This document shows, piece by piece, positions 1-64,000 of a stretch of 64,000 nt of DNA. A model generated the notes under the pieces. That model was not told the origin of the DNA. It was given only the letters and a program-made list of their open reading frames with translations, and made no database searches. A program made the translations under genes and the position numbers. Source of the DNA: a virus; IMG/VR virus record IMGVR_UViG_3300043446_005051, positions 1-64,000 of that record; one strand, 5' to 3'. Numbering within the stretch: the first letter of the stretch is position 1; each line of letters begins with the position of its first letter.

Positions 1-572
1 TTATTGTCATCATCTTCATTCCGAATCGCATTCAGAATGTCGTCAAGTTCAATTTCATCAGTATCATTATTGTCATCATCTTCATTCCGAATCGCATTCA
101 GAATGTTATCAAGATCTTCTTCATTGATATTATCATCCTCATCAGTCTCATCAGTCTCACTATTGTTATTGTCATCATCTTCAGACTGCAGCTCATTCAG
201 AATAGCCTCAGCTTGCAATTCTTTCAGAATAGCATCAGCTGCATTCTCAAGTTTCTTAGTATTACTATATTCTGCGCGGCGGCTATCAGAATAGGCATCC
301 TTATCAGCGGAGCCCAGATTAACAATATCAAACCCAGTCGTGTCGATATATTCAACTTCCTGAACTTTCACAACTTCACGCTTAACATTAGGATTGTACT
401 GCAATCCTGCGATAATGTTATCAGCGAGATCTTCAATCTTTTCCATACGCTTAGCTTCACGAACTGCCTTAGCTCGCATAGAGCTATTGTAAACACGTCC
501 TTGATTCTGCATTTCTTTAACGCGAGCACGACGGGCTGCGAGCTGTTCGTTAGTCTTTGTAATGTTGGTCAT
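1..572 (-). CDS. Hypothetical protein with basic N-terminus and acidic repetitive C-terminus, truncated at window start (not in ORF track)
   Basis: ATG at 572 opens MTNITKTNEQLAARRARVKEMQ...; frame stays open to the window edge; LD(N/D)ILNAIRNEDDDN repeats with 66-bp period (1-40, 67-106); palindrome promoter at 685-709. Confidence 0.8.
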   Translation of the reverse strand, partial: MTNITKTNEQLAARRARVKEMQNQGRVYNSSMRAKAVREAKRMEKIEDLADNIIAGLQYNPNVKREVVKVQEVEYIDTTGFDIVNLGSADKDAYSDSRRAEYSNTKKLENAADAILKELQAEAILNELQSEDDDNNNSETDETDEDDNINEEDLDNILNAIRNEDDDNNDTDEIELDDILNAIRNEDDDN

Positions 573-1965
573 GATTAGAAAATCAAAAGAAGAGTAAATA
601 TAATTTATATAATTATAGCTACGCCACACCCTCATTGCTGAGGTTTCCCCATTATAGCCACTATAAATTGCAACCGCGAGCTATAGTGGCCACTTGCACA
701 ACTGGCACAATTTTGAATAATTATAGCGGCGAAGACTGAATCAAAGACTTAACTTTATCCATCAGAATTGATGTTTCCTCATATTCTTTCTCAACACGAG
801 TTTTGAATTCTTTATCATAATCACTTGCATTCATCAAATCCACTTCTACAATATCTCTCAAACAAACGAGGGAAATAGAAATCAAATTGAGTTCTTCAGG
901 AGTGAACATAATGAATGAAAAGAAGAAAGAAAAGAATAATTTATAGAAATTATCTATTTCTTATGCCCACACCCTGGGGCTCTACTATAATACCACACTT
1001 TAATCGTTGTGCTCATTTATTGTGCCAGTTACACAACTGGCACATCAACTATTCAATATGCCAATTCTTTCTCCTTAAGATACAATTCATAATTAAAATT
1101 AACCATAGCTTGAATCTTATTTGATTCTTCAGGATACTTTTCTTTCAATGCTTTAAGTGCTGCATTGTAAGAGTTTTCCCATTCATTATACATCACCTTT
1201 GCATCAATATACTTACCCGAATGAATAGGATTTGCTTCCATTTTATCAAGGTAATAATCTTGCTTTTTAAGAGAATAAACTAGAGAATTGTAAAAGTCAT
1301 TGATATTACAATCAAGAAAGAAAGAAGAATCAAGTGACATAATGAATGAAAAAGAAGAGTGAAATTAACTAATTAAACTGAATTGTTATTTCAGATAGTA
1401 ATTACCTCCACATTGTACTTGTAGACATACTTAATCACCAGTGAAATGTACTGATAAACATTCACAATCACTGCAGTGATTGGTGCAAGAATAACAATAG
1501 GCTGATTCTGAATGTCCTGAGTAGACTTATCTGAAATAAGAATGATTTGTTGATATACCCAAACAATACCATCAATCAGTTTATTTGTATATTTCCTTGC
1601 AATCATACCTGCAAGATAAACAATACAGCAGGTTTTGATGATTGCATTCTTAATGTTATCTCGATTATTGTAGACATACTCTGCAATAATCAATGCAAAT
1701 GCAATCGCAATCTCCGTTATAAGAAATGCGATTTTAAGTGCATTTCCTGTCTTATTCTTAACGCTCACCCAATCAATAGAAGAAATAACAGACTGAAAAG
1801 AATTAAAGAAGTTCATAAAAGAAAAGAAGAAAAGTGAATATAATTTATAGAAATTATCTATTTCTTATGCCCACACCCTGGGGCTCAACTACAATAGCAC
1901 ACTTTAATTCCCTTGGATTTGCTATTGTGCCAGTTTCACAGGTGGCACAATAGGGTTTATTATAT

Positions 1966-2242
1966 TTGACAACTTAATGTTGCTGTGATATAATTATATC
2001 AGCCCTGGACGACCATAAAAATAAACATAAAAGAACGCATAAGATTGCGCAAGAATAAACATAAAAGAACGCATAAAAATAAACAATTACTAAAGAATTA
2101 AAGAAGCACATATAATCATTTTTTTAACCATTTTATCACTCACTATAATCATAACAAATCAACATTTTATCACTCACTATAATCATAACAAATCAACATT
2201 TTATCACTCACTATAATCATAACAAATCAACATTTTATCACT
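1966..2242 (+). repeat. Plus-strand sigma70 promoter followed by two sets of 34-bp-period direct repeats; candidate replication origin
   Basis: TTGACA-N17-TATAAT at 1966-1994; ATAAACATAAAAGAACGCATAA at 2021 and 2055; CATTTTATCACTCACTATAATCATAACAAATCAA x3.3 at 2129-2242. Confidence 0.8.
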
Positions 2243-3053
2243 AATTAAACTTTAATCGAGATTTAATAAAACTCAAATCATATAATACTTCATTCAAAAT
2301 ATCTACATCACAACACTTATCATCAACAGTAGCATTCCAATAATTAAAGACTTGTTCATCATATTGTGACAATTCATTTAATGCGGATTCAATTTGTTGT
2401 TGAATAAACATTGGATGAGAAGAATGATAAACCATTTTTATAGAATAATAATTGAACTCTCAATCAAGGCAACCATATTCATTCAGAAAACCTGCACACC
2501 ATTTGCCATCAGAATAGCAACCAACATAAAAGTTTCCAATAGCAAAACCGAATGATTCATCACCACAATCAGTATCATTTACAGGTTGAGAAGTATTATT
2601 ATTCCAACCAAGATAAAGAAAGCCAATATGAATATGGCCATAATTGGAAGTGAGATTAAAATTGTTCATGATGAGAGAGAGAGAAGAATAAAGAATGGAA
2701 TGAAAAGACTATATTAAATTAAATAATAACTTTCTTAGTGTAAGGCTCACTGCGAATCTGCCACTTTTTAACATTAGGATAACTAGATGCAATATCGTGT
2801 CCTTTCTTTAGTGCCCAATGGTTAATTTTTTTATATGTACCAACTAAACCATTCATCAGAATAACATTATGATCATGATCCTGAACTTGAATGTAGAGAG
2901 TTTGCATCACAAAAAAAGAATAAAGAATTAAATTGTACTCAGGATAAACTGAGCACTCATCTACAATAGCATAGATTAAGTGCTCTGGATTCTCTAGTGT
3001 GCCACTTGTACTTTTGGCACACTTTTGAATCATTATATCTGTAGAATTATTCT

Positions 3054-3449
3054 TTACCTCATATAAAGATAGCTTCCACTCCAATCTGCATAATTATAAC
3101 ATTTATCACGCGAATCTGCATTCAATAGATTATATCGAACACCTTTGGCGGGAGCATTAAAAGATGCGGGCTTAAATACATTTCCGTTCATTTTATCAAT
3201 AAAACAATGAACAGATTTGGCGCCATAGGTAATAAGAACAACTTTCAGATATTTTCTACCTTCATCAATTTCAACATCGAAATTATAATCATAAGTTCCA
3301 TTACGAATACTTTCCAGACATTCTTTATGATGAGATGATTCAGGTGTTTTCTCTAAACAATTTTGATAAGATTTCATCTTATAATTCTTAAAATCTTCCT
3401 TAATAGATTCACAAAGAAGTTGTGAATAATGAAAAACTTCAGATGTCAT
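3054..3449 (-). CDS. Conserved phage hypothetical protein
   Basis: GRKYLKV...SVHCFIDK..GNVFKPASFNAPAKGVRYNL motif, recognised as common in T4-like cyanophages. Confidence 0.7.
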   Translation of the reverse strand: MTSEVFHYSQLLCESIKEDFKNYKMKSYQNCLEKTPESSHHKECLESIRNGTYDYNFDVEIDEGRKYLKVVLITYGAKSVHCFIDKMNGNVFKPASFNAPAKGVRYNLLNADSRDKCYNYADWSGSYLYMR

Positions 3450-3600
3450 GAGAGAAAAAAAGAAAAAAGAACTTAATTCTATAATTATTATTGTCTATTT
3501 CTTTGTGCTATAGAAGCACTCAACTACAATAGCACACTTTAAGTTCTCTGGATTGTTTAGTGTGCCACTTGTATTTGTGGCACACTTTTCAATAATTATA
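3450..3600. repeat. ~151-bp direct repeat copy 1 (promoter plus leader block)
   Basis: Identical to 4186-4337 except for one A in a homopolymer. Confidence 0.95.
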
Positions 3601-3602
3601 CT

Positions 3603-4181
3603 TTATGAAGAAAACCGCTTCAAACAAATTGGACCAATTCCCAGAGCAATAGAAATTGCATCGGACAATTCACGATTACATACAGAACAGCAACCTGTTT
3701 CATGACCATATACTTTAGCCAATTCAAGAAGATTTTCATTTGCATCTTCTAACAGATTCAAAATATCTTCGTTCGATTGATTAAATTGTGCAATTCCGTC
3801 CTTTGTAATTTTACCTACATAATTCTTATTCTCGAAAATATAAAGTCCGCCCTGATTGATTCCATTTGGAATAGTACAGACCGAAACATTAAATGGCAGA
3901 TTCAAATTAAACTTACGATTTGGTGATTTCACACCCTTATACATCTTTTCAACCAATTCTTTATATGGACCAATTTCAGGTTCCTTAAATAACTTATTCA
4001 CTTCTTCAGTCGCAAGATAGTGCATCCACGACATCTGCGAATCCGAAGGATTGACTGCAGAAAGTAAAGAAAGAATGAATTGATTAGTTGAATTCAAACC
4101 AATCAGAAAGCTTTTGACTTCATCTATATCATCAAAAGCAGATTCAAACTCAATAACTTGTCCCTTGCGTGTGATGTTCAT
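3603..4181 (-). CDS. DUF6011-like Zn-binding domain protein
   Basis: C-terminal CSVCNRELSDAISIALGIGPIC motif. Confidence 0.75.
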   Translation of the reverse strand: MNITRKGQVIEFESAFDDIDEVKSFLIGLNSTNQFILSLLSAVNPSDSQMSWMHYLATEEVNKLFKEPEIGPYKELVEKMYKGVKSPNRKFNLNLPFNVSVCTIPNGINQGGLYIFENKNYVGKITKDGIAQFNQSNEDILNLLEDANENLLELAKVYGHETGCCSVCNRELSDAISIALGIGPICLKRFSS

Positions 4182-4185
4182 TGTA

Positions 4186-4337
4186 GAGAGAAAAAAAAGA
4201 AAAAAGAACTTAATTCTATAATTATTATTGTCTATTTCTTTGTGCTATAGAAGCACTCAACTACAATAGCACACTTTAAGTTCTCTGGATTGTTTAGTGT
4301 GCCACTTGTATTTGTGGCACACTTTTCAATAATTATA
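4186..4337. repeat. ~151-bp direct repeat copy 2
   Basis: Near-identical to 3450-3600; the two copies bracket the 3603-4181 gene. Confidence 0.95.
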
Positions 4338-6955
4338 TCACGCCATCACAACTTCCTCTTCATTTTCAATAACCATCTCGTCCTCGTTTTCACTATAATT
4401 AGTGTCCTCAACTTCATTCGACATAGAATTATTCACAAATTGAACATTCTCATCAGAAGTAATAGCACTCAGAATATCAAGAATCTGACTACCATTATTG
4501 CCACGACGCAGCATGGACAGATAGAGTTCGCGAGTCATTTCCATTTGTATAAAGATTAAGAAATTAAAGTTGAATAAATGTGGAGTGTCTTTATAGCGCC
4601 GCTGCCATTGCGCGCTGATTTAATTATTCACCCCATTGAATATAAAGAGTAGTGTCAACTCCAATACTTTGTTTCCTATTCTTATAAGATTTCACTCCAG
4701 TTACGATAACATCAAAAATATCTGCATAAGAATCTTCGTCAACTGGAGCGGTATAATTATATCCATCAAAACACTTGACTTCAATATCTTCACCCAGTTC
4801 AGCTTTTGCTTTATTCAAAAGAACAAGAAGTTCAGAGAGTTTCATAATAAAAAGAAATTGAAAATTGTTTGAGGCTTGAATACATTAGCACACTAGGAGG
4901 TGCTCTGGATTTTCTAGTGTGACACTTGTACAACTGGTCCATTTTCAAATAATTATTTCACTGAGGTGGATATAAATCCATTGCTTGATCAATCAAATCA
5001 TCAAGTTTCTCTATTCCATTAAAACCTGTACCACGAACATTCAATAAATGAGAAGGATAAAACTTCTCCCCTGTTTCTTTCGTCCAAGGTGTTCCGTATT
5101 GTCTTAGTGTAAGTAATTCCAGATTTTTTTGTTCCTTAATCCAACGATAACGATTTGCATCTTTGAGTAATTGGTTATACTCTTCTTTTGAAATGTTCAT
5201 AATGAGCAAAAATCAATGATGAATTGGAATAATCAATAAAGATTACTGAAAGATCCACACCATTTACGAACCCAATCAAGTGTCTCGCTATAACTATTTC
5301 GAGGCGATGATGCAGTCATACTACAATTTGAACGAGGATTGTATGCAATAGCAACATATTGATTATCACATTCTTTATCTGTAATTTGTTGAATCCACAT
5401 CTGATTCATTTCACAATCTTTATAGTTCCAGGGCGAAACATTGTAATAGAAAATTGGTGAAACAATAGAATAATCAGACATTACAAAAGAAAGAATAAAG
5501 AATTAAATTGTGCTCAGGATAAACTGAGCACTCAACCACAATAGCACACTTTAAGTGTGCTGGATTTGTTAGTGTGCCAGTTTCACGACTGGCACAATTT
5601 TCAATAATTATACAATTTCATAGAAGACTTCTTCTACACACCAACCTGTTTCATCTGTGATTACATCTGCAATCTCATCTTCGCAATCTACAGTGTAAAC
5701 TTTATCCAATACAGATTGAATCACTTCATTTTTATATGATTCAGTCAGTTCTTCCTCTTCTTCTACAGTAAACCCATAATCATCATTGAAATCAAACTTA
5801 ATTTCAGTAACTTTGAGTTGAATCATGACAAAGAAAGAATAAAGAATTAAATTGTACTCAGGATAAACCGAGCACCTAACCACAATAGCACACTTTATGT
5901 GCTTCAGATTCTCTAGTGTGCCACCTCTACAAGTGGCACATTTTTGAATAATTATTCAGGAATAAATTGTGATTTCAATTCTCGAATCAAAATAAGAGAG
6001 TAATCAAATCCCTCTTCAATTTGAAGATGCTCTTTATATTTTTCAGCCTCAGATAGACTTTCAAAAAGTTCAAGACTCGAAGCTGTTTGTCCTTCGTAGT
6101 CTATACCACCAACAACACAGTAAACTTTCATTGTTTTAATAAATCAAAGAACAGGATTGAGATAATTAAGAAAATGAGAACCAACTTTACATTTGGGAGT
6201 TTCGGTATACTCACAGATAATTACTTGATTCAATTCAAGTTCATCATTGACTATAAAATTATAACTTCCATTCTCTTTAATTTTTCTTTCAATAACTTGT
6301 GCAAACTCTTTCGTTACACTACAGGTATGATGACACCTTGAAGAGTTTTTATATTGAATGCAGAAATTGATGGTTGCAAATGAGAGTTCCATTTAATGAG
6401 AATCAGTGAGAATTACATAATTCAAATCAATGATATTTGCTCCAATTTCTTGAGAAATCAATTCAATGAGATTCTCTTCACTTTGTACATCATATGTACG
6501 AGATAAAATACTTTTTAATACTTGTTCAGATAGATTTACTGAACATTTAATATCTGTGATTCGATAATACATTCTATTCATTTCGTGAGAGGTATCTATA
6601 AGAGCCTGGAAGACCTATTAAATAGTTTATAGGTCTCCCAGGTTCACAATAGTTTTTATAAGGCTTAAATCTTCGCCTGAGCTTTCTGAATAGCAGCAGT
6701 GACAGAAGTCAGAATGCTTTTAACAATACCTTTGCGGTCTTTCACAACATAAACAATTCGTTCGGGATCAATTTCATTCTTAAACATTGCACGATGCTCA
6801 GGCGTCAGATTCTTAAATTGAACAACTTGAGTGAGCATAAGAAATAGAAAAGAAATTAAATTGTACTCGAAACTCCGAGCACTCATCTACAATAGCATGG
6901 ATTAAGTGCTCGGGATTCTCTAGTGTGCCAGTTTCACGACTGGCACATTTTACCC

Positions 6956-7642
6956 TCATTTTGCCGCGCTAAGTGCTCGATTATTTGATGTACCCGAAGC
7001 CTGACGGTTCAGTGATACTGTAGATCCAACACTTGAACCTGCAACTGCACCTGCACCATAAGCAGATTTCATGTTTGTCTTTTTATTAAATCGAACCATT
7101 GCCAACTTATTCTTTACTGCATCAGCATGGTCGTGAATCCTATTTTGTTCTTTCTTCATCTCTTTCAGTCGAGATGAAATAGTATCTGCAAATGCTTTTG
7201 AAAATTGAGTCTTAAACCCACGATTCACACTTGAACCAGTAAGAGAAGAAATAACTTTTTCTGCGGCATATGCTTTATCTGCTTCTTTCTTCATTACATC
7301 TACAAGATATTCATAATAAAGTTTCGTTTGTATCTGTTGAGCTTCACTTCCAATAACTTTAAGTGATTTATCTCCAGATGCAGAAGTATAAATATAAGCC
7401 TTTGCATCATAGAAAGATGCTACAGCATTTAGAATCAGAGCATAAGCTGCATTCATTTTCTTAAATGCAAGAAACTCTTCATCTAATACTTGTACAGAAG
7501 TTGCTTCTTCCATTGTAATACCATATTTGGCACACAATTTATCAATCATATTTGCTGCAACTTCAGCTTCATTCTCAAAATTAGTTCCTTCCTGAAGTTT
7601 CAGAAGAGATTGAATCTTGTCAATAATTTGTTGACGGTTCAT
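6956..7642 (-). CDS. DUF2786 domain protein
   Basis: N-terminal IIDKIQSLLKL...NEAEVAANMIDKLCAKYGI; C-terminal AYGAG..AG..VSLNRQ. Confidence 0.8.
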   Translation of the reverse strand: MNRQQIIDKIQSLLKLQEGTNFENEAEVAANMIDKLCAKYGITMEEATSVQVLDEEFLAFKKMNAAYALILNAVASFYDAKAYIYTSASGDKSLKVIGSEAQQIQTKLYYEYLVDVMKKEADKAYAAEKVISSLTGSSVNRGFKTQFSKAFADTISSRLKEMKKEQNRIHDHADAVKNKLAMVRFNKKTNMKSAYGAGAVAGSSVGSTVSLNRQASGTSNNRALSAAK

Positions 7643-9053
7643 TGTAAAATGAAAAGAGAAAAGAACTTAATTGTATTTAATATAATAATTTACATTTCGT
7701 ACTCGACAAACCGAGCACCCAACTACAATAGCATAGATTAAGTGCTCTGGATTCTCTAGTGTGCCACCTCTACAAGTGGCACAATTTCAATTTACTATTT
7801 TGGAATGAATCTCTTTGAGAGTAATGTTTACAACACTAACTCCAATGTCAATCACATTAGAAATGCCACTCAATCCGATAGCAGCAACAGCAAATCCAGT
7901 GAAAAATAGTTTCATAATAAATCAAGCAGCAAGAACAAGAGTTGCAATTCTTTCTTCGGGTGTCATTTTGTTGAGCTTATCGCTTATAGAATCAAATTGA
8001 TCGATAATTTTGTGATAGTATTCAGAAAGATGAAACTTTCCAGATTCTTCTGCAATTTCTGCTTTATCTTCCAAAGCAGAAATAATATCAAAAATCTCGC
8101 CAGAAGTGAAGGAAAGGCTAGTCATTTTGATTAGAAAAAAGAAAGAAAAAAGAAATAAAATCAGCGGATGGAAGAAATAACGCAATCATCCCAGGAATCT
8201 GGAATATAACGATGAATACGATTCAGTTTGGACACAAAATAAGGAATGTCTTCGGTATGAATATCAGTCAAGAGTTGAACATTTTGTGCAATTTCATTAT
8301 GAGTCCTCATACGCCGGAAATAACGATTCTCAGGAACATTGCGAAAAGTGTGTGACATAGTGTTTCTGAAAAGAAAGAACTTAATTGTAGAATTATTATT
8401 TAATAACGAGCCGACTCTTTCGAGCCTTTAATAGGATAGCACAGATTAAAGGCTGAGGATTCTCTAGTGTGCCAGTTTCACGACTGGCACGTTTTTAATT
8501 TATATATTTGGGGATTTGGGAATAAATGTGTGCGTGACACACCGTAAATAATAAATCCATTAGTAATGAGAACTTGAATAGCAAATACAAGTCGAATAAA
8601 TGCAACAATATCTGCCTCTCTTTTAGTTCTTCCACTTTTAGAACCTAAAGAATAACAAATATATCTCCACAATTTACTTAACATGACGAATAATTTCTTT
8701 GTTAATAACAACTCGATGACCTTCGGGCATCTTAGAAATAATATCCCGAGTCAGAATAGTTCCAGGATTATATTTACCCATAGGACGACTATGATTCTTT
8801 ACTTTTGGAATGTCTACACCTGGGCGAAACTTAGAAGAATCAGTATCATTTTTGAACTTTTCATCTCCACCATAACCATCATAAACTTTAGTGTTCATTT
8901 TGGGTGAAATTGCAGGCATTGTTAGAATAGCAGAAAAAACAACGAAAGGGTTTGGTACTGTGCCACTTTAACTTGTGGCACAGTAACTATTTGTTATACA
9001 AGTAGAGGATGAATAATAGGAACCAAACTTCAACAATGATTAGACAATCAAGT

Positions 9054-9479
9054 TCAACTAATACTGGAGACATTGTTTTTCTCTAGAATTGTTTCACAAA
9101 ATTGTTCGTGAGTCATTAGTTTTACATTTGGCCAAATTGTACGGATTTCATCTTGAAACTCGGATGAAAGATAAAAATCTTTTAGAGTCCAACCTGCATC
9201 TCCACACAATACAATGACTGCAGAATTATATTCATCAAAATTACGAACAAGATAATCTAATGTCATACATTCATATGGAATCTTTTGCTCTGCAGTTCCA
9301 CCTACATTTTGATATTTTAGTGAAACAAGAGTTGATTCTACGACTAGATCAATTCGATGTCGTTTTCCTGTTCTACCTGGACCAATCGAAACTTGTCGAT
9401 TATATGGAATCTCTGCCTCCGTGAGAAGAGATTCCATATATTTTTCGTAAGATGTTCCAGTAGTTGTGTCTCGTGTCAT
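9054..9479 (-). CDS. PD-(D/E)XK superfamily nuclease
   Basis: G..YE helix, HRIDLVV, SLKYQNVGGTAEQK motifs. Confidence 0.75.
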   Translation of the reverse strand: MTRDTTTGTSYEKYMESLLTEAEIPYNRQVSIGPGRTGKRHRIDLVVESTLVSLKYQNVGGTAEQKIPYECMTLDYLVRNFDEYNSAVIVLCGDAGWTLKDFYLSSEFQDEIRTIWPNVKLMTHEQFCETILEKNNVSSIS

Positions 9480-10273
9480 TTTCTTTTGTTTTGATTTAGA
9501 ATTAGAGAAATACGATGAGTTTTTACTTTCTCTTTTGCATCGAGAAAACCTAGACTACACCCTAAAGATTTTTTATCTGGAGTATATGTATTCCAACATT
9601 TAACTGGCTTTTGATTATCATCAGAATAAACCCAGATTCCCTTGATAATCAAATAATTTTGGTAACGAACTGGAGATTGCTCACGATAAGCGTGAAATCC
9701 TGGTTTGAGTTTTGTTTTCATAAACGAAAAATCCAGTTTATTTGAAAAATGACTCTATATTACCTTTTAGTGATAATAAAGAGAATACCCACAATAAAGA
9801 GAACAAAAGTTGCGCTCATTGAAATTAAATAGGGACAAATACAACTTAGCAGGTCACCAGAAATAAATCCAGTGACCTTGTGTCAGTTTCAGAACTGAAC
9901 TTTATTCATAATTTCTTCCGCAAGTTCAGTTCCTACAACTCCAGAAATAAACTCCTCAGTTGCATCATCATCTTCACCTTCAGCAACCCAAATATCTTCA
10001 ATAAGCATATTCAAATCAACATCACCTTGACCTGGATTCATATCAAAAGATTGTTCCATCATTTGAATCGCATAAGAAATCAAATCATCATAGTCCATTT
10101 CAGAAACTACACGATAGCAATGTGCAGTCAGAAGTTCAGAAACTTGAGAAGAAGTAAGATTCATAATAAAAAAAAGAATTGAGGAGTCTCACCTCACCAT
10201 CAAACAATAGCATGGTTTCAGGTGAGGCGTGAGTATAATGTGCCAGTTCTACAAGTGGCACAAGGGCTATTGT

Positions 10274-11050
10274 TTATAGTTTGATGTATAAATGAGGATT
10301 AAATCCTGTATTAGTTCCAGGATATCCCGCAGGATTACATATCACTCTACAATCCCCAATTTTGTAATCAAAGAATGTATGTATGTGGCCATGTACAAAA
10401 TACTTAATCTGAGGATGACTTAGAATTAAATTATCCAAATCACTGCAATATGCGCTATTACAAGTTGCAGTCTTAAACTCATCTGCAACCGATTGATAAC
10501 TTGGAGCATGATGACCGATTACGAATACATTATCTTTCAGAGTTTCAAGTTGATTAAGAAGATAATTACGACTTTCAAGATGAAAGTTTAGAGTATCTTG
10601 TGCTCTCAATTTTCTATAATTAGTTCCAATACGTATCATTTTATAATCATTCATACATCTTTCAGCTTCCATCATTTCAATAGGATTTCCATTTCGGAAG
10701 TTAGTCCATAAAGTAAATCCAATGAAATGATAATCACCTATCGTTACAGTTTCATTTTCCATTAAATGGAAATTATCTGGAAGATGTTCTTTTATGGTTT
10801 TATGTACTCCTTCATAATTATAACCATAAAATTCATGATTACCTAGAACATAAAGAACTTTCTCATAATTCTTCGAACAATCACCTAAAAATCGCATATA
10901 AACATCTTTCAGAAAACCATTCTTTTTAAGATGCTTAGCGCAAAGAATGTCGCCTGCCAGAATCAGAATATCCCCTCGCCCAAGATGAGGGAATATCTGA
11001 CAAGCGTGATAGTGTTCTAGATGAATATCACTAATAACTTTAATTTTCAC
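10274..11050 (-). CDS. Calcineurin-like metallophosphoesterase
   Basis: SDIHLE, LAGDI, GNHE, GHHAP, HGHIH motifs. Confidence 0.92.
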   Translation of the reverse strand: MKIKVISDIHLEHYHACQIFPHLGRGDILILAGDILCAKHLKKNGFLKDVYMRFLGDCSKNYEKVLYVLGNHEFYGYNYEGVHKTIKEHLPDNFHLMENETVTIGDYHFIGFTLWTNFRNGNPIEMMEAERCMNDYKMIRIGTNYRKLRAQDTLNFHLESRNYLLNQLETLKDNVFVIGHHAPSYQSVADEFKTATCNSAYCSDLDNLILSHPQIKYFVHGHIHTFFDYKIGDCRVICNPAGYPGTNTGFNPHLYIKL

Positions 11051-11225
11051 AAAAACTCCACATCATAATCATCATGGAAAGATGAACAATAGCGATACGC
11101 AGAAAGTGCTACACCCTCTGAAATAATTCCACCAGTTTTAGTTGAAAACCATTCTCCATTCTCATTGATGGTATATGTGTGAGTCTCTTTAGAGAGGTAA
11201 TCAAAGACTTTGAATGGTTTAAGAT

Positions 11226-11384
11226 TCATTTTTGAAGTAGAAGCTCTTTAGTTACTTGTTTATGTTGATAATAGAGTTGAATCATCTGCTTTAATTTATC
11301 TCGAAGAAAATCAATGTCATTGCAGTTATCAATATCTCTCGAAAGTTTTTCAATTTCAAATTGAGAAGAAATATCAAGTGACAT
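11226..11384 (-). CDS. 52-aa helical protein resembling the NblA phycobilisome degradation adaptor (not in ORF track)
   Basis: MSLDISSQFEIEKLSRDIDNCNDIDFLRDKLKQMIQLYYQHKQVTKELLLQK; size and L..(S/E).QF...two-helix pattern recall NblA; stop overlaps next ATG. Confidence 0.45.
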   Translation of the reverse strand: MSLDISSQFEIEKLSRDIDNCNDIDFLRDKLKQMIQLYYQHKQVTKELLLQK

Positions 11385-11386
11385 AA

Positions 11387-11527
11387 TTATACTCCAAGTT
11401 TAGTTTTAAGAGCAGTTCTTCTCGATTTTGCATTTCTCAATGCTTGAGGTTTCTTTTTACCTTTAAGTTTACGAGAAGGTTTTAAGTTTGGTTTTTGATG
11501 TACTTTATGGTGATTAGATGATTGCAT
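11387..11527 (-). CDS. Small very basic hypothetical protein (not in ORF track)
   Basis: MQSSNHHKVHQKPNLKPSRKLKGKKKPQALRNAKSRRTALKTKLGV, directly after the promoter element at 11588. Confidence 0.6.
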   Translation of the reverse strand: MQSSNHHKVHQKPNLKPSRKLKGKKKPQALRNAKSRRTALKTKLGV

Positions 11528-12341
11528 AAACTGTGCCCTTTAGAATCTATGTATTCTAGCACGAAAATTATGCAAGAAAACCTATAATGTGCCAGAACGA
11601 TTACTGGCACATTATAGGTTTTATATCAATCAATCTGGATTAAAGATATAATCATATCGCTCACCATATTCCCATTCTAATTCAGAATACTCATATCTTG
11701 TTTGAAATCTCCTTGCCATTTCCTTCTCAGCATAACAATATACATCATTTGGGTGCATATCTTTACATACTTCTTTCGCCAGAGATGTTGCAAGTTCTTT
11801 TGTAATTTGCATAATAATCAAAGACAATGGATAGAGTTAATAATTCTATTGCTTATGATAGTTTCGAGACATTCACCAAGAGATTTACATTCTCCACCAG
11901 ATTCATATATTCCATCTGGACCATCATAAAGTTTCCAACAATAGATTGGCTCATTTTTACCATCTGAAGAAAACTTATCTATAATTTCTATTTTCATCAG
12001 ATTTCACCTCTTTGAACTAGAATAATGCGAATCTGGTCTTGAATAAATGTTTTCAACTTTTGGTCATTTGTCATTGAATATGCAGTCTTTAGACGTTCCA
12101 GATATTCAGTCTGAGTAGGAAGATTTCCTACATTTCCTTTAGTTTCTCCAATCATTTTAAGTGGAGACCCAGCTTTCCTTCTTGGTTGAGAAATAGCGCC
12201 AGAAGTCCTCAATTTTGGTTTAATCTTTGAAAGATTAGATGTTGCAAAATCAGACATAATCAAGCGATGTCTTGACTCTCCTATGATAGCAGAACTTAAA
12301 TCTCACAAAAAGGCTACTGTGCCACTTTAACTTGTGGCACA

Positions 12342-12923
12342 TTACCCTATTCTTTTTCTTTTGGATGTATCTATTCCTCTTGCTTTTTGATATTGAGATA
12401 GATTGCCAGAATTAGTTACAAACCCAGTTTCAAGACATATCCATTTTTGAGCATTATTTTTCTTTGCGTTGTTACTTCTTTGTTCTCGTGTAAGAGCGTG
12501 TATTCCAACTTTATTTTTATAATTTTTTTCGCCCATTCTTTTTCCAATTTCTCTTCTTTTTTCTGTGGAGAAGTTGTGAATCCCTATTTTATTTTCAAAG
12601 CAATATAATCCAGACTGTCTTATCGCATTCATTGAAATTCTCCCTCCACAACTCTCATTTAAACACCACTTATCACAATTATAAACTGGTGAAATTAGTC
12701 TCTTTTCAATTTCTTGTGCTTTCAACCAACCATCATCAGTATAATCAAATATTTCCAATATTTGCTTCTTTGGAGTATAAAATTCCCAACACCATTTATT
12801 GGTTTTTGGTGAGCCCCAATACTTTTCATTATATTTTTTTTCTTTTTTTACCCCATAGTAATAATAAGGTACTTCTTCAAAAGTAATTTTATATGTATAA
12901 ATTCTTGGACTATTTTTAGTCAT
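12342..12923 (-). mobile_element. Free-standing putative homing endonuclease (degenerate GIY-YIG/Seg-like, basic C-terminal DNA-binding repeats)
   Basis: RIYTYKITF...YYYYGVKKE...YWGSP...E...LNE; KIGIH/KVGIH repeats; late promoter TATAAATA at 12949-12956. Confidence 0.7.
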
Positions 12924-12980
12924 TTTTATTCTATTGGTACTGCATTATTATTTATAATAGTTTATAATAGTTTATAATAG

Positions 12981-13040
12981 AAAAGGTGTCCATAAGGACA
13001 CCTAATCTTGTCTGTAGAGAATTGCAGTACCAACAGACTA
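12981..13040 (-). ncRNA. Candidate small RNA complementary to the endonuclease 5' UTR
   Basis: TAAATA box at 13044-13049, terminator AGGTGTCC-TTAT-GGACACCT-TTT at 12981-13003, and a 15-nt segment (13023-13037) inverted-complementary to 12930-12944. Confidence 0.45.
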
Positions 13041-13277
13041 TTCTATTTAGGAGGTAATATACAATATCAAAAGTAATTAGTTACTTGAAGCTCTTGCATA
13101 GTTAAATAGAAAATTCAGACAAAAGTGGGGATTTGAAACCTAAAGATACTGCTTGGCGAATAATGTTTTCATAAGAATGAGAAATCAGAGGAATGCCCAA
13201 GTCACATAGATAATCTTCTGCATCTTCAGCAATAGACTCAAGAAAACGATGGGGAATAGTTGAATTCATAAAATACC

Positions 13278-13547
13278 TCATTCAGAAATAAAATAATCAA
13301 GATAATCTAAAACTCGAATCATACCCTTTTGTTCAACGATTAAGTTTGCGGGTACTTTATTGTCGAGATGTTTATTTGGAGTTTGAATCCAATGTCTCAT
13401 ATTAAGTTCATTTCCACCTGCAGCAATATGAAGTTTTTGATAAAGTCGAAGAAGATTTACATCATTCTGCCATTCAGTAATACCAAAAATCTCAGCTGCA
13501 CGATTTGCATACTTTCGATGAAAGAAATCATTATCCCCAGTATTCAT
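13278..13547 (-). CDS. Xre/MbcA/ParS antitoxin C-terminal (toxin-binding) domain-like protein
   Basis: GN...MRHWIQTPNKHLDNKVPANLI...G..RVLDYL motif. Confidence 0.7.
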   Translation of the reverse strand: MNTGDNDFFHRKYANRAAEIFGITEWQNDVNLLRLYQKLHIAAGGNELNMRHWIQTPNKHLDNKVPANLIVEQKGMIRVLDYLDYFISE

Positions 13548-13950
13548 ATTGAAATCCCTCGTCTGTAGAATAGTGTACGTGTTTAATTCCAGAATTCAAA
13601 ATAAATCCAGAACAAATCTTACAAGGTCTTGCATTTCTAAGTTCTATTCCAGAATGACCTCCAACTCTACAAATTACTATAGTGTCTGCTTTTCGTTTTG
13701 CTTTAATTAGTGCTCCAATTTCAGCGTGAAGAAACAATTTCTTTGAAAAGTCATTGCCGTGAACTCTTGCAGTTTCATTTGCAAGTCTATATTGAATAGG
13801 ATGAGTTCTTTGATCGAAATTGCAAGAATGTGAAATAATTTTCTTTTTAGACAAAAGAATTGCTCCTACTCTCTTTTGAGAAGGAGATGAAGAAGCAACT
13901 TTTATTGCTTGATTAAGTATTCGAGTTTTGAGAAACGAAGAGGTGGGCAT
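13531..13950 (-). CDS. Cytidine/dCMP deaminase-fold Zn-dependent deaminase
   Basis: RVGAIL, LHAEIGAL, ARPCKIC, GIKHVHYST motifs. Confidence 0.85.
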   Translation of the reverse strand: MPTSSFLKTRILNQAIKVASSSPSQKRVGAILLSKKKIISHSCNFDQRTHPIQYRLANETARVHGNDFSKKLFLHAEIGALIKAKRKADTIVICRVGGHSGIELRNARPCKICSGFILNSGIKHVHYSTDEGFQYEYWG

Positions 13951-14728
13951 CTACACATAATATCAGAAGTTCAGGTGAAAATCAAGTCTACTGTGCCAGT
14001 TCTACAGTTGGCACAGTCATTATTTAATTCGTTGAATCTTAGGCAAAGGTTCATTGCCCCATTTCATAGGAGGATCATAATTAACTGTCATCATTTCTGG
14101 CCATTTCCTTGGAGAATCTTCACTTTCAATAATACCATCTTCTACTGCACGTTCCCAAGATAGTTTATGTTCAAATGCTTTATGAATATCATAAAGCACT
14201 CCATTAGATTCTGGAAGACTTGGATGACCAATACCGAGAGAAGAGAACCCTCCATCAATACCGTCTAGCATATGCTTTGAAAGAATTGCACCAATCAGAT
14301 CCATATCATTATGGAATTGATTATAATCAATATCTTTACTCAGTGGAAGATTATCACGAATCTCTCTCCACTGACCGAGTTGCACTCTTTGAATCAAATT
14401 GGTTGCATCAATAATTGCTCTCATTTGATTTTCGGTGAGAGTCACTTGATAAGTTTTAGTCATTTCTTGTTTCACTTAGAGTTTTCTTTAATAGCTTTTA
14501 CAATAATTTCAATGCTTGATACAATCAAAAATGCTTGAAAGAAAGTAATTGGAAATGCAAGAGTAACAATCCAAGCACAAAATGAAATTACAATGAGAGC
14601 GCCAATCACTCTACCAAGAAGAAAAGCGTAATCAGTTTTCATTTCAGAAGAAATCCTTTGTGGATGAAAGTATCATAGCAGATGGCACACACTTCAGGGC
14701 GATGTAATGTGCCAGTTACACAACTGGC

Positions 14729-14983
14729 TCATCTGAAATAACGAATAGTGTATCCTTTGAAGGGTGCAGAACAGACCACTCCTTTAATATGCTTTCCGTT
14801 TGAATTTAATGCTGTAAAGTTATAGCGAAACATATCATCTTCACTACAAGCAAAAAGATTTACTCCAGTAATCTCAACATCAGTATATCCTTGCTCTTCC
14901 AGAATTGAACGTGAAGAATCAGGAACTACAGAACAAGCAGATAGAAATAGAATACAAAAAAGAATTACAAATAGATTTTTCAT
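14729..14983 (-). CDS. Small phage lipoprotein
   Basis: Signal peptide with lipobox LSA-C; two further Cys (ACSEDD, GVVC). Confidence 0.7.
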   Translation of the reverse strand: MKNLFVILFCILFLSACSVVPDSSRSILEEQGYTDVEITGVNLFACSEDDMFRYNFTALNSNGKHIKGVVCSAPFKGYTIRYFR

Positions 14984-17900
14984 AGTTCAATCATTCATTC
15001 CAAGGTGCTTTTTTAGTCAGTACATTTGCAATCAGTGGGTCATACTCACCTGGTTCATCTAAAAGTTCCATAAGAGAATCATAGTCTTCCAATGAGAGAT
15101 ACATCCGATAAGGCTCATTTGAGTCTGGATTTAAGTATGTAAAGAACTCCCAAGTATAAAAGTGATTATATGGCTCTTGAAGAAGAGTCCACCAGGCAAG
15201 AAAGTGATAATAGCACTGTTGCCATCCTTTTAAAACTTGTTTCATTGTTTTATTTCTTATTCAGATTATTTATTCATTTGAATTGTCAAACGTAAAGTAT
15301 TCGCAAATTTGGGCCATTACGCATTCTTCAATTGAATTGATAATATCTCCTTCTGGAGGATTTTCTTGATACTTAAATGCTCTATTATAGCCTCTACGAA
15401 CTCCTTGTTCGATTGCCATTTCCAGAATTACAAAAGTTTTTGGTTTCATAGTGTTCAACCTTGAGGTACAAAATAGATTCTATCCATCAGAAGAAATCGA
15501 ATTTCATCCTTAAGGATTCCATCCATTTCTCCCATTTGTTGGGAAATAAACTCTGAAAACATATTCATCATAAACTCTGCATATTTTTCAGACTCTTGAA
15601 TATATTTTACTGCTTCAGGTGTAAGCACATCTGCAAGTTTCCTGACAGTTGATTCAGATAGTTTTGTCATAGTTTTTTGTGGTCGTTTGAGTTGAATGTC
15701 TACGATATCTCTAATATGAGAACCTTGTGTATAATATCTACCATCATTGGAATAATACCAATGACCCGTTACTCCTACAAACTCGATACTATAAGAATAA
15801 AAATTACTTAGAAGGAATGAGTAACCTTGAACAATTCCATGGCGTATACTTTTATCTCTCAGAGTAACAATAACTTCTTTATCAACAAATTGTGAGAGGT
15901 CAATAGTCATTTCAGTACATCACTACGAATAAGTTCGTCAACCCAACGGTCAGAAACCCAATCAATACAGAAATTCAGAAGTTTGTCGTCATAGTATGGA
16001 TCAAGATCAGCGGGAATTGTGTGGTAAAGTTCTTGATTCACACGACAGAGTTCGTTCATGAAATACTGACCCAAACGAAGTTCAGGTGGTTTCTCGGAAC
16101 GATAGAAGTTTAGAAGGAAGGTATCAAAGTTCATAAGGGAAGTTTGAACTGAAGTCAGTATAGGGCATGAAGTGGGTGCTGTGGGGCGTCAGTGTGCCAG
16201 TTCGTCAACTGGTTGGTTGAGTAGATTTACAATGTCAGAAAGAGTCATTTTAGAAAGAATGCGCTTCTTTACTTCATCTGACATTTCATCAATTAGTTTT
16301 TCTTTCTTTTCTTCACTGGTCATCGCAAGAATCTGGTCACAAGTCATAACTCCATCACCACCATAAGGAATAGTACCTGACCATTCTGAGGTTATATTTT
16401 CAATTTCATCTACAACTTCAATTTCTGGCTCCTCACGATACACGATTTCACCTACCAAATCTCGTGCCTTGAAATAAGCATCATCATAATTATCTGCAAC
16501 TACAAGTGCATTGTAGTGTACTAAAACATCAAAAAGTTTGTAAGTCATTGAGTTACATCACAATTTAGAAAATAATGAAATCTTGCTTCATTAGGTGGAG
16601 CATAGCGAACTACGTCACAATTATTATATCTGTCTACAACTTTATAAAGTTCTTTTGTTTCTTTAAGTTCTGTTGATGTTGATGTAAGTAGTGTATGAAT
16701 AAACAAGATATTCATTGCAATTATAGCAACACTACAACCTACTGTAATAAGTAATTTGCTCATTAGTCTTGCCCCGTATCTGGATATTCTGGAGTGATTG
16801 ATGTAATTATGTAGTCTTCAGATTGAATCATTTCATATGCCTTAGCAATCGCATTGTGCATTGTTTTACAATACTTACGACGATAAGATAAATCACCCTT
16901 CTTATGATAATTGATACAATACTGAGTGTTTGTATCATACCATTCCATTCGCTCTTCATCCCAACTTTTATTTTTTAGAAGCTCATCTAAATTGATTGTT
17001 GGTTGATTGTTTTCTTCTTCCCAAAAATCATCATATACTTCACCTGGACATTGCGAAAAGTTTTTAGTCATTTCACTTTCCATTGAATTTTTTCATAAGA
17101 ATGTCCCTATAAGAGTTATATCCCGAATTCCAGGAAACATACCAATCATCACAAGCAGATGGTTCATTTGTTTCATCAGGTAAAAACTCTATAATTCGTT
17201 TCACCAAACTCTCAATAGATGCCTCCATATTCAAGTCACTGTGGGCGGTGAAAACATCATCCCACCAGTCAGCAACACATTCATAAAGACTAGTTGGTTT
17301 CTTTGAATTGAGATACTGTTTGTAACGATTGGTTTCTCCTTTTTCGTCAGTAATCTTATAAGTCCATTCCTTCTCTTGAAGTTCCTTTACTTCTTCTTTT
17401 AGCTCTTCAACCTTCACCTCATTCGTTGCAGCAATATAACCCCTCTTAAAAGATACCCAGCAACTGAAATCATTATTAGATTTTAGTTCATCTGGGTAAA
17501 CACCATAATTATCTTTGAACGCAACTTCCACTGGTGATTTTTGCTGCTCAAGTTCTTCAAGTTTTGCTTGAAGTTCTTCAATTTGTTTTTGAATTTCTTT
17601 TTTTTGAATTTTGGTGTGTTCTGAATAATTGCAATTAGTCATTTGATTTTTATGCGAGTTGCGGTAATTCAATACTCTTTCGTGATTCATTTTACAGTAC
17701 ATTAGACAAACCTACAGCAATTGTGACACCAAGAATGATTGTGCCCATTGCAAGAGACAGTTGCCTATCGTTCATTCCTTTAGCAATGAAGATAAAAGAT
17801 ACAACTAGGCCAAGTTGAACATTAGTCATTTTCACTTCTCAGAATACTTGTTGTACTTATAAGTGTCCAGAACTTCTCCAGTGTGTTTGTTGTAAAGATA

Positions 17901-20900
17901 CGCCCAAGTTGTTGGAAGAGACTCACAAAGTCCAAGAAACTTAGAAGCATCTGAAATGCGAATCACAGTTGGAATGTCCTGTGATTTATGATAGAAAACA
18001 GCGACTAGGTTCATTTCAGTTCTTCTTAAAGAGTTTGTAAATGGTATCAGCAACAGCGAGTGCCTCTTCTTTATTCATACAAATATGAAGTACTCGCTTT
18101 TCACCAACATCTGTTCTTACCTCCCAATAAGAAATAGTACAACCATCACATCCAACATCAAGGTGTGTATCTTCTACGGTGTACCAAAAATCTTCTTGTT
18201 CTTGAATGCGAACTTGATTGGTGATTTCAATAGTCATTTCAGTTCTGGTGATTTTTCAGGAAGGTTTTGATACAATTCATAACATCTTCAAGAGTAGGAG
18301 CACTACCATCATAATAGTAATCCATATTCATTACATCAGTCACTTTGAGAGTGAAATGGTAAGTTCCATCAGAAGAATACTGATGAATATTGATGTGGGT
18401 TTCGTAGTCCATTCGTTTGGTTGCTTATGAGAATATCATAGCACAACACACCGCCAGTTCAAGCGGTGCTGTGCCAGTTATTCAATTGGTTTCATTACAA
18501 AGTTGAGAAGTAAGAACATCCCACTCTTCTGGGGTGAGCATATTCTTAACTTTCTCCACTACTTCTTTCCGTTCCTTCTCCGCTTTACGGGTGTAATACT
18601 GACAAGGGTTTCCATCGGCATCACCATAAGGAATGGCATCGTACCAGGGATGGTCTTTGTTTACAGAATAGACAGAACCGTTGTATACAATCTTTGGATT
18701 TACATTTTCACAGATATTGCAAAGATTTTCTTGTGCAATGTTAATTGGAAATTCACCATATTCTTCAGCAACCACCATCACATCATAATAAATGCTAACA
18801 GAATGAAGTCGTTTGGTCATTGAGAGTTTCTTTGAGTTCAGTAGTATCATAGCACAAAGGCACACTCATCACAAGGAGCAGTGTGCCAGTTCTTCAAGTG
18901 TCTTCACACATAATGAATTACAGGAAATAGCTTATCCAAATAATTCATAAATGCTATTTGAATTGCGCTTTTGATATCAACAGTTACTTGTTTCTCTGGG
19001 GGCATACCCTGATGATATTTGTAGAATTGTTTTTGCTTATTGTAATAATCCTCCCATAAAACTCTAAAATTCTGCAAATCTTCTTTATTGACTGAAATCT
19101 TAAACTCCAGAGTTGGAATAAGAGTGTTTGGATTTACAGTAGAACTGTCTTCAATCTGAATTGATTGATGTAGATTAAAATTTGGTTCTGGAATTACTTT
19201 GCTGCTAATATGAGACCGAAGATCTTTATCAAGTTGAAGAAGTTCTTCGTCTGTAAGTTGTGTAAGGTCAATCATTTTTAATCTCCTCTATTTTAATTGT
19301 ATCAAATGAATAATCTCTTAGTGCCTCATAAACAATCTCTTCGTAAGTCTGATTACAGAATTTAATGTCTGCTTCGTCATCATATTCAACTTCAATAAGA
19401 AATTTAGGCATTTTCAAACTCCTTTTTGAGACGCTCATATTCTTGGCGTCGTTTTTCTTTTGCTTTGACTTTCCGTTCTTTCTCCTTCTCCAACTCTTTC
19501 ATCCGTTTATTATATTCTTTATCTGTTTCTGGGCGGTGCTTGTAAAGATAAAAAGCAGTGTAATCTTCGTAAGGTTCGCAATCACTTTCAATACCTTCCC
19601 ATCCATCGTCTTCTAATTTTTTCAAAGATGCTATGATGTCCTTAAGAGAACCTTCAAAGTCCCCCCAATACCTTTCAGTTACTTTGACTTGAATTCGGTT
19701 TGGTTGTTTAGTCATCAGTCCTTTGTGTGTATGGGGTCATTATAGTATCAGGCGCACTGAGACTCAAGAGACGATGTGCCAGTTGTTCAAGTGACTTTAG
19801 TCATTCAAACACCTCATCAATTTCATCAATAGTCATAATATAAGGATATTCACATCCTGTATAAGAGTACATTTTATTCTGCATTTCATACCAACTTTTA
19901 TTCAAAATCCACCAAAAAGTCACACAATATCCATCAGCATAACAAAATCCTTCATCCAGAACCTCATTCGCCCAGATATTGGTTTCCACTGGAATGCGCA
20001 TCCAGATAGTCCAGTAGTCAAAGATTAGTTTGGTGAGTTTCATTTCATAATCTCCTTGTATTTCAAAGCAAAGTGTCTATAAGCGTACATAGCAACTTTT
20101 GGCATCAACTCAAAATAATAATACTTGTCGCAATACTCTCTTGTTTTCTCCCTCAAGAATTGTGCTTCATATTCATCGTGACCGTTCCTCTCATAATCCT
20201 CAATAATTTTCCAGAGGTCTTCTTCTGTTTGTGCCCTGATAAACTCGTCAATTGTTAGGTATTTCATTTTTCAGTCCCAATAAGATTACAAAATTCCTGA
20301 ACTGACATATCAGCAAGAGTTCCAAGAGGAATCATTTCCTCTCTTGACCTGACACATCCATAATCAAATCCATCCTTATATACATCCTTCATCAGTCCAT
20401 AAAGTTTAGAAAAATCAGAGGATGAAAGATTAAGTAATTCTCGCAGTTCTTTGAGTTTGTTATGAGTGTTGTCAGAAAACATTAGATTTTCTTTGTTTAT
20501 GAGCGCATCATAGCACAAAGGAGCACTGTGTTTCAAGTACCCTTGTGACGGTCTGGGAGGTGTCCTTATGTCAGTCAATAACGTTCAATACAAATGAATT
20601 GATTAAGTTTCCAAGACTCATAGTACCACTTATGCTTAGGAGTATGATTGCGATAACACCATACCTTCTCAATCTCAATTACATCTTCATAAGACAAATG
20701 CAGACGATTCACATAACTTCTCATTCTTTTTGCAGAATGAAAGTATTTGACCTTTCTACAATTAGACTCCCACCAAATGACTTCATAGGTTAACCTGCGT
20801 TTGATTTTCTTATGTGATTTTTTAGTGAGATGTTTATAAACCTTTGGATGAAGTATGACCATATTCATTTGTTCGTTGTGATATTCTTTGATTTGTTCTA

Positions 20901-23900
20901 TAAGGTCATCCCTGACGAGTTGTTCTATTTCACCTGCAGCAAGTTGCTCTATGCTTCGGTTGTTTCGGTTTTTGAGTTCTTCTGGGAGTTGATTAGTCAT
21001 AATTATCCCACTCATAATCAAACGCAATTCTTCTATGTTTTGTGTCAGTCACGGCAATCACTTTACCCACACTGTATGGGTTTCTTTTACATTCTTCCCA
21101 GTGCTTTCTTGCTGTTTCTTTGTCAGTTGTGCGACCACAGTAGTTTCCATCACCCATAACATCAGCAGTTGTTCCAGCATACAATAGATACCAAGTTTCA
21201 TTCATAACCAGTCTCCTCACCACTCAAAGTCCCCCAGAAGTCCCAGTCTTCACCATTCATATGCCCTTTCCAGTTTCTGAAGTTATTGAAACAATACTTA
21301 AATCCCCACTTGAGATTCCAAAGAAATCGTTGAATTGGAGTGTGATTCTTGTAGTTATCAAGGAACTCATAGACTTCTGTATGAACGATAGTATGATTCC
21401 CACTCCTCCACGCTTCCATTGATAATCTACGCAGATATTCGCCGAATTCCTTTTCATTTGCTGGGTCAGTCATACATCAATCTCCAAAGGTTCAGTGGGC
21501 GTTGAACTAAAAGTCTCTGCGAATTCTTTCCATTTCTTATTTAAGGATTCTTTCACAATAAGACTATAACTATCTCCAGACCATCTAGTTTCATACCTAA
21601 TCTCCCCCATAATTAGTTCTCTTAACATTTGAATTTGTTCTTTTTTCATAGCCATCCATCAAAAATACCATCATAATTGTTAAGTGCTTCCCAGAACCAA
21701 TAAGAACCATCTACCTCATCCCATTGTTTAGGATGCAAATGCGGAAACATTGTGATTTGCCATTCAATAAAAGCATACTGCCAAGTCTTTCTACTTTTCC
21801 AGAAGATTTTAAGTTTATTCATCAGATTCATCCAAGTACCATTCATTCCCGTTTAAGGCAAACCAAAACCAAAAGGCATCATCCAATTCATAAATTTTGC
21901 TGTATTCCCATTTGCTATAATTAAGATGTGGAAACTGCAAAATCCACCAATACTCAAAGCATTCTTCCCAGTCTTTCCACAAGAATTTGAGTCTATTTAT
22001 CATAGTTACCATAAATCATCAGTGCAACCTCATCTATAGGAGGAAACAATAAAACATACCACTTCAGTCATCTTTCTTCATACAAGGGTATTCAAAGTTC
22101 TCTCCAATTTGTTCCAGTAGAGTGCGGGCAAAGTGTATTTGTGCATATTCCTCTGCTTGCTCCACAGTTTCCTCAAGTTCCCTCTCATCATAAACATCAT
22201 AAAACCTATCTCTTTCATAGCAGTGTTTATGTTCTGCGTATTGTTTGAGAACCTTGATGAGAAGTGCAAGTTTTTCTGTGTCAGTCATAATACTATCAAG
22301 TAAAGGAGTTTTCAGATTCTACCTCTGAACGCATCTGCAACTTCATCAGGGAGCATAAATGTTCCCATCCAACTATCAGTGGGAGCAAAAGTGTGAAACT
22401 CAAGGGAGAAAACTCTAATCACTGCCTCTCGCAGTTCTTGCTCTGACATATTCATAATGTCTTCAATCTGACATCCGTGATAAGAGTTTAGGATGTTGCT
22501 CATTTGCTAGGGATGTGTGTACTAAAGTATCATAGCACAACGGCACACTCATCACAAGGACAAGTGGGCCAGTCTGTCAAGTGGTCTTTTCATTCATTCT
22601 TCCACCTCCCACTCTACTACACGATACATATCCTGATAGAAAAATTGAAGGTTTAATTCCTCTTCACTATAAAAACTTCGGTCTTCTTTAATGAGACTTT
22701 CTTTCATCTCATTTGCTTTCTCTTCTGATAGGAAGATATTACAGATGTTTAGACTTGCAATTCCAGGTCCACTGTCAAAATCTTCCACGACGACATATAC
22801 TTTCACTTCTTCTCCTCCACTGGAACATAATTCATTTGAAACAAACCTTTTGTGGTTTTCAGTCTTGTGCCTGTCATTTTGTGTTCCATCAGAATTCGGT
22901 GGGGTTCTACCCCAATAACAATATAAACCTCAGGCAAGTCTTTGTATCTCCATTTAGAACCAATTTCAATTTGTGTCATTTCTTCACCCACAAACAATCA
23001 AAGCACAAATACATCATCCATCGCACAAACCTATTTGGCACTTGTCCTTCTACTGGAGTATAACATATACTCCATACCATCAGGACGATTGCCGAACATA
23101 TAACAAGTCCAGTTAGATTGTTTTGGTAGATTGATAGCATAAGAACTTGTAGGTAGATTATCACCAGAAGGTTTTACTGGTTGTCCTATATTCTGTTCCG
23201 TTGGTTTCCATTCAGTCATTTGTGATACTTCAAAATCATTTTGAGTGTTGTTGCTGGAGACATATCCTCATCAATTTTATGAGGTTTTAGAAGTTCTACA
23301 AGTTCTTCATATTTCTCTTTGTAGTTAGTTCCCAAATCTACATTCTCATCACACAGAGCATCCTGAAGAATTCTCAAAGACGCTCCTATTTTATTTGGAT
23401 GGTCTTTGGGAGTATACTGAAAGCCCCCAAATACACGGGTCATCCAGTTGGGGGGATATGCATACTTATGAATAACTTTTCGGACATCATCTTCGTCTAA
23501 AGTGTATCGGAAATGATATACTGGAAAATATCCATTCTCTGCTGATAGGTCTCTGCAATAATCAAATTTCATTTTGCTCCTGTTGGTATTCGTCTTGTTG
23601 GTCTAGACGTTTTTCAAGTTGCTCAATTCTATCACAGAGTTCCGTAATAACACAAATCAGGGAAGGATAGCAAATAATTTCAGTATCATTCCCATCTTCC
23701 ATATCAATATGCTTGGAATAGCAGAGTTCCTTTGTAAAGTCTCGGTTAGTAGTCATCAAAATTCCTCCACAATCAGAACACCATTTAGACAGGTAATACC
23801 AGTTTTATCAAGTTCTTCTTTTGCTTTTTGTAAATCTAGTTCATCAAGTTTTCTACCAACATAATCACCAAAGTCAACCTCGCAGTCATCAGAACAATAA

Positions 23901-26900
23901 CCAGGCAATGCATCAATCAAATAATCTTCAACACCGCAAAGAATTTGAATTGCCTTGCGTTTGTGTTGATCAGTAATCTCAGTGTCTGGTCGTGCAACAA
24001 TCTGAGTGATGTGATTGAAGAGTTCATCCACTGTCATAGTCATTTCAATTCCCCCCATCCACTGAAGTATTCTGTAAAGAAAGCAAATCCTAAACTAAAG
24101 TTGCGTTGTTGAAAATCTACACTCATAAGAGAACCACCAAAGAAAGAAAACAAGATGTTGATACCACCACCAGAATGGGTGATATAGCCAGGAGTTTCAA
24201 AATTTACCAAGAGCAGTGATTTGGTTTTGATAATACCAAACTGCCAGGTGCGACTTACCTCACCATTGCCCCAAGTTTTTTTGTCAAATTGAAAAATCTT
24301 CATCGGTTGGTTGCTTACAACGTCATAATAGCAAAAAACACACCACTCGCAAGGAGCAGTGTGCCAGTTCGTCAAGTGGTCTTTTTGTTAATATCGTCCA
24401 CAAGCTCAGTCAGCTCATCAAACATTTCTTTCGTATAAGGAACTAACTCTACTTCACCTCTATCAACTTGGTCTTTTAATACATACAGGTAATCAAGAAA
24501 TTCTTTTTCAATTACATCTCCCTGCAATTCATCCCAAAAATATAAACTACATTGTTCAAGAGGGTCATCATTAGGAAGAAGTGCATAGTCCTTCTGATTA
24601 TCTTCAAACCACACAAGGTCCATCCAATTTATAAAAGCACGGCGCATTGATTGGAATCCTGTAGGAATGCAATGTCCGAAAATGTACTCCCATTGTGACA
24701 TCTTGGATTTTCCAAAAACTTTTCTACTAAAAGTCATTGATTCAGAGTCCTCCTACAGTATTCAAAACGTTTCCACTCATCATCTGAAAAATTATCACTA
24801 GCATATGGAATTCCCACTGTATATGCACAAAATTTATTAATTTCTTCAGTCTTATTTGAAGCTGATGCAATGAGAGTTGCAGCAATAAATTCAATCATTA
24901 GAAATCAAGAATAATTGAAATGAAACTGTTGATGAAATGAGAACATTGGAACGTTCTTCTTCTCAATCATTCTTTTCAGTTGACCTGGAATGAAGGAAGA
25001 ATAATGAGTCATAAACTTTTCTTCACTGACTCTCTGAAGAGATTCAAAGTAATATGGACCTGCAGTTTCTTTGATTGAATCTAGAATGTCCTGTTCATTG
25101 TAGTTACGTTCCACAAAGAGATAGATGCTTCTACCTTCTCCAGTTGCCATATAGTCAATGACATAGTATGCAAAGAAAGCATCCTTTTCTTTCTCAAGTT
25201 GAATTCGTTCTTTTTCTTCCTCTTCTTTTAGATATTGGTCATATTGTTCAATATCCTTCTGTGTCATTCCAGGAAAGAGAGTTGGATGTGGAGTATCAGT
25301 CATTTCAGTTCCTCACCATTCTGTGACAACATTTACAAAAAAACCAAGTTTGTCTTTGAGACATTTTACCATAAATTCCTGAAATTCGTAAGCAGTCGGA
25401 GAACATTCCTCAATCAACACAGTATAATCCTCTTCACCATCCAAGTGAAGATTATAAGAAACATCCACAATTCTCAAATCGGCATAATTTACATAAGAAT
25501 ATTGATTTGTATTAGTAGAACTTACTCCAACTTTTTTAAGGGAATTTTGAACAACAGAGTTCTTATGAGTTTCAAGGATTTCGTCTGCAACTTCTTTGAT
25601 TTTGGCAAGGATTTGTAATTCCATTTCAGTCATTTGAATTTTCAACCATTTTCAAAAATTCAACTCCCAAATCAATAAAAATTAAAATAAAAATAAAGAT
25701 TGCTGGAATAAGAACACCTAATCCCAAAAAGACACAAGAAAGATAAATCAAAAAACCACATCTAATGAAAATCCAAAAAAGATACAAAAGGTCTTTTTTA
25801 GTCATTTGGTGTCCCTGTAATTGTGATAAACCTCATCTAAATCTTCATTTCATTGACTGTCATAAATCTCTTTGAGTTTATGATAAAGTGGATTTATTAC
25901 AGTTCCAATTACATCTTTAGAGTCAAGAATAAGATAAAGATACCTCAGTTGCTCTTCAGTGAGTGTGACCTTATAGGTCTTTTCAACTTCAATCATTTCA
26001 GTTCATTTGTGGGTATGAGAGTATTGTACACCATCTGGAGAGGAATCCCCAGAGTACTGTGCCAGTTGTTCAGGTGGCCTCAATAAGCATCCATATAATT
26101 TAGACATTCCTCAATTTCGGCATTAACATATTCCATATCATAAGTATACTTTTGATGAAACCGTGCCCAAATCTCCCATTGATTGCTTCCAAGATTGTTG
26201 ATGGAGATGATGTCACAATCATCAATACTTTCAATTGCATTTGCGACTCTGAAAGTTTCGTATTGACCCTGTATAACTCTACTAAAGACCTCAGCCATCT
26301 TTACTCACCATCAGAGTTTGGATTTGTTCTTCTTGTTTCATTTAGAATAATCCTCCCACCTCGGAATGGAACCGCAGATTTTATCGACAGAAGTTGAGAA
26401 CCCTTTCTTTCCTTGTTCTGTCCTACAATTCATCGCACTCTCATAAGCAACCTGAAAGGTGTGATGTTTTTGGTAGACTGTGTAACTGTCATTGCCCGCC
26501 ACAATAATAGTTAGAAATGCAAAAAAGATAATAAGAATTAGAAAGTCATTTTTCATTTGTGGTTCTCCATCTGTTGAATAATCGCAGTCAGTCGTTCAAT
26601 CTCCCTGCAAGCATCGTAAATCAAACGATGGGGTTTGTCTTTCCACGTATACTGATAATCACCTCGCCCTGATGGAGCAAGACGCAAATGATAGGTCATC
26701 TGTGTAGGCATATCGGGAATTTCACAATCATTCTTCAATCTCTCAAGTTCTTCTTGAGGAATATGAGTGAAGTTCCATTCAGGTGTGGGAATAATAGTCA
26801 TTCCAGTTCTCCGAACGAATTAAACTCTTTTTGAAATGCAATCATATCAGGTTGCATAAATTCCCATTCACTGTTCAAAGAAAACCAGAATAGAGCAGTG

Positions 26901-27459
26901 AGTTCTTGTTGCCTGTATTCCTTTGGATTATCAATGTAGGATTGATAGTAAGTATAAAAGTCCTGAGAATAAACTCCGAAGATGGCACATAACCAGACTT
27001 CAAAATTATGTTTGAATTCAAAAAATGGATTTGACATCGGTATTGGGTTTACTGGAACATCATATCAGAAAAAGACACACCACTCAAGAAGCAGTGTGCC
27101 AGTGGTCAAAGTGTCACTTTACAATACTATCAGAGAGTGAAAGAACAGGAGCACCGTTTCCAATGCCAATAATTCGTGTTACCATATCAGAATAGGGGGA
27201 GTTGGAGCTTCACCACAGTATGCTCCAACCAGTGAAGCATCTTTAATTTTTTCTGCACACTTTTGGAAGGTGGCAAGATTTTCCTGGTACACTCCCATTT
27301 CGTTACTGTTGCTAATGTACCTAGTAATCATTGATCCCGTAACAACTCCTCCTAATAGTAAAAAGAAAAAAGTAAGTACTCCAACTCCAATAGTGAATAT
27401 AGAAAAAATGTCATTGGCATTTTTCTTTAGAAATTTTTTATATTCTTCAATCATATATT

Positions 27460-27789
27460 TCAAACCTTAAGTTGTTCTGGACTTTGTTGTGTGCAAACCT
27501 GATATTGATGCCCTTCGGGAAGCGTATAACGCAGGCATTCCCTCCAGCGAGGGTCTGGAGTCACCTCAGAATACTTTGTAGACCAATCATACCAGCGATT
27601 TGCGTGAGGTAGAAACACATTCACACGCACAAGCCTTTGATTAGAAAACCAGGCTTTACATTGAACTCCTTCAAATACACGTCCACGATTGTTGTAATAA
27701 ACATTACAAGTTGTGGGGCGATAGATTGGTTGTGCAACAGCAGGAAGAGTAGAAAGAAGAATTGATGCAGAAAGAAGAATGTTTTTCAT
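27460..27789 (-). CDS. Secreted hypothetical protein
   Basis: Signal-peptide-like N-terminus ending AVA-Q; four Cys. Confidence 0.6.
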   Translation of the reverse strand: MKNILLSASILLSTLPAVAQPIYRPTTCNVYYNNRGRVFEGVQCKAWFSNQRLVRVNVFLPHANRWYDWSTKYSEVTPDPRWRECLRYTLPEGHQYQVCTQQSPEQLKV

Positions 27790-28202
27790 TTTAAAATTAG
27801 CGAATTCGTGTACGTTCGTTTCTTTCGTATTTTATGAGTTTGTCTCTCAGCCTCTTAATTTCATATTCTAGACATTTAATATGATTCTCTAGAACAATGA
27901 AAGTGATTATCCAAGCAATGAAACTGATAGTGAGAAGGATTTCCATTTTACATTTTATTTAAATGACCAGTTTTTAGAAAGAACATCAATTTCTAAAGAT
28001 AGATTATAAATCCAAGTAATGAAATAAAACAAACTTGATTCTCCAATTGAAATTTGAAGGTAAGGAATTAATTCAGGAAATTCAGTGGTTCTAACTGTGA
28101 ATGTTAGTAACGTAAATTTAGAAAAGATAAAGAAACGATATCGAATATCATATCCAAAATCATATTCTTTATCGAAAGAAAAAAGTTTCATAAAAATAAA
28201 AA

Positions 28203-28607
28203 TCAGAGAGCTGCAATCTCTTCTTCAGAGAGAAAATGACCGAATGAACTTGGTACTTCCTCTAGACCATCTTTTGTTTGCTTATATTCATTTAGATCGA
28301 TGACATAATTTTGATTTAGCATCTCACGCATAATATCAAACTTATCTTCATTCATTGAAGAAGTCTTGATTTCTTTTACAGGCTTCACAGAAGCGTTGGA
28401 TTGTGAGGATGTAATCAGAGTCTCAGCATCTACTTTAAGCTCCTTCAGAGTCTTCTGAACAGCAATAGGATTGCCAAGCATTGAAGGGTTACTGCACTTG
28501 TAAAGAACCCACTTTGAACTTGATTTCTTTTGAATATAACCAACCATCTTTGGTCCTTCATTGATTTGGTATTCACCAGCTTGAATACGAGAAAATTTCA
28601 GAGTCAT
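28203..28607 (-). CDS. Hypothetical protein, paralog of 31591-32124
   Basis: LKFSRIQAGEY...VGYIQK versus IKFPRIQAGYY...VGYIMK. Confidence 0.7.
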   Translation of the reverse strand: MTLKFSRIQAGEYQINEGPKMVGYIQKKSSSKWVLYKCSNPSMLGNPIAVQKTLKELKVDAETLITSSQSNASVKPVKEIKTSSMNEDKFDIMREMLNQNYVIDLNEYKQTKDGLEEVPSSFGHFLSEEEIAAL

Positions 28608-28719
28608 AATGAAGAAGAAACGTCAGTTGTCTGTTGACTAGCATATCATAGCACACTCAAGCTCAGCTTAAAAGCTATCTATGCCAGTCCACAAATTGTC
28701 ACAAGAGCTATTGATTATA

Positions 28720-28846
28720 TTGACAAATATAAAATCACTGCTACAATCCTTCTGTTACTGAAGGATTTATTATATCTATAAGAATACTATAGAATATTTA
28801 ATCGAGAGATGACCGAAGGTCATTTACTCCGAAGGAGTAAATTCTC
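28720..28846 (+). repeat. Plus-strand promoter plus structured ~100-nt element, copy 1
   Basis: TTGACA-N16-TACAAT; hairpins CCTTC/GAAGG, TGAC-CGAAG-GTCA, TTTACTC-CGAAG-GAGTAAA; homologous to 50728-50858. Confidence 0.8.
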
Positions 28847-29341
28847 CTAAGCAAATAGATACTCTTTCCATTCGCTTACATTTGACCTATGAATCGTTAG
28901 AGAGATTTTATTGTATGGTTTGTAAGGTTGAAATAGTAATTTCATTCCAGCTTCACTAGGAGTTCTATTCCCTTTTTTGAGATTACACTTTAGACAAGCG
29001 GTTATCAAATTGGACCATTCATCTTGACCATTACGAGATTGAGGTATAATATGGTCAACTGTTAAATTTTCTTTTGAATTGCAATAAGCACAAGTATGAT
29101 TGTCTCTTGTAAAGATTGATCGACGAGTAACATTATTTGACATAATTCGATTATAAGGCAATCGAATATAATTTACCAATCGAACTACGTGTTCTGAAAG
29201 AATTTGAACTTTTTCTTTAATAATATAAACAATCGCTTTTCTTTTTGAAACAATATTAATCGGAGCATAGTCCGCATTTAATACAAGAATTTGATTTTTG
29301 AGTTTCATTTTTCTAATGGTTGAACTTAAAGTCCTGTTCAT
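28847..29341 (-). CDS. HNH endonuclease (McrA-like); start probably ~29308
   Basis: ILVLNADY.P, RDNHTCAYC, LTVDHIIPQSRNG...W.NL..AC..CN..KG.RTP. Confidence 0.92.
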   Translation of the reverse strand: MNRTLSSTIRKMKLKNQILVLNADYAPINIVSKRKAIVYIIKEKVQILSEHVVRLVNYIRLPYNRIMSNNVTRRSIFTRDNHTCAYCNSKENLTVDHIIPQSRNGQDEWSNLITACLKCNLKKGNRTPSEAGMKLLFQPYKPYNKISLTIHRSNVSEWKEYLFA

Positions 29342-29543
29342 AATAAGCAGAAATTACAATATCATCCCAGGCTGTAGGTATATAACGATGCATACGATTG
29401 ACTCCTGAAAGTTTATACTCGGAGTCTTCTAATTTAAGGTCATTGAGTAAACCTTTAAGTTTTCGAATTTCTTGAGATGTTTTTGGTTTACGGAAGTAGC
29501 AATAGCAACTTTTTTTGGGAAGACTACGATGAGTTCTAGCCAT
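29313..29543 (-). CDS. Hypothetical protein, paralog of 8161-8358
   Basis: Shared YFR...T..EI...NR.HRYIP..WDD.VIS. Confidence 0.7.
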   Translation of the reverse strand: MARTHRSLPKKSCYCYFRKPKTSQEIRKLKGLLNDLKLEDSEYKLSGVNRMHRYIPTAWDDIVISAYYEQDFKFNH

Positions 29544-29551
29544 AAAACTTT

Positions 29552-29713
29552 TTATTCGAAATTGTTAATAAACTTATGAAGTAAGTGAACTCCTTTATCT
29601 GGAGAGAACTTTCTATCAAAGAGTACCATTAATTTCTCAATGACATCTTTATATGCAGAAGGAACTCGGATGTGAACAGTATCTCCAGAGTTGGGAAATT
29701 TCTTAACAAACAT
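29552..29713 (-). CDS. Small putative ribbon-helix-helix-like protein (not in ORF track)
   Basis: MFVKKFPNSGDTVHIRVPSAYKDVIEKLM...; the T..IRVP motif resembles small cyanobacterial DNA-binding proteins. Confidence 0.45.
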   Translation of the reverse strand: MFVKKFPNSGDTVHIRVPSAYKDVIEKLMVLFDRKFSPDKGVHLLHKFINNFE

Positions 29714-29738
29714 AAGTATGATTTTAAACTGACCTTAT

Positions 29739-30932
29739 TTATGCAATAAGAGCATCTCCCTTGATAAAAAGTGTATCTACAATGTTTTGTAGCTGTTGTT
29801 CGATTTTATGACCTCTTTTGTCATTTGAAGGAAAAGCAATGATTCCAAAGGGCTTTTTATATTTTTCATATTCACCCCTTTGAATTAGACCCTTCTCAAG
29901 TCGTTCGTGGTCGTCTTTATGTAGACGTAGAATACGTCCCATTGTTTGAACATAATCTACTACTGATAGATTTCGAAGAATCAATGCGTGAGTCATACCA
30001 TTGATAGAGATGCCTTCTGAAATGATGGAATGGTGAAACAGAATCAGTTTTACATCATCATCATTTCCCATCTGCTCAAGAGTATCAAAGAATACTTGAC
30101 GTGATACTTTATTCTGATTGATTACGCAACCATATTTACTGGTAATGTGAAATACCTGAAAGCCTCGCTCATAGAGTTCATTGAGGAGTTCAGTCTCAGT
30201 AAACATATCCATCATTCTTTGAGTTGTGGGAACTGCAACAAGAATCTTTGGATTTACCTCAATATCATCAATGAAATTGAGAATGTTTTCATCTTCATTT
30301 TCTGAAGATTCATAGGAAACGACTTTAGGTGCAAGAATAAACCCTCCTTCTACAAGCTCCTTAGGTGAAAGAGAGATAATTGTTCCACCATACACATCAG
30401 AGTTTGCCATCGTCTTACGGTCACTTGTATGGCGAGGAGTCGCAGTATAGAAATAACAATTCTTCGCAATTCTAGAAGTTTCTGCTACTCCAACAAAATT
30501 AGCTTCAAATACTGAATGATGAGCTTCATCGAAGATTGCAATATCAATATTTACATTTGATTCATTAATTTTTGAAAGTGACTTGTATGTAGTAAAGATA
30601 ATTTGATGATGTTGAATACGAGTTGTAATATTCGAAATAGTACGAATCATTTCAACATTTGTAGTTCCATTTTCACCCGAATGCGCGTGAAAATAAAATA
30701 CTTTTGAAACATCTTTTAAATGCCTTTGAAATTCATTTGATAGCTGAGATGCAAGAAGAATCTTTGGAGCAACAACAACAATTTTCAGAGGATGAGTGGA
30801 ATTTAAGATTCTTTGTTTAACATCCTCCATAAAGATTACGGTCTTTCCGCCGCCAGTTGGGATCACTAATGTACCTTTGTTATGCTTTTTAAGTGTAATC
30901 AATGCTTTTTGTTGATACTCTCGAAGTTTCAT
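29739..30932 (-). CDS. SF2 (DEAH) helicase, type III restriction ResIII-like
   Basis: LREYQ, PTGGGKT, DEAHH, TATP, ISEGI, QTMGRILR. Confidence 0.93.
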   Translation of the reverse strand: MKLREYQQKALITLKKHNKGTLVIPTGGGKTVIFMEDVKQRILNSTHPLKIVVVAPKILLASQLSNEFQRHLKDVSKVFYFHAHSGENGTTNVEMIRTISNITTRIQHHQIIFTTYKSLSKINESNVNIDIAIFDEAHHSVFEANFVGVAETSRIAKNCYFYTATPRHTSDRKTMANSDVYGGTIISLSPKELVEGGFILAPKVVSYESSENEDENILNFIDDIEVNPKILVAVPTTQRMMDMFTETELLNELYERGFQVFHITSKYGCVINQNKVSRQVFFDTLEQMGNDDDVKLILFHHSIISEGISINGMTHALILRNLSVVDYVQTMGRILRLHKDDHERLEKGLIQRGEYEKYKKPFGIIAFPSNDKRGHKIEQQLQNIVDTLFIKGDALIA

Positions 30933-30955
30933 TCTTAATTTAGAAGATGATGTAA

Positions 30956-31381
30956 TTAAATTGATTCTTTTTTAATTCTATCCAATGTTGCTGTGGCACA
31001 TCGACTTACGTGTTTTGTTAAATCATTGGAAAGTTTCTCCAGCAAATCAATTGGTACTGTTTTGTTTGAAGCCAATCCTCCTCGAACATCTTCACTTAAG
31101 TCTACAGATAGGGACTCATAAATTTTCCTATTCAAATTAGGCTTTATTGCAATTCTATATTTTATCATCATATCGTCACTTTTAATTGCTTCTTCTAATT
31201 TGGAGGAAGGAAAGTTACGGTTTGAAATTAAATTAATGATAGTATAATATGAGTCCGTGTTTCGATGGCTTTGTTTGAAATGTTTATCAAACAGCTGTAC
31301 TAATTTAATAGTGTTAGAGAGAGTCTCTGCGAGTTTGATGTCTCGATTGGCTTCATATTCAACAAAATACGACATTTTCAA
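30956..31381 (-). CDS. LRV/HEAT-like repeat protein
   Basis: L..D..EDVR..LA.N...P...LEKL..D repeats. Confidence 0.6.
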   Translation of the reverse strand: MKMSYFVEYEANRDIKLAETLSNTIKLVQLFDKHFKQSHRNTDSYYTIINLISNRNFPSSKLEEAIKSDDMMIKYRIAIKPNLNRKIYESLSVDLSEDVRGGLASNKTVPIDLLEKLSNDLTKHVSRCATATLDRIKKESI

Positions 31382-31590
31382 ATAAACTCCATTAGAAAGT
31401 AGTCTTCGGTGATTCCAAGTTCATCTGACCGCTCTTTAATCCATTTTACAAAAAGAATAGCTTCTTCCTCTTCCTTTTGTAGCTCAGATTGAATTTCTTG
31501 AATTGATTTTTGATTCATTGGTAATCAGATGATAAGTTGATGCAATATATGAAAAAGAGAGTGACAATTAAGTCACTCTCTTTTTTTAAA

Positions 31591-32124
31591 TCAAACAAGA
31601 GAAAGCTCGGGTTCGTCGGAAGTTACATACTCAAACTCATCCTCCAGATCGAGTTCATCATTCAGGTCAAATTCATTTGAATCGTCCAGAACAAAATCAG
31701 AATCGTCTTGAAGAAGGTCGTCTTCATCTAGTTCAGGCATCAGTACAGTTACAGGAACTTCTACTTCGGTCTCAGGTGCAGAGACTTCTTCCTCTTCTTC
31801 AGCCTCATTCCACTCCACTTCCTTCAGGGGAGAGATTGGAGAGATTGCCTGAGGTTGCTCATTCAGGAAGAACCCCTTAGCAGTTTCCTTTGCTTCTCGC
31901 AGCAGGGAATCGGGGCTGTCAATTGCATCCGCAGTATTGACCATAAAGGGTTCCTTTTCAGGTACAGAATCATTGATGACCCACCAGTTAGTTTCCTTCG
32001 AGTCATCATTTACTTCCTTCATAATGTACCCAACGAATTCTCCATCACGAGTAATTCCATAGTACCCGGCTTGAATACGGGGAAACTTGATAACAGGTGC
32101 TTTTGCCATAATAAAAACCTCCAA
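31591..32124 (-). CDS. Hypothetical protein with very acidic C-terminal tail
   Basis: D/E-rich tail; N-domain paralogous to 28203-28607; GGAGG Shine-Dalgarno before MAKAP (32109). Confidence 0.75.
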   Translation of the reverse strand: MEVFIMAKAPVIKFPRIQAGYYGITRDGEFVGYIMKEVNDDSKETNWWVINDSVPEKEPFMVNTADAIDSPDSLLREAKETAKGFFLNEQPQAISPISPLKEVEWNEAEEEEEVSAPETEVEVPVTVLMPELDEDDLLQDDSDFVLDDSNEFDLNDELDLEDEFEYVTSDEPELSLV

Positions 32125-32306
32125 AGAAAAGAATACGACGGTTGAGTGTTGAAAGGTCTCCCTCTCACCTCAGTCATTGTAGCGCAGACTCAGAAAAGCA
32201 ATCAGGATGGTGGACAGTTGAAAAAGCGTCCTCTCTGTAATGCTATTTGCATTAAAAAACTCCTATTCAAATTTGAATAGGAGTTTTAAGTGTTATTCAG
32301 TTTTAG

Positions 32307-32377
32307 TAGGGACACTGGGGATTGAACCCAGACTAACCCGTTATAAGCAGGCCGCTCTACCATTAAGCTATGCCCCC
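32307..32377 (-). tRNA. trnI: tRNA-Ile(UAU)
   Basis: Cloverleaf, acceptor GGGGGCA/TGTCCCT, anticodon loop CT-TAT-AA, no encoded CCA. Confidence 0.9.
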
Positions 32378-32401
32378 ACATAATTTGCTCTAAAAGAGCA
32401 A

Positions 32402-32473
32402 AGCGATAGACGTGATTTGAACACGCAACCGTCTGGATGGAAGCCAGAAGCTCTACCGTTGAGCTACTATCGC
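32402..32473 (-). tRNA. trnG: tRNA-Gly(UCC)
   Basis: Acceptor GCGATAG/CTATCGC, loop CT-TCC-AT, U discriminator. Confidence 0.92.
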
Positions 32474-33008
32474 ATAATTAAAGGAATACTAATGTATTCC
32501 TTTGTATATATCTAAACTAGAGAAGGTATTTCATACTCCACTAGTCTAGAATCGTCCTCGTCATCAAAGTAACCAAGTTCAAGATTCACAAGGTCTTCAT
32601 AATCAACACCTAGAAAGCGAGTCGCGAAATCTTCATAGTCATCGTGAAGAAGATAAGAAAATTCAGACATTTGATCAAGTCCTCCTGTTGTTTCTTGAAC
32701 GTATGTATGTTACCAGCTGTGAAACTTATTGTCAACTATGGAGTGCCAGTACAAAAAGTGACACTTGAAATAATTAAACATCAAACACTTTCTCTGAAAG
32801 AATCAAATCATCAATGAGTTGAATTTCCCAGTTTTCCATATGTTCCATTGTTTGGATGAATTGATAGGTCTGAGTCCAGGCTTGACCTGCATCGAGCAGA
32901 CATTCAAGGTTTTCCATAGATGAATAATCAAAATGAAAAGACATAATAAATTAAAACTATGTAAGTTATTTATATAAAAGCGGAGTAATTACTCCGCTTT
33001 GAACTTAA

Positions 33009-33239
33009 TCAGTCTTCACACTCGTTTAGAAGTGCATCTTCTTTCTTCTTACGCCGCTTTTCTTCAATTAGAAATTTAAGCTCAAGAATATCCTCATTCA
33101 GAATCTCATACTCATCTAACATATTTTCATACTGAAATGAACTAGTACACTTCTTCATTTTCTTTTGAAGTTTATCGAGTTGCTTCTTTTTTACTTTAAG
33201 TTCAGATTCGAGTTCTTTAATGTCTTTAATAATTTCCAT
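33009..33239 (-). CDS. Small coiled-coil hypothetical protein
   Basis: K/E-rich heptads; terminator hairpin at 32977-33000. Confidence 0.6.
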   Translation of the reverse strand: MEIIKDIKELESELKVKKKQLDKLQKKMKKCTSSFQYENMLDEYEILNEDILELKFLIEEKRRKKKEDALLNECED

Positions 33240-33498
33240 AATTTTGTTGAAATTTGACTTATTTATTCAATATCACCGACGAAAGGAATGAATGAAATAG
33301 GAACGGAATACCGTAAAAAGAATAATTCCGCTACTTGCAATTCCAATCATACCCAGAAGAGTAATAAGATTGCCGTATTCAAAAGAAAGAGTTTGAACTT
33401 CCATTTAATTTGGTTGGTTGAACTTAACTAGTTTACAGTAAGATGAGAGTAAAAGGCAAGTAACTGTGACAGCTTGGGAACTGTCACAGTTCACATTA

Positions 33499-33846
33499 TC
33501 AGTTTGAATTCAATGTACGAGTGATTCCAAGCTCCTCTAGACGGGCATCCACTCGATTATTGATGAATGCCTCAATATCATTATCAATAGTCTCCATAAT
33601 GGAAAAAGCAACATCTCGAACTAGATTTGAGCCATATTCCTGGCGAATGAATTGAATAAATCGAGTCTTAAACGCATAATCATTATACGCTAGGTCTTTT
33701 ACAATGTTGAATAATTGGTCAGAATTAATCGATTTCAGTAGCTCGTCTTTACGGGTTTCTACTTCTTCATATAGGTAATTTAGCCCTGTAATTAGATTAT
33801 CAATCTGAAGTAGATTGTCGTTGATAACGTGAGTATCTTGAGACAT
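33499..33846 (-). CDS. Helical hypothetical protein directly downstream of the E1 gene
   Basis: ORF with its own palindrome promoter (33908-33931). Confidence 0.7.
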   Translation of the reverse strand: MSQDTHVINDNLLQIDNLITGLNYLYEEVETRKDELLKSINSDQLFNIVKDLAYNDYAFKTRFIQFIRQEYGSNLVRDVAFSIMETIDNDIEAFINNRVDARLEELGITRTLNSN

Positions 33847-33940
33847 AAATGATGTTTGATTGAGACTTGTACAGTGTAGCAGAGAAGCTGGAAGGGAGAA
33901 TGATTATAGGGACAGTCAAAAAACTGTCCCTGAGTCATAA

Positions 33941-34648
33941 TTAAGAGACGCTAGTCTTCATATTACGAAGGTTGAAGAACATTGAACACTGAGATGGGTC
34001 CAGTGTTCCATCGAGAAGGTTTTGAATGACCATCAGAGTCATACTTGCTGCAAAGAAGTTTGCTGAAATAAGTTGAGGACGACTCGGTGCATTTAATGCA
34101 CAACTTCCCGAATGTGGAATACTATCTTGAGGCTGGTCAATATTTGGATATGCAATAGTTGGATTCATACCAACATTCACATTATCAATTCGGCCCCACC
34201 AGAGAGTTTGACCTCGAACTTCTTCAAGGCCATCGCTATTACCTGGAGTAATATAAAAGAAGTCCTTTCCTTGACGAGTATTATTGATTGCATCAATAAT
34301 CGCTTTACGTGTTGCGTCATTATCTACCGAACAGATAATGACAGGACGCTCTGAATTACGAATCATCGGAATGAAAGTAGATGCAGTGATGAACTGGTCT
34401 TTGCATTCAACATCAGTTAGTCCCTGATAAGAGCAGAAGTCCTTCATTGCTCGTGCTTTATTCATATTGATTTGAGATTCACCCACAATTTGTCGAGTGA
34501 GATTTGAACTCTCGAACGAATCACCATCAATAAAAGTTACCTTTGCTCCTTGAGTGTTCGGATGATATGCAACGAGTCGAGCAAGTGGAGCAGCGAGATG
34601 CCCACCAGTTCCACCCACGCCAATCACAAAGAAATCAGAGAAAAACAT
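33941..34648 (-). CDS. E1/ThiF-family ubiquitin-like activating enzyme (PRTRC ThiF-like)
   Basis: GVGGTGG, IDGDSFESSNLTRQ, NKA, SVDNDATR, candidate catalytic Cys in GSCA...PQLISAN; AGGAGG precedes ATG at 34648. Confidence 0.9.
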   Translation of the reverse strand: MFFSDFFVIGVGGTGGHLAAPLARLVAYHPNTQGAKVTFIDGDSFESSNLTRQIVGESQINMNKARAMKDFCSYQGLTDVECKDQFITASTFIPMIRNSERPVIICSVDNDATRKAIIDAINNTRQGKDFFYITPGNSDGLEEVRGQTLWWGRIDNVNVGMNPTIAYPNIDQPQDSIPHSGSCALNAPSRPQLISANFFAASMTLMVIQNLLDGTLDPSQCSMFFNLRNMKTSVS

Positions 34649-34741
34649 AAACCTCCTGTTGGAACGAATCAATGGTAGCAGACGAAGACCGTCAAAAACA
34701 AAAAGGTGGACAGCTCAAAAACCGTCCACCTACATACAGAA

Positions 34742-35710
34742 TTAAATTTGACCAACTAGATAGTTCTCATCCCTAGATACAAACCATTTTCTATTTACTG
34801 CATCTGGAACTGTTTCATAGCCATAATAAGTACTTCCATTTTTTTCAATTTGAACCTCCTTTGCAGGAATAATCATAATATGTGGAGAATCCTCAAGAGG
34901 TTTATATCCAGCTGAAAGAAGAGTAAAAAATGCTGGAACATCATATTCAGCGTGTACTATGATTATACTATCAATATCTTCTCCATCACATAGAAAATGT
35001 TCAGATTCTAGAAGAGAGAATTCATCACTATTTTTTAGATACCTTAGAGTGTCACAATTGGTTTCAAACGTACCTAGAGGTAGAAGGTCATTATTAAATT
35101 CACTATTAAAGTAGGTTTGAACTACACTTCTGAGATTAGTTGGAGCATTGTTGGACCCCCAGCAAATTCCACCTACTTCATATGCATCCCCAAATACATT
35201 GGAAGCCATAAGCAATCGAGTTGCATAAATTTTATTGTCCAGAGTATATCCTGAACGAAGATATGCTTTATCTGAATCTAAAGACAGATAAGTTCTAAAT
35301 CTCCCATTTCTAAATGAAAGATTAACTTGAAATACCATATCTGCCACATTCATATGAATTGATACATCTTCGGCATTATTCCCCTCTGGGCATTCTTGAC
35401 CTGTATAACCTTCTTCATACACCCAACAATGATTGTCCTCCCCCCCACTCACATCTGTCCAATCAATATCATCATCTTCATCTTTTCGATTGGAAAGGAA
35501 TGAATAACAATTTCGATAGCATCCATCACAAAATTCATTGTAAAATCCATCTGAATCCATTTCAATATCTTGATGAATATCTTTATAGTTGTCTGGCATC
35601 CAAGCATTGATTTTTAGAGAATCTTCTACTTTATAACTAAAGAATTTTGCTCCTTTTGGTAGAAGATGAACATTTACTTTGGGGGGAACAGTTTGAAAAA
35701 TTACAGACAT
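34742..35710 (-). CDS. Prokaryotic E2-like (family D / PRTRC protein B-like) conjugating enzyme with Cys-rich N-terminal region
   Basis: SNVFG...GGICWGSN.....YFNSEFNNDL motif with candidate catalytic Cys; CDGCYRNC...HC...C; start placed downstream of the -10 box (35740 alternative). Confidence 0.72.
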   Translation of the reverse strand: MSVIFQTVPPKVNVHLLPKGAKFFSYKVEDSLKINAWMPDNYKDIHQDIEMDSDGFYNEFCDGCYRNCYSFLSNRKDEDDDIDWTDVSGGEDNHCWVYEEGYTGQECPEGNNAEDVSIHMNVADMVFQVNLSFRNGRFRTYLSLDSDKAYLRSGYTLDNKIYATRLLMASNVFGDAYEVGGICWGSNNAPTNLRSVVQTYFNSEFNNDLLPLGTFETNCDTLRYLKNSDEFSLLESEHFLCDGEDIDSIIIVHAEYDVPAFFTLLSAGYKPLEDSPHIMIIPAKEVQIEKNGSTYYGYETVPDAVNRKWFVSRDENYLVGQI

Positions 35711-35809
35711 TTTGGATGAATTCTGTGTAACTTCAGTCATTGTAGCAGGAAGGGGCGGTGTGGATAAAAAAAGGGGACACCTCAAAAAGTGTCCCCCGAT
35801 ATTACTATA

Positions 35810-36892
35810 TCAACTAGTAGCAAAAGCAGATTCATCAATCTCTTTAGCCGCACTAGTTAGTACATCATAGAGATGGAAGATTTTGTTCAGGTCTTCTGAA
35901 TTCTGATTAATATAGTCATTAATCAGGTCTTCAATCTCCCATAGTTTAATAGTTTTATTCCCTTCTACATTCTCGGTATTTAGAGTGCCATTCTCGTTAA
36001 AAAAGAATGGGTCATCCATATATTGATTGTATCCATCATAATCATTATACTTATAGGTTGCATATTTCTCTAGCCACTTATCATACGAATCTGAATCCCT
36101 ATGGGATTTACCTCCCTTATACTTTACAGGAGAATATTTAATTACAGTTGTAGGAGTACTATAATCCACATATTTTAGAACATCTGGATGAAATGTAACT
36201 TCTGAAATTGGAGTGGCATCAATAAGTTCATCATATTTCAGAAGAAAGCGACGACCATTTCCAACTACGGAAGCTGCAATTGTATATACATTTTTATTTA
36301 CGTCAATACTTCCTACAACTAGATGAATACCAGGGTCTCCTAGCTCATACTTATCGTCAATTCCTGAGAAGAAAGATGGCATAGTATTATGCGAATGACT
36401 AGACCCAACAGGAATCCACCCAGAAGGAGGATAAGATTCAACAACCTCTCCAGTTTCAATGTCAATGGATTCATCAAAGCTATCAATTCGTACAGCGGCT
36501 CCAGATACCTTTTGTTTGGGTACAAGAATCCTATATTTTGATGAATCTTCATCCGAACGAAGAATCCGAATAGAAACTTCAACTTCGTTACTTACTTTAT
36601 TTACAAAGTGAAAACATAGTTTCACCCAACGAGACCAAAGTTCTGCTGGAATTTTATGAATATCAGAATTTAGTTCAAAATGTTCAAGATGCTCTTTTGT
36701 AATTTCTACATTTGCATCTGGGTCTGGACAAGAACGAATATACTTACCCCAAGGCCCTTGATACACCTCAAAACATCCATCCAAGGAAGTGCGAAGAATT
36801 GAAGGAGGAGTATTCACTAGTTCTTCTTCAATCTTGATTTCATTAATTTCAAGAGTATCTTCTTCGACCATAGTTTGAATAGTTTCTGACAT
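35810..36892 (-). CDS. JAB/JAMM metallo-isopeptidase (PRTRC protein A-like)
   Basis: Upstream Glu (NEVEV), PKQKVS, exact H-x-H-x7-S-x2-D motif HSHNTMPSFFSGIDD, GIHLVVG. Confidence 0.9.
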   Translation of the reverse strand: MSETIQTMVEEDTLEINEIKIEEELVNTPPSILRTSLDGCFEVYQGPWGKYIRSCPDPDANVEITKEHLEHFELNSDIHKIPAELWSRWVKLCFHFVNKVSNEVEVSIRILRSDEDSSKYRILVPKQKVSGAAVRIDSFDESIDIETGEVVESYPPSGWIPVGSSHSHNTMPSFFSGIDDKYELGDPGIHLVVGSIDVNKNVYTIAASVVGNGRRFLLKYDELIDATPISEVTFHPDVLKYVDYSTPTTVIKYSPVKYKGGKSHRDSDSYDKWLEKYATYKYNDYDGYNQYMDDPFFFNENGTLNTENVEGNKTIKLWEIEDLINDYINQNSEDLNKIFHLYDVLTSAAKEIDESAFATS

Positions 36893-36937
36893 AATAAAAA
36901 ATAATAAAAGAACTTGGGTATAGAAAATAATTTGTAT

Positions 36938-36974
36938 GAAAAAACCCTCAAAGGTTATGTAAACCAATGAGGGA
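36938..36974 (-). terminator. Intrinsic terminator-like hairpin between the Ubl and JAB genes
   Basis: Minus strand CCCTCA...TGAGGG followed by TTTTTT. Confidence 0.6.
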
Positions 36975-36994
36975 TTATCTTAGTTAGTTAGGAG

Positions 36995-37255
36995 TCAGCC
37001 CTTTTGCTCGCTGTTAGTTGCAGCACGGTAAGATTCACCTGCACGCACAACCTGAGTAGAAGGAACAGCTTCGCCGTTGAGAACGTAACGATTGATACGA
37101 GTTACATCGCCCAGTGAGCTAGCATACTCAGCGTAAAGCTGGGAAACGGTCTTACCAGTGAATTGAGCAGAGTTTAGTGAAACACTCTCTTCGTTGAAGT
37201 AGAGAGTAACAGGGCTCTCGGTGTCAGCTTGACGGATTTGGGAGAAGAAAGACAT
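36995..37255 (-). CDS. Ubiquitin-like (beta-grasp) protein with C-terminal Gly
   Basis: 86 aa; KTVSQL helix start, YVLNGEAVPSTQVVRAGESYR resembles ThiS/MoaD strands; ends EQKG; first gene of the JAB-E2-E1 cluster. Confidence 0.78.
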   Translation of the reverse strand: MSFFSQIRQADTESPVTLYFNEESVSLNSAQFTGKTVSQLYAEYASSLGDVTRINRYVLNGEAVPSTQVVRAGESYRAATNSEQKG

Positions 37256-37908
37256 AGTTGGTACTCAGAATAAAGGACAAAGGGGGATGAAAGAAGTTTG
37301 TGACCTCTCTCACCGACTCACATACCGTAGCAGAGGACCGCTCGGAATGGGAGGTGAGGTGGACAGTTCAGAAACCGTCCGATTGGTGATGAAGAAAAGA
37401 GGTTTCAGCTCTCTTCCCTCTCTCACCGACTCCATCAGATTAGCTCATCTGGCCCGTCTCTGGAGTGAACAGTGGACACTTCAAAAAGTGGCATTCGGGT
37501 AATTAAAAACTCACTTTTCAATTTCCCAATTTACATCCTCAGTCATTTTTACCCAAAATGACTGAGAATTCCGAATTGGTTTTAAATGATATGAACCTGA
37601 TTTAGTTTCAAGAAGTTCACAAGATTGTAGCCCGAGCATTCGCCTATCGAAATAATCTTCAGCTTCTGCTGTCTTGGGTTTGATCGTAATAAACTTCTTC
37701 TTCATTTTCATAAACAAACATCCAATCAGAGGGTTCAGTTTCAGTGAGAACTTCAAAAGAGTTCTCATATAGGTCAAAGAACTCACATTCTTCGACCTGT
37801 GAATTTATCATAAAAGAGAAGGACATCTCTCATAATGAAAAAGACCTCTTGAGTCTACCAGCTAACTCAAGAGGTCTCGGGGTGTTGTGTGCCAGTTTGA
37901 AAACTGGC

Positions 37909-38598
37909 TTAGAATTGATGAAGCTGTCTGGAATTTACATCGTATATGGATAATTTACCATTCGCATCCCCGCAACAACTATCTAATACAATTGATTTGT
38001 TGTTTAAATCAATTGTTAAATTTCTATAATGCCCTGCAACTCGAATAAAAGATTGCTCTTGATTATTTTGAGTCCACCATTCTATTCTATTTCTTTTTAA
38101 GTCTTGAGTTCCATATAGAAATTGATGCTTATGGTCTTTCTTAATTGCACGAATGAAGTGTTCTTCTTCATATTGAGGAACTTTGATTTCATCACTAAAG
38201 TAAGCGTGAGCGCATCGGAACTCTACATCGTAGATGTCTTTAAATACAATTCCAAACGGCTGACGAATTAACCAATCATAAAGGTCATCTAATGAAATGT
38301 GATTTGATAATTCAGAGATAGTAGTATCCAACCCATTGTTGAGTAAAATTTGATTTCCCCTTAAGTATCGAATTAATTTATCTTGATGATTACTTTGCAG
38401 TACAATTGCATTTAAATTCAATTCGGCTTCTTTAACCAGCTCATAAACTCCAAAAGAATCTGAATAGGAATTCTTGGAATCAAACAAATCTCCGAGAAAA
38501 ACTACTCTTGAGTTTTTAATTTCCTTTTGAATGAATTTAAGCGCAGCTTTAAGATTCTTTGCTTGAGAATGCACATCCCCGATGAGTACATAATTCAT
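37909..38598 (-). CDS. Metallophosphoesterase (Ser/Thr phosphatase / ApaH-like)
   Basis: IGDVH, LGDLFD, SNHQ, CAHA, VAGH, LDSCC. Confidence 0.88.
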   Translation of the reverse strand: MNYVLIGDVHSQAKNLKAALKFIQKEIKNSRVVFLGDLFDSKNSYSDSFGVYELVKEAELNLNAIVLQSNHQDKLIRYLRGNQILLNNGLDTTISELSNHISLDDLYDWLIRQPFGIVFKDIYDVEFRCAHAYFSDEIKVPQYEEEHFIRAIKKDHKHQFLYGTQDLKRNRIEWWTQNNQEQSFIRVAGHYRNLTIDLNNKSIVLDSCCGDANGKLSIYDVNSRQLHQF

Positions 38599-38830
38599 TT
38601 TCTTCGAACATATAATCTATCTATACTAGCACATTCACCAAGAAAACGAAAAAAAAGAGGACACTTTCTGAAGTGTCCTCTTCACTATAGATTAGAGCCG
38701 TCTCTAAATCCAAAGATATATCCAATGTAAATTCCGGCAAAAAATGCAACGAAAAGATAAAGGCTTCGAGCAAGTTGTTGAGTTACTTCTGTAAGTTCAG
38801 GATTCATTTCAATTTAATTTATAATGAAAA

Positions 38831-38902
38831 AGCCCCATGATGGAAATTGAACCATCCTTTCCGCTTTACAAGAGCGGTACATCGCCACTATGTTTATGAG
38901 GC
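38831..38902 (-). tRNA. trnT: tRNA-Thr(UGU), atypical
   Basis: Acceptor GCCTCAT/ATGGGGC, anticodon stem CCGCT/AGCGG, loop CT-TGT-AA; A at position 8 and an 8-nt T loop. Confidence 0.8.
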
Positions 38903-38911
38903 AGGGTTAAA

Positions 38912-39187
38912 TTAATCTACAGGAAGACAATCTGGATTTATATATTCAAGCTCATACATTAAAGGATGTGCTTCTTCTACTGCTAGATAACTTGAATATA
39001 AGTATATCTCTTCATCTGTATATCTTTTATTTCGAGAAGCTTCTTCAATGACTTCTGGATTATCTTCTTCTATTTTGGGTAATTCATCAAATGTATAAGG
39101 TATTTCTTGAATAAAATACATTTTTACAATAAAACTTTCAAGTTGAGTATCAATCCAACGATAGCCAATGCTAAGTTTGTATTTCAT
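38912..39187 (-). CDS. Conserved cyanophage hypothetical protein
   Basis: IVKMYFI..IP.TFDELP...YL..EE.HPL pattern. Confidence 0.65.
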   Translation of the reverse strand: MKYKLSIGYRWIDTQLESFIVKMYFIQEIPYTFDELPKIEEDNPEVIEEASRNKRYTDEEIYLYSSYLAVEEAHPLMYELEYINPDCLPVD

Positions 39188-39208
39188 TCGAGAAAGAACT
39201 TATACATC

Positions 39209-39733
39209 TTATCTATTTAGATAAGAGATAGGTAAATATAAAGTTCCGTACTTCTCAAATACATCTTTAAATCGTTTTAAATCTTTACCTAGATATATGA
39301 ATGCCGATTGAAAAGGTGCAGCACTTTTACCATTTCCAAATTTAAGTCTTTTATTGATTGCAATCCAAGGATATTCCGAAACCGAGTTCCACCATTTTGT
39401 AGATACATCTAATTTAATTAGTAAAATTAATTCCTTAGAATGACCTAATTCATATTGACGAACTGCATATGGAACCCATAATTTACTTTCACTATATGGA
39501 TGATTCATAAATACGCTTTCTGCAGTCCATTTATGAGCTAATCCATTTGTTTCTTCAGTATAAACTCTTTTAGCTGGAATATTTGGATGAATATCTGAAT
39601 CTGAACAAGGGTCTAAATCAAGTTGATGATTGAAGAACGTAAGAACATCATTTACAATTTCTTGAGGAGTATTCCAACAATCGTGACGTGTTCCAGTGGT
39701 AGAGGTTAGAGCTTTAAGTGATAAAGATGGCAT
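39209..39733 (-). CDS. Phage Dam-type DNA N6-adenine methyltransferase
   Basis: W.TP, LDLDPCS, NGL...W, FMNHPYS (motif IV variant), RLKF, APF.SA. Confidence 0.85.
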   Translation of the reverse strand: MPSLSLKALTSTTGTRHDCWNTPQEIVNDVLTFFNHQLDLDPCSDSDIHPNIPAKRVYTEETNGLAHKWTAESVFMNHPYSESKLWVPYAVRQYELGHSKELILLIKLDVSTKWWNSVSEYPWIAINKRLKFGNGKSAAPFQSAFIYLGKDLKRFKDVFEKYGTLYLPISYLNR

Positions 39734-40071
39734 AGAATTAATTCTTAATCATATATTCAACAGTAGTTGCAATATCATTCATTGCATCTCTTAAATCAGG
39801 TCTTTGTCCAGATTCTTGTTTAAGAATCGGTCTATCATCTTTAACAAGAGTCCATCTCCATTGAGACATAGACTCACACCACCATAAGTTGATTTTCATT
39901 AATTTTATCGTATTCAGTTTTGATTCGGTTCAATAAATCACTCAATTCTCCTTTTAGAGGTTCAGTTAAAAATGCTTCATTTGCAAAAATATAAAAATCT
40001 ATTGCATCATAAGCAATTTTACGGTCTCGTTGAGACATTAATGTCATAACTTAATTTAGATGTTGTAAATA

Positions 40072-40196
40072 TTTAATAAGAACTCCAAACCTTATTTCTC
40101 CTGTACTCAGGAGTCCACAAATGGCAGAGGAGAAAACCTCCAAAGTTTGTTCAGGGTTCTTATTTTGGAAGACCCGAACATTTCCAGTTCTTCCAA
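40072..40196 (-). ncRNA. Candidate structured RNA directly 3' of tRNA-Asn
   Basis: TTGGAAGA/TCTTCCAA hairpin, then an AATAAGAAC/GTTCTTATT-closed multibranch with GGAG/CTCC and CTCCTG-AGTA-CAGGAG arms. Confidence 0.45.
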
Positions 40197-40269
40197 CTCC
40201 CCCAGTCCGCCTCGAACGAACAACCCCAGTGTTAACAGCACCGTGCTCTACCAATTGAGCTATAGGGGA
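40197..40269 (-). tRNA. trnN: tRNA-Asn(GUU)
   Basis: Acceptor TCCCCTA/TGGGGGA, loop CT-GTT-AA, G discriminator. Confidence 0.93.
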
Positions 40270-40351
40270 ATGATGGAGTAAGTGTATATAAGTCTCATAA
40301 GGACTTATCAGGGACTTACCCTCTATCATAGTATATATATTACATCAGTTT

Positions 40352-40777
40352 TTAGATTGTGTCAAGAGGGATTTCCAAATAATTTTCTGCTAAATGTATT
40401 TTATTCTTTTGATTATTTTTTGGAGCAGATAATCTTAAATTGAATGTTTTATTGCATTCTTGTGGATTTACATAATAACATTTATCAGTATCGGGGCAAT
40501 ATACGCACATTATATCAATTTCATTTTTATCATAATCTTGTGTATGAGTTCCGTTCTTATCCGCCCAACAAGTTCTAAAAGAAACTTCTATTTTATCATT
40601 TTTTGCTGTTCTATATTTAACCTGTATTCTTAAAAACTTTCCATCTTTATATACAACAAGGTCAAATGGAGAATGTTCTGTATGAGGAGTAAGTATTAAA
40701 TATCCCTTTTCATACAGGTCAAGTTGTGCCTTTAATACCCCCAAATCTCCTTTATTTTTAGTATGATGTTCTCTCAT
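40352..40777 (-). mobile_element. PD-(D/E)XK homing endonuclease (I-Ssp6803I-like family), free-standing between tRNA genes
   Basis: TKNKGDLG...G...PFDLVV...RIQVKYR...Y...EID; TATAAATA late promoter near 40799-40806. Confidence 0.85.
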
Positions 40778-40838
40778 AAAATTTAAATGTCTTATAAGTA
40801 TTTATAAGACTAACAACTTACACATATGTTAGTTAAAA

Positions 40839-40911
40839 CAGGCGTATCAGGATTCGAACCTGAGATGAGGAGGTAGAAGCTCCTAGTGATAATCCACTTC
40901 ACCATACGCCC
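40839..40911 (-). tRNA. trnR: tRNA-Arg(UCU)
   Basis: Acceptor GGGCGTA/TACGCCT, loop CT-TCT-AC, GTTCGAATC T arm. Confidence 0.92.
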
Positions 40912-40917
40912 ATAATA

Positions 40918-40993
40918 GACCTCCAGGTTTGTGCATCGTTGAGAGGCATAGGAGGGGTGGGACTTAAACGACGTTTGGACCGCCGTTGCCCAT
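40918..40993 (-). ncRNA. Candidate ~75-nt GC-rich two-domain RNA in the tRNA-Arg leader
   Basis: Starts just after TTGACA-N17-TAAATT; GGGC-AACGGCG/CGTCGTT-GTCC and CCTCC..TGC/GCA..GGAGG stems. Confidence 0.5.
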
Positions 40994-41066
40994 AAAAGTA
41001 ATTTATCAGATGACCCCAACTTTGTCAACTGTATTGTGCCAGTTGCAAAAGTGGCTTTTTGATATT

Positions 41067-41456
41067 TTATTTAGGATATCGAATATATGCATTACTTATT
41101 TCAAAATTACGAGTTTTACCTTTATTTGGTACAAATCCGTGTCCTGAATAAAACTTTTTAAGTTTCTCTTTATAATTCTTTTCTGGAGCTTGGTCTAATG
41201 ACATAGAAGCTCCAATTTTATCTGCGTGTTTTGTAAGCCCTTTCATAATTCGTCCTCCTACACCTTTACCTCTAAGATGCTTGGGTACCCATATATCGTG
41301 AACTTGAATGTTTGGTTTTCCTTTAAATTCTTTTTTTGAAAGATACAAATTTAAACCTTGATAACCAGGTCGTTTTTCCCATTTTCTTGAAATAGTTTTA
41401 TGTGCGTCAGGCTTCGCAGATTTAGCTTCTTTTATGAATTGCTTAAAAGTTTTCAT
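41067..41456 (-). CDS. GNAT acetyltransferase with an internal-head-protein-like leader
   Basis: IWVPKHLRGKGVGGRIM (motif A), LKKFYSGHGF (motif B); N-terminus MKTFKQFIKEA. Confidence 0.85.
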   Translation of the reverse strand: MKTFKQFIKEAKSAKPDAHKTISRKWEKRPGYQGLNLYLSKKEFKGKPNIQVHDIWVPKHLRGKGVGGRIMKGLTKHADKIGASMSLDQAPEKNYKEKLKKFYSGHGFVPNKGKTRNFEISNAYIRYPK

Positions 41457-41463
41457 AGTCGGT

Positions 41464-41907
41464 TCAGGTTAAATAAGACCTTAACTTATAAACAAAGACA
41501 CCGTGAGCTTCCATTAAATCTTGAACAAGATTTGCAGTGGCGTAACTTCTTTGATTTTCAGCTTCTTCAGAAATATCTTTTAACAATTCAACAATCTTTT
41601 GATTATCACTCAACAATTGTTGAACCATTCCTTTTGCATCAATAACTTGATTACCATTCGCTGGGCCATCAATAGATGAGACTTCAACCATTCGAGTCAT
41701 TGTTGACACAGGTCGAATATTTAAATATCGCATATGTTCTGAAATTCTATCAACCTCCTCAAACATTGCTTCATATTGAGCACCAAATAATTCATGAAGT
41801 TGTGGAAAATCAGTTCCAGTTACATTCCAATGATAGTTCCAAGTTTTTTGAAATAAAACAAATAAAGATGCTTGAGTATCAGAAAGTAATTTGTATAGTT
41901 TTTCCAT
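41464..41907 (-). CDS. dps: Dps ferritin-like DNA protection protein
   Basis: HWNVTG..FPQLHELF..QYE.....D.ISE ferroxidase signature; late promoter TATAAATA upstream. Confidence 0.92.
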   Translation of the reverse strand: MEKLYKLLSDTQASLFVLFQKTWNYHWNVTGTDFPQLHELFGAQYEAMFEEVDRISEHMRYLNIRPVSTMTRMVEVSSIDGPANGNQVIDAKGMVQQLLSDNQKIVELLKDISEEAENQRSYATANLVQDLMEAHGVFVYKLRSYLT

Positions 41908-41924
41908 TATACTTTTTTTATTAT

Positions 41925-43020
41925 TTATAAAGATTGCTCTCTGGTAACACGTTTAAAGTCTTTAAGAACTCCATCAACGAAATGAAGTCTACATCTAGGC
42001 CAATCATGCCAATCTCCATCCCACGTTGCAGGATATACTTCTATATATTTGGTGATTTTATGAGGAACATATCTTCCATTTTTTCCAGTAGGGATCCATT
42101 CAAAATTTAAAAATTTTGATTTTTCATTATATCGTTCATCATTTTTTGAAATCTCTTCAAATGTATGAGTACCAATATAATCAGGTCTCCATAGCTGACC
42201 TGCAGGGTCCAACCAATAGAGAGTCATTGTGCCGCCAATTCCATATTCAATGTCTTTTGTCTGGCAATATACGTTTGTAAACTCTTCTCCTAGATTATAG
42301 GAAGAGCGAAAATCATCGAACATACCCAATTACGAATCCTCCTGTTTTGAACTAAAATAAATTTTATAGTAGCGTTTTTTCATACCTTCTATTAAATTCA
42401 TATCATCTTCAAATCCCATATATTTAAGTAATTGATAAGACCCTTCTAATTCACTAATAAGTCTTAATACATTAGTGGGGGACCTTTCGAGTCCCCCAAA
42501 AGAGTAAATATTCATACTAAATCATTTTCAATATCCAATTCATTAATATGAACTTTTTCTCTTTTTGAATAGAGTTTTGAATAACTACAAATTTTACACT
42601 TGGGATTTCCACAATCTAAAGGGTCTTGTTTAAAGATTCGTCCAAAAGAAAGAGAATTGTCTGGAATAAATTCAAAATGTTTGTGTAACTTTTTCCACTT
42701 ATTTTGAAGTCGTTTTGCTTGATGACGTTGATAAGCAGTTTTAGCCATTCATTGAAGGTTTAGCTTTATTTAGAACTCACAAAAGTATTAATTTTATTTG
42801 CTAGTACTTCAATCTTTTCATAAGAAGGAAATTCTGGATATGCCATTTTCACTGTATTATGTGGATTCTCATTCCACAAAGAAACAATAGAATACTCTGC
42901 TTGATATTCAGACTCCGCAAGAGCCTGAGCTTGCTCAAAAATTTTAAATCGAAGTTCGTAAGGTGTCATAATTTTATTCCTGTGTGTATGATGTGTGAAA
43001 TTTGCTAATACGATTAGCAA
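41925..43020 (-). other. Four small conserved phage hypothetical genes (41925-42329, 42330-42515, 42512-42748, 42766-42969)
   Basis: Coupled ORFs; motifs MGMFD...QTKD, CGNPKCKIC, MTPYELRF. Confidence 0.65.
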
Positions 43021-43094
43021 TACCCGAGGTCGGATTCGAACCGACGACTGCTCGATTTTAAGTCGAGAACCTCATTCCGCTGGGTCACTCGGGC
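43021..43094 (-). tRNA. trnL: tRNA-Leu(UAA) with short variable loop
   Basis: Acceptor GCCCGAG/CTCGGGT, loop CT-TAA-AA, variable region only CAGTC, A discriminator. Confidence 0.88.
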
Positions 43095-43098
43095 AAAA

Positions 43099-43722
43099 AG
43101 GGCTTTAGTGCGTCTATTCCCTGGTGCATCTGTGTTATTCCAAGCTGGAACATAATCGCACATCTCGTCGTATCCGAGTTCAGATGCTTCCCCACTCATT
43201 TAATCTAATGAGCAAATCAAATAATTGAATTCACCTTCTATGCTTGCGACCCTGATTTGATCAGAATCTAGCCTCGTACATCTTCTAACTTTCTATACCG
43301 TGAATATAGTCTGTCAGAGGTCTTACGACACAATCACCCATTTTCACAGATGACGTTAGGGGCTTCGGCTTCATCAATTGCAGTTTGCCTAATGTACCAC
43401 CCGAAGGAACGATACACGGTGCTTTCACGGCGATTCCTTAACCGAAGAATCGTTTACCGTCCTATTTCTGGGATAACTACTGTAATTCACCAGTCATATA
43501 AGAAGCATTCACTATTGGCGTTGTGCTCACTCTCATATGCTACTTACGGTATCTGCTTCCGCCAAGAAGAATTAACCGATAGAAGATTGGTGGAGTTGGC
43601 CGAGGCAATCACCTCTAGTCTCCATCTTCCTTTCCCTTATACATCTTACGATGCCTGACCCTCATAGATTAGAAGTCAGTTTTCTAAGACCTTTTCAATC
43701 TTAGGGGAGGGACAATCCCGAT
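43099..43722 (-). ncRNA. Large (~620 nt) ornate non-coding RNA, ROOL/GOLLD-class candidate
   Basis: Between tRNAs, own TTGACA-N17-TATGGT promoter (43729-43757), raised GC, no credible ORF, more than 10 hairpins including GNRA/UUCG loops, 5'/3' pairing. Confidence 0.72.
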
Positions 43723-43867
43723 AAGACAACCATAGAGTAAAACTCTTGAGTTGTCAATGGTTCTGGAAAGACTTGAACTTTCTTCAGCCCCTTATAAGGA
43801 GGCGGCCTTAACCCATAGGCGACAGAACCAATAAGACAATCATAAGACCTAAATCTCAGATTGTCAA
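43721..43867 (-). promoter_or_regulatory. Two related 37-bp spacers (43721-43757, 43831-43867), each a sigma70 promoter and a hairpin
   Basis: TTGACA-N17-TATG(G/A)T-TGTCTTAT with GACAA(C/T).../...(G/A)TTGTC self-complementarity. Confidence 0.8.
43758..43829 (-). tRNA. trnI: tRNA-Ile(UAU), second divergent copy
   Basis: Acceptor GGTTCTG/CAGAACC, loop CT-TAT-AA. Confidence 0.88.
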
Positions 43868-43868
43868 G

Positions 43869-43950
43869 TCCTCGTTTTCAGACTCGAACTGAAACTCCTT
43901 TCGGAAGTGGTTTTTGAGACCACTGCGGCTACCGATTACGCCAAACGAGG
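43869..43950 (-). tRNA. trnL: tRNA-Leu(CAA)
   Basis: Acceptor CCTCGTT/AACGAGG, loop CT-CAA-AA, long variable arm TTCC-GAAA-GGAG. Confidence 0.92.
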
Positions 43951-44047
43951 TATTAAGTGAACGTGGCCTCAACCACCTTCATAGATTACCACTCACTCAG
44001 ATGGAAGTCAAGAGATGTGTGCCAGTTGAAAAACTGGAACCTTAATA

Positions 44048-44365
44048 TCAGTCTCTTCTCCTCCAACCATCATCGTTATCCCGATGAAAGAAATCAGCAA
44101 TGTCATCAGGTGAATCAAAATGAGTTCGGTGATTAGATGGGTCGGGGTCTCCTAAATCCAAAGCATTTAAAAACCCATCTAAACTATCTTCTGCCATACT
44201 TGGATTATCAGATAATCTTCTTGCTTGTCGCAACATTGTAGCAGCAGAGGGATTCGCCTTTGAGAGTTTTTCGGCCCATATCATATCTTCTAATGAGACT
44301 TCGTTGTGTGATGATATATTTTGGCAGATTTTTTCCAAACGAAGTCTATATGCAGTTGATAACAT
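44048..44365 (-). CDS. Conserved cyanophage hypothetical protein
   Basis: MLSTAYRLRLE.IC...DMIWAEKL...LGDPDPSNH...W..RD. Confidence 0.75.
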   Translation of the reverse strand: MLSTAYRLRLEKICQNISSHNEVSLEDMIWAEKLSKANPSAATMLRQARRLSDNPSMAEDSLDGFLNALDLGDPDPSNHRTHFDSPDDIADFFHRDNDDGWRRRD

Positions 44366-44393
44366 TTAAAATCTCCATATTAAACTTATTTAG

Positions 44394-45047
44394 TTATCTC
44401 ATATTAAGAGGAGTTAATCTAGATGATCTTCTTTTCTTCTTTTGCCTTGGAGAAAGAGGGCGACCTACACTTGCATATTGCCTATTGGAGTCATCAGTAT
44501 CTCCAAATCTATGATATTTATAAATGTCTTTATGAGTGTCTGATGCTGGAGTATTTGATACTATACTATGAGATGGGAACCGGTCTTCAACATTTTTTTT
44601 ATAGATATTTTTAGCCTTATTTGCAAGTCTTATTCTTTCTTTTTGAGACAATCCACTAACACTATGAGACACATTCCAATCTACCTCGTGATGGGGCTTC
44701 CCTTCAATATCTTTAAGCCGAGTGATTGTATAATATATTCCACTTCCTGGATGTTCTATTTGTGTTACTTTTTTATCTTTGGATTGATGTACCATTACAC
44801 CAGAATCAGAATGTGGGTTCACTGAGGGATTATCAGAACCGTGTTTTACTTTTTTTTCTAAAGTCCTAGATAATCGAAGTCTTCTTGACTTTACACTTTC
44901 TGGAGTTCTCGGTTCGTTTGGAGTTCTTTCAAGCTTCTCTTTTGATTTTTGCACTGGAGATTTACCTGAAGGTAAAGGTTCATCTGGTGGATAATATTTT
45001 TCAAGTATAATATTTGTTTTATCTATAAATTCTTGAAAAGTAATCAT
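44394..45047 (-). CDS. Basic protein with an internal-head-protein-like leader
   Basis: MITFQEFIDK...LE; K/R/H-rich. Confidence 0.6.
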   Translation of the reverse strand: MITFQEFIDKTNIILEKYYPPDEPLPSGKSPVQKSKEKLERTPNEPRTPESVKSRRLRLSRTLEKKVKHGSDNPSVNPHSDSGVMVHQSKDKKVTQIEHPGSGIYYTITRLKDIEGKPHHEVDWNVSHSVSGLSQKERIRLANKAKNIYKKNVEDRFPSHSIVSNTPASDTHKDIYKYHRFGDTDDSNRQYASVGRPLSPRQKKKRRSSRLTPLNMR

Positions 45048-45244
45048 TTTTGTTCGTTCCCTAAAGCATTAATCCAGACTTTTTTATAATCATAATCTCC
45101 AAATAAAAACTCATCTGCATTTGCAGCTTCACGATATGCATTTAGAATATCCTCTTCACACCATTCATCATAATTTGGATCTTGTGAGATTAGTTTTGAG
45201 TCCATTTTTTTATTTATGATTTTTTGATATTTATTTTTTAATTA

Positions 45245-45940
45245 TTAGTCATTTTCAATTCCATGTCTTTTTGCAGCTGCTGCCATTCTTGCTTGTAGTT
45301 TTGGTAAGGTCCGGCCTCTTCTTTCCTTATCTAATTTATCTCTTCTTGATTGCCTTCTTTCTAAATTTACTAAAGTAGTAAATGCTCTCATTGGAGTGAT
45401 TGCATTTTCTACATCTTTTAATTTCCCTCTATGCCTTCTTTCAAAAGCATGATAAGCTCCATGATGGAATCCCGGTTTTTCTGGTTTAAATTCACTTACA
45501 GGGCCTCTATTTGCAAGAACTAAATTTCTCGGGTCATCTCCATGAAATTTATTCTCCTTTCTTTGAGCAGTTTTATATCTTAGTCTCTCTCCAGGACTCA
45601 TATTTCTCATTATTTCACCAGAATGCTCTACTCCAGTTGCATGATGTAGGTCCATGCCTCTTTGTGTTCTAATTTTTCTTTTTCTATCTACTTTTAGAGA
45701 TTCCCTTGGAGTTAACTTACCTGTAGCTATTTTAATATTCTCTTCTCTTTTTTTAGATGCTTTGTCTTGAGTTCTTACATAACTAAGACCCCATTTTGGG
45801 TTTTCACTAGTTCCTCTTTGTTTTGGAACAAATCCATGTGGAATTCCTTTATAATGACTAATTAATTCATCTTTAGATGAAAAGTGAGGATATTTTTCAT
45901 ATTTAGTAGCTTCCTCTAAAAACTTTTGATATGTCTTCAT
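45245..45940 (-). CDS. Basic protein with an internal-head-protein-like leader and a possible HNH-like motif
   Basis: MKTYQKFLEEA; DLHH...GDDPRNL...HHGAYH; TAAATA upstream. Confidence 0.6.
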   Translation of the reverse strand: MKTYQKFLEEATKYEKYPHFSSKDELISHYKGIPHGFVPKQRGTSENPKWGLSYVRTQDKASKKREENIKIATGKLTPRESLKVDRKRKIRTQRGMDLHHATGVEHSGEIMRNMSPGERLRYKTAQRKENKFHGDDPRNLVLANRGPVSEFKPEKPGFHHGAYHAFERRHRGKLKDVENAITPMRAFTTLVNLERRQSRRDKLDKERRGRTLPKLQARMAAAAKRHGIEND

Positions 45941-45979
45941 TTCTACTGAACTATTTTAAGTATTTATCAGTTTTATGAA

Positions 45980-46055
45980 TCCGAATAACAGGATTTGAAC
46001 CTGTATTTTTCCTGCTCCCAAAGCAGGTGCCATAACCAAGTTAGGCGATATTCGG
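45980..46055 (-). tRNA. trnP: tRNA-Pro(UGG)
   Basis: Acceptor CCGAATA/TATTCGG, loop TT-TGG-GA. Confidence 0.92.
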
Positions 46056-46082
46056 GTAGACAACACTATATATGTTGTCAAA

Positions 46083-46156
46083 TGAGGCTGGAGAGAATCG
46101 AACTCTCATAGACTGGTTAAAAGCCAGCTGCAGTTGAACCACATTGCTACAGCCTC
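46083..46156 (-). tRNA. trnK: tRNA-Lys(UUU)
   Basis: Acceptor GAGGCTG/CAGCCTC, loop CT-TTT-AA. Confidence 0.88.
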
Positions 46157-46655
46157 AAGTAAACGTGATAATGAAGTTTCCCTCAACCACTCAATCAACT
46201 TACCACCGATTCAGAAAGAACGCAAGTGGATTGTGCCAGTTCAAAACGTGGTACATTAACATACAAAAAGAGAGAGAAAAAGTTTAAAGGCTTCTTCTCT
46301 CTCTTTTGATTTTAAATTTTAAAAAATGAATTACATTTTTCTTAAATTCTCAATCAAAAGGAAGCCATCAATGTGCTTGAGTTGGTACACTTCTGGTTTA
46401 TTCTTTTGATTAGAGTAAGAGTAAGTCATTTTAGTAATTTCAATTAAAGATATTTATACAGTTTTTTGAAGATTTTCAATAAATTCTCGAATTTTAACAA
46501 TTCTTTCAGGAGTATGCTCAGATGAATATCCAACCTGATGTTCCAGTAGAACATCTAAAACGTATTTTGCAGTTTCGGGCGTGGTTTCAATTCGAACTTG
46601 ATTTTTCATTTTCATATTAAAGTCTTTTATAATTATATAAAATTAAGTGTAATTG

Positions 46656-46898
46656 TCAAGTTTTAGAATCAATTGATTCAATCTCTCCATTTTTACGAAG
46701 AGAATGAATCAGTTTACCAATACTTTCATCTTTTTGTAAAGCATCTTGAATTTTAGTTTTTACACATTCAAAATCATCACAATAAAATTCATAGATTTTT
46801 TCATTATTTGAAGTGTATGCAATTCCTATGATGTTTTCATCTTCAATTAGATTGATTTTAGAAATTGCAGAAGAATTTGAAATGTCAAGAGTAATCAT
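46656..46898 (-). CDS. KTSC-like small protein
   Basis: SSAISKI....I.Y......YEF.....SIGK pattern. Confidence 0.5.
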   Translation of the reverse strand: MITLDISNSSAISKINLIEDENIIGIAYTSNNEKIYEFYCDDFECVKTKIQDALQKDESIGKLIHSLRKNGEIESIDSKT

Positions 46899-46919
46899 AA
46901 TAAATTAAATTAGTTTAAA

Positions 46920-47675
46920 TCAACCTTTACTTTGTCTTCTCTGCTCAGCTCTTCTCCTTGCAACGTTCAATGGATTTGTACTTCTTGCCACCCTCAAGGA
47001 ACTTTCAATATCCTCTCTAGAGTATCTATTAGTTGCATTTTGCCATTGCTTTTTAAGTCCTTCTTCATATTTCTTATGAGCACGTAATCGACTTACAGGA
47101 GTTGAACTCCTACCTTTAGCTCCTTTTTGCTTTCTTACTCCTCTACTTGAACCAATTTCACCTTCACCTTCACTTCTACCACCGTGAGGATGCCTTCCAT
47201 ATAATCTAGAACGTGACTTACTTAGTTCACCAGTATTTGGACCGTGATCAACTCTCTTTTCAGGAGGGGTGGTTGACATTCCTTGTTTAATTCTACCCGC
47301 AATTGCTCTAGGGTTTATAATTCTATCTGATTTGCGGTAGTCGGGATTATCTTCATAAGGATTAAACTTTACCCACTTACCCTCTTTTGTTTTCTTTAAA
47401 GTGGATTTTCCTGTTACATCAGGACCCAATCTAGAATGGAGATTAGATTTAATCCACAATGGAACTTTCTCTTGCTTAACTTTACTTAATTTTCCTGTAG
47501 CTTCATCTCTAACTGCTTTAAATCTACGCCTTTCTGTAATATAAGAGAGTTCTTCATTCAAAATAGAGTCAATCCAATTCTCGCTCATAACAGAAATAAA
47601 GCCATCAGCGTATTCTTCGGATTCAATAAGATTATTTTGAAGAAGATAGTCTAATACAATTTGATATTCGGACAT
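46920..47675 (-). CDS. Late protein with acidic N-terminal and basic C-terminal regions; probable virion internal protein
   Basis: VLDYLL......E.A...I..MSE.WI..I..E leader; TAAATA at ~47701. Confidence 0.6.
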   Translation of the reverse strand: MSEYQIVLDYLLQNNLIESEEYADGFISVMSENWIDSILNEELSYITERRRFKAVRDEATGKLSKVKQEKVPLWIKSNLHSRLGPDVTGKSTLKKTKEGKWVKFNPYEDNPDYRKSDRIINPRAIAGRIKQGMSTTPPEKRVDHGPNTGELSKSRSRLYGRHPHGGRSEGEGEIGSSRGVRKQKGAKGRSSTPVSRLRAHKKYEEGLKKQWQNATNRYSREDIESSLRVARSTNPLNVARRRAEQRRQSKG

Positions 47676-48195
47676 AAAAATAAAATAGATAAACCTTATC
47701 TATTTAGATAAAACAGGTTCTTCAACATCAATAAAAGCTTCACCTCTATATTCAAATGAACGAATTAATAATTGGGTAAAAAGTTCTTGTTTCTCTGGAA
47801 TCACTGCAGCAGGGTTATAAGAAATCTCATTCTTTAACGCAAACAACTCAGACCATTCTTCGGAACTTAGCATAAGTCTCCTCTGTAAGGTTAGTAAATT
47901 ATTTAGACTCAGAACCGTTGAATACGAACTCCAGATGCTTGAGAAAAGGTTAAGATTTGATTGACTCCATATAGAAGTTGAGAAATTGCGAGACTAATTT
48001 GAGGGTCTTCTGCTTTCGATGCAAAAGAAAGAGCCTCTCGAAGAGAGGCTTCTGAATCCTTTAGAGAAATCTCAACAGGCTCAGTAAGTGAGGTTTGGGG
48101 CATAATGAGTTGGAAGAGTACTTAAATATCATAGCACACTTTCGAGTTGTGAGGGAACTATATGGACAGTGTAAAAACCGTCCATCTCTCACATC

Positions 48196-48528
48196 TCACA
48201 TTCGATAGAAGCAAACCCTAGCAAGTCCCCGATGAGTTGATTCAATCTGTTGAAATAGTCCGAGTGAAAGGTCAATACTCCTATCTCCTACAAATGGGCC
48301 TCGGTCTCGTACTACACCATATGCAACGAGTCCATTCCTTCGGTTTACAATTTTAAGTCGGGTTCCAAATGGTAGATAAGGATGAGCTACAGTATTACCA
48401 TAAGGGTTAAAGGGTGCTCCAGATGCAGTGATTGAACCAGTTGAATAATAAGATGCAACTCCACAAGATGCTTGAGCGGGTGAAATGAAACCAAGTGCTA
48501 GAAGAGCAGAAATCATAATTTTTTTCAT
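48196..48528 (-). CDS. rlpA: RlpA-family (DPBB) lytic transglycosylase with signal peptide
   Basis: ASYY...TASG..F....TVAHP.LPFGT.L...N......V.DRGPF...R.IDLS. Confidence 0.9.
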   Translation of the reverse strand: MKKIMISALLALGFISPAQASCGVASYYSTGSITASGAPFNPYGNTVAHPYLPFGTRLKIVNRRNGLVAYGVVRDRGPFVGDRSIDLSLGLFQQIESTHRGLARVCFYRM

Positions 48529-49602
48529 TTAGTTATTCTCCAATAAATTAATAATAATGAACTTTATCTTTAGGTTTTTGAACCTGACGATTTAAAAATT
48601 TAATTGCACTCTCAATTGTCTCAAATTCAATTCTTTTAGGAAACATAGTCATTTCCATAAATGGAACCCAAAAGAAAAGAAATTTACGTTCTTCTGGAAC
48701 AAAAACAATGTTTCCATTTATATTTTGTTTTTCAACAATTCGAAAGTTGTTAAAAACTTTAAAAAAATTATTCATCTGTTTTTTTAGGTTTTGTTTTTGT
48801 TACCTTATAATCATCTGGTTTCAGTTTACATCTTTCTATGTATTTTTTCATATGAAATTCATCTGAAAAATAACAGAGCTTATTTTCAGTTTTATGATGT
48901 AAGGTAAATGGAAACCCTATATGTAGAGGAGGTACATTAATATCTATAGGAGTAGGTGAAGAGGTTGGAGATTGTATTCTCTTTCTAGGTTTCCGTTTTC
49001 CCTTCATTATTCTTAAATTCTTTTTCTAACTCTTTTGCTATAGCATAATATTTTCTATACATTAACATCTTAGTTAATGGATTTAACTGTACAATTGGGT
49101 GATTCCAGGTATACCAAATAAACCGATGAAATGTAATTTTTATATATCTAAAGTAAGTAAAAATATAGTCAACTACGTTTTGGTCTAAAACCATTAAAAA
49201 AGCTAAGACACAAAATGATAAGAAGAGAGTATTATAATAGATATTCATTTTTCAATTAAGATATTTTCTCTTTTTTTCATCAAATAATCTATTAAATTTA
49301 ATTTCCATTCATTTAATTCATTCTCGCAATTGGTCTCTTTAGCTTCCGTTCGAATGTCTGAATGAATGGTTTGCAAATCTAATATCATAAGGTCCAGAGC
49401 TTTTATTTGATTTTTAGTTTTTTGAATCATTTCTTTTAAATGTGTAATTGCACAAATTGTTTACTTTTTTAAGTTCAATAATGAGGTCTTTCTTTTGAGT
49501 TTCGGTTAAATTTAGCACCACATTTAATCGATTTATAATCAAATTGATTTGATTACACGATAACAAAAAAACTAAAAAGAAATTAAATGTCATCTTATTG
49601 AC

Positions 49603-49782
49603 TCAAGTCCAATTTTCTTTTTCTTTTTTTCTCAAATCTTTAAGTTCCTTATAAAGCTCTTTAATTCTTTGATGAGCTTCCTCTGGTGTTATTTTATTTG
49701 AAATTTCAAGAGATGCTATAATAGAAGCAGAATCTCCAAAATTTGCTAGAGCCTTTTCATAAGGTGAAAGATTTTCATACAT
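49603..49782 (-). CDS. Cyanobacterial DUF7219-like small protein (not in ORF track)
   Basis: LANFG....IIASLEISNKITPEEAHQRIKELYKELK. Confidence 0.55.
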   Translation of the reverse strand: MYENLSPYEKALANFGDSASIIASLEISNKITPEEAHQRIKELYKELKDLRKKEKENWT

Positions 49783-50570
49783 TTTACTACCTACTAGTCT
49801 CCTCTACTTCATCGTATGGAATATATAGGTCCCAAATCAACTCCAGATCTTCAAGAAAATAACATAGCTCATCTTCATCATCGGGTAGACTATCATTGCT
49901 TTTTAAGAAGAAATCACTAATTCCTAGGAAAGTTGATCCATCTTCTTTTTCTACAGTTGCAATCACCTCTACCTGGTTTTTAACTTGACGTACACTTTCA
50001 ATGAGATTCACATACATTGTTTAGATTTCTCCTGAATGAAATTATAAGCCGTTCTTAATGAACGGCATACACGAACTTGACCTCCCTGATGTAAAATCAC
50101 ATATTGAGAGTCCCTATATGGAATCGCACACCAAGAATCATCTTTTGTACAAAATCCATTTACCAAATCAGAAAGGTCTTTCATTTTTATTTTGAATAAT
50201 CATCGAAGTCAATAGACTCATTTAATACCTTTGTTTCTTCATACTCTTCATCTAGATACCGAAGAAATTCATAATAAGTTTTTTGATTCGATGAAGTACT
50301 ATTTTCAGTTTTAATTTCTTCAATCATAAATCAATAATTACCATATTTAGAAATCATATCAGCCATTCGGTCTGATTGTCGTTCATCTTCATCTTGATAG
50401 CCGTCATCTTCTTGTAGAAATTCTTCATAAATGTCTTCGGAGCTTTTTTCCAAGTAAAAAGGATGAGTCATAGTAATTAAAGAAACTACAAAGTTATATA
50501 GATGAAACTCACGTCTAAGTGTGAATTTCGAAACAAATCTACCAGTTAGCTGATGCAGTGTCAAGGTAAG

Positions 50571-50680
50571 AAAAAAGGAGCAGGTCACCACTCCTACTCC
50601 TTCGTCTTCTTAACTCTCTTAGTCCACCATCTAAGAGATGTCTCTTGTCCTCAAAGCTACAAAGGTTTTTTCAAAAGACC
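50571..50680 (-). ncRNA. Candidate ~110-nt small RNA with its own promoter and terminator
   Basis: TTGACA-N17-TAATCT (50686-50714); TCTCTTAG/CTAAGAGA hairpin; GGAGTAGG/CCTGCTCC-T6 terminator; no ORF. Confidence 0.55.
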
Positions 50681-50727
50681 TATACAGATTAGTGCATAAT
50701 ATTCTTTCTGTCAAGTCTCATAATTAA

Positions 50728-50858
50728 TTGACAAACCTAGAATCATTGCTATAATCCTTCTGTTCCTTGAAGGATCTATTATATCTATAGAACTCTATAG
50801 TATATTAAATCCGGGAATGTCCGAAGGACTTTACTCCGAAGGAGTAAAGATTATTCCA
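50728..50858 (+). repeat. Plus-strand promoter plus structured ~100-nt element, copy 2
   Basis: TTGACA-N16-TATAAT; same hairpin order as 28720-28846 with compensatory changes. Confidence 0.8.
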
Positions 50859-51038
50859 ACTCTTGGAGTGCTTCAAGAGCTCCTTGTATTTTTAGAAACT
50901 CTTCTTTTTTCAAATTGAATTCACTTTCAATTTCTCTTAAAGTTTTAGCTAGGTCTACTGCTTTTTCAGAAAGCATATCAAACATTTCTTTTTTTTCCAT
51001 AAATTGATATAAAATTATTTAAGTTTACAAATTATATA

Positions 51039-54000
51039 TCAATTATATAATTGAGCATCAAAACGTTTATCAGCATCACTATCTGCTAAACCAATTATAT
51101 TTACATCAAAGGAGTCTTTACCTCTTAAATAAGTGTATAAATTAAATGGACCAGAATTATAATCTTTTGCCCATATTTTTGCTCCATATTTTAATTTAAC
51201 TTGATTGTTCTCGTTATTAATACTACTCTTTGTTGAATTACTAATATTATAAAATTGACTAGCAGTAGTACCAGTAGGTGGTTCAAGAATTGAGAATGCC
51301 TCCGCACATACATTGGGCCTTTCGTGGAATCCATTATAGAATGCACTCATATCCCAATTATTGTTATTAAAGTTCCATTTAACTTTTGGTCCAATACGAG
51401 ATGCTATTGTACAATTACCTCTTCCACCGATTCCAACCATTGTTAATTTAACAGCAGATGAGAAACTATGAATAAAGCTAAATCGTAATGTATTATTATC
51501 TTCAATAGGGTCACCATACCCAGCTTGTTTGAAATCAAAAATTAAATCTACGCCTTGACCTGCTAGTCCACCTACTTGGTCTACCATTGACATATGAGTC
51601 GATGTATTACCCACACCACTTGAAGTTGGTGCAGGATAACATGCAGTTCTAATATCATAGTTTTTACCGGGACCATCTTTAAGTGGAATAGAAACTCTAA
51701 ATTGTATTTTCTCACCATAAGATGCAGTTGCATTGATTAATTTATTATTGTTTCTGCAATTATACCAATTAATATTCATATCTCGACCAGCCACTCCAAA
51801 TCCACCATTAAAAGTTAAAATAACATCAGATACAGATGTAGCTCCTATGCCTACATTAACATTTATATCTTGGAATATTATTCCAGAAGAAATAATTGGG
51901 AAATCAAACTGAGTAAATCTTGTATCTGCAGTTATCATAGAATTTGTTCCACCAACTGTCATCGTAATTCCAATACCAGAGGAAGCCCCTCTAGCTGCTG
52001 CTACAACCACAGGAGTCCAGCTATTTGAAATCATTAGAGGACCTTCTTCTTGAGCTGTAATGTTATTATGAACACTTACGATAATTTCTGAACCAAGTGG
52101 AACATACCTATTAGATGCTTCTCTTAATGCCTCAGTTACAGATGTGAAAATTGTATTTCTCAAATTTTCAGAGCCTGGGATGTAGCTTGTAAAGCTTACT
52201 CCTTCTGGAGAATAACCATCAGGGACTGAATTATCCCCGGTCAATGCCGAACCAGGAGATGATGCTACGTGTAATATAATAAATGAACCAGTTTTAGGCG
52301 CTTTAGCGTAATTAGTATTCAGATATTCTACTACTGCTTTTTCTGTTGGTATTTTTGTATCCAAAGCTGATTCTTGAATTTTATTCACAGAATTTCGAAT
52401 AGCACTTCCAGTTATAATTCCACTGATTCTAACATCTCCATTTACATCAAGTTTGAAAGAAGGATTATTTACACCAAGTCCAAGATTACCTTCTATCGTT
52501 ACTGGATAATTATAAGAAGATGTACCTATTCTAAAGAATTCTATTCTTCTAGTTGTAGTATTTCTAATTAACTTCATTACTTCTGATGTAGATGAAGTCA
52601 AAGAGGTTGTGATGCCAAGAGTTAGGTCACCTGAATTATTCGTTAATGAATATGTATTATCATTACTACTATCTCTCATTAAAAATGTAGGAGAATTGTT
52701 AACAATAGATACATTTTCTCTGATGGTAACACTCGTTAGTCCGACTTCAACATCTCCATTTCTAATGGAAATAACTCTATCAGTTGATATTGCAACAACT
52801 GTATTATTTGAATCGAAAGAAGCTGGACTAAAACTTGGAAGAGTTGCAGTTCCACTTGTGATTGCGAGTTTCCATGTGTTTTTATCTAAACTAGTACTAT
52901 TTTCAGTATCCACTCCAGCCATCCAATATGGTTTAGAACCACATCTCCAAGATAGGACAGCATCTCCTTGATTATTTCCATTTAAAATTGATAAATGAGC
53001 ACCATCACTTCCATTACCTGAAGTTGTCTTCCCAATTTGAACTATTCCATTATTTAAAGTAGTTGGAAGAATAGAGAGAGTAGAAACTGAGGAGCCACTT
53101 CCTACGAAATTCCTTAATTCAACTGAACCTCCTAAATCGTCTGCTTGAATTATGAGTTTACCAGTTCCATAGTGGTCTATTATAGAATTTCCATTTAGTA
53201 ATGTACCACTAGTGTCTTCACGTCTAAAACTTAAAGATGGCACATCTCCATTAGTGTTTATTCCAACATCTATGCGTCGCCCAGTACCCTGTAAGTAGAT
53301 GGCATTACCACTAGTAATGGCATTATCATTTTGTATTATAACTCTTTGTCTTAAGTTTATACCAGTTAGAAGGCCATCTCCGTTATTATCTCTGCCATAT
53401 ACTGGACCTAAAAATGTTGAAACTCCAGTTACTCTTAATGACTTTAAATTTAATGAATCTATTTTGTTTATAGTGTCAGTAAATTTTACTCCATTAATAG
53501 TTAACGATTCAGTGGCTGTTATTTCTCTAGCTTTAATCTCATCTACCTCAATATTCCATCTGTCTGAACTTTTGCTTATTAATCCCCAATATCTCCAAGG
53601 CGTATTAGTGTTATTCACTTTTATCCGGCCAATATATGAATCCCCGGATGGAGCATACGCAATTGTCCCTATTTTTTCATTAGAAGGAAGTTCTACATTT
53701 GGAGTACTAACAAAAAACTTTTTATTATTTAATGTTAATGTATTTAATTCAAACTCTTTTGCAAAAGTTACATTACCTTGGAAACGTACAGGTCCATAGA
53801 AGATAGAACTTTCTGTTCCATTTTCACCGCCTTCTACTGTTAATTTTTGACGAATTAACATATTATCAAAGATGCCTGACATTCTGCTTGGGTCATCTGA
53901 CCCATCAGCATCATCTCCAGTGAAGGTAATTATAGGAGCTTTTATAGTAGTTTGTTGACCAGTAATTGCACTAACTTTAGTAGCTCCATTATAAAATTCT

Positions 54001-57000
54001 CCAATGTCATTCATTCCACTGTAAACTACAGTTCCTCCAGACAGTTCACGGGATTGAGATACTATAATCTCATCATCTGAGAGCTTTCTAGACTGCTTCT
54101 GAGGAATAGATGTTGAGTAGTTACCTGGGCCATACCCTAAGTACTCAAAGGTATGCCCAGAGGCTCTCATAAAGGATGGTCTACGTAACTCAACTGGCAA
54201 TAATTTTATTTTATAGACTCTAGAATTTGCTGGAATATCTATTTTGGTAGTTCCAAACATTCCACGTTGAACTGTAAACTGGTTCTGGTCAACTCCTGAA
54301 GCTGGTGAAATTATTCTCATAATTTCACCATTTATTTGAATATAGTCACCTCGATTAAATCCACGAGTATCATTAAATTGAATTAAGGTATTATTCTTAC
54401 TAATTTGATTAATTGAAGAAGTTGTTATTCCATCATATATGAAATTTAATCTACTTTCTAAATTTTCTCCGGTTCTACCGGTGGACTTTGCATTTGGTTG
54501 GAATATTTTTTTATAAATAAATCCTTGTGTGGGTTCAATAATTGAATTTAATTGACCAATATTAAATGTAAATGTAGTTAGTCCAATAACAGAATTAACT
54601 ATAAAATCAGAATCATATGATGTTTGCCCACTTCCTATTATCTTAAAGTTATTACCTTCACTCAATCCGTGTTCAGATGATGTTGTTACTGTAACTATTC
54701 CGGTTGTAATATCATTAAAATCAAAATTTGATACTTGTATTCCACTGGAAGATAAGACTCCAAAAGGAACTCTATTGTTTCTATTTGGAACATATGTTGG
54801 TAGATTTGTAGTTGTATATACAACTACTGTATTTGAATTTGGAATTTCTTTTATTCTAAAGATATCATTAAATTCATTCTGTATAAATCCACCTAGTTCT
54901 AATCCACTATTTACGTTATCTACTATTGCACTTACAGTTGCCGTTGAATTCGAACCTATTCCAATCGTATTATTTACTGAGAAATTAGACCCCCCATCAA
55001 TGATTTCAAAATATGCAATATCATTTGATGTAATTGTATAATTACATTTAGCATCAGTTTCATTTCCTCCCTTGGTGATAGGTACTCCATAGTAAGTTCC
55101 ATCTGGGTGGCTTCCAGAAATATTGAAATTATTAACTTCAGAAATTGAATTTAATTTATGTTCAACTGTAGTTGTAATTGTAAGAGTTGTATTTCCAAGT
55201 CCACTTTGAACTAAATTTGAAATTCCAAATCCAATATTATTTTGAATTAGATATCCAATAGACTCTCTGGTAATTGAGAACCTCTTATCGTTTGTGATAA
55301 CTTTTCCTGGTATCAAATGGTCAGCATAACTTACTGCTTCCTTTGGATTAGGTACAAAGTTATCTCTATCTACTTGTGGATATAAATTTCTTACATCTTG
55401 ATTATAATTTTTCAAAGAAAGCCCGTACCCAATATTTTCACTTGTTTTTACATTAGATGTAATAAGAGTTAAATGATAAATTCCATCTTGTCCATTATTT
55501 CCTGGAATATGAGGTTTTATAGTATCAACTTTATAAACAGTAAGAGTATTTTTATACTTTTCTCTTGATACTACTGGTAGTGACGAAATGGTTGACTCAT
55601 TTCTAATTTGAGTATTATTTGTGAATGCTCCTGGATTTGTTGATACTCCTGAAATTCTGTAAGTAAATGTTCTAGAATCAATAATACTTAATACTTCATA
55701 AGAACCATTAAATGTTGATGTTATTCCAGTTGCAGCTGGATTAAATGTACTCTTTACGTTATTAATGAATACAGTGTCCCCTTGTAAAAACTTATGAGGA
55801 AGCTCGGTTTTTACTGTTACTACTTGTGAATTATTTGAAATACTTCCAGCAGATATTGAAGAGATTACCTTTTCATTTCTTTTATCAAAAATTGATAAAT
55901 TATTTTCTAATGAAATACTTCCAACTGTAACTCCAACTGATTTAGATTCTTGAAGGACAAACCCAACAGAAGGTTCTCTAATATTTTTATAATCTTTAGG
56001 TATCACATAACGAACTTTATATAATCTATCTTCTAAAGTTCTGGTCTCAGCAATTCTACTAAAATAAGTTTCTTGAGTAGAATCTCCAAGTTTAGAATTT
56101 ACAGAAGAAAGTTGATCTCTTATTTCATTGCCTGCAATTATATACCAGTTATTGACAGAAGGATCCCATTGAATTGGATGACCTGGTTCTCCTGGTAGTT
56201 TATCTGAAACGTAACTTACTATGGTTAATCCTTGTATATTATTTGTTCCAAACCCAGTTATTTCATTTCCATCTAAAGCATCATTATAATTATAAGCTAA
56301 TTTTATTGTATTACTACCCGTATTAATTGCATAATATATTGAATTGGAAACCAATCCGTCTGGCATCCTTCCAATCTCACTGAAAATTCTTACTTTTTCT
56401 CCAGTTATAAACTGATGATTAGATACTGTTATATTACCATTAGATGGATTTACCCCTCCAATTGAATATTTCTTCAATGATGAAATATTTGGGTTTGCCG
56501 ATTTTGGCTGCATATAAATTGGAGAGCTATATACATCCGTATTACTATTTTCTTCTGAACTACTTGTTGGTAAAATTAAATTTAAAGTGTCTCCAATTTT
56601 AGAACCAATTCTATATCCATCAATTTTAGATGGAGGTAGAACATTTATATCATTATATTGATATAGGTAAATTTTATTTGACCCATCTATAGTTAGATTT
56701 ACATCTATTGGAAGCCAAGTAACTTCCAATTCATTTTGAGGCACCTCTCTTGGAGGTATAATATGAGTTATGTAACCGACATCATCCCTATCAAATGATT
56801 TGTTTCTAAAATCATAACTTTCTAGAGCAAGAGCTCCAAAGTTTGAGTTGGAGTTGGTGATGCTCATATCACCACCGGTTTCAGTTACGAAGTGCTTTGC
56901 GAAACCAATGGCAAAAATTGAAACACATTGAATAAATGAATTATTAGACGCTCTTATATGGAAGTTTTCAAATTTTGGATCGTAAATTGCAGAAGAATTT

Positions 57001-58388
57001 GTATGAAGAGGTCTTTCTGGGTCAGATGCTGTAAGTTGATTTTGTTTTACGTAATTATTAGATGCTTTTGAATAAAGTAAGAATGCATTATCATCTTTCT
57101 GTAGAGAAATTCCAGTGAATTGAGCAACTACTATAGATTTAAATCCGTCCGCCTTATCTCCATCTGCCCACAAGCCACACATTCCATAGGAGGAACGAAG
57201 AGAACAGTTGAAAATATATGGAGAAGAAGATGATGTTGAATCACTTTCAACTTTTATAATAGCATTTGAAATTGAATTCTGTGATGGTAATTTATTTGAA
57301 GGTATTGAAGGTGTAATATAAGTAAATGTATTTGGTCCTACAACACTTCTAACTATAAATGAACCATTATATGATGTTGGGTCTACAGTAATTCCTGAAA
57401 TTAATATCGGAGTATTTTCAGCTAGATTATGAGGTGCATCTAGATTTGAAATTAAATCTTTTGTAGTTACAGTAATTTCATTTAGAACACCACCACCAGC
57501 TCCATTTCCAGAACGAATTGATGAAATTCCAATCAGATTTTCTTCTAGAACTCCAACTATTCTATATTCATCTATAATTGGCTCAATTTCTAGATTCGTT
57601 GGGTAATTAGGAATATCTCTACCGCTTTGAATACCATATGCATTTGCAATTTTGTAATAATACATTTGGAGGTCAGTTAAATCAGTCTGCTCAAGACCTA
57701 ATTTAACTTTGTTTACACCATCCGCATATGTAAATGCTGTTAATTTATGATGAGAAAACTTGCCAATTACTAGGCTATCTGTATAATCCTTATATACGCC
57801 AGTGGCAACATCAGCATCAAAAAAAGTAAATGAAGTAAAGTAACAATTTCCGGTAACTTTAAATATGCTAGATCTATCTACGGTATCTTCTAGAGGATCT
57901 GGTACATAAAGAGGTCTAATTTTTGTTTTACGTAAATCTAAACCAACAATAGAAGTACCTCTAGGTAAAATTACTCCACCTTCTACTGAGTTAAATTTAT
58001 ACAGGTCGTTTGTAGAATCAAATATATCGAAATTGGAATTTTCCGTAAATTCATTTAAATTTTCAACTTGCCAATTATCTGCCCCTCTTCTTTTTTTATA
58101 TACTGCATTATTACCAGATTTGGTAATTGACAAACCAGGTCTATTATCAATATAATGAGTACCTGAAGACACTAAAATAGTAGTTCTATCATTTAAATCA
58201 TTATCAAATCCAAGTTGATATGAAAATCTTGAAGCTTCAATTAAAGCTCTTTGAATTGTTTTAAAAGGTCTTGTTGCACTATCTCCACGATTCTCGAAGC
58301 TATCCGTAGCATCAAAACTATTTGGGTCTACGTATATAACTGTACCTTTAGGTGAACGTAGAAAATTTTCTAATCTTGAAATTGGCAT
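51039..58388 (-). CDS. Large virion structural protein (baseplate/tail-associated) of T4-like cyanophages
   Basis: MPISRLENFL, YVDP...G....PFKTIQRALIEA, repeated TVTT...H.L..G beta modules, LRRPS..RASGHTFEYLGYGPGNYST, LG.GV.NP..KLDVNG fibre repeat; TAAATA upstream. Confidence 0.85.
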   Translation of the reverse strand: MPISRLENFLRSPKGTVIYVDPNSFDATDSFENRGDSATRPFKTIQRALIEASRFSYQLGFDNDLNDRTTILVSSGTHYIDNRPGLSITKSGNNAVYKKRRGADNWQVENLNEFTENSNFDIFDSTNDLYKFNSVEGGVILPRGTSIVGLDLRKTKIRPLYVPDPLEDTVDRSSIFKVTGNCYFTSFTFFDADVATGVYKDYTDSLVIGKFSHHKLTAFTYADGVNKVKLGLEQTDLTDLQMYYYKIANAYGIQSGRDIPNYPTNLEIEPIIDEYRIVGVLEENLIGISSIRSGNGAGGGVLNEITVTTKDLISNLDAPHNLAENTPILISGITVDPTSYNGSFIVRSVVGPNTFTYITPSIPSNKLPSQNSISNAIIKVESDSTSSSSPYIFNCSLRSSYGMCGLWADGDKADGFKSIVVAQFTGISLQKDDNAFLLYSKASNNYVKQNQLTASDPERPLHTNSSAIYDPKFENFHIRASNNSFIQCVSIFAIGFAKHFVTETGGDMSITNSNSNFGALALESYDFRNKSFDRDDVGYITHIIPPREVPQNELEVTWLPIDVNLTIDGSNKIYLYQYNDINVLPPSKIDGYRIGSKIGDTLNLILPTSSSEENSNTDVYSSPIYMQPKSANPNISSLKKYSIGGVNPSNGNITVSNHQFITGEKVRIFSEIGRMPDGLVSNSIYYAINTGSNTIKLAYNYNDALDGNEITGFGTNNIQGLTIVSYVSDKLPGEPGHPIQWDPSVNNWYIIAGNEIRDQLSSVNSKLGDSTQETYFSRIAETRTLEDRLYKVRYVIPKDYKNIREPSVGFVLQESKSVGVTVGSISLENNLSIFDKRNEKVISSISAGSISNNSQVVTVKTELPHKFLQGDTVFINNVKSTFNPAATGITSTFNGSYEVLSIIDSRTFTYRISGVSTNPGAFTNNTQIRNESTISSLPVVSREKYKNTLTVYKVDTIKPHIPGNNGQDGIYHLTLITSNVKTSENIGYGLSLKNYNQDVRNLYPQVDRDNFVPNPKEAVSYADHLIPGKVITNDKRFSITRESIGYLIQNNIGFGISNLVQSGLGNTTLTITTTVEHKLNSISEVNNFNISGSHPDGTYYGVPITKGGNETDAKCNYTITSNDIAYFEIIDGGSNFSVNNTIGIGSNSTATVSAIVDNVNSGLELGGFIQNEFNDIFRIKEIPNSNTVVVYTTTNLPTYVPNRNNRVPFGVLSSSGIQVSNFDFNDITTGIVTVTTSSEHGLSEGNNFKIIGSGQTSYDSDFIVNSVIGLTTFTFNIGQLNSIIEPTQGFIYKKIFQPNAKSTGRTGENLESRLNFIYDGITTSSINQISKNNTLIQFNDTRGFNRGDYIQINGEIMRIISPASGVDQNQFTVQRGMFGTTKIDIPANSRVYKIKLLPVELRRPSFMRASGHTFEYLGYGPGNYSTSIPQKQSRKLSDDEIIVSQSRELSGGTVVYSGMNDIGEFYNGATKVSAITGQQTTIKAPIITFTGDDADGSDDPSRMSGIFDNMLIRQKLTVEGGENGTESSIFYGPVRFQGNVTFAKEFELNTLTLNNKKFFVSTPNVELPSNEKIGTIAYAPSGDSYIGRIKVNNTNTPWRYWGLISKSSDRWNIEVDEIKAREITATESLTINGVKFTDTINKIDSLNLKSLRVTGVSTFLGPVYGRDNNGDGLLTGINLRQRVIIQNDNAITSGNAIYLQGTGRRIDVGINTNGDVPSLSFRREDTSGTLLNGNSIIDHYGTGKLIIQADDLGGSVELRNFVGSGSSVSTLSILPTTLNNGIVQIGKTTSGNGSDGAHLSILNGNNQGDAVLSWRCGSKPYWMAGVDTENSTSLDKNTWKLAITSGTATLPSFSPASFDSNNTVVAISTDRVISIRNGDVEVGLTSVTIRENVSIVNNSPTFLMRDSSNDNTYSLTNNSGDLTLGITTSLTSSTSEVMKLIRNTTTRRIEFFRIGTSSYNYPVTIEGNLGLGVNNPSFKLDVNGDVRISGIITGSAIRNSVNKIQESALDTKIPTEKAVVEYLNTNYAKAPKTGSFIILHVASSPGSALTGDNSVPDGYSPEGVSFTSYIPGSENLRNTIFTSVTEALREASNRYVPLGSEIIVSVHNNITAQEEGPLMISNSWTPVVVAAARGASSGIGITMTVGGTNSMITADTRFTQFDFPIISSGIIFQDINVNVGIGATSVSDVILTFNGGFGVAGRDMNINWYNCRNNNKLINATASYGEKIQFRVSIPLKDGPGKNYDIRTACYPAPTSSGVGNTSTHMSMVDQVGGLAGQGVDLIFDFKQAGYGDPIEDNNTLRFSFIHSFSSAVKLTMVGIGGRGNCTIASRIGPKVKWNFNNNNWDMSAFYNGFHERPNVCAEAFSILEPPTGTTASQFYNISNSTKSSINNENNQVKLKYGAKIWAKDYNSGPFNLYTYLRGKDSFDVNIIGLADSDADKRFDAQLYN

Positions 58389-58695
58389 TTGAATGAGATC
58401 TACTATTCTTATAATTTATTTAGTAGATCTCAACAAAATAAATTATATTTATACTTCAACATCTGACAGGAGTTCTCCTCGGAGTTCTGCTAGTTTCGCC
58501 TCAGCTAGGCATTGCACACAAGTCCAATAAGTCTCTCCACTAATTGGAAAAAATTCATCAGTAAAATATGAAGCCATATCTTCTTGAAGTTTGATTAGTT
58601 CTAGATTCGTCTCTTTAGAAATGAACATAAGTTCTCCATCGTGGCTTCACCACTGTACCAGATTTCGAGCTGGCTGTCAAGCAACTCTAGTCGAG

Positions 58696-59487
58696 TCAGT
58701 TCACCTCTAGATTAAATTCAGAATATAATTTTACATTATCGTGTCCAATAACATTTATAGGATTTTCTGATTCTTTTGATAATATTTTACGAGTGTTATG
58801 TAACCCCTTTAGCCCCCATTCGTCATCCTTTTCTTGCCCACAAGTATTTTCAATACTATTGAAATTATGTTCATATGAATTAATATTTAAAAATAGATAT
58901 AAATTTTTTAATTCTTCTTCTGGATTATTTACAAGGGCATCATAATTGACTAAGTGAACAAATTCAGGATATTTTGTAATTCCAATTACTAAACTTTCAT
59001 AAGAAGGTGATACACATTGCTTCCATATAAATTCAACCCTATTATCTACATTCAATTCTAAATTATTATTTCTTAAATAATTATCAATAAAATTCAATGT
59101 ATGTTCTGATTTATTGATTAAAGTAATGTAGGATGATATGATATCTGGAATAGGACGATATACTGCTATTATTTTAGGGGCATTGTCTATAAACTTTCTA
59201 ATCGCATCTATATTTTGAGGCCAAGTTCGGTTTTTATCGAAAATATAAGTTTCATTTCTATGATTATAAAAATTAGATGATATGGACTTATAGATGTTAT
59301 AGGATACTTTCTCAAAGTCAAAGCTGTATTGAATATTAAAATGGTTTAATTTAGCGTCAATATCAAAAAGTAAATCTCCTAATGGTGAAGTTGGAGTTAC
59401 ATATAATAATGGATTTTGATTTAGAATACTTCCCAGTATAGTTGAACCACTTCTTGGTAATCCAGATAAAAAAAATAATTTCTTCAT
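58696..59487 (-). CDS. Sulfotransferase family protein
   Basis: SGLPRSGSTIL..ILNQNP (5'-PSB), DKNR.W, R....IISS (3'-PB), YDALV..PE. Confidence 0.9.
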   Translation of the reverse strand: MKKLFFLSGLPRSGSTILGSILNQNPLLYVTPTSPLGDLLFDIDAKLNHFNIQYSFDFEKVSYNIYKSISSNFYNHRNETYIFDKNRTWPQNIDAIRKFIDNAPKIIAVYRPIPDIISSYITLINKSEHTLNFIDNYLRNNNLELNVDNRVEFIWKQCVSPSYESLVIGITKYPEFVHLVNYDALVNNPEEELKNLYLFLNINSYEHNFNSIENTCGQEKDDEWGLKGLHNTRKILSKESENPINVIGHDNVKLYSEFNLEVN

Positions 59488-59507
59488 AATGTTATAAAAA
59501 ATAATAA

Positions 59508-60680
59508 TTAATTTTCGTATGTAATCGCTAAATTATGAGCTCCGCCGCAAGAAATATCTTTCCAATTAGTTTTTGTACTTATTTGAGTAAATATAGTCGT
59601 ACCTCCAGTTCCCACTAATGATGTCAATTGACGACTTCCATTGGAACCAGTTCCCCATAAAGTTCCATCTGTTTTAATTGCTAATGTATAGTTGCTTGAA
59701 TTGCTGGAGTTTACCCTTACTCTTTTCCAATTATTAGATGACCCTACTTGAATAAATTCAGTAGTTACCCCCACTGATGGTCCTAAGCCTAGTTGACCAT
59801 CAGTGTTTGACCCTCTTGCCCACAAGGTTCCGTCTGTCTTAACTGCCATCGTATAGTCTATACAACTTATTTGTTTCCAATTTGTTTCATTCCCAATTTG
59901 TACTGGACTTGTGGAAATTGAATTTGCAAAAATGTCACCTTCCCTAGCCAGATTACCCCATCTATATAAACTTCCATCCGTTTTAATAGCATATGCATAA
60001 CTAATACCAGGCTCTACCGTTTTCCAATCATTAGATACTCCAATCTGTGTAAATATAGATGTTGTGTCACTACCTGGTATATTACGCGAGCCTGTTATCC
60101 ACAATGTCCCGTCCTTTTTAATTGCTATTGTCGTTCTGAAACCAGTTTTAGCTTCTCTCCACTCACTACTTAACCCAACTTGAGTTGGTTTATTTGTAGA
60201 AGCTATGCCCACCAATCCTAATTGTGAGAAACTATTATTTCCCCACACCCAAAGAGTTCCATCATATTTAATTGCTGCTGCATGGTCTGGAGTATCATTT
60301 GTAAAATCTGATGAATAATAACTTATTGTTTTCCAATTTATATTATTATCAATTTTAGTTGGAGTTGATATTGCTGAGCCAGCATAACCTAATCCCAATT
60401 GTCCTAAGCTGTTAGCTCCCCACACCCATAAAGTGCCATCTGACTTTATGGTCATTGAACCTCTGGCTGAAGTTTCAACTGCTTTCCAATTAATTCCAAT
60501 TCCAACATTAGTGTTTATAATATTAAAATTAGTATTGGAATTTATACCATTTCCAAGAACTCCATTGGATGCATTTCCCCATACATATAATCCACCTTCT
60601 TGAAAATATTCAGATGGTACGAAAACATCATCAAAGTTATATACTACTCCATTTTCGGTGAAGTTATAAAATGTTGGCAT
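59508..60680 (-). CDS. RCC1/BLIP-II repeat beta-propeller protein
   Basis: About 7 repeats of AIKxDGTLWxWGxNxxGQLG...P.Q.G...W. Confidence 0.93.
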   Translation of the reverse strand: MPTFYNFTENGVVYNFDDVFVPSEYFQEGGLYVWGNASNGVLGNGINSNTNFNIINTNVGIGINWKAVETSARGSMTIKSDGTLWVWGANSLGQLGLGYAGSAISTPTKIDNNINWKTISYYSSDFTNDTPDHAAAIKYDGTLWVWGNNSFSQLGLVGIASTNKPTQVGLSSEWREAKTGFRTTIAIKKDGTLWITGSRNIPGSDTTSIFTQIGVSNDWKTVEPGISYAYAIKTDGSLYRWGNLAREGDIFANSISTSPVQIGNETNWKQISCIDYTMAVKTDGTLWARGSNTDGQLGLGPSVGVTTEFIQVGSSNNWKRVRVNSSNSSNYTLAIKTDGTLWGTGSNGSRQLTSLVGTGGTTIFTQISTKTNWKDISCGGAHNLAITYEN

Positions 60681-60685
60681 TTCTC

Positions 60686-61048
60686 TTAAGGTTCAATATA
60701 AACTACAGGTGCATTCATCTCTTTACTCCAATTCTCCAACCAACTTTTAACAGATGAATTCATCTTTGAATTATTTATTGAAATTGCTTTAAGAAATTGT
60801 ACATCATTATTTCTTTCAACCGATACTAGAACATTACATTTGTCTGGTCTCATTTCTTCAGGTAATAGCTTTTGACTCCAAGCACATTGATAATTTACAC
60901 ATACATTAGGACGAACCTTGTGTATTTTACATCCATTACACCCTTTAAATTTACAAGATTGTCCATTTCCAAATTCCCATCCGTAAGAACTTCCAATTAG
61001 CCAAGTACAACATGCTGTACAGTCGCCACAAGACCTAAAATAATTCAT
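60686..61048 (-). CDS. YkgJ-like CxxCxxCC metal-cluster protein
   Basis: CGDCTACC...C.F....C.IH..RP..C..Y.C.W. Confidence 0.85.
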   Translation of the reverse strand: MNYFRSCGDCTACCTWLIGSSYGWEFGNGQSCKFKGCNGCKIHKVRPNVCVNYQCAWSQKLLPEEMRPDKCNVLVSVERNNDVQFLKAISINNSKMNSSVKSWLENWSKEMNAPVVYIEP

Positions 61049-61054
61049 AATATA

Positions 61055-62254
61055 TTAAATAAAATCTAAAGAAAGAATTCCTACACTATGTCCCTCTCCC
61101 GGACTTATTTGCTTCCAATTTTTATTTGCTCCTATCTGAACTGGAGACGGTTGACTAGTGTTATTTCCTATACCAAGTTGTCCGTTAATATTGTAACCCC
61201 ACCCCCATATAGTGCCATCAGTTTTAATTGCCATAGTATAATAGTTTCCACATTCTATATTTTTCCAATTTGATGAAATTCCAACTTTAGTTGGAGTAGT
61301 TTTAGTTGAATTATCACCAACTCCAAGCTGACCAAAATTATTTCTACCCCAAGCCCATAATGAACCATCTGTTTTGATAGCAATTGTGTGTTCTTTTCCT
61401 GTACTTATTTTATACCAATCGCTAGTTAAATTTCCAATTTGAGTTGGGGTACCTACAGTGGCTGTGTTACCCCTTCCTAGTTGATAAAAATTATTAAGAC
61501 CCCATCCCCATAAAGTTCCATCCGCTTTTATTGCAATGGAATATAAGTCCCCACAAGAAATTGATTTCCAATCAAAGTTTATTAAATCTATTTGCCTAGG
61601 GCTATTGGTACTTGCGTAACCAGTTATACCTAGGGCACTAGATTGATTATTTCCCCACCCCCATAAAGACCCATCAGTTTTAATTGCTAAGGTATGACTA
61701 TTTCCAGCTCCAACTAACCTCCAATTTGAAGAAATTCCAACCTGAGTTGGAGAAATTTTATCAGTATTATTAGATATTCCGAGTTGGCCATTAGTATTCC
61801 TACCCCAAGACCATAATGTACCATCAGTTTTTATGGCAAATGATGAGTCTGAATATGTTGAAATCTGTAACCAATTTGAAGCGATACCCACTTGTATTGG
61901 AGTTGATTGAATTAAACTAGTATTAGTAGTGTTTATGCCTAGCTTTCCATATGAGTTTATACCCCAAGTCCATAAAGTTCCATCTTTTTTAATCGCCAAA
62001 TTATGGCTGTTTGAAGAGCCAACTATTTTCCAAGTATACCCACTATTAACTTGAGTTGGAGTATTTGTAGCTGCTAATCCTACAACTCCTAACTGCCCTT
62101 GTGTATTACTACCCCAAGACCATAATTGAGGAGTCACTCCTAATTGAGGTAATAAATCTGGATAAACGGAAATTAGATAATCTTTAGTTATTAATTTAGT
62201 ACCTAAATCAATTCCACCACTATCTATAAAATTTGTTTTTGGATTGTATACCAT
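61055..62254 (-). CDS. RCC1/BLIP-II repeat beta-propeller protein
   Basis: Seven AIKTDG(T/S)LW.WG.N..GQLG repeats. Confidence 0.93.
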   Translation of the reverse strand: MVYNPKTNFIDSGGIDLGTKLITKDYLISVYPDLLPQLGVTPQLWSWGSNTQGQLGVVGLAATNTPTQVNSGYTWKIVGSSNSHNLAIKKDGTLWTWGINSYGKLGINTTNTSLIQSTPIQVGIASNWLQISTYSDSSFAIKTDGTLWSWGRNTNGQLGISNNTDKISPTQVGISSNWRLVGAGNSHTLAIKTDGSLWGWGNNQSSALGITGYASTNSPRQIDLINFDWKSISCGDLYSIAIKADGTLWGWGLNNFYQLGRGNTATVGTPTQIGNLTSDWYKISTGKEHTIAIKTDGSLWAWGRNNFGQLGVGDNSTKTTPTKVGISSNWKNIECGNYYTMAIKTDGTIWGWGYNINGQLGIGNNTSQPSPVQIGANKNWKQISPGEGHSVGILSLDFI

Positions 62255-62260
62255 TTATCT

Positions 62261-62914
62261 TCAAACTATTTCTTCTTGAGGTTTAAGATTTATATTATAT
62301 ACTTCATCTATAGTTAAACATGAATCAATTTCTTGATGTTTTGAGTGTTCCCAATCAAAAACGCTTTGAACATAATTATCAACTTCTGATATTACATATT
62401 GTAACTCTTGACTTGTGATTTCCAACCAGGTATTTCTAAACTTGAAATTATGAAGACCAGGTGAAGCTGATAACTTAGATGCTAGTAATTGTCGCTCATC
62501 TCGATTTGTAGATATTTCTACTTGGGAACCGTTAATAGTTACCTCAATAATTGTACTCTCTTTCTGTTTTCTTATTAAAGTAGCATCTTTCTTTTTTTCT
62601 AATTTTACTTCCTCTAGTGTTTTTGCAATTAAAGGATATGTAAATAAAACTTTAATTGGAATACCATTTTGTCGTTCTATAGCCCAAGTAAAATCACCAA
62701 TATTATAATACCTAGAATCAAATGGCTCTGTAATTTTTTCTATTGGTAATAAATGGGTTAATCCATCTGAAAAATGGATAGGCATATCATTATAACTCTG
62801 AGGTTCAACCACATCTGAAAGTTCTAAATCTTCTAATTCTGAATTTATCATTCTCATATTATAAGAGAATGGACCGAGAATAAGTTGATTATTATGTATT
62901 AATGCTATTTCCAT
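62261..62914 (-). CDS. DUF4376-like tail fibre-associated protein
   Basis: K.EKK......R..KE......I.T.R......F......VQ..FDWE......I; TATAAATA upstream. Confidence 0.7.
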   Translation of the reverse strand: MEIALIHNNQLILGPFSYNMRMINSELEDLELSDVVEPQSYNDMPIHFSDGLTHLLPIEKITEPFDSRYYNIGDFTWAIERQNGIPIKVLFTYPLIAKTLEEVKLEKKKDATLIRKQKESTIIEVTINGSQVEISTNRDERQLLASKLSASPGLHNFKFRNTWLEITSQELQYVISEVDNYVQSVFDWEHSKHQEIDSCLTIDEVYNINLKPQEEIV

Positions 62915-62933
62915 ATTTTTTTAAGTATTTATA

Positions 62934-64000
62934 TTAAATATTTGGTGAAACGCCTAATGTGAGCCCAGCTGTAATAGAAACTCGGTTCTCTACATATTTC
63001 CAATTAGATGAACCTTTTGTTATGTTGGTAAACTCTTGAAATTCTTCATTGGTATCTGTTGAAGTTAATTGAAAATCTTCATTATTTCCACTTGCCCATA
63101 AAGACCCATCAGTTTTTATGGCAAATGTATTACTATGAGAACAATCAACGAATTTCCAATCTACCCCAGAACCAACCCTCGTTGGAACCACAGCAGAAGA
63201 TATTCCTACAATTCCAAGTTGAGATCTTGAATTATCTCCCCAAGTCCATAAACTTCCATCTTTTTTAATTGCAGCACTATGAGTCCTTCCACTTGAACAC
63301 AGTTTCCATTGGTCGGAGGTACCTATTTGAGTTGGAATATATCTATCAGTGTATGGGTCTTCTACTCCCAGTCCAAGTTGTCCTATTCCAATAGGGTCAC
63401 CAAGAACTTGGCCCTGATCAGTAACTGTAATTCCGGTATTATTTCCCCATGTCCATAGAGTTCCATCTTCTTTAATTGCAGTTACAACATGAACTCCAGT
63501 ACTTACAGTCTTCCATCCTCTATTCGTCTGGCCGACTGCCACATAAACTTCAGTAGGAGATGTGACAATTCTATTCACATTTGTGTCATTTATACCTAAC
63601 CTTCCATATGAATTTCTTCCCCAAGTCCATAAACTTCCATCTATTTTAATAGCGGCATTAAATGCACCGGAGGGACTATTAATTTTCCAATCTGAACCAA
63701 CTCCTACTTTAGTGAGAGTTGTAATGCCAGATGTTGATGTATACCCCAGCCCCAATTGAGCAGAGTCATTTCTTCCACAAGTCCACAAAGTACCATCATC
63801 TCTAATTACAGTGGTATGATATCCTCCAGATGATAACTTAACCCAATAAGAACCAATTCCCACTTGAGTTGGTGTATTTCTATTTGAATAATCCTTCGTT
63901 CCGAGTTGACCATGTGAGTTATCCCCCCAGGTCCACAAACTTCCATCTGTTTTAATAGCGGTAACAAAATCATTTGAAACTGAAATTTTCTTCCATTGAT
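62934..64000 (-). CDS. RCC1/BLIP-II repeat protein, 5'-truncated at window end
   Basis: Repeats continue (AIKTDGSLWTWG) past the track start to the window edge. Confidence 0.9.
   Translation of the reverse strand, partial: QWKKISVSNDFVTAIKTDGSLWTWGDNSHGQLGTKDYSNRNTPTQVGIGSYWVKLSSGGYHTTVIRDDGTLWTCGRNDSAQLGLGYTSTSGITTLTKVGVGSDWKINSPSGAFNAAIKIDGSLWTWGRNSYGRLGINDTNVNRIVTSPTEVYVAVGQTNRGWKTVSTGVHVVTAIKEDGTLWTWGNNTGITVTDQGQVLGDPIGIGQLGLGVEDPYTDRYIPTQIGTSDQWKLCSSGRTHSAAIKKDGSLWTWGDNSRSQLGIVGISSAVVPTRVGSGVDWKFVDCSHSNTFAIKTDGSLWASGNNEDFQLTSTDTNEEFQEFTNITKGSSNWKYVENRVSITAGLTLGVSPNI

Follow-up and report, generated by a model that had tools for sequence, protein, structure and literature searches.

A run of adjacent genes in a large freshwater phage raises the question of whether a bacterial virus can own a ubiquitin-like (Ubl) conjugation system, and what it would use one for. 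To our knowledge, research on comparable Ubl-conjugation kits has dealt solely with anti-phage defences of bacteria, and a literature search found no published description of the phage cassette. We analysed a 64,000-nucleotide stretch (the window) of a phage record of 89,426 bp, estimated to be 42% of a genome. The identity, conservation and order of the parts, together with a predicted E1–Ubl interface, could be established computationally, and their best reading, which we regard as probable, is a phage-owned five-gene system of the PRTRC or 'operon type 6d' kind that conjugates a Ubl to proteins.

Gene content and recurrence of the cassette

The original prediction, made from the window alone, had placed four co-oriented genes here and named them as a Ubl, a JAB peptidase, an E2 and an E1. 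Four adjacent minus-strand ORFs were found where it had put them, and every motif string reported for them was present in the translations. Start codons were refined from relatives (ATG 36889 for JAB; ATG 35710 for the E2-like protein, with an alternative ATG at 35740; ATG 34648 for E1, with AGGAGG upstream). Together with a fifth gene, all on the minus strand, the cassette reads:

36995–37255, minus strand: Ubl, a predicted 86-aa ubiquitin-like modifier ending E-Q-K-G (ORF ends ...NSEQKG)
35810–36889, minus strand: JAB/JAMM metallopeptidase, 359 aa (ORF 36967/36889..35810, containing GSSHSHNTMPSFFSGIDD)
34742–35710, minus strand: E2-like protein, 322 aa (ORF 35785/35710..34742, containing ASNVFGDAYEVGGICWGSN...YFNSEFNNDL)
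33941–34648, minus strand: E1, a predicted single-domain ThiF/MoeB-type adenylating enzyme, 235 aa (ORF from 34672, containing GVGGTGG and HSGSCAL)
33499–33846, minus strand: p115, a conserved, fast-diverging 115-aa protein whose homologue follows E1 in relatives

The order Ubl–JAB–E2–E1–p115 recurred in 12 of 14 IMG/VR phage loci, the remaining two being cut by contig ends, so that the synteny is found in independent phage contigs. The same order was present in a metagenome-assembled genome (MAG) contig and in a phage contig of 63% G+C, and an unannotated E2–JAB–E1 trio was found in the cultured Bacillus jumbo phage vB_BceM_WH1. Because the four ORFs have relatives, recur in a fixed order and include a ThiF match above its cut-off, they are real genes rather than chance reading frames. 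The fifth gene had been overlooked in the original prediction. A p115 homologue, 25–48% identical to the window copy, follows E1 in every IMG/VR locus with the cassette and in L020; p115 itself had no family match, and it is a possible fifth component.

Component proteins and the predicted E1–Ubl complex

The four identities originally claimed were supported, that of the E2 as an E2-like protein, by a β-grasp model for Ubl, JAMM residues for JAB, structural and profile matches for the E2-like protein and a ThiF score for E1. Ubl had no match in Pfam, NCBIfam, PHROG or PADLOC. Its AF2 model (pLDDT 77.8) has the order β-β-α-β-β-β with a disordered tail at residues 83–86, and nearly all of the matches listed by Foldseek against the PDB were SUMO, NEDD8, Ubl or TGS β-grasps (probability 1.00, TM 0.45–0.63, E values from 4.9e-3, none below 1e-3). 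Thirty-five cluster representatives were recovered as relatives, and E-x-K-G, including G86, is invariant in all 36 rows of the Ubl alignment (A2). This Gly is followed by no residue in 15 rows, one in 15 and two in 6; the trailing residues are variable and resemble those of Ubl precursors. Moderate fold evidence and a tail with a conserved Gly thus suggest a β-grasp modifier, the fold on which the original prediction depended.

E1 scored 43.3 bits against Pfam ThiF (PF00899; cut-off 28.1). Its Gly-rich loop (G10-x-G12-G13-x-G15-G16) is invariant in the E1 alignment (A6), as are D41, D43, R52, Q53, K64, D109, N110, D111 and C183. Score, loop and Asp/Arg residues assign it, by sequence, to the ThiF/MoeB/E1 family, in agreement with the predicted Rossmann protein with a downstream Cys; it has no separate catalytic-Cys domain. 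In NCBIfam its best and only full-length match was PRTRC_ThiF (E 5.3e-14, positions 15–239 of 245), and it also matched ThiF/MoeB models.

A predicted complex paired E1 with Ubl, as the original prediction implied, at a score of 0.76, against 0.00 for the best of three controls; 58 of 80 solved complexes attained this mark, as did 2 of 110 mismatched pairs. Runs shared at least 93% of contacts, and the partner's pLDDT was at least 85. Ubl residues 81–86 contacted E1 residues 12–15 (the P-loop), 107–111 (VDND) and 135–139, an interface of the expected geometry in which the Ubl tail lies on the E1 nucleotide loop; E1 Cys183 is absent from the residues listed there. Solved structures of E1-type/sulfur-carrier complexes exist, and the score may reflect likeness to them.

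The JAB protein has its peptidase flanked by a conserved N-terminal domain (about 100 residues) and a variable acidic tail. Its metal site, E...HxH-x7-S-x2-D, is complete: E104, H165, H167, S175 and D178 are invariant among eight sequences (alignment A5), bearing out the exact JAMM motif claimed for it, as are R33, W47, R52, W85 and W88 in the N-terminal part. Database matches were below cut-off, both to Pfam Prok-JAB (PF14464; E 2.7e-4, 21.3 bits against a cut-off of 25) and to the best NCBIfam model, PRTRC_A (E 1.3e-3, 18.3 bits against 101.8).

The 322-aa protein is the weakest link of the whole assignment, and we call it E2-like from its model and profile matches. The model (pLDDT 92.5) combines a UBC-like core with an inserted stretch bearing four Cys and a β-rich C-terminal domain. 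The protein has 83 cluster representatives at E ≤ 0.001. Its core N...CWG...FNNDL is invariant, and alignment A1 shows invariant C61, C64, C95, C107, N171, V172, C183, W184, N206 and D208; in the UBC/E2 fold the catalytic Cys comes shortly after a loop with a conserved Asn, an arrangement that N171 and C183 may match. The evidence for an E2 fold of this gene, as originally proposed, was mixed. In a wide VIA-align search, 26 of the first 27 matches were titled E2/UBC enzymes (Z 3.3–4.4, rmsd 3.1–4.6, 72–128 aligned residues), headed by 2y9m_A (rmsd 3.8, 109 aligned), whose Z of 4.4 nevertheless falls short of the level that VIA-align calls meaningful; Foldseek of the model against the PDB found nothing, as did a profile search of PDB sequences. 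The window copy had no match at E ≤ 1 in Pfam and none in NCBIfam, PHROG or PADLOC. A link to Pfam Prok-E2_D (PF14460) came from relatives: 3 of 45 distant ones matched it, two above cut-off, and hhalign aligned profile A1 to two Prok-E2_D carriers at 96.8% (E 2.3e-10) and 94.1%. The nearest ESM Atlas cluster, with Prok-E2_D on 13% of its members (score 0.87), is a lead only.

Palindromes, hairpins and transcripts

The palindrome motif TTTYTGARSTGTCC occurs six times in the window, against 0.36 expected, and these are the only matches in the 89-kb record; four of them lie in the cassette. The elements around the genes are:

37474–37487 and 37361–37374, minus strand: two TTTYTGARSTGTCC copies upstream of the Ubl gene, found as motif matches
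36939–36973, minus strand: hairpin with U6 just past the Ubl stop codon (−16.1 kcal/mol, z −3.98, 0 of 200 shuffles as good)
35772–35797, minus strand: palindrome/hairpin with U-run in the JAB–E2 gap, a TTTYTGARSTGTCC copy (−18.3 kcal/mol, z −5.14)
34704–34731, minus strand: palindrome/hairpin with U-run in the E2–E1 gap, a TTTYTGARSTGTCC copy (−18.8 kcal/mol, z −6.23)

The consensus scan, which allows only shorter loops, did not pick up the hairpin at the Ubl stop, and CTGCTACAAT stands after the JAB–E2 hairpin. All three cassette hairpins look like intrinsic terminators. Of the upstream copies, only the proximal one shows a fold, and a weak one (−10.6 kcal/mol, z −2.69, against z −0.19 for the distal copy); neither is followed by a U-run. 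The original prediction had read these palindromes as the phage's own promoters and hence the genes as assimilated. The motif is real, but its intergenic copies are terminator-like, and since only six copies exist in the record, four of them in the cassette, it does not emerge as a genome-wide phage promoter.

Metatranscriptome contigs from three runs in two studies lie over the Ubl gene, one of them covering 36978–37452. A single run had broader coverage, with a depth of 18 for the Ubl contig and of 2.4–5.9 for the other pieces; since DNA may be present in RNA libraries and genes cannot be ranked by contig depth, this greater depth is a weak hint.

Relatives, proposed mechanism and alternatives

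The closest published description is operon type 6d (Iyer, Burroughs & Aravind 2006, PMC1779556), a predicted system comprising a Ub-like protein, a JAB with a JAB-N domain, an E1-like and an E2-like protein and a fast-diverging α-helical protein. The phage cassette likewise has five components: a small Ubl with a conserved C-terminal Gly, a JAB whose conserved N-terminal domain with invariant Arg and Trp resembles JAB-N by description only, a stand-alone E1 that lacks a rhodanese domain, an E2-like protein with a conserved Cys and no HPN His, and a small, rapidly diverging extra protein, p115, also compared by description only. It differs in its setting, in lytic-type large phages rather than in bacteria or plasmids, and in its E2. 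In 6d E2s, a His that follows the conserved Cys is absolutely conserved (PMC1779556), whereas no His downstream of C183 is invariant in 81 sequences of the E2-like alignment; only H277, far off in the C-terminal domain, reaches 90%, and the region in which 6d E2s carry the His is occupied by N206 and D208. The phage protein also adds the four-Cys insertion and the extra C-terminal domain.

PRTRC models were the best NCBIfam matches of the phage E1 and JAB, and distant members of the E2-like family match PRTRC_B and Prok-E2_D. Membership of PRTRC itself was rejected, all scores falling far under their cut-offs (52.1 against 144.75 for E1, 18.3 against 101.8 for JAB, and 32.7 and 29.5 against 131.45 for distant relatives of the E2-like protein). 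Unlike PRTRC, moreover, the cassette includes a Ubl and an E2-like protein with no NCBIfam match in the window copies, and no ParB_N lies in the 89-kb record (estimated 42% of the genome). Judged by these similarities, the cassette and the bacterial PRTRC and 6d operons are relatives that have diverged very far.

We infer the thioester chemistry, the protein targets, the role of the JAB and the dosage logic as follows. A homodimeric ThiF-type E1 would bind Ubl and adenylate its C-terminal Gly86; the activated Ubl would pass to a cysteine as a thioester, either to E1 Cys183 and then E2 Cys183 or straight to the E2; and the E2-like protein would move it onto amino groups of target proteins, its extra domains (the four-Cys insertion and the C-terminal β domain) perhaps picking substrates with no separate E3. 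The JAMM peptidase would trim the one or two post-Gly residues of many relatives, take the tag off again, or both. A terminator-like hairpin after each gene would yield more Ubl than enzyme message. Such a system may serve host take-over, counter-defence or the exclusion of rival phages.

Bil and type II CBASS share the logic of a Ubl or Ubl-like C-terminus, an E1, an E2 and a JAB peptidase, and they belong to hosts, whereas the cassette is phage-borne. According to PMC10557695, BilA has a conserved Gly followed by non-conserved residues, as in the phage Ubl family, BilD combines inactive and active adenylation domains with a CYS domain in one multidomain E1, and Cap2 is an E2–E1 fusion. In PADLOC, E1 gave partial matches to a Cap2-type E1–E2 (1.5e-11) and to BilD (1.2e-5). 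Bil was rejected as a class for the cassette, given a single 235-aa E1 domain, the partial BilD match and three other proteins with no PADLOC match. Type II CBASS with Cap2/Cap3, in which the fusion protein acts on a CD-NTase, was also rejected: in the phage a hairpin separates the E2 gene from the E1 gene, and the Cap2-type matches span only E1 residues 15–80. Bub (6E/DUF6527), which likewise has E1, E2, Ubl and peptidase in one operon, uses Tyr/Ser oxyesters and a serine protease and has no catalytic cysteines according to PMC11601596; the phage cassette has invariant Cys residues and a JAMM peptidase.

Two alternatives involve these systems. The phage could use conjugation as its own defence or exclusion device and, in the manner of Bil, tag proteins of rivals that infect the same cell, such as their tail proteins. 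The same parts list and the weak E1 matches to BilD and Cap2-type models would fit, but Ubl, JAB and E2 lack PADLOC matches, the E1 is a single domain against the multidomain BilD described in PMC10557695, and the cassette has held its position in phages that have diverged, as would be expected of a core function in infection more than of a defence island that can be exchanged; we consider this unlikely. The proteins could instead be decoys, with JAB stripping Ubl-type conjugates of host CBASS type II or Bil while an excess of Ubl, E1 and E2 jams those pathways without useful tagging. Bacterial Ubl pathways are anti-phage (PMC11601596), the JAB catalytic residues are intact, and the Ubl gene is followed by a terminator-like hairpin of its own and gave the deepest RNA contig. 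A decoy would not, however, require E1 adenylation residues and an E2 Cys that are invariant family-wide; the E1–Ubl fit is specific in the model, and JAB has no sequence likeness to the Cap3 or BilC models of PADLOC, making this reading improbable.

More improbable again is a sulfur-carrier pathway, in which E1 would adenylate the small protein for thiocarboxylation and transfer of sulfur to, for example, tRNA or a cofactor, and JAB would only expose the Gly. ThiS/MoaD–JAB–E1 sulfur operons of this kind have been described (PMC1779556), E1 matches ThiF/MoeB models, 10 phage tRNA genes lie near the cassette, and the ESM Atlas clusters nearest Ubl (score 0.91) carry ThiS on 21–44% of members. 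Against it, the cassette never lacks an E2-like protein with its invariant Cys, and Pfam found no rhodanese domain in E1. The original argument from a lack of ParB and sulfur-transfer genes nearby held for ParB_N, rhodanese, MoaE and ThiG, all four of which are absent from the entire record of 89,426 bp, which amounts to an estimated 42% of a genome. A Ubl/JAB pair acting in virion or other phage assembly, with E1 and E2 as accessories, has precedent in tail-assembly pairs such as lambda TAPI and the JAB of TAPK, yet TAPI-type systems lack E1 and E2 (PMC1779556) and the cassette's neighbours are a helicase, a phosphatase, a methyltransferase and tRNAs rather than tail-assembly genes, and we deem it the most improbable reading.

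Within the favoured reading of protein conjugation, a bolder and tentative proposal is that tailed phages of very different lineages (contigs of about 36% and 63% G+C, and Bacillus jumbo phages) tag host proteins offensively early in infection, possibly defence or regulatory proteins, with the E2 acting as a built-in E3 through substrate-selecting domains of its own and the JAB setting the level of tagging. If true, a bacterial virus would for the first time be known to own a ubiquitin-type protein-tagging system, and the PRTRC/6d class would gain its first functional reading. As for the virus itself, originally called a lytic cyanophage, the fragment has no psbA-type gene; the sole basis for that attribution is the freshwater habitat and a helicase 40–44% identical to those of cyanomyoviruses.

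Gene content and distribution of the cassette

The original prediction described a four-gene Ubl–JAB–E2–E1 conjugation cassette, and its observation was confirmed: four adjacent minus-strand ORFs lie where claimed, in a window that covers bases 1-64000 of an IMG/VR virus record of 89,426 bp (estimated completeness 42%), and all of the quoted motif strings are present. With gene starts refined by comparison with relatives, and with a fifth gene included, the set is as follows.

37255..36995, minus strand, Ubl, 86 aa
36889..35810, minus strand, JAB, 359 aa
35710..34742, minus strand, E2-like protein, 322 aa (alternative ATG at 35740)
34648..33941, minus strand, E1, 235 aa (AGGAGG precedes the ATG)
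33846..33499, minus strand, p115, 115 aa, the fifth gene, after E1

For the identification of the cassette as Ubl–JAB–E2–E1 plus p115, support is good for three parts and reasonable for the E2. It is a phage-borne version of the predicted PRTRC/6d-like kind, and protein conjugation, which we favour moderately, is its most likely chemistry.

The same synteny had been proposed as something to seek in other phage genomes, and a profile scan of IMG/VR revealed 14 loci (several near-identical, comprising about ten distinct sequence types), 12 of which have the order Ubl–JAB–E2–E1–p115; the remaining two are truncated at contig ends and consistent in their visible part. Identity to the window was 48–69% for Ubl, 41–67% for JAB, 36–48% for E2, 65–71% for E1 and about 26–47% for p115, and contigs bearing the cassette reached 284 kb. 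The Ubl–JAB–E2–E1 order was also kept in a 90-kb viral contig of 63% G+C (IMGVR_UViG_3300035670_000105), whose Ubl likewise ends SESKG and whose identity to the window was 56% for JAB, 45% for E1 and only 24% for E2. Species-representative prokaryote genomes yielded no E2-like relative in a search with one short pattern, which does not prove absence, and a short-pattern search for E1 yielded one relative, on a 4-kb MAG contig that bears the whole phage cassette in the same order. In the two closest relatives of the window, repeat-rich ORFs sharing an N terminus (...IYxYKITF...YYYGVHKEK...) sit between Ubl and JAB and after E1 (L002, 1854-2741 and 5842-6840; L004, 5834-6643). These ORFs, absent from the window, presumably resemble mobile genes of the homing-endonuclease type.

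Among GenBank phages, the cassette had no match at the DNA level, tblastn with the E2-like protein and Ubl returned nothing from 50,697 records, and weak E1 matches came from 5 records only. A related trio is present in the cultured Bacillus phage vB_BceM_WH1 (LC597490.1, 181723-184817), in which gp216 is annotated as ThiF and two proteins encoded beside it, annotated as hypothetical, correspond to the E2-like protein (gp214; hhalign 91%, E = 1e-6) and to JAB (gp215; 96%, E = 2.4e-9). Neither gp213 nor gp215 matched the E2 profile and gp213 did not match the JAB profile; gp212 did not match the Ubl profile, and thus no Ubl was found in this phage. E1-like matches were also seen in two other Bacillus jumbo phages and in Salmonella phage Arash. 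Fifty plasmid records contained E1 relatives at 27–31% identity, and in one Leptolyngbya plasmid consecutive genes encode E2-like, MPN and ThiF proteins, adjoining a phage gene; there, the E2 match was modest (80.7%) and the JAB match weak (43%), and a neighbouring 283-aa protein had no match.

Features of the component proteins

No family model in Pfam, NCBIfam, PHROG or PADLOC matched Ubl, and its identity was approached through alignment and structure. In an alignment of 36 rows (33 of 35 cluster representatives, the window copy and two locus translations), E-x-K-G was invariant in 36/36, and the glycine was followed by no residue in 15, by one in 15 and by two in 6. A conserved glycine with disposable trailing residues looks, at the level of sequence, like a Ubl precursor needing trimming; the same pattern is reported for BilA, a conserved glycine and then non-conserved residues (PMC10557695). 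The 86-aa protein had been expected to fold as a beta-grasp, and its AlphaFold model (pLDDT 77.8) has the corresponding beta-beta-alpha-beta-beta-beta strand order with a disordered tail. Nearly all of the Foldseek PDB matches listed were SUMO, NEDD8, Ubl or TGS domains (probability 1.00, TM 0.45–0.63), with E-values from 4.9e-3 and none below 1e-3 among the matches listed. ThiS was found on 21–44% of members of the nearest ESM Atlas clusters, at a score of 0.91 that serves as a lead only.

The E1 scored above the Pfam ThiF cut-off (43.3 bits against 28.1). PRTRC_ThiF was its best NCBIfam model and the sole one to align end to end (E = 5.3e-14, profile positions about 15–237 of 245), at 52.1 bits, far under the cut-off of 144.75. 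PADLOC returned partial matches to Cap2-type E1–E2 proteins (1.5e-11, residues 15–80 only) and to BilD (1.2e-5), a Pfam scan found no rhodanese domain, and the E1 profile had no sequence relative among PDB sequences. Residues invariant in 11 phage sequences comprise the Gly-rich nucleotide loop, D41/D43, R52-Q53, K64, D109-N110-D111 and Cys183, the last within the string GSC.

Prediction of a Ubl–E1 complex, which had been proposed, was carried out with two E1 copies and one Ubl, both entered as alignments. The complex scored 0.76 (best of three controls, 0.00), a mark that 58 of 80 solved complexes attained, as did 2 of 110 mismatched pairs; because solved structures exist for complexes of the E1/modifier type, the pass signifies likeness to an E1/modifier pair and is not proof of binding. 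Runs agreed in at least 93% of contacts, with partner pLDDT of at least 85. In the predicted complex, Ubl tail residues 81–86 contact E1 residues 12–15 (the Gly-rich loop), 107–111 (S-V-D-N-D) and 135–139, placing the modelled tail where a C terminus for adenylation should lie.

JAB matched Prok-JAB and PRTRC_A weakly (21.3 bits, cut-off 25; 18.3 bits, cut-off 101.8), and its profile found nothing useful among PDB sequences. Its JAMM site is complete and invariant in 8/8 sequences (E104, H165-x-H167, S175, D178). Across the same alignment, an N-terminal domain of ~100 residues is highly conserved, with invariant R33, R52, W47, W85 and W88, and the C-terminal third, which is acidic, varies. Two related phage contigs (L012, 4739-5986; L013, 4744-5998) have the JAB gene in two ORFs of 141 aa and 193 or 185 aa, separated by a gap of about 240–270 bp; the split could be due to an intervening element, to a frameshift or to faulty assembly.

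The E2-like protein is the least secure of the assignments and was tested hardest. On its own, the 322-aa protein had no match in Pfam, NCBIfam, PHROGs or PADLOC, its profile gave only a chance-level match to PDB sequences, and a confident model built from its own alignment (pLDDT 92.5) retrieved nothing from the PDB with Foldseek and one weak row from BFVD (a 241-aa viral protein; probability 0.95, E = 1.2e-2). Its nearest ESM Atlas clusters are 94–100% viral (score 0.87, a lead only). Exhaustive comparison of the model with 48,161 chains by VIA-align left every Z below 5; of the first 27 rows, 26 were titled ubiquitin-conjugating enzymes (Pex4p, UbcH5, Ubc13, UBE2G2, UbcH7 and others) at Z 3.3–4.4, a level that can reflect a common arrangement, such that the evidence is the coherence of the list and not the score (rmsd 3.1–4.6, 72–128 residues aligned, model residues about 9–240).

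The protein has 83 full-length relatives. A second, independent line, from sequence, came from an all-against-library phmmer search, which retrieved 75 relatives. Of 45 distant ones, 3 matched Pfam Prok-E2_D, two of them above cut-off (P0178, 42.7 bits; P0185, 40 bits), and hhalign linked the family profile to this pair with probabilities of 96.8% (E = 2.3e-10) and 94.1%, respectively, over the stretch NVFG...GICWG...P.NL...YF..PFNNDL. Both matched PRTRC_B weakly (32.7 and 29.5 bits; cut-off 131.45). The proposal of an E2 fold in 34742-35710 gains from the coherent E2 list and the Prok-E2_D profile link, and is held back by a best Z of 4.4 and the empty Foldseek search of the PDB.

Across the window copy and 80 of the 83 relatives, C61, C64, C95, C107, N171, V172, C183, W184, N206 and D208 are invariant. 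We read residues roughly 15–50 and 115–227 as a UBC-like core whose putative active site contains Asn171 and Cys183, split by a four-Cys insertion that is probably zinc-binding and followed by a beta-rich domain (238–322); Cys183 of this protein may superpose exactly on the E2 catalytic cysteine. Such an architecture, in which a UBC-like core carries both a four-Cys insertion and an additional domain, would be new and might reveal how substrate choice works in systems that have no E3.

Relation to bacterial Ubl systems

The closest likeness is to operon type 6d of Iyer et al. 2006 (PMC1779556). That type combines an E1-like protein with a Ub-like protein whose C-terminal glycine is conserved; its JAB has an N-terminal domain in which Arg and Trp are conserved, its E2-like protein lacks the HPN histidine and has an absolutely conserved histidine downstream, and a helical protein that diverges rapidly completes the set. 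The phage cassette agrees point for point with this composition as described there, except that its E2-like protein has no invariant downstream histidine. Because PRTRC scores were far below cut-offs and the record contains no ParB, we call the cassette PRTRC-like and not a member. An equation of type 6d with Bil was considered and dropped, as type II Bil corresponds to operon type 6C (PMC10557695; PMC1779556). The cassette differs from type II Bil (6C), whose E1 is multidomain (PMC10557695), from Cap2/Cap3, which has an E2–E1 fusion, and from Bub, which uses oxyester chemistry and a serine protease (PMC11601596).

Recent work established that bacterial Ubl/E1/E2/JAB operons (CBASS type II, Bil and Bub; PMC11601596 and PMC10557695) are functional conjugation systems deployed against phages; a complete, conserved, phage-owned set would put Ubl-conjugation chemistry in the virus's hands too. 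No description of a phage-encoded Ubl–E1–E2–JAB cassette was found in the literature searched, a collection with few subscription journals, and this negative is no proof of absence. Among the papers listed as mentioning PRTRC, none appeared to address the function of the PRTRC/6d class, and the phage cassette would offer a handle on this class, predicted in 2006. The related E2–JAB–E1 trio in a cultured Bacillus phage makes experiments feasible.

Local control elements and the phage

The motif TTTYTGARSTGTCC was enriched in the window (6 matches against 0.36 expected), and the 89-kb record holds the same 6 in total, 4 of them within the cassette. As to the proposed wiring of the cassette into the phage's own palindrome promoters, these data do not prove that it belongs to a genome-wide promoter set. 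The only copies outside the cassette are at 32212-32225 and 38665-38678, one of them on the plus strand and so opposed to the surrounding genes; a relative has the motif at other positions. The two intergenic copies form 11–12-bp hairpins, each with a U-run behind it (-18.3 and -18.8 kcal/mol; z -5.1 and -6.2), and a different hairpin with U6 stands after the Ubl gene (-16.1 kcal/mol, z -4.0). All three resemble intrinsic terminators. A CTGCTAC(A/C)AT element lies 3' of both intergenic hairpins, making re-initiation after each hairpin possible, and a similar CTGCTACGGT lies 3' of the proximal TTTYTGARSTGTCC copy upstream of the Ubl gene. Both copies upstream of that gene lack a U-run, and one of them forms no hairpin. 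We read the palindromes as local, cassette-level control that would favour the Ubl message.

Metatranscriptome contigs from three runs in two studies covered the Ubl gene. In the run that covered more of the cassette, depth was 18 for the Ubl contig (36978-37452) against 2.4–5.9 over JAB, E2 and p115 pieces, values that cannot rank genes, in libraries that may contain DNA. E1 and parts of E2 and JAB were uncovered, which is not evidence of silence.

The original prediction took the virus for a lytic cyanophage. The helicase at 29739-30932 had 419 tblastn matches in GenBank phages, 414 of them named Synechococcus, Prochlorococcus or cyanophage (identity 40–44% among the 15 matches listed), and near-identical DNA occurred in runs of 12 studies labelled freshwater, freshwater sediment, aquaculture, estuary or reservoir, including two rows that may be the source sample. 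Helicase likeness and habitat support a T4-like freshwater phage distantly related to cyanomyoviruses; a cyanobacterial host was not shown but is plausible, and no psbA-type gene was found in the 89-kb record.

Genes near the cassette encode, among others, a NinI-like phosphatase, a DNA methyltransferase and ten tRNAs. The NinI-like Ser/Thr phosphatase (37909-38598) and a small 66–91-aa protein (37511-37786) lie upstream of the Ubl gene, and occupy the same place in the two closest relatives; they were not seen there in more distant loci. The ten tRNA genes, all on the minus strand, span 32306-46157 around the cassette and include two tRNA-Ile(UAU) genes (32306-32377 and 43757-43830). Farther along, 51039-63938 holds a 2449-aa ORF and, after it, genes for three RCC1-like-repeat proteins and a tail-fibre-like protein; the RCC1-like matches are to the PHROG 'regulator of chromosome condensation', some match tail proteins too, and the region is probably a host-recognition module.

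What the first reader, a model, noticed from the sequence alone, without database searches (positions are those of the whole stretch)
43099..43722. ~620-nt ornate ncRNA inside the tRNA cluster (ROOL/GOLLD-like) in a probable cyanophage
Seen: an ORF-free, GC-elevated stretch starts right after a consensus promoter and ends a few nt before tRNA-Leu. Hairpins include CTAAGAT/GTCTTAG, CTGACTTC/GGGTCAG, CATC-GTAA-GATG, GATTCTT/AGGAATC, CC-TTCG-GG, GTC-GTAA-GAC, CTCATT/AATGAG and GCATCTG/CAGATGC, with long-range TCCCT/AGGGA and CCCC/GGGG closure. Established: GOLLD and ROOL are large structured RNAs often found beside phage tRNAs, with unknown function. From memory only, ATACCGTAAGTA...GTGAGC...ACTGGTGAAT resembles ROOL. 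ROOL is known mainly from Firmicutes and gut lineages, so a cyanophage member or a new class would be notable.
Basis: partly seen in the sequence, partly recalled or inferred. Interest (0 to 1): 0.78.

Follow-up and report, generated by a model that had tools for sequence, protein, structure and literature searches.

The report
New large folded RNA in cyanophages
A freshwater cyanobacterial virus carries, among its tRNA genes, a gene for a roughly 610-base intricately folded RNA that codes for no protein, matches no catalogued RNA family and is abundant in lake RNA samples; its job is unknown.

Summary
Window 43100-43722, read on the MINUS strand like all 10 tRNA genes, is a conserved non-coding RNA gene of about 597-617 nt. 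It lies between tRNA-Ile(UAU) and tRNA-Leu(UAA), behind a TTGACA-17-TATGGT promoter-like site.

I found 6 distinct sequences in 5 lineages, 76-89% identical between lineages. They are the window, cultured Synechococcus phage S-CRM01, two IMG/VR contigs and metagenome contigs.

- **Structure:** the consensus fold has 179 pairs in 34 helices. 47 pairs change on both sides, against 13.4 +/- 2.8 in shuffles (0 of 500 reach it). 97.5% of cells pair, against about 40% when partners are slid.
- **Coding:** no reading frame is conserved.
- **Expression:** in contigs of four metatranscriptome runs from three studies, depth on the element is 8-499 and on flanking genes 0-5.4.
- **ROOL/GOLLD:** not supported. 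Rfam 15 gives no match on the element even at E<=10, in the window or in four homologous loci.

I read it as a new family of the GOLLD/ROOL kind: a large, ornate, phage-borne RNA in a tRNA island. Function is unknown. By sequence look-up the scan had not met this RNA on other DNA, but it has noted other, unrelated large RNAs in cyanophages.

The parts
43100..43722 (-). Conserved core of the large structured non-coding RNA (597-617 nt in the six homologs)
   Evidence: Alignments. Core lengths. 392 of 630 core columns are invariant. 179 pairs in 34 helices, 47 with compensatory change. The minus strand is the sense strand: 160 G-U cells, and 97.5% of cells pair against 83.2% if the other strand is read.
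43729..43757 (-). Sigma-70-type promoter-like site TTGACA-17-TATGGT, directly after tRNA-Ile; predicted start near A43722
   Evidence: 10 of 12 matches. TTGACA-17-TATGAT stands at the same place in L066, and TTGACA-17-TTTAAT further upstream in L069/L080. There is no clear site in L058 or S-CRM01 (read by eye). RNA contigs run 7-21 nt upstream of the predicted start, so use of this promoter is inferred, not shown.
43757..43830 (-). Upstream neighbour tRNA-Ile(UAU)
43020..43095 (-). Downstream neighbour tRNA-Leu(UAA). RNase P cleavage at its 5' end would free the 3' side of the RNA (inferred).
   Evidence: A tRNA abuts the 3' end also in S-CRM01 (tRNA-Asn) and L066 (tRNA-Met), but not in L058, L069 or L080.
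43096..43109 (-). Spacer between the possible mature 3' end (about 43110) and the tRNA; holds the conserved CUAAAGCCC
   Evidence: RNA contigs of two studies stop at 43109 (X13, followed by letters that I recognise from memory as Illumina adapter) and 43110 (X17) (tables 7, 8). This is a weak hint only, because contigs cannot prove an end.
43641..43719 (-). 5' domain: a GGGA-UUG-UCCC hairpin or P1 strand, then three hairpins (loops GAAAA, AAUCUAUG, GUAA/UUCG)
   Evidence: Helices 1, 3, 4, 5. Helix 3 has 5 of 8 pairs compensatory, helix 4 has 6 of 8. The tetraloop swaps GUAA<->UUCG between lineages.
43581..43640 (-). Invariant purine-rich stretch (AUAAGGGAAAGGAAGAUGGAGA) and helices 6-8, with a candidate local pseudoknot
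   Evidence: The loop GAUUG pairs with CAAUC in all 6 sequences, with 2 compensatory pairs (picked after the fact).
43387..43578 (-). Middle part: helices 9-20, with hairpin loops UGGC, CAAUA, AGUA and UUCG
43438..43455 (-). First hypervariable hairpin (length and sequence differ in every lineage)
   Evidence: Alignment columns 272-297 of A4.
43223..43379 (-). Five-way junction domain closed by helix 21 (span about 157 nt); loops GAAA, GNAA, CAC, CAA
   Evidence: Helices 21-28. Helix 21 has 2 compensatory pairs, helix 23 has 7 of 11, helix 25 has 3, helix 26 has 4. Covariance model R1 finds one copy per record in 4 of 4 records.
43126..43187 (-). Three-way junction (helices 30-32) with the conserved 7-nt loop GAUACGA/GAAACGA
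43136..43157 (-). Second hypervariable hairpin (11-23 nt; a hairpin of different sequence in the window, L058, L066 and S-CRM01)
   Evidence: (loop at columns 580-604), read by eye.
43839..43867 (-). Second promoter-like site TTGACA-17-TATGAT, upstream of tRNA-Ile; a possible source of read-through transcripts
   Evidence: 11 of 12 matches.

Best explanation
This is a single-copy gene for a large (about 610 nt), highly structured, abundantly expressed non-coding RNA. It represents a family not present in Rfam 15. I found it only in a small clade of freshwater T4-like cyanophages that includes the cultured phage S-CRM01.

Shown:
- The sequence is conserved en bloc and collinear in 5 lineages.
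- It folds into about 34 helices. These include a five-way and a three-way junction and several GNRA/UUCG-capped hairpins, maintained by compensatory changes.
- It codes for nothing.
- It is present in metatranscriptome contigs at depths far above its neighbours.

Inferred:
- It is transcribed with the tRNA array by the host polymerase, from a sigma-70-like promoter and/or by read-through.
- It is cut out by the tRNA-processing nucleases, with RNase P acting at the downstream tRNA.
- It then acts as a stable RNA in its own right.

Most likely mode of action, by analogy only (about 1 in 3): like GOLLD and ROOL, it is an RNA-only architectural particle made during infection, which acts on or shields the tRNA and translation apparatus.

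The confidence given (0.78) is for the shown part together with 'one RNA, new family', not for the mode of action.
For: Homologs: blastn finds S-CRM01 at 75.7% identity over 570 nt with no annotated feature beneath the match. nhmmer confirms IMG/VR and metagenome copies. There are 6 distinct sequences in 5 lineages.

Structure: 47 of 179 pairs carry compensatory change, against 13.4 +/- 2.8 in shuffles (0 of 500 reach it) and 0-5 in slid controls. 97.5% of cells pair, against 39.7-44.0% in slid controls. Strand: 160 G-U cells.

No conserved ORF.

Expression: in 4 of 4 RNA runs from 3 studies, binned depth on 43024-43759 is 177-499 (X13), 8-85 (X16), 27-118 (X17) and 13-40 (X18). Flanking bins are 0-5.4, apart from one tRNA bin (45968-46151) at up to 25.8. 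One 492-nt contig spans 43109-43600.

Conservation outruns that of proteins. The window's helicase is at best 43.9% identical in amino acids to any phage record. No neighbouring ORF of the window matches the 8.5-kb S-CRM01 locus. The RNA itself is 76% identical in nucleotides.

One copy per record in 4 of 4 records. No partial copies: every true hit of 7 viral, 1 metagenome and 1 genome scan, made with motifs from different parts of the RNA, is full length.

Kind: ROOL and GOLLD are large ornate RNAs of phages and prophages, often near tRNA islands, of unknown function (passages read in 10.1101/2024.12.08.627333 and PMC5737381).
Against: Function is not addressed by any result here.

Most helices are local. 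The longest helix with covariation spans about 157 nt. The helix that would close the whole RNA (columns 19-22 with 545-548) never varies and has one mismatch. So a single compact fold is not proven.

The candidate long-range pairings were chosen after the fact, and each rests on one lineage.

Contigs cannot show RNA ends, strand or a single molecule, and the runs were chosen because they hold this stretch.

RNA contigs include the -10 box, so the promoter assignment is uncertain.

Only 5 lineages are known, and most compensatory changes come from S-CRM01.

I could not read the supplementary tables of PMC10690425 (10,006 candidate structured RNAs from IMG/VR). Part of this RNA could be listed there.
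Confidence: 0.78

Rival explanations
1. It is not one RNA. It is a string of separately functioning small structured RNA modules in the tRNA operon, each cut out on its own, as other follow-ups of this scan concluded for other cyanophage tRNA-array gaps.
For: Most of the 34 helices are local hairpins or small domains strung in a row. No whole-molecule closing helix is supported by covariation. Earlier notes e1-6106318, e1-6076451 and e1-5894399 describe such modular arrays (AI notes, not checked here). An abiF-motif RNA sits in the same tRNA array.
Against: Order and content are identical in all 5 lineages, with indels confined to two hairpins. No scan found a locus holding only part of the element. 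There are no paralogous pieces in the 89-kb record. One RNA contig of 492 nt at depth 329 bridges most domains. A five-way junction of about 157 nt is already larger than a typical module.
Confidence: 0.12
2. It is a very divergent member of ROOL or GOLLD, which the Rfam models fail to score.
For: The genomic niche is the same: a phage, beside tRNAs. The size is close to ROOL's average of 581 nt (PMC5737381, passages read). It is rich in tetraloop-capped helices.
Against: No match to any family at E<=10 with permissive filters, in the window or in 4 homologous loci. The model here has two supported multistem junctions, against six junctions and three pseudoknots for ROOL. There is no GOLLD-like split into a conserved 3' half and a variable 5' half, since both halves are equally conserved.
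Confidence: 0.04
3. It is an anti-defence decoy or sponge RNA. It would soak up a host RNA-targeting defence protein, for example a tRNA- or anticodon-directed nuclease, and so protect the phage's tRNA supply. This is a rival for the mode of action only; it is compatible with 'one new large RNA'.
For: It sits in the tRNA array. The same array carries an abiF RNA motif (50.2 bits, gathering score 37). That motif was reported before in cyanophage S-CREM1 (PMC9964418, passages read). The RNA is highly abundant relative to its neighbours.
Against: No hairpin here convincingly mimics an anticodon arm or a known antitoxin RNA, and no Rfam motif lies inside the element. About 600 nt of strict conservation is more than a decoy would seem to need. 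That the abiF motif acts as an antitoxin is recalled and taken from AI notes, not tested here.
Confidence: 0.15
4. It is a cis-acting spacer whose structure only guides processing or transcription of the flanking tRNAs.
For: It lies between tRNAs, and a tRNA abuts its 3' end in 3 of 5 lineages.
Against: The flanking tRNAs differ in every lineage (Ile/Leu, Val/Met, Trp/Asn, none). In L058 and in L069/L080 no tRNA abuts the 3' end. It is far more abundant in RNA contigs than the flanks. Its size and covariation are far beyond those of known spacers.
Confidence: 0.04
5. It encodes a small protein on one or the other strand.
For: A 102-aa ORF lies on the + strand (43350-43658). Open stretches of up to 142 codons occur on that strand in S-CRM01.
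Against: Stop codons in 4 of the 5 other sequences and frame shifts in all 5. There is no third-position excess of substitutions. All genes and tRNAs nearby are on the other strand.
Confidence: 0.01

Closest known systems
ROOL RNA (rumen-originating, ornate, large; Weinberg et al. 2017, PMC5737381)
   Same: It is a large RNA: about 610 nt here, against a 581-nt average for ROOL. It has a complex fold, is encoded by phages, lies next to tRNA genes, is abundant, and has no known function or protein partner.
   Different: No sequence or covariance-model similarity. ROOL's octameric nanocage (10.1101/2024.12.08.627333) is untested here.
[quoted passage not shown] 2009, recalled; cryo-EM in 10.1101/2024.12.08.627333)
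   Same: A phage or prophage RNA near tRNA islands. Some members come from lake and marine metagenomes, and some lie directly beside tRNA-Met. It is large and ornate, and its function is unknown.
   Different: No model match. About 610 nt against more than 800 nt. It is conserved evenly over its length, rather than having a universal 3' region and a variable 5' region. No tRNA is embedded within it.
Phage T4 stable RNAs C and D (species 1 and 2, about 140 and 120 nt) in the T4 tRNA gene cluster (recalled, no call)
   Same: Non-tRNA stable RNAs encoded inside the tRNA cluster of a T4-type phage, co-transcribed and processed with the tRNAs. Their function is unknown after decades.
   Different: The RNA here is four to five times larger and far more complex. 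Sequence relatedness was not tested, because no T4 sequence was fetched.
Other undescribed large RNAs noted by this scan in cyanophages (e1-5943855, e1-3275803, e1-6118211)
   Same: Promoter-driven, ORF-free, covarying RNAs of 0.5-0.9 kb in cyanophage genomes that match no Rfam family.
   Different: The sequence look-up found no look-alike of this RNA in any other genome of the scan, so these are different families. They are AI notes and were not checked here.

Membership tests
ROOL (Rfam) | Match to the Rfam covariance model at or above the gathering score | tested here: not met
   No match on the element at gathering score. None at E<=10 on 42900-44000, nor in L066, L058, L069 and L001.
ROOL (Rfam) | [quoted passage not shown] | tested here: not met
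   The consensus model has two junctions supported by covariation, a five-way and a three-way. Pseudoknots are only after-the-fact candidates.
ROOL (Rfam) | Large size (about 580 nt) and a position near tRNAs in phages or prophages | tested here: met
   Core of 597-617 nt. It lies inside the tRNA array in the window, S-CRM01, L066/L091 and L077.
   The quoted strings are in the window, but no ROOL sequence was on hand to compare. The model search is negative.
GOLLD (Rfam) | Match to the Rfam covariance model | tested here: not met
   no match at E<=10.
GOLLD (Rfam) | A universally conserved 3' region with a poorly conserved 5' region; length often above 800 nt (10.1101/2024.12.08.627333) | tested here: not met
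   Conservation is even along the 653-column alignment. Length is about 610 nt.
RNA nanocage formers (ROOL, GOLLD) | Homo-oligomeric RNA-only assembly | not testable with these tools
   Needs mass photometry, SEC-MALS or cryo-EM of the transcript.
Structured non-coding RNA gene (general) | Compensatory base changes beyond controls, no conserved ORF, and evidence of transcription | tested here: met
   47 pairs against 13.4 +/- 2.8 in shuffles (0 of 500 reach it), and 0-5 in slid controls; no conserved frame. RNA contigs in 4 of 4 runs from 3 studies.
Modular small-RNA array | Modules occur separately or in different combinations in relatives | tested here: not met
   All true hits are full length and collinear. 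This holds only as far as exact-motif scans and blastn at 65-70% identity can see.
T4 stable RNAs C and D | Sequence or structure homology to T4 rnaC or rnaD | not tested
   No T4 sequence was fetched. The comparison rests on recall of genomic context only.

The most novel reading that the evidence does not exclude
This is a third, independently evolved class of phage RNA that self-assembles into an RNA-only quaternary particle, as GOLLD and ROOL do, here in cyanophages. It would be made together with the phage tRNAs, and would hold or shield tRNAs or ribosomal parts during takeover of the cyanobacterial cell. Features compatible with docking, but not evidence for it: the invariant loops UGGC, AGUA with AAACUGC, and UUCACGG with CCGUGAA, and the many GNRA loops. 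Because S-CRM01 and its host are in culture, the long-open question of what such tRNA-island RNAs do would become testable in a lytic model phage.
Probability: 0.15. Interest if true: 0.9.

Novelty: new variant of a known kind. Interest (0 to 1): 0.7.

Why it matters
Only a handful of bacterial or phage non-coding RNAs above 500 nt are known. The two phage-borne ones, GOLLD and ROOL, still have no function, although they are abundant and have striking cage structures.

An unrelated RNA of the same size and in the same niche (a tRNA island), in a different virus group (T4-like cyanophages), suggests that large RNAs next to phage tRNAs are a recurrent solution to some general problem of infection.

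This one is present in a cultured phage, S-CRM01 on Synechococcus sp. LC16. Holders of the stretch were listed in 20 runs of 11 studies, including freshwater and aquaculture samples. So genetics, RNA biochemistry and cryo-EM are all feasible.

Tried and rejected
- **Known families.** ROOL, GOLLD or any other Rfam family on the element: rejected.
- **Coding.** Rejected.
- **Other strand as the RNA.** Rejected.
- **Wider family in viral contigs.** I ran 7 motif scans.
  - True hits: 1 of 5, 1 of 23, 2 of 33, 3 of 7, 2 of 2, 3 of 49, 3 of 3.
  - The true hits were always S-CRM01, L058 or L066.
  - The rest were judged chance by blastn, nhmmer and covariance-model checks.
- **Metagenome scan.** 7 of 29 loci are true.
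- **Prokaryote genomes.** 0 of 96 motif matches are true, so no cellular copy was found at that sensitivity.
- **GenBank phages.** Of 50,697 records, 3 matched: the two S-CRM01 records, and one other that matched only the flanking tRNA-Leu.
- **Weak model hits.** Hits of 17.5-18.2 bits in L193, L204, L218 and L233. I looked at two, L193 and L218: neither locus holds a tRNA and the shown alignment (L218) is poor. I treat them as chance.
- **Syntenic protein partner.** None is shared by all loci.
- **Ro60/TROVE partner, prompted by a sub-threshold YrlA hit in S-CRM01.** 0 of 4 records.
- **Long-range and pseudoknot pairings.** Five candidates pair in all 6 sequences. They were selected for that, so they count only as leads.
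- **RNA ends from contigs.** Not decidable.
  - The lower stops at 43109/43110 in two studies are a weak hint.
  - At the upper end, the window-like contigs stop at 43729 (X13) and 43734 plus 9 loose letters (X16, X17). Contigs of other variants match to 43722 and run on for 21-22 letters.
  - The 'joints' are contigs of more divergent variants, not splicing.
- **Literature.**
  - Six searches found no description of this RNA.
  - I read passages only of PMC9964418, PMC10690425, 10.1101/2024.12.08.627333, PMC5737381 and PMC8557907.
  - The S-CRM01 genome paper (Dreher et al. 2011) is not held, so I do not know whether it mentions the gap.
  - Supplements of PMC10690425 are closed and may list parts of this RNA.

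Full report
WHAT IS THERE

All 10 tRNA genes of the window lie on the minus strand. The finding occupies the gap between tRNA-Ile(UAU) (43757-43830) and tRNA-Leu(UAA) (43020-43095). The stretch has G+C 0.437, against 0.343 for the window and 0.32-0.34 for the coding flanks.

Read on the minus strand it folds to -198.3 kcal/mol, z = -2.90, with 0 of 20 shuffles folding as well. The plus strand gives z = -1.27. A promoter-like TTGACA-17-TATGGT lies at 43757-43729, just upstream of the element.

IS IT A KNOWN RNA?

No. Rfam 15 (4227 families) reports 9 tRNAs and one abiF motif in the window at gathering score, and none of these lies on the element. With permissive filters at E<=10 on 42900-44000 there are 7 matches, none inside 43096-43756. 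The same search over four homologous loci (18,656 nt) gave 50 matches, none on the element.

RELATIVES

blastn against 50,697 phage records finds one phage, Synechococcus phage S-CRM01. It matches at 75.7% identity over 570 nt, on the tRNA strand, between tRNA-Trp and tRNA-Asn, with nothing annotated there.

I then ran motif scans, checking every hit with nhmmer, blastn or a covariance model:
- IMG/VR: two more contigs, L058 and L066.
- JGI/ENA metagenomes: 7 of 29 loci are true.
- Representative prokaryote genomes: 0 of 96 loci are true.

In all there are 6 distinct sequences in 5 lineages. Identity is 75.7-89.0% between lineages, and L069 and L080 are 99% alike. All copies are full length and collinear, with cores of 597-617 nt. 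Indels are confined to two hairpins. Each of the 4 records searched holds one copy.

The element sits inside tRNA arrays in the window, S-CRM01, L066/L091 (22 tRNAs in the 14.9-kb locus L091) and L077.

THE HOST VIRUS

The window's helicase has 437 matching phage records. Of these, 414 are named Synechococcus, Cyanophage or Prochlorococcus, and the best is only 43.9% identical in amino acids. Another part of the window matches the freshwater Synechococcus phage S-SRM01 at 68.6% nucleotide identity. 'Probable cyanophage' is therefore reasonable, but the virus is distant from cultured ones.

No ORF near the element in the window has a tblastn match in the 8.5-kb S-CRM01 locus. The RNA is thus far better conserved than its surroundings.

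STRUCTURE

RNAalifold on the six sequences gives 179 pairs in 34 helices. I counted them independently:
- 97.5% of 1073 cells form standard pairs, against 39.7-44.0% when partners are slid by 1-3 columns.
- 47 pairs change on both sides, against 13.4 +/- 2.8 in shuffles (0 of 500 reach it) and 0-5 in slid controls.

Caveats: with six related sequences the shuffle control overstates significance, the structure was derived from these same sequences, and S-CRM01 supplies most of the changes. The slid controls and the per-helix counts (7 of 11, 6 of 8 and 5 of 8 compensatory pairs in three helices) are nevertheless clear.

160 G-U cells fix the sense strand: only 83.2% of cells would pair on the other strand.

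Features of the fold:
- A 5' domain of three hairpins.
- An invariant purine-rich stretch.
- A run of local stem-loops.
- A five-way junction of about 157 nt.
- A three-way junction.
- Loops GAAA, GNAA, UUCG, and one that swaps GUAA and UUCG between lineages.
- Two hypervariable hairpins.

Five possible long-range or pseudoknot pairings pair in all six sequences, four of them with a compensatory change. I picked them after the fact from a list with many chance entries, so they are leads and not findings.

NOT CODING

The only sizeable ORF is 102 aa, on the plus strand. It has stop codons in 4 of the 5 other sequences and a shifted frame in all 5. Substitutions fall evenly on the three codon positions.

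EXPRESSION

The run search listed 20 runs of 11 studies that hold the stretch or part of it; the listed ones are labelled freshwater, aquaculture, aquatic, outdoor or sediment metagenome, one has no label, and six are RNA libraries.

I laid contigs of four metatranscriptome runs, from three studies, on 41000-46500. Summed contig depth per 184-nt bin on 43024-43759 was:
- X13: 177-499
- X16: 8-85
- X17: 27-118
- X18: 13-40

Every other bin was 0-5.4, except one tRNA bin (45968-46151) at up to 25.8. In X13 one contig of 492 nt (depth 329) covers 43109-43600 with one mismatch, and a second (depth 535) covers 43571-43729.

DNA carry-over would cover the flanks equally, so the within-run contrast shows an RNA far more abundant than the neighbouring messages.

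Limits: the runs were chosen because they hold this stretch, depth is one figure per contig, and contigs cannot show ends, strand or a single molecule.

Two studies' contigs stop at 43109/43110. In X13 the stop is followed by letters that I recognise from memory as Illumina adapter. This weakly hints at a 3' end 14 nt before the tRNA.

At the other end, the window-like contigs stop at 43729 (X13) and at 43734 plus 9 loose letters (X16, X17), 7-21 nt upstream of the predicted start at A43722. Contigs of other variants match to 43722 and run on for 21-22 letters. So read-through from the upstream tRNA promoter (43867-43839) or a start further upstream cannot be excluded. Several variants, some more divergent than any sequence I hold, co-occur in these samples.

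ONE RNA OR MANY?

Earlier follow-ups in this scan found that similar gaps in other cyanophages were chains of small modules. I took this as the main rival.

For the rival: the helices are mostly local, and the whole-molecule closing helix has no covariation.

Against it:
- Module order and content are the same in all five lineages.
- No partial copy turned up in any scan or in the 89-kb record.
- One domain is already 157 nt.
- A 492-nt RNA contig bridges most domains.

I put the rival at about 0.12. A northern blot would settle it.

HOW IT PROBABLY WORKS

Shown: a conserved, folded, non-coding, expressed RNA gene in the tRNA array.

Inferred from position and promoter-like sites: it is transcribed by the host polymerase together with the tRNAs. 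It is then released by the tRNA-processing nucleases. A tRNA abuts the 3' end in 3 of 5 lineages, so RNase P would define that side there.

By analogy only: GOLLD and ROOL share the niche, the size class and the abundance, and both form RNA-only cages. Their authors suggest the cages may enclose tRNAs or ribosomal parts (10.1101/2024.12.08.627333, passages). I give about one chance in three that this RNA acts in a comparable architectural way on the tRNA and translation apparatus. I give about 0.15 that it is instead a decoy for a host defence protein, because an abiF-motif RNA sits in the same array.

From recall, T4's stable RNAs C and D are the nearest precedent within T4-type phages: non-tRNA RNAs in the tRNA cluster, of unknown function.

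NOVELTY

Six literature searches found no description. The RefSeq and GenBank records of S-CRM01 annotate nothing there. I could not read the S-CRM01 genome paper or the supplements of PMC10690425, which lists 10,006 candidate structured RNAs from IMG/VR.

By sequence, the scan's own index holds no look-alike outside this genome.

I class it as a new family of a known kind: large ornate phage RNAs in tRNA islands. Interest is 0.7. It is real, large, expressed and present in a cultured phage, but it is narrow in distribution and its function is unknown.

Noticed in passing
window 40919-40955 (-): An abiF RNA motif (RF03085) at 50.2 bits, gathering score 37, lies directly 5' of tRNA-Arg(UCU), with no abiF-type gene evident beside it. 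The same motif was reported in cyanophage S-CREM1 (PMC9964418, Table 4).
   Followed up: partly
L069 1-487 (-), about 680 nt downstream of the element: This metagenome contig (OGVV01001129.1) ends in about 195 nt of genuine bacterial 23S rRNA sequence (LSU model positions about 1955-2154; 91.5 bits). The 99%-identical locus L080 has tRNAs there instead. An assembly chimera is most likely.
   Followed up: partly
L001 3317-3431 (-) = S-CRM01 record about 132222-132336: A sub-threshold YrlA (Y RNA-like) match at 35.9 bits (gathering score 69, E 1e-4) lies in an unannotated gap of the S-CRM01 tRNA array. No TROVE/Ro60 gene was found in S-CRM01 or in three other records.
   Followed up: partly
window 43020-43095 (-): The tRNA called Leu(UAA) is only 76 nt long, and its alignment to the tRNA model shows no long variable arm. 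tRNA-Leu(CAA) at 43868-43950 has one. Bacterial leucine tRNAs normally carry a long arm (established knowledge), so its identity is doubtful.
   Followed up: no
window 43839-43867 and 43729-43757 (-): Near-consensus TTGACA-17-TATGAT/TATGGT sites recur directly after tRNA genes. This suggests that each unit of the array has its own early-type promoter. Seven promoter-like sites were found in 1.3 kb, against 2.7 +/- 1.8 expected.
   Followed up: no
window 43282-43453, in RNA runs X13, X16, X17: Metatranscriptome contigs align on both sides of this middle part but not across it (table 5; depth up to 53). This points to more divergent lineages of the RNA than any sequence I could fetch.
   Followed up: no
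window 32306-32377 and 43757-43830 (-): The window has two tRNA-Ile genes with anticodon UAU. Another reader also noted this (e1-6114359).
   Followed up: no
window 41464-41907 (-) and L077 1920-2357: A Dps-like DNA-binding protein (phrog_3636, E 1e-32) is 90% identical in amino acids between the window and the L058/L077 phage. The ORF next to it is only 44% identical.
   Followed up: no
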